Source of the DNA: Promethearchaeota archaeon
GTDB lineage: Archaea > Asgardarchaeota > Lokiarchaeia > Sigyniarchaeales > SOKP01
Assembly (NCBI GenBank): GCA_030606485.1
Contig: JAUWGH010000001.1
Span: 390,001-422,000, forward strand
Length of the DNA stretch: 32,000 bases
Reading direction: 5' to 3'
In this document: piece after piece, positions 1-32,000 of the stretch
How the letters are laid out: each line of letters begins with the position of its first letter
Numbering within the stretch: position 1 is the stretch's first letter
Notes under the pieces: model-generated
Database searches by the model: none
Seen by the model: the letters and a program-made list of their open reading frames with translations, nothing else
Told to the model about the DNA's origin: nothing
Position numbers and translations under genes: made by a program

Positions 1-3000
1 CGTTTAAGTTCCTCTTGTTCAACCTTTTTTAACCGAACCTTTCTAATCAATTCATGAATCGAATCAACAGGATATTGTATTTTACTTAAAAGAAGCACGG
101 CATTTCGATATGCATTAATTGCCGGCTCAAAATTCCCGATTTTAGTTAAATCCTCCGCCTCATCCAATATCTTAAATGCTTCCTCTCGTTTTTGCTCACG
201 ATATACTTCTATCTTCTCGCGTGTTTCGATTGCTATCTTCTTCACCATCATCTTCTTTCTCTCAAGTGCTAACTGACGAGTAATCTCTTTTTGAAATGTT
301 ACCTCCTCTAATTGCCTATGAATTTGAAGTTTTCTTTCTTTCTGTAATAACTCCTTTTGTTCCTTTTGTTTCAATTTAATTTTCTGTATCATTTCTTTAA
401 CAGCATGTGAGGGAAATTGAATTTCACTTAAAATAATATCAGCTTGACGATAAAGCTCTAAAGCTTCATCAAAATTTCCACGTTTTGTTAAAATCTCCGC
501 CTTATTCATTACATCAAATGCTTCAGTACGCTTTTTTTCTCGATAAGCAAGTAATCGTTCTTTAGTCTGAGCCGCGATTTTTTTAACAAACATTTTTTTC
601 TTTTCTAACTCAATATTATGAGTAATTCTTGCTTGAAATTCTCTTTCTTCACCTTCATGTTTAACCGCTAATTCCTTCTGTCGCTGTAGCTCTTGTGTGA
701 TTTCAATCTTACGTCTATTTAAATTTTCTAGTGTATCTTGGATTACCCTAAGATAAGGGCCTTTCCAGCCAATTTGATTAAAAATTTCTATTGCCGATTT
801 GTGAATTCTAATAGCCTCATCTAAATTTCCTTCCCTTATATGCTCATCTGAACTCTCGAGCATTTTCAATGCTTCTTCTTGTTTCTTTAATTTCTGCTCT
901 GATAAGATTTTTTTCTGTTCCTGAATATATTGCGCAAATTTAACTTTCTCTTCTTGCTGACTTTTGATTAAAGCAATTTCATGCTGAAATTCTCTTGCTT
1001 CTTGTTCCCTTTTGATAGATTCCTCTCTTACTATTTGTTCCCACAGTTCTTTATCTTTCTTTTGTTGCTCAAGTTTGCGTATTGCACCTTGAATAAGTGC
1101 CAACTCTTCTGTCCACCGAATTTCAGCAAAAATAATCGATGCCTCATGATATTTTTCAATCGTAGCATCTAAATCCCCCCTCATTATTAACATCTTTGCT
1201 GCATCTAAAATATCAAAGGCCTCATTTTTTCGATTTTCACGATATTTTACTTCAGCTTCGTATTCTCTTAGTCTAATTTGACCCTCTCTTAACTTTTCAC
1301 GCTCCGTCCTTAATTCTTCAGCAATCATATCCTGAAATTCTTGGGTTTCTTGCTCACGTTTCAATAATACCTCTCGAGTCTTCTGTTCCCATAATTCTCT
1401 TTCCTTTTTTTTATTCTCAAGTTCTCGAATCGCATTCTGAATAAGTGCTAACTCATCATCCCATTGAATTTCTGCAAAAATAATCGAAGCTACTTCATAT
1501 TTTTCTATAATATCATCAAAATCTCCACTGATTGTCAATTTTTGAGCTTCATCTAAGATCTTAAATGCTTTCTCCTTTTGTTTTTCGCGATATTTCACTT
1601 CTTTTTCATATTCTCTAACTGTAATCTCTTTTTCTCTTAACTTCTCACGTTCCTCTCTTAATTGTTCAGAAATTTTATCCTGAAACTCTTTCGTTTCCTT
1701 TTCTCTTTTTAAAGCATCTTCTCTTTCTTTTAATTTTAGAAGTCTCATTTCTTTCTTTCTGTTTTCAAGATCTCGAATAGCACCTTGAATGAGTGATAAT
1801 TCATCAGTCCATTGAATTTCTGCAAAAATCATTAATGCCATGTAATATTTTTCTATGGCAATATCAAAATCCCCGCGTAATGTGTATTCTTCTGCCTCAT
1901 CTAATATTTTAAAAGATTCAACCTTTCTTTTCTTCCGATATTCAATCTCTGTTTCATATTCCCTAATTTCGATCTTTTTCTTCTCTAACTTTTCCCTTTC
2001 TTTTCGAATCTGTTCGGCAATTGTTTTTCGAAATTTTTCATCTTCCTTAGCACGCTTAACTTTTAATTCCTTGGCTGTCTCCTCATTTTTCAAAAATTCA
2101 CTATATTTATGTTGAACCGTGTTTATTGTAGTTTCAATTGTCGCAATTTGATCAGCCCAACCTATCTCTCTAAAAATATCACGTGCCTTTTTATAATTTT
2201 TAATTGCCTTTTCATAATTGCCTTTTCTTACCAATTCATCGCCTTCATTTATTACATTAAAAGCTTTTTTCTCTTTTGCGTGATCCATTTCCCGTATCTT
2301 TTCAATCTCTTTTTGTTTTAGGGAAATTCCTTCTACTTCCTGTTCTGCTTGAATCTTTTCATGCTTTTTTATAATTTCTTGGAATTTTAAATACTCTTTC
2401 TCTCGAGCTTTTTTCTCCTCGAGAACTTTCTGTTCATTTTCTTGTCTCCTTCTAATATCCGAGATGAACTTATATATTGGCTTAACATAATCAGTCCATC
2501 CTATTGATTGTAATAAATCTATTGCTCCATTAAAATTCTCGATTGCCCCATCATATTGTTTCTCTCGTTCAAATCGTTTTGCAATATCAATCATCTTAAA
2601 AGCTTCTTCTTGAATATGCTCTTCATGCTTTTTTCGTTCTTCAAACTCTACTATTTTCTGCTTTTTAACTTCAATATCTGCTTTTGCTTTTACTGAGATT
2701 TCAGGGATTGGTGCAGTAACCGCTGCTTCTTTTGCTTTAATTTGCTGTGCTTGCAACTTTTTATAATTTACTCTATCTTTATTTATCTTATCAATGATTT
2801 TATTAATATGAACTAATTGATCAGCCCACCCAATAGATTCTAAGAGCTGCCCAGCCATACCATACTTTTCCATGGCTTCATTAAATTCCTTGACCTTTAT
2901 TAAACGCTCACCCTCATCCATCAATTCAAATGCTTTCTTTTGAACCTCATCCTCACGTCTTTTCTTCGCTTCATATTTCATTATTACTTTTGATTGTACG

Positions 3001-3890
3001 TCCATAATTTCTGGAACTATTTCTTTCTGAGGAGCTGTTTCCGAAGTAACGGGTTGGGGTGTAGCTCTAGCAGCTTGCTCAACTTTCTGACCTTCCACTT
3101 TTTCAAATGCTACCCTCTGCCTTTCAACCGAATCAATATCGCTATATAAATAAGACAAATTCTCGTCAGTCCATCCAATAGATCTCAATAGATCTAAAGC
3201 TTCGAGATATTTTGATTTTGCTACATCAAAATTCTTTTCCTCTAAAAGCTTTTTACCCATATCAATCGATTCAAAAGCACGATTTTGTATATCCTCTTCC
3301 CTTCGTTTTTGAGTCTCAAATTCCATTCGTAATTTACTCCGTTTATCAAGTCCTGCAGGAACAATTGTTGTTTCCGGAGCTCCAAAAGACTTTTCAACCT
3401 TGATGGGTGCCTGTTCAGCCCGTAATGCTCTTTGATGGGCCATAATTTGTTGCTGTTTGAAGATATCCACTAATTTTTCAAGTTTTAACTTGATTTGTCC
3501 TAATAAACTCTCATCCCATTTAGCCTGTTCCAATAACTTTATAGCTGATGAATAACAAGATATGGCTTCTTGATAACGACCATCGACTTCTAAAGACTTT
3601 GCTTTATCCAAAAAGTGGAATGCTTCATCTCTTAGACCAGAAAGCTCAACTTCGATTTCTTTTCGCTGCAAAGCCTTCTCTTGTTGAGTCACTTTAGTTA
3701 AATGTACTATTCGCTCATTTATATCATCAATATGAAGCGATAATAATCCACTTAGTTTTAATAATTCAACAGCCTTTGAATATTCTTCAATAGCTTTTGC
3801 CCAATTTTGCTGAGACTCATATTTTTCGGCTAAGTCTAAATGCCGAACTGCCTCCTCGGCTAATTGCTGGGGTGATGGTTTCTCGAACAT
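1..3890 (-). CDS. Giant MIT/TPR-like helical repeat protein, >1296 aa, 3'-truncated by window edge (absent from ORF track)
   Basis: ATG at 3890 preceded by AGGT. Translates MFEKPSPQQLAEEAVRHLDLAEKYESQQNWAKAIEEYSKAVELL... No stop found in the stretches translated by hand (1-600, most of 600-1930, 2280-2400, 2640-2760, 2880-3120, 3300-3890); still open at position 3. The motif AF..LD.A..L...G.F..AI..Y..A..IF..I.W recurs in one frame. Confidence 0.9.
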   Translation of the reverse strand, partial: MFEKPSPQQLAEEAVRHLDLAEKYESQQNWAKAIEEYSKAVELLKLSGLLSLHIDDINERIVHLTKVTQQEKALQRKEIEVELSGLRDEAFHFLDKAKSLEVDGRYQEAISCYSSAIKLLEQAKWDESLLGQIKLKLEKLVDIFKQQQIMAHQRALRAEQAPIKVEKSFGAPETTIVPAGLDKRSKLRMEFETQKRREEDIQNRAFESIDMGKKLLEEKNFDVAKSKYLEALDLLRSIGWTDENLSYLYSDIDSVERQRVAFEKVEGQKVEQAARATPQPVTSETAPQKEIVPEIMDVQSKVIMKYEAKKRREDEVQKKAFELMDEGERLIKVKEFNEAMEKYGMAGQLLESIGWADQLVHINKIIDKINKDRVNYKKLQAQQIKAKEAAVTAPIPEISVKAKADIEVKKQKIVEFEERKKHEEHIQEEAFKMIDIAKRFEREKQYDGAIENFNGAIDLLQSIGWTDYVKPIYKFISDIRRRQENEQKVLEEKKAREKEYLKFQEIIKKHEKIQAEQEVEGISLKQKEIEKIREMDHAKEKKAFNVINEGDELVRKGNYEKAIKNYKKARDIFREIGWADQIATIETTINTVQHKYSEFLKNEETAKELKVKRAKEDEKFRKTIAEQIRKEREKLEKKKIEIREYETEIEYRKKRKVESFKILDEAEEYTLRGDFDIAIEKYYMALMIFAEIQWTDELSLIQGAIRDLENRKKEMRLLKLKEREDALKREKETKEFQDKISEQLREEREKLREKEITVREYEKEVKYREKQKEKAFKILDEAQKLTISGDFDDIIEKYEVASIIFAEIQWDDELALIQNAIRELENKKKERELWEQKTREVLLKREQETQEFQDMIAEELRTEREKLREGQIRLREYEAEVKYRENRKNEAFDILDAAKMLIMRGDLDATIEKYHEASIIFAEIRWTEELALIQGAIRKLEQQKKDKELWEQIVREESIKREQEAREFQHEIALIKSQQEEKVKFAQYIQEQKKILSEQKLKKQEEALKMLESSDEHIREGNLDEAIRIHKSAIEIFNQIGWKGPYLRVIQDTLENLNRRKIEITQELQRQKELAVKHEGEEREFQARITHNIELEKKKMFVKKIAAQTKERLLAYREKKRTEAFDVMNKAEILTKRGNFDEALELYRQADIILSEIQFPSHAVKEMIQKIKLKQKEQKELLQKERKLQIHRQLEEVTFQKEITRQLALERKKMMVKKIAIETREKIEVYREQKREEAFKILDEAEDLTKIGNFEPAINAYRNAVLLLSKIQYPVDSIHELIRKVRLKKVEQEELK
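72..3750 (-). repeat. Intragenic tandem repeat, about 12 units of mostly 110-117 aa (exact 348-nt period in the core)
   Basis: Conserved Trp (or equivalent) codons at plus positions 72, 414, 765, 1113, 1461, 1809, 2157, 2496, 2826, 3171, 3516, ~3744. Spacing 765-2157 is exactly 348 nt; the most N-terminal spacing is only 228 nt. Confidence 0.85.
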
Positions 3891-4062
3891 TTAAAAATAC
3901 CTTGATTTATGAAATAATTTAGAAAAAATAATTATCTTAGTTTAAGAATAAATAACTCCGATAATATTAATATTTTAAATCTTGAATATTTATTTTTTAT
4001 AGTAAAAAACTAATCACACCGTTTATAAATTTAATAGTGCAAACAATTTTAACGATGAATCG

Positions 4063-5019
4063 ATGATAAAAAACAAAACAATCTTAATTACTGGAGCCTC
4101 TGGTTTTATAGGCTCACACCTATCGGAAAGGTTAATCGGAAACGGAAATTTCTTGATTCTAATTGATAACTTCAATGAATATTACTCCGGTAAAGAAAAA
4201 AATTTGCTCGATTTAACTCAAAAATATGAAAACGGGAAAGACTTCATTTTAATTAAGAAAGACCTCAGAGATGATTCTACTCTACAAGAAATTGACCATG
4301 ACATTGATATAATATTCCATATAGCGGCTCAAGCCGGTGTACGCTATTCAATTAAACACCCAATAGAAGTAATGGACAATAATATCAAATCAACTATTAA
4401 ATTATTTGAATTCTGCTTAAATAAAAACATAAAACAAATTGTAAATGCCTCCTCCTCCTCCGTTTATGGGAATCCAGAATATACCCCCGTAGATGAAAAT
4501 CACCCCAAAAACCCAATCTCACCTTACGCCGTATCAAAACTATGCTGCGAAAAATATGCCGAGTTTTACTATAGATTATATGGATTACCAATCACTTCAC
4601 TACGCTTTTTTACAGTGTATGGCGCCCGCCAACGCCCCGATATGGCAATTCGAAAATTTTTTGATTTCATCCTTAATGACCAAGGAATAACCATATTTGG
4701 GGATGGAGAACAACTTAGAGATTTCACGTACATCTCAGATATAATTAATGGAGTAATCGCCGCAGGAGAAATACCAGATGCAGTTGGAGAAGTGTTTAAC
4801 CTCGGCTGCTCGAGTCCGATAACCGTAAATGAATTAGTCGATCAAATGTATTCCATCGCAAGTAAACAGAAGAAAATTCAATTTATTGAGAAACAACTGG
4901 GTGATGTCGATATCACATACTCTAACGTCGAGAAAGCGAAAAAAATGTTAGACTATTCACCAAAAATAAAAGTCTCTGAAGGATTAAAACATCATTTTCA
5001 ATGGCAAATTAACTTTTAA
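4063..5019 (+). CDS. NAD-dependent epimerase/dehydratase (extended SDR), UDP-glucuronate 4-epimerase-like
   Basis: GASGFIGSHL, HIAAQAGVRYS, ASSSSVYG, YAVSK (YxxxK), RFFTVYGARQRPDMA, FGDGEQLRDFTYI. Confidence 0.85.
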   Translation: MIKNKTILITGASGFIGSHLSERLIGNGNFLILIDNFNEYYSGKEKNLLDLTQKYENGKDFILIKKDLRDDSTLQEIDHDIDIIFHIAAQAGVRYSIKHPIEVMDNNIKSTIKLFEFCLNKNIKQIVNASSSSVYGNPEYTPVDENHPKNPISPYAVSKLCCEKYAEFYYRLYGLPITSLRFFTVYGARQRPDMAIRKFFDFILNDQGITIFGDGEQLRDFTYISDIINGVIAAGEIPDAVGEVFNLGCSSPITVNELVDQMYSIASKQKKIQFIEKQLGDVDITYSNVEKAKKMLDYSPKIKVSEGLKHHFQWQINF

Positions 5020-5032
5020 TCAGAAAAAAAGA

Positions 5033-5329
5033 CTAAAAAATTTGTTTTAAATTCTCATAACCTTCAAGTAAATCTTCTTTACTTATCTTAGATTTAATTC
5101 CTAAATCTATGATTAAATCCATGAATTCTGATAACGGAATATTTGCAAGATATGCAGCCTTTCCAATTGAATACTTGCCCTCAGCATAACCTTTTATCGC
5201 TAAGTATATACTTCCATTAGTGATTAAATCCCTAATTAGATCTGATTGTTCTGCTTTTTTTATTTCTGAATATCTTTTGATAATCTCTTCCAAACTTTCA
5301 TTAATTCTTACAGATATAACCCTACCCAT
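5033..5329 (-). CDS. UPF0175-family antitoxin-like protein with N-terminal ribbon-helix-helix-like segment
   Basis: GKYSIGKAAYLANIPLSEFMDLIIDLGI matches the UPF0175 pattern; N-terminus VISVRINESLEEII...SDLIRDLI is RHH-like; GGAGGT SD lies inside the end of the upstream gene. Confidence 0.8.
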   Translation of the reverse strand: MGRVISVRINESLEEIIKRYSEIKKAEQSDLIRDLITNGSIYLAIKGYAEGKYSIGKAAYLANIPLSEFMDLIIDLGIKSKISKEDLLEGYENLKQIF

Positions 5330-5332
5330 TTT

Positions 5333-5851
5333 TTATACCTCCATATTTTCTATTCTATTTTTAAATTCTAAAATTGGCTCCTCTTTATACCATCCAAATT
5401 CTTGCAATTTTTCAAATTTTAACAAAGATATATTTTTTGAAAGTTTCTTTTTTGAATATGATCGTATAATAAATAATGGAGTCGTAAAATATTTAATCTC
5501 AAGAATTTTACAAACTTTTAATGTTCTATAGTCATCAGTTCCTAATAGCTCTGCTTTTCTTTCTAAGTATAGAATAATTGCTTCTGATTCACCTTCATGT
5601 ATATTAAAATCCTTCATAAGTTTCTTTTTTTCAGTTAAATTCTTTATATTTTCTACTATTATTTTTCCATCACTAATTTTTTTATCAATTAAAAAGGCAT
5701 CCATTTTTTTAAATTTTTTTCCTTTCTCAACAGATTCAATATAAACTGCTTGAGGTATCATTACACTCCCAAATGCTTCAATTAATAAATCCAACATCTC
5801 TAATTTTGATATAAGTATTAATATTGAAGAATCGCAAATTACAATAGTCAT
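5333..5851 (-). CDS. DUF3368-type PIN-domain protein (putative VapC-like nuclease toxin)
   Basis: ICDSSILILISK, VMIPQAVYIE, HEGESEAIIL, LLGTDD: acidic PIN residues retained; 3 nt upstream of the UPF0175 gene. Confidence 0.8.
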   Translation of the reverse strand: MTIVICDSSILILISKLEMLDLLIEAFGSVMIPQAVYIESVEKGKKFKKMDAFLIDKKISDGKIIVENIKNLTEKKKLMKDFNIHEGESEAIILYLERKAELLGTDDYRTLKVCKILEIKYFTTPLFIIRSYSKKKLSKNISLLKFEKLQEFGWYKEEPILEFKNRIENMEV

Positions 5852-5867
5852 CTAATAATTTAATAGA

Positions 5868-5893
5868 GTATACATTTATAACTTTTTGTATAC
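5868..5893 (-). promoter_or_regulatory. BRE/TATA promoter of the TA pair, flanked by two GTATAC palindromes (putative operator)
   Basis: Minus strand reads AAAAGTTATAAA about 24-35 nt upstream of ATG 5851; GTATAC at 5868-5873 and 5888-5893. Confidence 0.6.
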
Positions 5894-6051
5894 GACTAAT
5901 TTAAAAATTAAATGGATTTTGAGATAATATGTATAAGGAAATATTAATTAATGGTTAATAGTTCATTCAAATCACTCTCTTTAGTAAATTTTTATCTTTC
6001 CTTTATTCAAAAAGGTAAATTTATAATAATAACAATGATTTTTTCAATTAG

Positions 6052-7026
6052 GTGATTTTGATTTTGGATTTAGAAGGCACAAAAATTTTAGTGACTGGTG
6101 CTGCGGGGTTTATCGGCAGCAACTTGACCGATACATTCTTAGAGAAAGGAGCACATGTAATTGGGCTTGACAATTTATTCAACGGTCGTATGGAAAATTT
6201 AGGGATTGCGCTTCAAAATCCGATTTTCACGTTTCATAAGGCAGATATCCGTGATTATGATTTTTTATTAGAGATCTGCAAGGATATCGATATCATTTTT
6301 CATGAAGCCGCTTTTACGAGTGTTCCCCAATCTGTTAAGATGCCAATTTCTTGTAATGAGGTGAATGTCGGTGGTACGCTCAATATTTTGAATGCTGCAA
6401 GGGTTCGGGACGTGGAAGCCATCATTTTTGCCTCGAGTTCGTCGGTTTATGGGGACACACCGACCTTGCCGAAAAGGGAAGATATGAGTCTTATCCCAAT
6501 TTCTCCTTATGGCGCAGCAAAGTTGGCATGTGAAAAGTATCTTTATACATATTATAAAGTTTATGGTTTAAACACCATAGCGTTAAGGTATTTCAATGTA
6601 TATGGCCCAAGGCAGAAGGATTCAACGTATAGCGGGGTTATACCGATTTGGCTGGGGCGGATATATCGTAATGAAAATCCAATTGTGTTCGGAGATGGAG
6701 AGCAGCGCCGGGACTTTACTTATATTAAAGATGTGGTGGATGCAAATTTGCTTGCTGGGGTAGCGAAGAATATTTCAGGCGAGGTGTTCAATATTGGAGC
6801 GAGTTCTCCGATTACGGTAAATAAACTTGCAGTTATTATGAAAAAAGTATGCGGAAAGGAGCATTTAGGGATTGATTATACGGATCCCAGGCCGGGTGAT
6901 ATTCGAGATAGTTTTGCGGATATTGTAAAAGCGAAGGAAATTTTAAAATTTGAGCCAAAATTTAATATTCAAACAGGGCTTGAGGCTTATATTGAATGGT
7001 CTAAAAGTAGAAATTTTGCTCTATAA
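6052..7026 (+). CDS. NAD-dependent epimerase (extended SDR), WbpP-like UDP-GlcNAc/UDP-Glc 4-epimerase
   Basis: GAAGFIGSNL, HEAAFTSVPQSV, ASSSSVYG, YGAAK, RYFNVYGPRQ...YSGVIPIW. True start may be TTG at 6058/6064, with GGTGA serving as SD. Confidence 0.85.
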   Translation: MILILDLEGTKILVTGAAGFIGSNLTDTFLEKGAHVIGLDNLFNGRMENLGIALQNPIFTFHKADIRDYDFLLEICKDIDIIFHEAAFTSVPQSVKMPISCNEVNVGGTLNILNAARVRDVEAIIFASSSSVYGDTPTLPKREDMSLIPISPYGAAKLACEKYLYTYYKVYGLNTIALRYFNVYGPRQKDSTYSGVIPIWLGRIYRNENPIVFGDGEQRRDFTYIKDVVDANLLAGVAKNISGEVFNIGASSPITVNKLAVIMKKVCGKEHLGIDYTDPRPGDIRDSFADIVKAKEILKFEPKFNIQTGLEAYIEWSKSRNFAL

Positions 7027-7040
7027 TAAACACGCTTAAT

Positions 7041-7574
7041 TTAATTTGGTAGATAGCCCATTTTTTTTAAGGATATTAGAATTGTATTTTTACATTCTTT
7101 AATCGTTTGTTTATCGGTTTCAATAATAATATTAGGATTATCTGGTTCTTCAAAAGGATGATCGATTCCCGTAAAGTTTTTTATTTCTCCGGCTCTTGCT
7201 TTTTTATACATTCCTTTTGGATCTCTCTGTTCGCACACTTCTAAAGAGCATTTCACATATACCAAAATATAATCTCCGATTTCTTTCCGAGAATATGCTC
7301 TGATTTTATTATAAGGTGAAATAAAAGAGCAGAGCACGGCTACCCCATTTCGCGTTAATAATTTTGCGACAAATGTAACTCTTTCGATATTCATATTTCG
7401 ATCTTCTTCAGTAAATCCAAGATCTTTGGTTAAACTTTTTCTAACAATATCGCCATCTAATCTTTCTACTTTCATTCCCGTTTTTTTAAGTTCCTCTGCA
7501 ACAGTATCAGCAATCACACTTTTTCCGGAGCCCGAAAGTCCGGTAAACCATAATGTAAATCCTTTATGTTCCAT
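7041..7574 (-). CDS. cysC: Adenylyl-sulfate (APS) kinase
   Basis: WFTGLSGSGKS P-loop, LDGDIVR, DLGFTEEDR, RDPKGMYKKARAGEIKNFTGI. Confidence 0.96.
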   Translation of the reverse strand: MEHKGFTLWFTGLSGSGKSVIADTVAEELKKTGMKVERLDGDIVRKSLTKDLGFTEEDRNMNIERVTFVAKLLTRNGVAVLCSFISPYNKIRAYSRKEIGDYILVYVKCSLEVCEQRDPKGMYKKARAGEIKNFTGIDHPFEEPDNPNIIIETDKQTIKECKNTILISLKKMGYLPN

Positions 7575-7599
7575 TTTTTTATCTACAAATTTATAAATT

Positions 7600-8991
7600 T
7601 TAAAATTCTATAATTTCTCCCTCTAAATCTTTAGGGATATCAACACCTAAAATATTCAGGGCAGTTGGTGCAATATCCAAAATATTTTGAGTTGGTAATT
7701 TTTTACTAATTTTTCTTTTTGGATCGGAAATAATGAATATTCCATAATAATCATGAACCGCATCATCGGGACCCGTGTCATTCTCATCAAGATACATTGT
7801 ATCATACCCTACTGTTCCTGCCGATCTCCAATTTAAATCATCAAAATAAACCATTAAGTCGGGTGCATCTCCTCGAATAGTATCATATAACTCCTCAGGC
7901 TTAAAAACCTTAGTATCCATAGAATTTCCTTTATCATCTTTTACATTTTTTAATAGATTAGCAATTTTTTCCCGCCATTTTTCATATTCTTCTGGTTTAA
8001 TAATTCCATTAGGTTCCCTTCCTTTAACGTTCAAAAATATTCGAGCGTAATAACCTCCCCAACCCCACGCATAAGTTTTTCCCCAATCAATTTCAGCATC
8101 TTCCAATCGAGTTCTTGGTTTTGGATTATTTTTAAATTTTAAGAGTCCAAGTTTTTCGAGCGCCATATTCACACATAGGCATCCTTTCATCGCTTTTGCT
8201 CCATGGTCTGAGACGATCATAATTGTAGTATTCTTCTCATCAATTAACTCTAAAATTTCTCCAACTTGTTTGTCAAGAAATTTATAAAAATTTTTTATTG
8301 CACTTTCAAACATATTACCCGGTTCATATTTGTGATGTGATTTATCGTAATATTTCCAAAAAGCATGATGAAGTCTATCCAATCCAATTATTACAAAATG
8401 GCAATAATTCCATTCTTTTGTTTTAATTAGATATTTAACTGTATTGAAGTGAATTTTGGTCATTTGGTATAGATCAATTAATAGCTGTTCTTTAGCGTTA
8501 GTTCTAAATTTTACGTCTAAGATATAATCTCCGACATTTTCACTTATTTCTTTCTTTAATTCAGGAGGATAAGTAAATTCTGATAATGTATCTGGTGCAA
8601 TAAATCCTGCTACAAGACATCCATTTAATGGTTTTACAGGATAAGTTGGAGGGATTCCTAAAATAATAGATTTTAATCCTTTTTCACTGATAATCTCCCA
8701 TATTTTTGGTTCAATAATAATCTTTGAATTTGCAACCCAATAATCTGTATAGGAGTTTTCTTTTCGATGGCGGAATCCGTAAATTCCTAATGTTCCCGGT
8801 TTTTTCCCAGTAACCATTACCATCCAAGCAGGAATAGTAATTGGGGGGTCGGAACTTCTCAGCTTTCCATAGGCTCCTTCGGCTACCATTTTCTTTATAT
8901 TAGGACAATCATCAAGAAAGTCTTTAAATAAGGTTTTTGGAGCTGCGCAATCGAGTCCAATAATCATCAATTTTTTATCGTAATTTTTCAT
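7600..8991 (-). CDS. Alkaline-phosphatase-superfamily enzyme (type I phosphodiesterase/nucleotide pyrophosphatase-like)
   Basis: GLD14 metal ligand, PPIT52 nucleophile position, DRLHH, SDHG and C-terminal HD ligands; no CxPxR sulfatase motif. Confidence 0.88.
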   Translation of the reverse strand: MKNYDKKLMIIGLDCAAPKTLFKDFLDDCPNIKKMVAEGAYGKLRSSDPPITIPAWMVMVTGKKPGTLGIYGFRHRKENSYTDYWVANSKIIIEPKIWEIISEKGLKSIILGIPPTYPVKPLNGCLVAGFIAPDTLSEFTYPPELKKEISENVGDYILDVKFRTNAKEQLLIDLYQMTKIHFNTVKYLIKTKEWNYCHFVIIGLDRLHHAFWKYYDKSHHKYEPGNMFESAIKNFYKFLDKQVGEILELIDEKNTTIMIVSDHGAKAMKGCLCVNMALEKLGLLKFKNNPKPRTRLEDAEIDWGKTYAWGWGGYYARIFLNVKGREPNGIIKPEEYEKWREKIANLLKNVKDDKGNSMDTKVFKPEELYDTIRGDAPDLMVYFDDLNWRSAGTVGYDTMYLDENDTGPDDAVHDYYGIFIISDPKRKISKKLPTQNILDIAPTALNILGVDIPKDLEGEIIEF

Positions 8992-9039
8992 TATTTAACT
9001 AGTCCAAATGGTTTAAAATCGATATTAAAATTATAGTAT

Positions 9040-10188
9040 CTATTCACAAAAGGGATTTTGATATTTTAATATTACTTTCGCTACTTCAGGACGCATAATA
9101 TCTGCAGAGGGTTCATTTCCAGAATTAAGCACATTCCTTATTTTTGTTCCGCTGAAGAATGTGTGAAGTTCGGGAGAGTGGGGGCAAATTTTATCATTAA
9201 CGATTGAACGACATTTATTACAGTATGAAAAGGACTTAAAGAATATTGGTTCAATACCAAAGTCGGGAAATTGTTCAAATATTTTATGCGCGTCGTATGG
9301 TCCATAATAATCTCCGACTCCAGCGTGATCCCTTCCGATTATGATATGATCGCATCCAAAATTTTTTCTTGCAATCGCATGAAATATTGCTTCTTTTGGA
9401 CCAGCGTATCTCATTTCAGTTTCAAATGTACTTAACACAACCCTATCTTTTGGATAGTATTCTTTTATTAATGTTTTATAAGTCTCAATAATCACCTCAT
9501 CTAAAAAATCTCCTTTCTTTTTTTTACCTATCACTGGGTTTATAAAAAGACCATCGCAATATGTTAATCCCGCTTTTTGGACGTATTCATGACCTAAATG
9601 AGGTGGATTTCTTGTTTGAAAAGCAACAACTTTATTCCATTTTTTTGTTTTAAATAAAACTCTCGTTTCGATTGGTTTTAAATCCAAATCCGGGAATTTT
9701 GCCATTATTTCATTTATTAAGAAAATATCTCCTCCAATGAGCTTCTCTTTTTGATTAAAAACTTTATCAACACCAGGATGATTTCGATCTAAAGTTCCAT
9801 AAACCTTTTCTGCTAAAACTTTTTTATCATAATCATAAATTTCATTAACGTTCATTAAAGCTATTGGTTTATTAGTTAAATCGGTTAAAATAATTCTATC
9901 TTCAGCTTTAATATTTTTAATTTGTTCTTCCGAAACATCTAAAACAATAGGGAAAGGCCATATAACATTATTTTCTAAACACATATGTTCGAGAACATTT
10001 ATATAATCATTCCTATGCATAAATCCTTCTAATGGGCTAAAAACACCAAATGAAATATTTTTTATAACTTTACAAGTCTCATTGTCTACTTGAATTTTTT
10101 CGAATTCATCTGCTTGTTCAATCAATCTTTTCCTTTCAAATTTAGGTAATTCTTTATTTATTAAATTACCACCATGCGGTTGAATCAT
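9040..10188 (-). CDS. sat: Sulfate adenylyltransferase (Sat type)
   Basis: QTRNPPHLGH, YAGPKEAIFHA, GRDHAG, SGTKIR. Confidence 0.96.
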   Translation of the reverse strand: MIQPHGGNLINKELPKFERKRLIEQADEFEKIQVDNETCKVIKNISFGVFSPLEGFMHRNDYINVLEHMCLENNVIWPFPIVLDVSEEQIKNIKAEDRIILTDLTNKPIALMNVNEIYDYDKKVLAEKVYGTLDRNHPGVDKVFNQKEKLIGGDIFLINEIMAKFPDLDLKPIETRVLFKTKKWNKVVAFQTRNPPHLGHEYVQKAGLTYCDGLFINPVIGKKKKGDFLDEVIIETYKTLIKEYYPKDRVVLSTFETEMRYAGPKEAIFHAIARKNFGCDHIIIGRDHAGVGDYYGPYDAHKIFEQFPDFGIEPIFFKSFSYCNKCRSIVNDKICPHSPELHTFFSGTKIRNVLNSGNEPSADIMRPEVAKVILKYQNPFCE

Positions 10189-10233
10189 TTCATTTCAATT
10201 TTTTTAATGTTTTTTCTTTTTGCTTTAATAATT

Positions 10234-10473
10234 TTAATCAATATATCCTAAATCTCTTAGGCGTTGTTTAACTTTTTCTTCATCTTCTTTAGAAAATGCT
10301 TGTTTTGATTTTTCGTCTTCTTCAATAGAAGATATTACCTGTCTTAGCACATATGTTACATAACTTGAAACAGAAGGAAAACCAGTTCCTTTCATTCGTT
10401 CTTTTATTTTTTTTATTAAAGGTTTAGGAATAGACACTGTGGAATATTCAACCTTATGTTCATCTTCAGACAT
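10234..10473 (-). CDS. Ribbon-helix-helix (CopG-like) regulator with C-terminal RLRDLGY tail
   Basis: YSTVSIPKPLIKKIKERM...FPSVSSYVTYVLRQ (beta strand plus two helices); first gene of the sat operon; tail EDEEKVKQRLRDLGYID. Confidence 0.82.
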   Translation of the reverse strand: MSEDEHKVEYSTVSIPKPLIKKIKERMKGTGFPSVSSYVTYVLRQVISSIEEDEKSKQAFSKEDEEKVKQRLRDLGYID

Positions 10474-10501
10474 TTTTTATTATCATCTTTATTAAAATAC
10501 T

Positions 10502-10538
10502 TAATTATATGTAATTACACATAATTATATTATGATTA
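10502..10538. promoter_or_regulatory. Phased TAATTA array upstream of the RHH gene (putative autoregulatory operator)
   Basis: TAATTA at 10502, 10512 and 10522, plus TGATTA at 10533. Confidence 0.5.
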
Positions 10539-10721
10539 ACACTTTTTAAACATATCTTTATAAACTTTTAAGTTTAAATCTTGATATTTAATAAATTGAA
10601 AGAATATAGAACGGTATCCTTTTGATAACCGTATGAATATAAAGTATCTACCCAAAAGTGACTATAATGGTTAAGAATACAATTTTTTCTTTTAAAATAA
10701 GAGTAATATTTATATATAAAC

Positions 10722-10777
10722 TAATTATATTTAATCATATATAATTATATTTAACTATATTTAATCATATATAATTA
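10722..10777. promoter_or_regulatory. Six TAAYYA hexamers at exact 10-bp period, including a perfect 22-nt direct repeat (putative operator)
   Basis: TAATTA 10722, TAATCA 10732, TAATTA 10742, TAACTA 10752, TAATCA 10762, TAATTA 10772; 10726-10747 is identical to 10756-10777. Confidence 0.6.
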
Positions 10778-10905
10778 AACATGCTATAAATTTTCTTCCA
10801 TATTAGTATTAGAATTAAAAATAATCTAATGTAATAATGTATAAAAATAAAATCTGAACTGGAGAACCGCTTTAAAGTCCATGGTAATTATAGAGAATAA
10901 TTGAA

Positions 10906-11670
10906 GTGAAAAAAATGGAGATAATTATTTTACTTTTAATTTTTATTTTAGGGTTTTGTTGTGAGTTTATTGATAGTTCTCTTGGGATGGGATATGGAAC
11001 TTTAATGTCCCCTATTCTACTTATTCTCGGATTTGATATTTTTTTGGTTGTTCCATCAATACTCTTTTCAGAAATGCTAACTGGATTTTCAGCTTCTTTA
11101 TTTCATCATAAATTTAAAAATTTTGATTTAGTGAAGGAAGAAAAGAATAGGAAAATGGTACTAGTTCTTTCAATTTTGGGAGTTTTGGCAACTATTTTAT
11201 CCGTATTCATTGCAGTGCAGTTACCCAAAGAATTTATAAAATTATACATTGGAATACTTGTAATAATAGTTGGATTTATTTTACTCCATAGGAAAAAATT
11301 TAAATTTTCTTGGAAAAAGATGGGGATTATTGGTGTTCTTAGTGCGTTTAATAAATCAATTTCTGGAGGTGGGTTTGGTCCAGTTGTTACAGCTGGACAG
11401 TTAGTTTCCGGAAGGGATACTAAGGAGTCTATAGGAACAACTACTGCTTCAGAATTTATAATTTCTGTTGCTGGATTTTTAATGTATTTTTTGTTAAATG
11501 GATTGATTGATTTTACACTTGCTATTATTTTAGCGATTGCTGGTTTAATTGCAACTCCCTTTGGGGCTTGGGGTACTAAAAAAATTAAAAATGAAGATGT
11601 AGCTCGGAGATTAATAGGAATAATATCTATAAGCTTAGGAACTTTTACATTAATAAGGGTTTTTTCTTAG
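10906..11670 (+). CDS. TSUP (TauE/SafE) family sulfur-oxyanion transporter
   Basis: DSSLGMGYGTLMSP and SISGGGFGPVV half-repeat motifs; about 8 hydrophobic segments; divergent from the sat operon. Start may be ATG 10915. Confidence 0.88.
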   Translation: MKKMEIIILLLIFILGFCCEFIDSSLGMGYGTLMSPILLILGFDIFLVVPSILFSEMLTGFSASLFHHKFKNFDLVKEEKNRKMVLVLSILGVLATILSVFIAVQLPKEFIKLYIGILVIIVGFILLHRKKFKFSWKKMGIIGVLSAFNKSISGGGFGPVVTAGQLVSGRDTKESIGTTTASEFIISVAGFLMYFLLNGLIDFTLAIILAIAGLIATPFGAWGTKKIKNEDVARRLIGIISISLGTFTLIRVFS

Positions 11671-11788
11671 AATAATTTAAGAATCCTATTTATATCAAAA
11701 ATTTCTTTTAATGACAACTAAATTAACCAAATTTAATTCAAAATTTTTACTTTTATTTTTTTCTATCTATTATATAATTCTAAATAAA

Positions 11789-12832
11789 TCATTTTTTTGT
11801 TTTATTATAATAATCTATCCAATACTCATACATATCCTGCAAAATATCTTCTATAGACTGGGTTATTTTAAATCCTAATTCATTTTTAATTTTAGAATTG
11901 TCACCTACTATTATATCTTCATCAGTTATTCTCAATTTAGAAGGTGTTTTTTCAATTACCTTGATATTTTTAGTTGAGAAACTTAAGGCAATATTTAATA
12001 CATCCCTAATTAGAACTTTTTTATTGGAACAAACATTATACGTCTCTCCAGATTTTCCTTTTGTAGATGATAGCCAAATTGCTTGTAATGAATCTTTTAT
12101 TCCAGTTATATCTCGATATGTATTCAAATTTCCTACCTCAATTATTGGTTCTTTCAAACCCATTTCGATTTCAGCTATAGCTTTTATAAAATCTGAACTG
12201 GCATCTCCGACTTTTCGATTACCTGTTTGATTAAAAAATCGAAGCATCACTGAATTTATTCCAAAATTAATGAAATATTGACGTGCAAGAAGTTCTGTAG
12301 CAACTTTGCTTATTCCATATGGATGAATTGCTAATAAAGGGTCTTTTTCCTTTAAAGGTCTATTTATATTTGTAGATAAACCATATTCCGCACTTGAGCA
12401 AGCTATTATTACTTTGGAATTAATTTTATATTTCTTTATTGATTCAAATATATTTATTGTGCCAATTACATTAGTTTGAAAAGTATAAATAGGATCCTCC
12501 CATGATGGTATAACTTGTGATTGTGCTCCAAAATGATATAAGTATTTTGGTTTTATTTCCTTGATTATTTTTTCTATTTGTATTTTATTTCTTAAATCAC
12601 ATTCAAAAATCGTTAAATTATCACAAATTGTTGGAATTTGAATAAAATCTCCAAATATTTTTTTCTTTTCATTTTTTGAAAATACTTCCTTTCCCAAGGT
12701 ATATTGATTTAGATTAATTAAGAGTTTTCCAGGTTTTATGGATGCATAGACTATAAATTTTTTATTTATTAAAAAATCTGTTAAATGGGAGCCTAGAAAA
12801 CCATTTGCACCAGTTATTAATATTTTATCCAT
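11789..12832 (-). CDS. GDP-sugar 4,6-dehydratase / 4-keto-6-deoxy reductase (GMD/RMD/DmhA-like SDR)
   Basis: GANGFLGSHL, HFGAQSQVIPSWEDP, CSSAEYG, YGISK, EPIIEVGNLNTYRD, GKSGETYNVCS. Confidence 0.82.
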   Translation of the reverse strand: MDKILITGANGFLGSHLTDFLINKKFIVYASIKPGKLLINLNQYTLGKEVFSKNEKKKIFGDFIQIPTICDNLTIFECDLRNKIQIEKIIKEIKPKYLYHFGAQSQVIPSWEDPIYTFQTNVIGTINIFESIKKYKINSKVIIACSSAEYGLSTNINRPLKEKDPLLAIHPYGISKVATELLARQYFINFGINSVMLRFFNQTGNRKVGDASSDFIKAIAEIEMGLKEPIIEVGNLNTYRDITGIKDSLQAIWLSSTKGKSGETYNVCSNKKVLIRDVLNIALSFSTKNIKVIEKTPSKLRITDEDIIVGDNSKIKNELGFKITQSIEDILQDMYEYWIDYYNKTKK

Positions 12833-12969
12833 AATGAAAACGCTCTTCTTTCTTTAATTTATAAGTATTATTTAGTTAAGTGATAAAGGTTTTTAAATAA
12901 GTAGAAGCAATATTGTTCAATCAAATTTTCTCATTCTCTTCTTCTGAACATATTTTTCCTAAATTAATT

Positions 12970-13902
12970 TTAAGTTATTCTCAATAAATCTTTAACTTGT
13001 TTAATTATATTTTCTTTATTTAAGCCATAAAAGTTTAATAAGGATTCTCTCGTTCCGGATTGACCAAATGAGTTCTCTACTCCTATAAATTTCATAGGTA
13101 TCGAATGAGTTTCAGATAATATTCTTGCTAATATGCTCCCAAATCCACAATAAATATTATGTTCCTCAATAATAACTATTCCTTTACAATTTTTAATTTG
13201 ACTAATTAACTCTCTTTTATCAATTGGCTTAATAGTGGGAAGATTAATAACTTTGATTGATATATTAAAATATTTTTCTAATATTGAAGCAGTTTGGATA
13301 CTTAAAACACTTCCATATCCCATACCTATGAAACAAATATCTTCTCCTTCCCTTAATAAATCCGGTTTTCCTATAGAAAATCGATATTTTTTCTGGTGGA
13401 TTTCAGGAAAAGATCCTCTGGGAAGCCTAATATAAAATGGTCCTTCATTGACAATAGCGTATTTTAAGATTTGGACTAATTCGATATTATCTAATGGTAC
13501 TAATATTTTCAAATTTGGAAGTGTTGACATCAAGCTTAAATCTTCCAAAGCATGGTGTGTGCTACCATCTTCTCCCACAAAACCACTATGTGTTGTTATG
13601 ATCTTTATATTTAAATTATCATGTGCCGCTAATCGAATAAATTCCCAAGCCCTTCCAGTAGTAAATACGGAAAATCCGCTTATTATTGGAATTTTTTCTG
13701 ATATAGCAAATCCCATTGCCGTGCCAACCATATTTTGTTCGGCAACACCCATATTAAAGAACCTATTAGGAAATATTTTGGCAAATTTACTAGTTCTTGT
13801 TGAGGAAGATAAATCGGCATCTAACACAACAATATTATTATTTTTTTTGCCGATTTCGACTAAAAAATTTCCAAATGTATCTCTAAGATCAGGTTCAGAC
13901 AT
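12970..13902 (-). CDS. tkt: Transketolase, C-terminal subunit
   Basis: VLDADLSSST, FFNMGVAEQNMVG, GEDGSTHHALED, YIRLPR, IIEEHNIYCGFGS. Confidence 0.93.
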   Translation of the reverse strand: MSEPDLRDTFGNFLVEIGKKNNNIVVLDADLSSSTRTSKFAKIFPNRFFNMGVAEQNMVGTAMGFAISEKIPIISGFSVFTTGRAWEFIRLAAHDNLNIKIITTHSGFVGEDGSTHHALEDLSLMSTLPNLKILVPLDNIELVQILKYAIVNEGPFYIRLPRGSFPEIHQKKYRFSIGKPDLLREGEDICFIGMGYGSVLSIQTASILEKYFNISIKVINLPTIKPIDKRELISQIKNCKGIVIIEEHNIYCGFGSILARILSETHSIPMKFIGVENSFGQSGTRESLLNFYGLNKENIIKQVKDLLRIT

Positions 13903-14763
13903 TTAATTTATCTTTTCTCTTAATTTATTTACAACATTATCAATTTCTTTTAAAGCGATTTCATATTCTTCTTTATTTGGAGCCCTTCCATGATATTTTC
14001 TTGAATGTTGCATAAAGGATACATCTGCTCCTTTAATTAAATATGAAATTAATACTGTAGGTTTTCCAATAACATTCTTGATTTCTTTTATTTCATTAAT
14101 TATTTCATTTATATTTGAACCATCAATTTCAATAACATTCCATCCAAACGCTTTCCATTTTTCTGCTAAAGGTTCTAATCCCATAATTTCTTCCGTAAAA
14201 CCATCAATTTGAATCCCATTTCTGTCAATAACTGCAATTAAATTATCTAATTTATAATGGCTTGCAGACATAGCCGCTTCCCAAATCGATCCTTCATTTA
14301 GTTCACCATCACCTAGAAGAACATATATAAATTTTTCCTTCTTTTTATCTAATTTTGCTGCTAAAGCACAACCAACTCCTATAGATAGTCCCATCCCTAA
14401 AGATCCAGTTGAAATTTCAATTCCTAAATCTCTATTTTTTATAGGATGTCCTTGTAATTTAGAACCAAATTGTCTTAGAGTAAAAAGATCGTCTCTTTTG
14501 ATAAATCCGATTTTAGATAAAACAGCATATAAAGCTGGAGCTGCGTGCCCTTTACTTAAAATGAATATATCTCTATTTTTCCAATTGGGTTTATTGGGAT
14601 TTATTTTCATAATTTTTAAATAAAGAAGATATAATAAAGTAGAGCAAGATAAAGATCCTCCGGGATGTCCTGATTGAGCCTTATAAATCATTTTTAAAAT
14701 ATCTTTTTTAATATCCAGGCTCTCAATTAATATTTTATTTACTTCTGATTTTGATAAAGTCAT
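13903..14763 (-). CDS. tkt: Transketolase, N-terminal (ThDP-binding) subunit
   Basis: SGHPGGSLS, FILSKGHAAP, LQGHP, STGSLGMG, GDGELNEG...N ThDP motif; abuts the C-terminal subunit gene. Confidence 0.95.
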   Translation of the reverse strand: MTLSKSEVNKILIESLDIKKDILKMIYKAQSGHPGGSLSCSTLLYLLYLKIMKINPNKPNWKNRDIFILSKGHAAPALYAVLSKIGFIKRDDLFTLRQFGSKLQGHPIKNRDLGIEISTGSLGMGLSIGVGCALAAKLDKKKEKFIYVLLGDGELNEGSIWEAAMSASHYKLDNLIAVIDRNGIQIDGFTEEIMGLEPLAEKWKAFGWNVIEIDGSNINEIINEIKEIKNVIGKPTVLISYLIKGADVSFMQHSRKYHGRAPNKEEYEIALKEIDNVVNKLREKIN

Positions 14764-14786
14764 GTTTTTTTAAAAAGAATATATTA

Positions 14787-15782
14787 TTAATTATTTGAGT
14801 AAGATAAAATATACTCAATGAGTTCTTCTGAATTATAAAATGTAACAGGTGGCAAAGAAGCTGTTCGTGCTGCACCAAATAGAGCAATTTTAGTTCCGTC
14901 TGAAACTGAAATCTTTGAAGCATAAGATAATGCTAAGTTCGCCATAATAACACTTCCAACAGCAACATAACTTCTAACAGGTTCTTTTAAGATTGGAGAG
15001 ATTGTCTCTACTTTTTCATAATCTTTAGAAAAAAGATAAGATTCTGATTCTAAATAATTTAATAACACATTTTTACATTTAGAAGAGGTTAAAATTTTCT
15101 TTCCAACAATTCTAATGCTTGTCTCATTATAACATTTAACTGATAATATTTTTAGGGCTTTTTGAAGATTTATCTTAATTAAATCGATTTCCTCATAGAG
15201 ATAATAATTGGATATATGGGGACGGGCAATAATAGGAATATTTTGATATTTCTTTTTTAATTTTAATAATAATTGTTGAATAAAAGAATCCTGAAATAAT
15301 CCACCCATCCCATAATCTAAAATTAATATCGCTTCAACACTCCGAGGTTTTGTTTCAATGAATTTAAAGAAATTTTCAACCGTATGTTTCGAGATATTTT
15401 TAGTATAATCCGTTTCTAAACGAAGAACATGCTGATTCATTGCTATTATCCGAGTAATTTGAGGTGTAGTTATATTAGCGTCTATTAAAATTCCAGAAGA
15501 GTTAATCTTTAATTCGTTAATTTTTTTTAAAAATTGTTCTCCCTCATAATCTTTACCAATAACTGTGCATATCTGAGGAACTCCCCCTAATGACTGTATA
15601 TATCGTAATACTAGTCCCGCACCTCCTAAATAATTGACTGTATTTTCAATCTTTATGTTTTGAACTGGTGCATCAGGAGAGATTCTATTTGCATAACCAA
15701 AAATATATTTATCTATTAAAGCTTCTCCTATTACTAAGATTTTCCTATTTTTAAATTTTTTTATCTCATCAACAAGTGACAT
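14787..15782 (-). CDS. PfkB/HldE(RfaE)-kinase-like protein with degenerate catalytic motifs
   Basis: ILVIGEALIDKY...RISPDAPV and LGGAG resemble the HldE kinase domain; GAGD is replaced by AVGS and NxxE by NLQK. Confidence 0.78.
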   Translation of the reverse strand: MSLVDEIKKFKNRKILVIGEALIDKYIFGYANRISPDAPVQNIKIENTVNYLGGAGLVLRYIQSLGGVPQICTVIGKDYEGEQFLKKINELKINSSGILIDANITTPQITRIIAMNQHVLRLETDYTKNISKHTVENFFKFIETKPRSVEAILILDYGMGGLFQDSFIQQLLLKLKKKYQNIPIIARPHISNYYLYEEIDLIKINLQKALKILSVKCYNETSIRIVGKKILTSSKCKNVLLNYLESESYLFSKDYEKVETISPILKEPVRSYVAVGSVIMANLALSYASKISVSDGTKIALFGAARTASLPPVTFYNSEELIEYILSYSNN

Positions 15783-15799
15783 TTTAAGATTTTTTTTGG

Positions 15800-16459
15800 T
15801 TATTTATTTTTTAATTGATTTTGCAATTTTTCCCAATCCTTAAGAAAGGCTTCTAGACCTTTATCTGTATTTGGGTGTTTAAACATTTTTTCTAAGACAG
15901 CAAATGGAATAGTAGCTACATGAGCACCCATTTTAGCAGCTTCTACGACATGTCTTGCATTTCTAATTGAAGCTACGAGTAATTTAGATTTAAAATCATA
16001 AGCGTTTATAATTTCCATCATCTCCCAAAGCGTATCTATTTCGTTTTGACTATTATCCATTAATCTTCCGATAAAAGGACTGATATATGTAGCCCCCGCT
16101 TTAGCTGCGATTAAAACTTGATTTTGCGAAAAGACGAGTGTTACATTCGTTTTTATTCCTTCTTTATCAAGTATTTTAACAGCTTTTATTCCATCTTTAG
16201 TCATAGGAATTTTAACAACTATATTTGAAGCAATTTTAGATAATTCACGGGCTTCTTTTACCATCACTTCAGTTGTTAGTCCAATCACCTCTGCACTTAC
16301 AGGGCCTTTAACTATTTCGCAAATCTTTTTTAATTGTTCATTAGGCTCCGCTCCTTCTTTTGCCAAGAGAGTAGGATTTGTTGTGACTCCATCAATTATA
16401 CCTAATTCTTGCATTTCTTTTATTTGGTCTAAATTTGCTGTATCTATAAAAAATTCCAT
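15800..16459 (-). CDS. tal: Transaldolase (TalC/FSA-like subfamily)
   Basis: [13 protein letters not shown] (Glu), VVKIPMT Schiff-base Lys, YISPF (Phe, as in Tal rather than FSA); AGGTGA SD. Confidence 0.93.
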
Positions 16460-16710
16460 TTATAAATCACCTATTATAATAATAATGATAAAAATAAAAA
16501 TAATGTTTAACCTATAAGTTTTAAGCAAAATCTAACATATTTTCAAAAATCAATATTTACAATTAAAATATAAACAAATTAAAATTTAATCCTATTTCCT
16601 ATTTTACAATGTAAATAAATAAAAAATGAAAAACATCATATTAAATTAAAATTAATTCTAGATAAACATATTTCATACCATAGTTAAGTGATTTTTATGA
16701 ATCTTGAATT

Positions 16711-26954: not shown

Positions 26955-27485
26955 ATGTCTTCATATAAACTTAAGGTTCTTTTATGCGGTGCTGCCGCAG
27001 TGGGAAAGACCGCATTAGTTCAGCGTTTTATTAAGAATCGATTCGCTACTAACTATAAACTAACTGTTGGTGTGGATATTTTAACAAAGGACGTTAATTA
27101 TGAAGGAGACGAGATTGCAACGTTAAGTATATGGGATATTGGGGGACAACAAAGATTTGAATTCATTAGAAGCACGTTTTATAAGGGTGCAGCGGGAGTT
27201 CTTCTAGTTTTCGATCTCTCAAGGGCGCAGACTTATGCCGAAATCCGAAAATGGTTAGCGGAGATTCGACAATTTGCTGGAGAACATATACCTTTTGTTC
27301 TAGTAGGAAATAAAGTTGATTTAATTGAGGATGTTGGTGAAGTTATTGACAGGGAGGAAGCAAAAAGATTTGGGGAATCAGAAAATTCGATTTACATTGA
27401 AACATCTGCGAAGACTGGAGTGCATGTTGAGGAGTCTTTTGGTGAATTGACCAGACGAATTATTAAATCTCGTTCAGGCCAATAA
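26955..27485 (+). CDS. Rab-like small GTPase (no prenylation motif)
   Basis: G1 GAAAVGKT, G2 YKLTVG, G3 WDIGGQ, RFEFIRSTFYKGA, G4 NKVD, G5 ETSAK; ends SRSGQ. Confidence 0.95.
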   Translation: MSSYKLKVLLCGAAAVGKTALVQRFIKNRFATNYKLTVGVDILTKDVNYEGDEIATLSIWDIGGQQRFEFIRSTFYKGAAGVLLVFDLSRAQTYAEIRKWLAEIRQFAGEHIPFVLVGNKVDLIEDVGEVIDREEAKRFGESENSIYIETSAKTGVHVEESFGELTRRIIKSRSGQ

Positions 27486-27730
27486 TTTATAGATTCAGTC
27501 TTATCTTTTTAAAATTTAAAATTTTAGGTCATTATATTTTACGTAATCTAATTTTTTTAATTAATTTATTTTTAATTCAATTAGTGAGGAAATTCTTACA
27601 TTAATTTAAATATTTATAAATTTGAAGTAATAATTAGAAAATATCTTTGTTTAAATGGTTTCTACTCTTACATCTTTAATTCATTACTTTAAATTAATTG
27701 AGATTTTTGAAAAATAAGTTGGGAAAAAGA

Positions 27731-27862
27731 TTAATCTTCTCCCAATGCATCAAGAACATCTTTATGTTCTTTTATTATATCATCTATTATTGATTTTGTT
27801 ATTTCTTTATCATTTAACTTTTTAATTTCTTTTTTTTCCTTTTCAATAGTCTTTTCTGTCAT
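27731..27862 (-). CDS. Unannotated 43-aa protein, putative Doc antitoxin (neutralising helix only)
   Basis: MTEKTIEKEKKEIKKLNDKEITKSIIDDIIKEHKDVLDALGED*; starts 34 nt after the Doc-like stop on the same strand. Confidence 0.6.
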   Translation of the reverse strand: MTEKTIEKEKKEIKKLNDKEITKSIIDDIIKEHKDVLDALGED

Positions 27863-27896
27863 TTTCAACTCAAATTGAATATAGTATGGTCTTTAT

Positions 27897-28291
27897 TTAT
27901 AATTTTTCATAATTTTTTCTAATCCATCTAGAAATTTCGTTTTGATCAATTTCTTCTCTTGCAATTTTTAAACAAAATTCGATAATTTTTTCTTTAGTAG
28001 TTTTTTCTGAAGATTTTAAATGATACCCATTTTGTTTAAGGAATAATTGCGAAGCAATAAATCCAATCCTTTTATTTCCATCTGAAAAATGATGTTTTGG
28101 GTAAGATCAAACCATAAGATTGCCACTTTTTCCCAAAAACCAATTTTTTTAAAAGGTAATCCAAATTTTACTTTATCTAAAATGCTTTTTACTCCTTTTT
28201 CATTTAGTAAAACAACATTTCTCAAATTTTTATATTCCTTTTGCAAAATCTTAAAAATTAATATTATATCTTCAAAATCGGGATACCACAT
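27897..28291 (-). pseudogene. doc: Fic/Doc (death-on-curing) toxin split by a 1-nt frameshift (or sequencing error)
   Basis: MWYPDFEDII...WFDLTQ in one frame; HHFSDGNKRIGFIASQLFLKQNGY...EISRWIRKNYEKL* (motif at 28068-28094) in the shifted frame. One extra base at 28095-28098 gives 131 aa. TTTTTATA lies about 28 nt upstream of ATG 28291. Confidence 0.85.
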
Positions 28292-28517
28292 TAATATATC
28301 GTTGTTATTTCCTTTAACTATAAAAATTTGAAAAGCACCAGATGTAAGAATAATAAATTTTTCTCCAATTAAAACATTATTTTTCTTGTGTTTTAAGGAA
28401 TCCATAAATTAAAACAACGTTAAAGAAATTTGTAAACTTGAAAATTTATTTTTTAAAAAATCCAATTATTTAAAATTATAATATTAAAAGGGCAAATTAT
28501 TTTTTCTAACTTAATTG

Positions 28518-29921
28518 CTAATGAAATTCTTCATGGAGTGTATTTACAGCTTTTTCGATATCTTCCTTACTAATAACTAATGATATATTTAATCCTTCGG
28601 AGGATTGAGAAATTGATTTAACATTGATATCATTTGAACTAAGAGCATTAAAGATGCGTGCTTTAATTTTTGTATCAAGAACTTGTAATCCGATGACTGC
28701 AAGTATTCCGACATACTCAATTTTGATATCAAAGAAATTTTTAAAGAAATCATTTTCTTTAATTAAATTTACTGCCTTTTCTCCTTCATTCATATTTACA
28801 ATAAATGTGGTATTAATTTCGCTGGAGCTTTGAGCGACTAAAGAAACATTTATTTTATTATCTCCCACAATGTTAAATATTTTGGCAAGAACACCGGGAA
28901 CTTCAACCATACTTCCTGAAGAAACAGTTATCATCGCAACTTCTTCGACAGTAGAGATTCCTTTTATGTTTGATTTATCGGTTTTTTCAGATATTATAGT
29001 AAATTGGGATTTTTCGAGAGGTTTATTAAAATTTCTAATCTCTAAGGGAATTTTATATGGTTCTATTGCTTCCAGACATTTCGGGTGCAGAATTTTTGCG
29101 CCGAAAAATGCCATTTCTTTTGCTTCGTTATAATCTAGAATTTTCACTAATTGTGGCTCGCAATTATTTATATATTTTGGGTCAGAAACAAGCAGTCCAT
29201 CAACATTCTTCCAGAGAATAACTTTGATATCTTTAAATTGACAAGTATTATAAATTACATGGGCGAGAATTGTCGCTGTATAATCAGATCCACCTCGACC
29301 TAGCGTAGTTATGTAACCAATTTTATTTCTACCAATAAACCCGGTAATACAAAATATTGTAATGTCATCTGGATTATCCAAGAGTGGGACCATTTTCTTC
29401 CTAATTCGGTTTTGTGTATATTTATAAAGTGGAAAAGCATTCCCGAAATTATCATCAGTTATTATTAATTCAGTTGAGGGGATAAATACTACATTATATC
29501 CGTTGATTTTGAGATATAGATGTAAAATATAAGTAGAGAAAATCTCTCCAAAACTTAGAACATAATCTTGATAATATAGCTCAAATCCAAACTCATTAAT
29601 GTCAATTAACGCATCTTCGAGTTCGCTAATTTTTTTATCAATATATTCTTTAGCGACATTTGCATATTCTTCATTATCACCAAAAATTTCATCGATTATG
29701 TCATAATTTTTTTTTTCGATAAAGGCAATATTTTTATCAATATCAATTCCCTTTTCTGCTTTATTGCCCATATCTAATAATAAATCAGTGATCCCTTTAA
29801 ATGCGGATGCTACATAAACTTTTTTATAATCTTTATAAATTTCCGTAATATTCAGAATGTTTTTAAATGACTCTTCGTCTTGTAAGCAGCTACCACCAAA
29901 TTTCATTATAACAATTGCCAT
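28518..29921 (-). CDS. lysC: Aspartate kinase with two ACT domains
   Basis: MKFGGSC, VASAFKGITD, SFGE, TTLGRGGSDYTA, EMAFFGAKILHP; ACT segments GVLAKIFNIV and ARIFNALS. Confidence 0.95.
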   Translation of the reverse strand: MAIVIMKFGGSCLQDEESFKNILNITEIYKDYKKVYVASAFKGITDLLLDMGNKAEKGIDIDKNIAFIEKKNYDIIDEIFGDNEEYANVAKEYIDKKISELEDALIDINEFGFELYYQDYVLSFGEIFSTYILHLYLKINGYNVVFIPSTELIITDDNFGNAFPLYKYTQNRIRKKMVPLLDNPDDITIFCITGFIGRNKIGYITTLGRGGSDYTATILAHVIYNTCQFKDIKVILWKNVDGLLVSDPKYINNCEPQLVKILDYNEAKEMAFFGAKILHPKCLEAIEPYKIPLEIRNFNKPLEKSQFTIISEKTDKSNIKGISTVEEVAMITVSSGSMVEVPGVLAKIFNIVGDNKINVSLVAQSSSEINTTFIVNMNEGEKAVNLIKENDFFKNFFDIKIEYVGILAVIGLQVLDTKIKARIFNALSSNDINVKSISQSSEGLNISLVISKEDIEKAVNTLHEEFH

Positions 29922-30038
29922 TTATCAATATACCCCGCTTATTCTAATAATTAATAATTTAAAATAAATAATCCTTTTGTTTTCAAAATTTTAAAAAAAA
30001 GAAATGAGAGAAAAAATAAAATAAATGCTATTTTTTAT

Positions 30039-30245
30039 TTATTTCTCAAGTTCAAAATTTATTTGCATTCTTACTCGATAGATTAGTTCATCTTTATCTT
30101 CTTTTACCTTAACATCAGATTGAATAATAGATATATTTCTAATACCCTTTAAACTCTTTTTTGCTACTTTATAACCTTCTTTTACGGCTTCAGCCCAATT
30201 TTTTTCTGATGTTGCTACTATTTCAATTGATTTATAAACAGGCAT
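30039..30245 (-). CDS. Dodecin-family small flavin-binding protein
   Basis: VYKSIEIVATSEKNWAEAV...AKKSLKGIR...YRVRMQINFELE; GAGTGA SD. Confidence 0.88.
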   Translation of the reverse strand: MPVYKSIEIVATSEKNWAEAVKEGYKVAKKSLKGIRNISIIQSDVKVKEDKDELIYRVRMQINFELEK

Positions 30246-30451
30246 TTTAATATCACTCTTTTATTAGAATTTTATGGTAATGTTAATTTTTATTTTCGAA
30301 TATTTAAATATTTGGAAAGTTGCAAATTGAAAACATAATTTCAAGGCATAAAAAAAAATTTGAGAATCTTCTGAAAAATTATTAGAAAGAAAAAGTGTTA
30401 TGAAAATATTTCTGCTAATATGTAATTTTAAGGAATTTATTCTATAATCCT

Positions 30452-32000
30452 TTATACACCAAAGCTATTTAAAAGATTCTGAATATCATCAATTTGTTTT
30501 GATATGTTAGCTTTTATGGCTTTTATCTTTTGTGATTTCTTATTAAACTCTTCTGAGGTTATTTCTCCTGAAATTTCTTTTATATCAAGGTCGAGTTCCA
30601 TTTTAGAAATATTTGCAAATTTAATCTTTAAATCCATTAAGGTTTTTTCAAGTTCATTTTTTTGTGTGCCTTCTTGATCACTTACGGTTGTTGTTGGGGG
30701 TTTGGTTGGGACTGGTGTTGGTTGAGTTAAAGGCTTCGGAATAGAGGGTTGAGGTGGAGCTTTCGGTGGGGCGGGTGGTTGTGGTGGTTTTTTAGAATCA
30801 GGTAAAGGCTGTTGATATGGTGATTTAGCTTTAGTAGTGTATGGTTTTGATTTTTGTTGAGGTTGAGGTTCTTCTTGTTTTATAGCACTAAATGGACTAA
30901 TTGTTAATGAGGGTTTAGGTCCGGTGGGTTTTGCGGATAAGATATTTGTTGGACGAGGTTTAATTTTAAAATCTTCGAGATTAATTGTTAATTTTGGTTG
31001 TGTGGATTGTGATTTAGGTGAAGTTGGCTTTGGAGTAGCTTTAGGTTCAGGTATAGTTGTTTTTTTTATTGCTGGTGGTTTAGCAATCGCTGGTTTCGGA
31101 GCTGTTTTAGGTTCAAGCACAGTTGGGATTTTTTTTGCTGAAGGTTTAGAAATCGCTGGTTTTGGAGGGGCTTTAGGTTCAGGTACAGTTGATTTTTTTA
31201 TTGCTGGTGGTTTAGGAATTGCTGGTTTTGTAGCAGCTTTAGGTTCAGGTGATGTTGATTCAACCGATGCAGGTTGAGCTTCTTCTTTTTGTTTAACAAT
31301 TTCAACTGGGGTTGTTTCCATCTTTATTAAAATTTCTTTAATCTTCTGGGCTTTTTCATTAAATTCATTTCCTAAACTATCATCACCTAAATCAAGACAT
31401 AAATCTGCAATTTTTTCAAATAATATTAAAGCATTTTGGAAATTGCCTTCATTAAGTGATAATTCAGCTTCTTGTAATAATTTATCTCTCTCAATCAATG
31501 GTTTCAATAAGGGACTTACTTCTGCACTCATTTCAAGGATATCAGCAATTATTGTAATCATTTTATCACGATTTTCACTTCTATTTGCAATCATCTTATA
31601 AGTTTTTAAACCTAAAATGTTCTCAATTTCTGATACAGGAAGTGCAGGTGAAAGATCTTGTTTGTTTCCAATTATTGCAGTATGTGCATGGGGTGCTTCA
31701 TCTTTTATTAAATCGAGGAAAAATCTACTTTTTTCTATATTTTCTAAAGTGGAATCTGTAATGAGAAGAACTGCATCGCTACCTTTAACAAAATTATTCC
31801 ATAAATAGCTAAACTGTTCTTGTCCTGCAAAATCCCACAAATGAAAGTGTAATTTCCCTATCTTAATAGTTGCTATATCTCCAGTTATAGTAGGAATATG
31901 TTCCATCGGTATTTCTTCAGCCCTAATTAATCTAGTTATTGTTGTTTTTCCAACACCAGAAAATCCTACGAGTGAAATTTTGGGGCGTAAATTTTTATGA
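30452..32000 (-). CDS. Multidomain Arf/Rab-like GTPase (5'-truncated): GTPase, MIT/TPR-like hairpin, Pro/Lys-rich region, coiled-coil/SHOCT-like tail
   Basis: Frame is open 31 codons upstream of the tracked ATG to the window edge and contains the P-loop GFSGVGKT (31943-31966); PTI, WDFAGQ and NKQD follow. Confidence 0.92.
   Translation of the reverse strand, partial: HKNLRPKISLVGFSGVGKTTITRLIRAEEIPMEHIPTITGDIATIKIGKLHFHLWDFAGQEQFSYLWNNFVKGSDAVLLITDSTLENIEKSRFFLDLIKDEAPHAHTAIIGNKQDLSPALPVSEIENILGLKTYKMIANRSENRDKMITIIADILEMSAEVSPLLKPLIERDKLLQEAELSLNEGNFQNALILFEKIADLCLDLGDDSLGNEFNEKAQKIKEILIKMETTPVEIVKQKEEAQPASVESTSPEPKAATKPAIPKPPAIKKSTVPEPKAPPKPAISKPSAKKIPTVLEPKTAPKPAIAKPPAIKKTTIPEPKATPKPTSPKSQSTQPKLTINLEDFKIKPRPTNILSAKPTGPKPSLTISPFSAIKQEEPQPQQKSKPYTTKAKSPYQQPLPDSKKPPQPPAPPKAPPQPSIPKPLTQPTPVPTKPPTTTVSDQEGTQKNELEKTLMDLKIKFANISKMELDLDIKEISGEITSEEFNKKSQKIKAIKANISKQIDDIQNLLNSFGV
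31020..31249 (-). repeat. 66-nt (22-aa) tandem repeat, 3 full copies plus 1 partial
   Basis: TTAGGTTC at 31041, 31107, 31173 and 31239; PEPKAATKPAIPKPPAIKKSTV / PEPKAPPKPAISKPSAKKIPTV / LEPKTAPKPAIAKPPAIKKTTI / PEPKATPKP. Confidence 0.92.

What the first reader, a model, noticed from the sequence alone, without database searches (positions are those of the whole stretch)
7041..11670. Sulfate-activation cassette with no canonical PAPS consumer: AlkP-superfamily enzyme as a candidate new sulfotransferase
Seen: RHH-sat-AlkP-cysC is one tight co-oriented unit (gaps of 45, 48 and 25 nt) with a divergent TSUP transporter. The AlkP protein sits between the two PAPS-making genes. It has a full metal-ligand set and Thr52 at the nucleophile position but no CxPxR. 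The window has no P-loop sulfotransferase, CysH, Apr or Dsr. Known: AlkP-superfamily members with Thr/Ser nucleophiles include group transferases (LtaS, EptA, GPI ethanolamine-phosphate transferases) that act through covalent intermediates. Inference: the enzyme may transfer sulfate from PAPS/APS to a sugar, lipid or glycan through a sulfo-Thr intermediate, or else recycle PAP/APS. I know of no characterised member in this context.
Basis: inference. Interest (0 to 1): 0.82.

Follow-up and report, generated by a model that had tools for sequence, protein, structure and literature searches.

The report
PAPS operon with embedded AlkP enzyme
An Asgard archaeon carries a widespread, already described four-gene cassette that makes the activated-sulfate donor PAPS. 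Its embedded phosphatase-fold enzyme has so far been assayed only as a pyrophosphatase, and it may instead be the missing sulfate-transferring step, but this is unproven.

Summary
On the minus strand lie a 79-aa protein, sat, an NPP-type AlkP enzyme (Thr52, full two-metal site, no CxPxR) and cysC. Gaps are 45, 48 and 25 nt, and a TSUP permease is divergent. The 100%-complete genome shows no PAPS reductase and no Sulfotransfer_1 or Sulfotransfer_3.

The enzyme is 50% identical to the P. yayanosii counterpart of TON_1705, which was assayed as a pyrophosphatase (kcat 2.1 per s, Km 19 uM). AlkP-superfamily sulfotransferases also have precedent (Agl30/Agl31, 2025). This scan has met the cassette repeatedly on other DNA.

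New here:
- Among 54 Asgard genomes with CysC, none lacks both this enzyme and a canonical sulfotransferase (14/19/21/0).
- Sat-AlkP fusions dominate the long forms.
- The enzyme is as conserved as Sat and CysC.
- A complex model puts the small protein's invariant LGY tail in the active-site cleft, with Tyr77 against Thr52.

My odds are 0.4 for a PAPS-using sulfuryl transferase, 0.33 for a dedicated pyrophosphatase with sulfation done by paralogs, and the rest for other roles. Only biochemistry can decide.

The parts
10234..10473 (-). 79-aa small protein. The N-terminal part is RHH-like (weak support). An acidic linker follows, then an invariant C-terminal tail ending R-L-R-x-L-G-Y-I-D (the 'LGY tail').
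   Evidence: ORF. It is present in 47 of 80 related loci. The alignment shows E65, R71, L72, L75, G76 and Y77 invariant. RHH support is weak. The complex model places residues 59-79 in the AlkP active-site cleft.
9040..10188 (-). sat, ATP sulfurylase (PUA_2 plus ATP-sulfurylase domains). It makes APS and PPi.
   Evidence: PF01747 at 9.8e-89 and NF003166 at 1.2e-153, over the cut-off.
7600..8991 (-). Core AlkP enzyme (P0001, 463 aa). It has an NPP-type fold, Thr52 as nucleophile and a two-metal site. It is the ortholog of TON_1705/PYCH_17550.
   Evidence: PF01663 at 5.1e-45. It is 50% identical over its full length to P. yayanosii P0311. The AF2 model has pLDDT 96. The nearest structures are Xac NPP and ENPP4/6/7, at Z 30-31.
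7041..7574 (-). cysC, APS kinase. It makes PAPS and ends in a looser LGY-like tail (K-K-M-G-Y-L-P-N).
   Evidence: PF01583 at 2.7e-63 and TIGR00455 at 4.4e-72, over the cut-off. Related CysC tails are listed.
10906..11670 (+). Divergent TSUP/TauE-family permease, probably for sulfate (or another sulfur oxyanion) transport.
   Evidence: PF01925 at 5.8e-35. A TauE gene follows cysC in P. yayanosii and in loci L077 and L040. The substrate is inferred.
10474..10905 (.). 432-nt divergent intergenic region between the small-protein gene and the permease gene. It presumably holds the promoters.
   Evidence: Coordinates. Promoters and operators were not tested here.

Best explanation
This is the Asgard copy of a widespread, horizontally spread sulfate-activation cassette: a copG-like small protein, Sat, an NPP-fold enzyme and CysC, usually with a TSUP permease. 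It was first described in Thermococcales.

The permease probably brings in sulfate, and Sat and CysC turn it into PAPS. My reading is that the NPP-fold enzyme is the cassette's own PAPS-using (or APS-using) step. Its Thr52/two-metal centre attacks the terminal sulfuryl group of the phosphosulfate anhydride and passes it to a conserved acceptor. The PPi hydrolysis measured for the ortholog TON_1705 would be the same chemistry on the look-alike P-O-P anhydride.

The invariant C-terminal LGY tail of the 79-aa protein, and a similar tail on CysC, docks in the enzyme's active-site cleft. It may act as a tether or regulator, or its tyrosine may be the acceptor.

Shown here:
- gene content and synteny;
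- orthology to the Thermococcales enzyme;
- an intact catalytic set;
- genome-wide lack of canonical consumers;
- the phyletic pattern across Asgard genomes.

Predicted only: the tail docking. Inferred only: sulfuryl transfer, the sulfo-Thr intermediate and the identity of the acceptor.
For: (1) The genome makes PAPS but shows no PAPS reductase, Sulfotransfer_1 or Sulfotransfer_3.

(2) The Asgard sample held 121 genomes at least 80% complete. Among the 54 with a bona fide CysC, the counts are AlkP+ST+ 14, AlkP+ST- 19, AlkP-ST+ 21 and AlkP-ST- 0. The naive Fisher p is 5e-6, but related genomes are not independent. Every PAPS-making genome therefore has this enzyme or a canonical sulfotransferase.

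(3) A 0.9-Mb DPANN genome has the cassette but no PF00884, PF13469 or PF01507.

(4) Several Archaeoglobaceae loci keep small protein-DHH-AlkP-CysC with no sat within 6 kb. Of 54 loci with adequate flanks, 7 have CysC only and 4 have Sat only.

(5) Many cassettes include a DHH pAp phosphatase. pAp arises only when PAPS is spent.

(6) In the complex model of AlkP with the 79-aa protein:
- ipSAE is 0.72, against 0.03 for the best of 3 controls.
- That mark was reached by 58 of 80 solved complexes and by 2 of 110 mismatched pairs.
- The runs agree in at least 61% of contacts, and the partner's pLDDT is at least 71.
- I used my own alignments, so the counts hold only roughly.
- Tail residues 59-79 lie on the conserved cleft, and Tyr77 touches Thr52, Ile53 and Phe73.

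(7) The tail is portable. It is found on the small protein, on CysC, on long AlkP paralogs or on the core enzyme itself in 69 of 84 loci. It was never seen on Sat.

(8) Rarer fusions join the enzyme to a GT2 glycosyltransferase, a methyltransferase or CysC.

(9) A conserved acceptor such as the tail would explain why the enzyme is as conserved as Sat and CysC. Median identity to the window proteins in other phyla is 52, 53 and 53%.

(10) AlkP-superfamily proteins can be sulfotransferases, as shown genetically for Agl30/Agl31 (PMC11980604).
Against: - The only assay of an ortholog found PPi hydrolysis with a low Km. kcat is 2.1 per s, Km 18.8 uM and kcat/Km 1.1e5 (Table 1 of PMC9653972, citing Lee et al. 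2009).
- All 120 best long homologs are Sat-AlkP fusions, that is, fusions to the PPi producer. Other fusions join a nucleotidyltransferase or a pyruvate-kinase barrel plus Sat.
- No natural sulfuryl transfer by a Thr/two-metal NPP site is known (my own knowledge).
- 14 cassette genomes also have canonical sulfotransferases.
- Other AlkP-superfamily paralogs exist in every cassette genome checked. They often lie next to the cassette, so they could be the real sulfotransferases.
- The phyletic counts are not corrected for relatedness.
- The docking is a prediction, and it would also fit a regulatory plug.
Confidence: 0.4

Rival explanations
1. The enzyme is a dedicated pyrophosphatase, and sulfation is done by other proteins. 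It hydrolyses the PPi released by Sat and so pulls the very unfavourable ATP sulfurylase reaction, as proposed for TON_1705/PYCH_17550. PAPS is then spent by other, lineage-specific enzymes. Here the candidates are sulfatase-fold or long Phosphodiest paralogs of the Agl30/Agl31 kind, such as the two non-Cys sulfatase-like genes in a glycosyltransferase cluster at G000:C10:491440-494264.
For: - The ortholog has measured PPase activity (PMC9653972 Table 1; the role is stated in PMC8268124 and PMC4463584).
- P0001 is 50% identical to the P. yayanosii counterpart over its full length, with the same synteny.
- All 120 best long homologs are Sat-AlkP fusions.
- NTP-transferase-AlkP and AlkP-PK-Sat fusions exist.
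- ATPS fused to an ordinary PPase is known in stramenopiles and haptophytes (PMC2275785).
- Conservation equal to Sat and CysC fits a universal small substrate.
- Long Phosphodiest paralogs sit beside the cassette in P. yayanosii, DPANN, Nitrososphaerales, Verrucomicrobia and several Asgard families.
- This genome has sulfatase-like genes flanked by GT2 and GT4 genes.
- Agl30/Agl31 give the precedent (PMC11980604).
Against: - The genome has a family-I PPase. In T. onnurineus that type has a roughly 10,000-fold higher kcat than TON_1705 (PMC9653972).
- 21 Asgard genomes make do with CysC and canonical sulfotransferases but without this enzyme, so it is not needed for PAPS synthesis as such.
- Archaeoglobaceae cassettes without sat keep the enzyme beside CysC.
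- The LGY tails sit on CysC and on paralogs, not on Sat. The tail is also predicted to fill the active-site cleft.
- The long paralogs on contig C5 of this genome also occur in two same-genus genomes that lack CysC, so those two are not PAPS-dependent.
- AP-superfamily sites often hydrolyse PPi promiscuously (my own knowledge).
Confidence: 0.33
2. The enzyme has another hydrolase or hub role. It could be a phosphatase or phosphodiesterase acting on a bisphosphorylated or nucleotide substrate: pAp, PAPS or APS turnover, or a sugar bisphosphate such as heptose 1,7-bisphosphate. Alternatively it could be mainly a docking hub or sensor whose active site binds LGY tails, coupling metabolite level to the small regulator.
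For: - The fold and catalytic set are NPP-type.
- In 11 Verrucomicrobia loci a 50%-identical ortholog lies with a SIS (GmhA-like) gene, a GHMP sugar kinase and a tailed long paralog. Most of these loci have no sat or cysC within 6 kb.
- The window itself has heptose-pathway genes 12-15 kb away.
- The Asgard cassette lacks the DHH pAp phosphatase that other lineages insert (against 67, 75).
- Predicted tail docking in the cleft would suit a pseudo-substrate regulator.
Against: - Lineages with a dedicated DHH pAp phosphatase still keep this enzyme, so it is not simply the pAp phosphatase.
- Candidate pAp phosphatases exist elsewhere in this genome.
- Hydrolysing APS or PAPS inside the operon that makes them would be futile.
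- Some Verrucomicrobia loci have a fused Sat-CysC directly upstream, so that system is still tied to sulfate (L070, L098).
Confidence: 0.17

Closest known systems
Thermococcales sulfate-activation cluster: T. onnurineus TON_1704-1707 and P. yayanosii PYCH_17520-17570 (Lee et al. 2009, J Bacteriol 191:3415, as cited in PMC8268124 and PMC4463584)
   Same: It has the same genes in the same order: a copG-like small gene, ATP sulfurylase, a type I phosphodiesterase/NPP-family enzyme, APS kinase and a TauE permease. The enzyme here is 50% identical over its full length to PYCH_17550.
   Different: The Thermococcales version inserts a DHH pAp phosphatase between sat and the AlkP gene, and TauE is co-oriented. 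Here there is no DHH gene in the unit and the permease is divergent. The host is an Asgard archaeon.
TON_1705, the 'novel inorganic pyrophosphatase' of the NPP family
   Same: It is an ortholog by synteny and by sequence through the P. yayanosii counterpart. It has the same Pfam family and the same place in the operon.
   Different: Only PPi hydrolysis was reported (kcat 2.1 per s, Km 18.8 uM, PMC9653972). I could not read the original paper, so I do not know whether APS or PAPS were tried. Activity of the window protein is untested.
Agl30 (VNG1056C) and Agl31 (VNG1057C), N-glycan sulfotransferases of Halobacterium salinarum (PMC11980604)
   Same: They are archaeal and belong to the alkaline-phosphatase superfamily. 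They are not P-loop sulfotransferases and are encoded in a glycan cluster. They show that this fold can carry out sulfation in vivo.
   Different: They are sulfatase-like (nearest structures 5G2U and 6HHM), not NPP-like. Their donor and mechanism are unknown, and they are not embedded between sat and cysC.
Nucleotide pyrophosphatase/phosphodiesterases (Xanthomonas NPP, ENPP1-7; Pfam PF01663)
   Same: The fold matches (Z 30-31, rmsd 3.2 A over 341-351 residues). The Thr nucleophile and the six metal ligands match.
   Different: Identity is only 13-17%. This enzyme is cytoplasmic and has extra conserved elements, including a G-G-Y-Y-x-R...G-R-E-P block (residues 312-327). No solved close relative exists.
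ATP sulfurylase fused to inorganic pyrophosphatase in stramenopiles and haptophytes (PMC2275785)
   Same: It physically couples a PPi-removing enzyme to Sat, like the abundant Sat-AlkP fusions of Chloroflexota.
   Different: There the partner is an ordinary family-I PPase. Here it is a 460-aa NPP-fold enzyme, in a genome that also has a family-I PPase.

Membership tests
Thermococcales-type sulfate-activation cluster (TON_1704-1707 / PYCH_17520-17570) | Small copG-like gene, then sat, an NPP-family gene and cysC, all co-oriented | tested here: met
   The P. yayanosii locus L113 has the same order. 33 of 54 well-flanked loci have both Sat and CysC.
Thermococcales-type sulfate-activation cluster (TON_1704-1707 / PYCH_17520-17570) | DHH pAp phosphatase gene inside the cluster | tested here: not met
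   There is no ORF between sat and the AlkP gene (a 48-nt gap). A 350-aa DHH-DHHA1 protein lies elsewhere, at C6:174527.
Thermococcales-type sulfate-activation cluster (TON_1704-1707 / PYCH_17520-17570) | NPP-family member orthologous to PYCH_17550/TON_1705 | tested here: met
   50% identity and 71% positives over 452 residues to P0311, E 3e-176. The TON_1705 sequence itself was not on hand.
NPP / Phosphodiest (PF01663) | Pfam score over the gathering cut-off | tested here: met
   155 bits against a cut-off of 23.
NPP / Phosphodiest (PF01663) | Thr nucleophile plus Asp/His ligands of two metal ions | tested here: met
   D14, T52, D205, H209, D262, H263 and H413 are conserved.
NPP / Phosphodiest (PF01663) | Phosphodiesterase or nucleotide pyrophosphatase activity | not testable with these tools
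   This needs an enzyme assay.
Inorganic pyrophosphatase of the TON_1705 type | PPi hydrolysis with a micromolar Km | not testable with these tools
   It is reported for TON_1705 only (PMC9653972 Table 1).
Formylglycine sulfatases (PF00884) | C/S-x-P-x-R motif at the nucleophile, and a Pfam score over the cut-off | tested here: not met
   The motif is P-I-T-I-P-A-W. PF00884 scores 21.4 bits, below 25.
Canonical PAPS sulfotransferases (PF00685, PF13469 and relatives) | P-loop sulfotransferase domain | tested here: not met
   P0001 has no such Pfam hit. There is none in the genome either.
AlkP-superfamily sulfotransferases (Agl30/Agl31) | Alkaline-phosphatase-like core fold | tested here: met
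   6HHM, the nearest structure to Agl31 according to PMC11980604, is also a match here (Z 24.4; best PDB sequence hit).
AlkP-superfamily sulfotransferases (Agl30/Agl31) | Sequence relatedness to Agl30/Agl31 and membership of the sulfatase family | not tested
   The Agl30/Agl31 sequences could not be fetched with the tools left. P0001 falls in PF01663, not PF00884.
AlkP-superfamily sulfotransferases (Agl30/Agl31) | Loss of glycan sulfation on deletion, and gain on heterologous expression | not testable with these tools
   This needs a genetic experiment.

The most novel reading that the evidence does not exclude
The core enzyme is a PAPS-dependent tyrosine sulfotransferase for the portable LGY tail. 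It loads the invariant tail tyrosine (Tyr77 here) with sulfate, making a protein-borne aryl sulfate. That sulfo-tyrosine then acts as a swinging-arm donor for sulfatase-fold or long Phosphodiest paralogs, which pass the sulfate on to glycans. This would be a carrier-mediated sulfation pathway parallel to the P-loop sulfotransferases. It would explain four things: the tail on the small protein, CysC and the paralogs; the enzyme's high conservation; its complementary distribution with canonical sulfotransferases; and its PPase side activity.
Probability: 0.12. Interest if true: 0.92.

Novelty: new variant of a known kind. Interest (0 to 1): 0.62.

Why it matters
PAPS is the universal sulfate donor. 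Many archaea and bacteria carry this cassette, including Asgard archaea, Thermococcales, DPANN, Aminicenantes, Verrucomicrobiota and Chloroflexota, and they make PAPS with no recognisable enzyme to spend it.

If the embedded NPP-fold enzyme is the consumer, it would define a second large structural class of sulfotransferases. The library search found 2,847 cluster representatives at E below 1e-30. It would also explain how sulfated surface glycans are made in these groups, and the 2009 pyrophosphatase annotation would need revision.

If it is only a pyrophosphatase, the missing consumers are probably Agl30/Agl31-like paralogs, which also matters for annotation.

The predicted docking of the LGY tail into the active site gives a first candidate partner for a widespread, undescribed peptide tag. 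A few simple experiments can test it.

Tried and rejected
- **Paper not held.** Lee et al. 2009 (PMC2687159) is not in the library. The kinetics are quoted second-hand from PMC9653972.
- **Failed locus scan.** The search for related loci with the 39-sequence alignment failed for lack of a conserved stretch. A 12-sequence alignment worked.
- **PDB by sequence.** Only weak sulfatase and NPP hits came back.
- **PAPS_reduct across Asgard genomes is uninformative.** Most hits are a ~650-aa protein present whether or not CysC is present. I did not count it as a consumer.
- **Weak negatives.** For PF03567, PF17784, PF19798 and PF09037 the controls rang in no genome, so their absence here is weak.
- **pAp phosphatase reading rejected as the main one.** Lineages with a DHH pAp phosphatase in the cassette still keep the enzyme.
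- **C5 paralogs rejected as PAPS users.** The two long Phosphodiest paralogs on contig C5 have counterparts of like size in two same-genus genomes that lack CysC.
- **Flanking ORFs rejected as hidden sulfotransferases.** The unknown ORFs at 5033-5851 are a UPF0175/PIN-like pair.
- **Bathyarchaeia loci do not show an APS-only system.** They have RHH-Sat-AlkP with no adjacent cysC, but CysC is elsewhere in those genomes.
- **RHH fold not confirmed.** Neither Pfam nor a PDB profile confirmed it.
- **Not done.**
  - A comparison with the Agl30/Agl31 sequences.
  - A search for Apr, Dsr or sulfite reductase in the genome.
  - Promoter or operator analysis.
  - Expression data.

Full report
**1. What is there**

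The minus strand of window 7041-10473 holds four close-packed genes:
- a 79-aa protein at 10234-10473;
- sat at 9040-10188;
- a 463-aa alkaline-phosphatase-superfamily enzyme at 7600-8991 (P0001);
- cysC at 7041-7574.

The gaps are 45, 48 and 25 nt. A TauE/TSUP permease gene at 10906-11670 diverges from them across 432 nt.

Pfam and NCBIfam confirm sat, cysC, the permease and PF01663 (Phosphodiest) for the enzyme. The sulfatase model scores below its cut-off. The enzyme reads P-P-I-T52-I-P-A-W at the nucleophile, with no CxPxR. D14, T52, D205, H209, D262, H263 and H413 are conserved in relatives.

The surroundings are glycan and sugar genes, plus one unrelated gene pair:
- three SDR epimerase/dehydratase genes;
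- transketolase and transaldolase;
- a heptose-type GHMP kinase, a SIS isomerase and a HAD phosphatase;
- GT2 and GtrA;
- a UPF0175/PIN-like pair at 5033-5851.

The organism is an Asgard archaeon (best hits). Its genome is 3.75 Mb in 13 contigs and 100% complete.

**2. No canonical consumer in the whole genome**

The genome gave no match to PAPS_reduct, Sulfotransfer_1 or Sulfotransfer_3, whose controls rang. It also gave none to four further sulfotransferase families, but their controls rang nowhere, so those negatives are weak.

The genome does have:
- a family-I pyrophosphatase;
- an inositol-phosphatase-family protein and a 350-aa DHH-DHHA1 protein, both possible pAp phosphatases;
- three cytoplasmic CxPxR sulfatases;
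- three non-Cys sulfatase-like proteins;
- two long Phosphodiest paralogs.

Two of the non-Cys sulfatase-like genes lie side by side between GT2 and GT4 genes at C10:491440-494264.

**3. The cassette is already known**

That is not so. PMC8268124 describes the five-gene cluster of P. yayanosii: copG, ATP sulfurylase, a DHH pAp phosphatase, a type I phosphodiesterase/nucleotide pyrophosphatase and APS kinase, with TauE next to it. It cites Lee et al. 2009 for T. onnurineus, where TON_1705 is the pyrophosphatase and TON_1706 the PAP phosphatase (also PMC4463584).

Table 1 of PMC9653972 gives TON_1705 a kcat of 2.1 per s and a Km of 18.8 uM at pH 9.5. The family-I enzyme Ton1914 has a kcat of about 3e4 per s.

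P0001 is 50% identical over its full length to the P. yayanosii protein. That locus reads small gene, Sat, DHH, AlkP, CysC, TauE, a Wzx-like flippase, a 545-aa Phosphodiest/sulfatase-like paralog and GT2.

AlkP-superfamily sulfotransferases are no longer without precedent either. Agl30 and Agl31 of Hbt. salinarum are sulfatase-like proteins shown by deletion and heterologous expression to sulfate an N-glycan (PMC11980604). Earlier agents of this scan met the same cassette on other DNA several times. I took their notes as leads only.

**4. Distribution**

The family is large, with 2,847 cluster representatives at E below 1e-30. Eighty genome loci at 46-72% identity come from many groups:
- Archaea: Asgard, Bathyarchaeia, Archaeoglobi, Thermoplasmata, Hadarchaeota, DPANN and Nitrososphaerales.
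- Bacteria: Aminicenantes, Verrucomicrobiota, Chloroflexota, Omnitrophota and others.

Of the 54 loci with adequate flanks, 33 have both Sat and CysC co-oriented nearby. Seven have CysC only, 4 have Sat only and 10 have neither.
- Several Archaeoglobaceae loci read small gene, DHH, AlkP, CysC with no sat within 6 kb.
- Bathyarchaeia loci lack an adjacent cysC but have one elsewhere in the genome.
- Verrucomicrobia loci read GT2, AlkP, GHMP kinase, a 571-aa tailed paralog, an acetyltransferase and GT4, with a SIS gene nearby. Some have a fused Sat-CysC directly upstream.

Sat, the enzyme and CysC are equally conserved. Median identity to the window proteins in other phyla is 52.9, 51.9 and 52.6%.

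**5. Fusions**

All 120 best long homologs are Sat-AlkP fusions. Rarer forms are CysC-AlkP, AlkP-GT2, NTP-transferase-AlkP, AlkP-pyruvate-kinase-barrel (with or without Sat) and AlkP-methyltransferase.

Sat and nucleotidyltransferases release PPi, which favours the pyrophosphatase reading. Ordinary PPase fused to ATP sulfurylase is known in stramenopiles and haptophytes (PMC2275785). The GT2 and methyltransferase fusions suit a glycan-tailoring enzyme better.

**6.

I searched 121 Asgard genomes that are at least 80% complete.
- The ortholog is present in 37. It is patchy: two same-genus genomes lack both it and CysC.
- A bona fide CysC is present in 54.

Among those 54, the split by enzyme and canonical sulfotransferase (ST) is:

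| | ST present | ST absent |
|---|---|---|
| Enzyme present | 14 | 19 |
| Enzyme absent | 21 | 0 |

The naive Fisher p is 5e-6, but relatives are not independent.

Canonical sulfotransferases therefore do not consistently accompany the cassette. No PAPS-making genome in the sample lacks both.

The PAPS_reduct hits are mostly a ~650-aa protein found with or without CysC, so they say nothing.

Six of the 19 genomes also lack any PF00884 protein. All have further PF01663 paralogs, often next to the cassette. A 0.9-Mb DPANN genome has the cassette, no PF00884, PF13469 or PF01507, and a 554-aa paralog 7 kb away.

The data therefore do not separate two readings: 'the core enzyme is the consumer' and 'tail-bearing or long paralogs that travel with the cassette are the consumers'.

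**7. Structure and the LGY tail**

The AF2 model is confident, with pLDDT 96. The nearest solved folds are NPPs:
- Foldseek gives TM 0.55-0.6 at 12-17% identity.
- VIA-align gives Z 30-31 for Xac NPP and ENPP4/6/7.
- PhnA scores Z 26.
- Sulfatases and PafA-type phosphatases score Z 23-25.

The 79-aa protein has an N-terminal part that looks RHH-like but is not confirmed. An acidic linker follows, then an invariant tail ending R-L-R-x-L-G-Y-[IL]-D.

The same tail ends other proteins in other lineages:
- CysC in lineages that lack the small gene;
- the long paralogs of Verrucomicrobia;
- the core enzyme itself in one locus.

A tail is present in 69 of 84 loci and was never seen on Sat. Earlier notes of this scan call it a portable docking tag whose partner is unknown.

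I ran a complex prediction of the enzyme with the small protein:
- ipSAE is 0.72, against 0.03 for the best of three controls.
- That mark was reached by 58 of 80 solved complexes and by 2 of 110 mismatched pairs.
- The runs agree in at least 61% of contacts, and the partner's pLDDT is at least 71.
- My own alignments were used, so the counts hold only roughly.

Tail residues 59-79 lie on the conserved cleft. The enzyme residues in contact are 51-53, 72-74, 130-134, 158-163, 311-313 and 405-409. Tyr77 touches Thr52, Ile53 and Phe73. This is a prediction, not a measurement.

**8. Weighing**

The pyrophosphatase reading has the only biochemical data, the dominant fusion partner and the eukaryotic parallel.

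Against it:
- The genome already has a family-I PPase.
- 21 Asgard genomes make PAPS without this enzyme.
- Cassettes that lost sat keep it beside CysC.
- The tails sit on CysC and on paralogs, not on Sat.
- A tail tyrosine is predicted at the nucleophile.

PPi resembles the phosphosulfate anhydride of APS and PAPS. A sulfuryl-transfer site could therefore well hydrolyse PPi (inference).

My odds:
- 0.40 that the enzyme spends PAPS or APS as a sulfuryl transferase;
- 0.33 that it is a dedicated pyrophosphatase, with sulfation done by Agl30/Agl31-like paralogs;
- 0.17 for another hydrolase or hub role;
- the rest unknown.

The boldest reading not excluded is a sulfo-tyrosine carrier tail that feeds sulfatase-fold transferases, at about 0.12.

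**9. Verdict**

The cassette is a known kind, and this scan has seen it before on other DNA. The function of the enzyme is open and can be tested with a handful of assays.

Noticed in passing
window 10234-10300 (C-terminus of the 79-aa protein); loci L047, L065-L067, L071-L076, L080, L083, L084, L087, L088, L094, L095, L099, L103: An acidic linker plus an R-L-[KRQ]-x-L-G-Y-[LI]-[DE] C-terminal tail is portable. It ends the small protein, CysC, the 571-644-aa AlkP paralogs or the core enzyme in different lineages. In this genome the strict motif occurs only once. A complex model docks it in the core enzyme's active-site cleft.
   Followed up: partly
window 5033-5851, minus strand: A UPF0175 protein (98 aa, PF03683 at 1.6e-8) and a weakly PIN-like protein (172 aa) form a likely toxin-antitoxin pair. 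It is wedged between two sugar epimerase genes beside the cassette.
   Followed up: partly
own genome, G000:C10:491440-494264 (outside the window; L116): Two adjacent cytoplasmic sulfatase-family proteins lack the Cys/Ser-x-P-x-R motif and are flanked by GT2 and GT4 glycosyltransferase genes. They are Agl30/Agl31-like candidates for glycan sulfation. Three further cytoplasmic CxPxR sulfatases lie elsewhere in the genome.
   Followed up: partly
window 12970-16459 and 21562-24580; loci L065, L070, L099, L103: Heptose-pathway-type genes lie near the cassette in Asgard loci: transketolase, transaldolase, a PfkB-like kinase, a SIS isomerase, a HAD phosphatase and a GHMP kinase. In 11 Verrucomicrobia loci a SIS gene and a GHMP kinase flank the 50%-identical ortholog. 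This is a possible link to a heptose-containing glycan.
   Followed up: no
Asgard phylum sample: A ~650-aa protein with a PAPS_reduct domain is present in 90 of 121 Asgard genomes whether or not they have CysC. It is almost absent from this genome's own family (1 of 20). It is probably not a PAPS reductase.
   Followed up: no
Asgard phylum sample: The cassette is patchy. Two same-genus genomes (100% and 94% complete) showed no match to the enzyme or to CysC, so it behaves as an accessory, probably mobile, module.
   Followed up: partly
proteins P0150, P0244, P0153, P0133, P0264: Unusual fusions of the enzyme occur: with a pyruvate-kinase barrel (with or without Sat), a MobA-like nucleotidyltransferase, a GT2 glycosyltransferase and a SAM methyltransferase.
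   Followed up: partly
window 3-3890 minus strand; 30452-31906 minus strand: A giant ORF of more than 1296 aa runs off the window start. A 484-aa protein carries an Arf/Ras-like GTPase domain. Both are Asgard-typical features unrelated to the finding.
   Followed up: no

What the first reader, a model, noticed from the sequence alone, without database searches (positions are those of the whole stretch)
30452..32000. Small GTPase fused to a MIT/TPR-like hairpin, a long proline-rich arm and a SHOCT-like tail
Seen: the P-loop lies upstream of the tracked start. After the G domain comes a helical module (31328-31489, KLLQEAELSLNEGNFQNALILFEKIADLCLDLG) resembling the units of the giant protein at 1..3890. 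About 210 aa of Pro/Lys/Thr-rich sequence with many PxxP follow, then a coiled coil with ISGEITSEEFNKK (SHOCT-like). Known: eukaryotic trafficking proteins use proline-rich regions as adaptor-docking sites. Inference: a GTPase-scaffold fusion that tethers partners or oligomerises, an architecture unlike single-domain Arf/Rab.
Basis: partly seen in the sequence, partly recalled or inferred. Interest (0 to 1): 0.65.

Follow-up and report, generated by a model that had tools for sequence, protein, structure and literature searches.

The report
Longin–ArfL GTPase with tethered tail
This is the larger part of a conserved Asgard-archaeal small GTPase of a known class (longin domain plus "ArfL" GTPase), extended by a long flexible proline/lysine-rich arm and a private helical end piece; it sits next to a probable regulator gene, which makes it one of the few testable GTPase–partner pairs in these archaea.

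Summary
Window 30452–32000 (minus strand) is the 3' four-fifths of one intact gene that runs on to window position 32368 (635–638 aa). Its order of parts is:
- a longin-fold domain (VIA Z 14.6, Foldseek TM 0.76 to VAMP7 longin);
- a G domain with all GTPase motifs invariant;
- a three-helix TPR-like module;
- a 213-aa disordered arm (P 25%, K 16%) holding 3.4 copies of a 22-aa repeat and one conserved 40-aa motif;
- a C-terminal helical hairpin (pLDDT about 90).

An orthologue (TKJ20170.1) is listed as "ArfL" in a published table, and longin–ArfL fusions have been known since 2016, so the core is a known kind. The tail was not described in the papers I searched. It is conserved in all 25 genomes sampled from the organism's family and in a closed genome of a sister family. 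Its end piece was found in no other protein among 1.84 billion representatives.

MIT similarity is not supported. TPR and SHOCT similarity are below threshold; the SHOCT likeness covers 16 residues at the hairpin turn. A probable Roadblock-like 164-aa gene lies directly upstream in 10 of 10 loci.

Unexpectedly, most orthologues start at AUU, 5–6 nt after a strong Shine–Dalgarno site. The scan had already noted this same gene from the adjacent window.

The parts
31994..32000 (-). Last residues of the N-terminal longin domain (aa 1-125). The rest lies beyond the window end, up to window position 32368 (L001:3095-3469).
   Evidence: AlphaFold2 of aa 1-126: pLDDT 83.6, pTM 0.80, topology bb-a-bbb-a. 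Foldseek VAMP7 longin E 4.8e-6, TM 0.76. VIA-align Z 14.6 (rmsd 2.2, 117 aligned) to VAMP7 and Z 13.7 to Sec22.
31514..31993 (-). Small-GTPase G domain (aa 126-285), ArfL class. P-loop at 31940-31966; also PTITGD, WDFAGQ and NKQD.
   Evidence: Pfam Arf 73.8 bits against cut-off 22.3. G1-G4 residues are invariant in 50 homologues. Orthologue TKJ20170.1 is labelled ArfL in Table S3 of 10.1101/2024.02.28.582541.
31313..31513 (-). Three-helix module (aa 286-352), TPR-like hairpin plus a third helix.
   Evidence: Helices 289-306, 310-326 and 330-352. 78% mean column identity among orthologues. TPR_8 sub-threshold in 25 of 31 orthologues. Weak TPR/Sel1 hits in PDB, E 0.015-0.04.
30998..31312 (-). 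First part of the disordered Pro/Lys-rich arm (aa 353-457).
   Evidence: pLDDT below 50. Composition. Length 61-221 aa and sequence not conserved in orthologues.
31025..31250 (-). 3.4 tandem copies of a 66-nt (22-aa) repeat inside the arm, unit (S/T)T(V/I)PEPKAxxKPAIxKPPAIKK.
   Evidence: Tandem Repeats Finder: period 66, 80% matches, score 305. Protein period 22. Other lineages carry unrelated repeats of their own.
30878..30997 (-). Conserved 40-aa linear motif in the middle of the arm (aa 458-497). Family consensus: LNPEDFMVKxRPK...KLKTSPF.
   Evidence: Column identity about 0.73 against about 0.35 in the flanks; alignment. Its profile hits only this gene in the genome, E 7e-16. Short helix 464-467 with a local pLDDT rise.
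30674..30877 (-). Second part of the disordered arm (aa 498-565), including PPQPPAPPKAPPQP.
   Evidence: pLDDT 28-45. Length 0-131 aa in orthologues.
30455..30673 (-). C-terminal helical hairpin (aa 566-638). The stop codon follows at 30452-30454.
   Evidence: Helices 566-600 and 605-636, pLDDT about 90. 65% mean column identity. The profile finds 87 proteins in 1.84 billion; all but the two weakest (4669 and 1583 aa, not re-detected) carry it at their C-terminus, and every hit long enough has the same domain order.
30524..30571 (-). SHOCT-like turn motif SGEITSEEFNKKSQKI (aa 600-615).
   Evidence: hhalign against four true SHOCT domains: probability 70.8%, E 3.8e-5, 16 columns. Pfam SHOCT 13.3 bits against cut-off 27.

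Best explanation
The stretch encodes most of a 635-638-aa ArfL-class small GTPase of a Lokiarchaeia-type Asgard archaeon.

Shown here:
- An N-terminal longin fold joined to a G domain that keeps every nucleotide-binding and catalytic motif, including the switch-II Gln. It should therefore bind and hydrolyse GTP.
- A conserved three-helix, TPR-like cap.
- A roughly 200-aa disordered Pro/Lys-rich arm. Only its disorder, its composition and one central 40-aa motif are kept in evolution.
- A family-private C-terminal helical hairpin.
- A conserved upstream neighbour gene (164 aa) that is probably Roadblock-like.

Inferred mechanism:
- The longin domain and the Roadblock-like neighbour form the platform that sets the nucleotide state. 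Roadblock and longin platforms do this for MglA, Rag, Rab and SR-beta GTPases.
- The arm is a flexible spacer of up to about 60 nm.
- The central motif and the end hairpin are the docking and self-association sites. The hairpin's first helix has a broad hydrophobic face that one hairpin cannot bury.
- Together these couple the GTP switch to an assembly held at a distance.

A conserved weak AUU start behind a strong Shine-Dalgarno site suggests that the amount of the GTPase is kept low.
For: - Full gene recovered.
- Longin fold. A 474-aa paralogue gives a near-threshold Pfam Longin hit, 23.5 against 26.2 bits.
- G1-G4 residues invariant in 50 homologues.
- ArfL label of an orthologue.
- Disorder and helices from AlphaFold2.
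- Conservation profile along the protein.
- Arm properties across 120 homologues.
- The tail is present in 25 of 25 genomes sampled from the family and in a closed genome of a sister family.
- The end hairpin occurs only in this architecture and only once in this genome.
- The partner gene lies directly upstream on the same strand in 10 of 10 loci examined: the own locus, 8 public contigs and the closed genome.
- Partner against 11 Roadblock ORFs of this genome: hhalign probability 66.6%, E 5.4e-5, 112 columns. Its best PDB profile hit is a Roadblock/LC7 protein, E 0.077. One source names a homologue Roadblock/LAMTOR2.
- AUU start with Shine-Dalgarno site.
- Contigs of one RNA library cover aa 33-404 of a 97-98% identical relative. 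This is weak, because DNA carry-over is not excluded.
Against: - No binding, oligomerisation or GTPase activity was shown.
- The Roadblock assignment of the partner is below the usual significance levels, and no structure of it could be predicted here.
- AlphaFold2 gave low confidence for the P-loop and switch I (aa 138-174). It showed no docking of the central motif onto the folded domains.
- The central motif is less conserved in this genus than in the rest of the family, and the profile does not detect it in some divergent members.
- A related 771-aa protein in a third family has another tail and no partner gene beside it.
Confidence: 0.55

Rival explanations
1. The tail has no specific role. 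The protein works as a plain longin-GTPase, and the arm and end piece are tolerated low-complexity growth.
For: The arm's sequence, length and repeats turn over fast. About 350-aa paralogues without a tail exist in sister genomes.
Against: The end hairpin (65% column identity) and the central motif are under clear constraint. They are kept in 25 of 25 family genomes and in a sister family.
Confidence: 0.15
2. One reading: the PxxP-rich arm is itself the working part, a docking strip for SH3- or profilin-like adaptors as in eukaryotic trafficking proteins.
For: 14 PxxP and one PPQPPAPPKAPPQP run. Pro content is kept at a median of 22% in orthologues.
Against: No individual PxxP site or poly-Pro run aligns between lineages, and repeats arose independently. 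From memory, not tested here: lokiarchaeal profilins were reported not to bind poly-proline.
Confidence: 0.12
3. The arm is a polybasic membrane- or nucleic-acid-binding region that anchors the GTPase.
For: Net charge is +22 in this protein, with K at 16%.
Against: Net charge of the arm ranges from -13 to +26 in orthologues, median +5. Charge is therefore not the conserved property.
Confidence: 0.08
4. It is a true Arf/SR-beta-type switch: a cis-fused SRX-SR-beta-like receptor or a membrane-budding Arf.
For: Best sequence matches among solved structures are Asgard ArfR (8oun, 2e-17) and Arf1 (6e-16). Arf-like motifs IPTITG, LW in switch II and NKQD are present. SRX is among the fold matches, Z 10-11.
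Against: [quoted passage not shown] There is no N-terminal amphipathic helix. The longin domain matches VAMP7 and Sec22 better than SRX.
Confidence: 0.05

Closest known systems
ArfL-group longin-GTPase fusions of Lokiarchaeia (Klinger et al. 2016, as cited in PMC4917890; Table S3 of 10.1101/2024.02.28.582541; MK-D1 survey in PMC10933270)
   Same: N-terminal longin domain fused to an Arf-like G domain. An orthologue (TKJ20170.1) is itself listed as ArfL.
   Different: The papers I read list or model the GTPase and longin parts only. The TPR-like cap, the long arm with its motif, the end hairpin, the conserved partner gene and the AUU start are not described there.
MglA-MglB, Rag-Ragulator, TRAPP and Mon1-Ccz1: Roadblock or longin platforms that regulate small GTPases
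   Same: A small GTPase combined with longin and probably Roadblock modules. Fold matches include these proteins at Z 9-11.
   Different: Here the longin is in cis and N-terminal. The Roadblock-like protein is only inferred, and no GAP or GEF activity is known.
Longin SNAREs VAMP7 and Sec22b
   Same: Best structural match of the N-terminal domain. They also have a longin domain at one end and a long helical segment at the other.
   Different: No SNARE motif and no membrane anchor. A GTPase lies between the two ends. Sequence identity is 8-17%.
SHOCT domain (Pfam PF09851)
   Same: G-x-I-T-x-E-E-[FL]-x-x-K-K turn motif near a C-terminus.
   Different: Below the Pfam cut-off. The motif is embedded in a 70-aa hairpin, and no SHOCT protein was retrieved with the module's profile.
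Dynamin-type GTPases with a C-terminal proline-rich domain (analogy from general knowledge)
   Same: A GTPase followed by a disordered Pro-rich region that carries short docking motifs.
   Different: Unrelated G domain and size. No SH3 partners are known in these archaea. This is an analogy only.

Membership tests
Ras-superfamily small GTPase | G1 GxxxxGK[ST], switch-I Thr, G3 DxxGQ and G4 NKxD all present | tested here: met
   GFSGVGKTT, PTITGD, WDFAGQ and NKQD are invariant in 50 homologues. Pfam Arf 73.8, Roc 58.1 and Ras 51.7 bits, all above their cut-offs.
ArfL group (Asgard-only Arf-like GTPases) | Placement in the ArfL clade by phylogeny | tested here: met
   By proxy only. TKJ20170.1 shares a 90%-identity cluster with P0042, which is 50% identical to this protein over 98% of its length. 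It is labelled 'ArfL, tree' in Table S3 of 10.1101/2024.02.28.582541. No tree was built here.
Eukaryotic-type Arf family / ArfR | N-terminal amphipathic helix directly before the G domain | tested here: not met
   The G domain is preceded by a 125-aa longin domain.
Eukaryotic-type Arf family / ArfR | Interswitch toggle on GTP binding | not testable with these tools
   Needs structures in both nucleotide states.
Longin domain | Fold b1-b2-a1-b3-b4-b5-a2(-a3) | tested here: met
   One search gives the topology. VIA Z 14.6 (rmsd 2.2, 117 aligned) to VAMP7 and Z 13.7 to Sec22. Foldseek E 4.8e-6.
Longin domain | Pfam Longin PF13774 above its cut-off | tested here: not met
   No Pfam hit for aa 1-135. 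A paralogue reaches 23.5 against 26.2 bits.
TPR | Pfam TPR model above its cut-off | tested here: inconclusive
   TPR_8 in 25 of 31 orthologues at E<=1, best 7.6e-4; this protein has no hit. PDB profile E 0.015-0.04 to Sel1/TPR proteins.
MIT domain | Pfam MIT above its cut-off | tested here: not met
   1 of 31 orthologues, E 0.052. The fold of this module alone was not searched.
SHOCT | Pfam PF09851 at or above 27 bits | tested here: not met
   13.3 bits. No hit to this gene in a whole-genome scan at E<=0.001.
SHOCT | Profile-profile similarity to true SHOCT domains | tested here: inconclusive
   hhalign probability 70.8%, E 3.8e-5, but only 16 columns.
CdvA-like coiled coil (PF18822) | Pfam score at or above 30 bits | tested here: not met
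   20.7-22.2 bits. 5 of 31 orthologues hit at E<=1.
Roadblock/LC7 (upstream partner gene) | Significant sequence or fold match to Roadblock | tested here: inconclusive
   No Pfam hit. PDB profile hit 7yh1_D at E 0.077. hhalign against the genome's own Roadblock ORFs: probability 66.6% over 112 columns. Atlas leads: Robl_LC7 in 13-41% of members of neighbouring clusters.

The most novel reading that the evidence does not exclude
A two-gene module conserved across this order: a Roadblock-like regulator followed by a longin-ArfL GTPase that starts at AUU. The GTPase's private docking motif and self-associating end hairpin sit on a roughly 60-nm flexible arm. That would be a prokaryotic GTPase-controlled tether or scaffold, with its dosage throttled by a conserved near-cognate start codon.
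Probability: 0.2. Interest if true: 0.75.

Novelty: new variant of a known kind. Interest (0 to 1): 0.48.

Why it matters
Asgard archaea encode dozens of small GTPases whose roles and regulators are unknown. PMC10933270 notes that GTPase genes in the cultured MK-D1 rarely sit beside Roadblock, longin or TRAPPC3 genes, so partners cannot be guessed from gene order.

This locus is a conserved exception:
- The GTPase has a nearly invariant G domain.
- A probable Roadblock-like neighbour is always beside it.
- Its tail is found nowhere else.
- The pair is also present in a closed genome of the same order.

That gives a defined pair and defined tail pieces for biochemical tests.

The AUU start has a practical side. 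80 of the 120 best database homologues lack the first longin strand, and in the loci examined the called starts are downstream codons.

Tried and rejected
- Complex prediction of the full-length GTPase with the upstream protein, GTP and Mg gave no verdict (score 0.00). It counts neither for nor against binding.
- Profile searches of solved-structure sequences found nothing meaningful for the N-terminal domain or the end hairpin.
- Pfam gave nothing for the N-terminal domain or the partner.
- A family profile of the three-helix module did not find the window's giant MIT/TPR protein. A related 1279-aa protein scored only E 0.025.
- The Pfam SHOCT model found nothing in this genome.
- RNA-library contigs did not cover the partner gene or the tail, so nothing can be said about co-transcription.
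- Literature searches found no description of the tail and nothing on AUU starts in archaea.
- Reading the NCBI source labels (Thor-, Hermod-, Hodarchaeota) as wide phyletic spread was dropped. The genome scan by GTDB places the full-length form in one family plus neighbouring families of the same order.

Full report
**What is there.** The finding lies on the minus strand. The open frame ending at 30452-30454 runs off the window end. The window is contig C10:390001-422000 of a 3.75-Mb, 13-contig genome. In the genome the frame continues to window position 32368 (L001:1553-3469) and gives 638 aa from an in-frame GTG.
- The P-loop (31940-31966) is upstream of the first ATG.
- The helical module is at 31385-31483.
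- The Pro/Lys/Thr-rich stretch is 213 aa: P 25%, K 16%, T 11%, 14 PxxP, net charge +22.
- The C-terminus carries ISGEITSEEFNKK.

**Anatomy.** AlphaFold2 with 50 homologues gives six parts:
- a bb-a-bbb-a-a domain (aa 7-115);
- a G domain (130-277);
- three helices (289-306, 310-326, 330-352);
- disorder from 353 to 565, apart from one short helix at 464-467;
- a helical hairpin (566-600 and 605-636, pLDDT about 90) with GEIT at the turn.

The N-terminal domain folded alone has pLDDT 83.6 and pTM 0.80. It is a longin fold:
- Foldseek to VAMP7 longin: E 4.8e-6, TM 0.76.
- VIA-align: Z 14.6 (rmsd 2.2, 117 aligned) to VAMP7 and Z 13.7 to Sec22.
- Sigma-adaptins, TRAPP longins, SRX and a solved lokiarchaeal longin score Z 10-12.

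The G domain keeps GFSGVGKTT, PTITGD, WDFAGQ and NKQD. All are invariant in 50 homologues, so an active GTPase is expected.

**Class.** Pfam scores Arf best (73.8 bits). The nearest solved sequences are Asgard ArfR (2e-17) and Arf1 (6e-16). However, TKJ20170.1 is labelled "ArfL, tree" in Table S3 of 10.1101/2024.02.28.582541. It shares a 90%-identity cluster with P0042, a full-length homologue that is 50% identical to this protein. That paper and PMC11914678 state that ArfL occurs only in Asgard archaea and is not directly related to eukaryotic Arf. Longin domains fused to lokiarchaeal Arf-like GTPases have been reported since 2016 (PMC4917890) and were modelled for MK-D1 (PMC10933270). The core is therefore a known kind.

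**The tail.**
- *Conservation along the protein.* Among 120 homologues, column identity is 0.95-0.99 in the G domain and 0.7-0.9 in the three-helix module. It is about 0.35 in the arm, 0.73 in an island at aa 458-497, and 0.56-0.83 in the end hairpin.
- *The arm.* It is always Pro-rich (median 22%) and Lys-rich (15%). Its two parts vary in length from 61 to 221 aa and from 0 to 131 aa. Its net charge varies from -13 to +26, and different lineages grew different tandem repeats. Here there are 3.4 copies of a 22-aa unit at 31025-31250. The conserved properties are disorder and composition, not PxxP sites or charge.
- *The end hairpin.* Its profile finds only 87 proteins among 1.84 billion representatives. 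All but the two weakest (4669 and 1583 aa, not re-detected by my profiles) carry it at their C-terminus. Every hit long enough shows the same order longin-G-helices-(island)-hairpin; the short ones look like fragments. In this genome the island and the hairpin occur only in this gene.

**Named similarities.**
- *MIT* is not supported.
- *TPR* is sub-threshold but recurrent: TPR_8 in 25 of 31 orthologues, and weak TPR/Sel1 hits in PDB.
- *The giant MIT/TPR protein at 3-3890* shares only a generic xLLxEAExxxxxGNFxxA pattern. The module's family profile does not find it. The same profile finds two real copies in a 309-aa ORF at C2:184757-185683.
- *SHOCT* scores 13.3 bits against a cut-off of 27; 11 of 31 orthologues hit at E<=1. 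hhalign against four true SHOCT domains gives 70.8% probability over 16 columns. This is a shared turn motif, not shown membership.
- *CdvA-like* hits are below the cut-off.

**Distribution.**
- A GTDB-based scan found the full-length form in 25 of 25 genomes sampled from the organism's family (six genera). Of the 125 genomes of other families, 18 gave a match at that threshold, all of them roughly 285-300-aa longin-GTPases at 32-41% identity.
- A targeted search then found it in two genomes of a sister family. One is a closed 4.36-Mb genome that keeps both the partner gene and the end hairpin.
- A third family has a 771-aa relative with a different tail.
- Source names of homologues (Lokiarchaeota, Ca. 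Harpocratesius) and NCBI taxonomy point to Lokiarchaeia/Promethearchaeales.

**Neighbour.**
- A 163-177-aa gene lies directly upstream on the same strand in the own locus, in 8 public contigs and in the closed genome, 10 of 10 loci.
- It has 482 homologues and no Pfam family. One source names a homologue Roadblock/LAMTOR2.
- Its best PDB profile hit is a Roadblock/LC7 protein, E 0.077, in register from the first helix.
- hhalign against the 11 Roadblock ORFs of this genome gives 66.6% probability, E 5.4e-5, over 112 columns.
- Protein-atlas neighbours carry Robl_LC7 or MAPKK1_Int in 11-41% of members.
- I rate a Roadblock fold at about 0.8. This is not proven.
- Aspartate kinase follows in 7 of 8 public contigs, and an opposite-strand 175-aa Ras-like GTPase in 6 of 8. 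Both also lie downstream in the window, where a dodecin gene stands between the GTPase and the kinase.

**Start codon (found while recovering the N-terminus).**
- In 23 unique orthologous loci the first longin strand begins at a position-homologous codon. It is ATT in 15, ATA in 3, ATC in 1 and ATG in 4.
- The next eight codons are invariant or near-invariant in amino acid but vary synonymously, so they are translated.
- The two codons before it are not conserved. The third codon before it is TGA in 16 of 23 loci and lies inside a conserved GGTGA, 5-6 nt upstream. This GGTGA pairs with the genome's 16S 3' end, GGATCACCTCC.
- In the 10 complete loci checked, no ATG, GTG or TTG lies between that stop and the conserved codon in six; two have ATG at that position and two have the in-frame GTG. 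The 400-nt windows of the other loci show the same pattern.
- In this genome the in-frame GTG is part of that Shine-Dalgarno site. The likelier start is therefore the ATT at window 32357-32359, giving 635 aa.
- 80 of the 120 best homologues lack the first strand, and in the loci examined the called starts are downstream codons.

**Mechanism.** Shown: the architecture, intact GTPase motifs, the conservation pattern, the private tail and the conserved neighbour. Inferred: the longin domain and the Roadblock-like protein act as the regulatory platform, the arm as a spacer, the island and hairpin as docking and self-association sites, and the weak start as a dosage limit. Nothing was shown about binding.

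**Expression.** The evidence is limited to contigs of one RNA library that cover aa 33-404 of a 97-98% identical relative.

**Verdict.** The feature is real and conserved. It is a known class with an undescribed, family-private extension and a conserved partner. The reading was overstated on MIT, on SHOCT membership and on adaptor docking.

Noticed in passing
Beyond the window end: window positions 32357-32380 (L001:3458-3481, minus strand), and L003-L010, L019, L034-L050: Conserved near-cognate start. In 23 unique orthologous loci the gene begins at ATT (15), ATA (3), ATC (1) or ATG (4), 5-6 nt after a conserved GGTGA Shine-Dalgarno site that usually holds an in-frame TGA. The downstream codons vary synonymously, so they are translated. 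80 of the 120 best database homologues lack the first longin strand.
   Followed up: yes
Beyond the window end: window positions 32428-32922 (L001:3529-4023, minus strand): A 164-aa gene directly upstream of the GTPase is conserved in this position in 10 of 10 loci. It is probably Roadblock-like with a C-terminal helical extension. The longer 196-aa reading from a GTG is not supported by orthologues.
   Followed up: partly
G000 C1:101971-103395 (L022:972-2393, minus strand): A 474-aa paralogue with a similar layout: longin, Arf-like domain, helical hairpin, short Pro/Lys arm and a C-terminal helical part. It is 29% identical to this protein over aa 4-324. Its switch II reads WDFQLED and its switch I lacks PTITG, so it may be a pseudo-GTPase.
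   Followed up: partly
G000 C2:184757-185683 (L021:758-1672, minus strand): A 305-aa protein of no known family carries two clear copies of the GTPase's three-helix module (profile E 4e-11).
   Followed up: no
window 26955-27485 (+) and 28518-29921 (-): A 176-aa Ras-family GTPase (Pfam Ras 4.5e-48) and an aspartate kinase lie downstream. The same order, longin-GTPase then aspartate kinase then an opposite-strand Ras-like GTPase, recurs in 6 of 8 public contigs.
   Followed up: partly
L003, L005-L010 (upstream of the partner gene): In 7 of 8 public contigs the pair is preceded by an opposite-strand AbpE_bact-family gene (about 260 aa) and a 650-760-aa protein without a Pfam family. In this genome a HEPN-like ORF lies there instead, so the neighbourhood was rearranged.
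   Followed up: no
whole genome: An earlier scan note calls this organism Hodarchaeales-type. The homologue sources named Lokiarchaeota or Ca. Harpocratesius, the 'Lokiarchaeales' label of TKJ20170.1 and NCBI taxonomy point instead to Lokiarchaeia/Promethearchaeales.
   Followed up: partly
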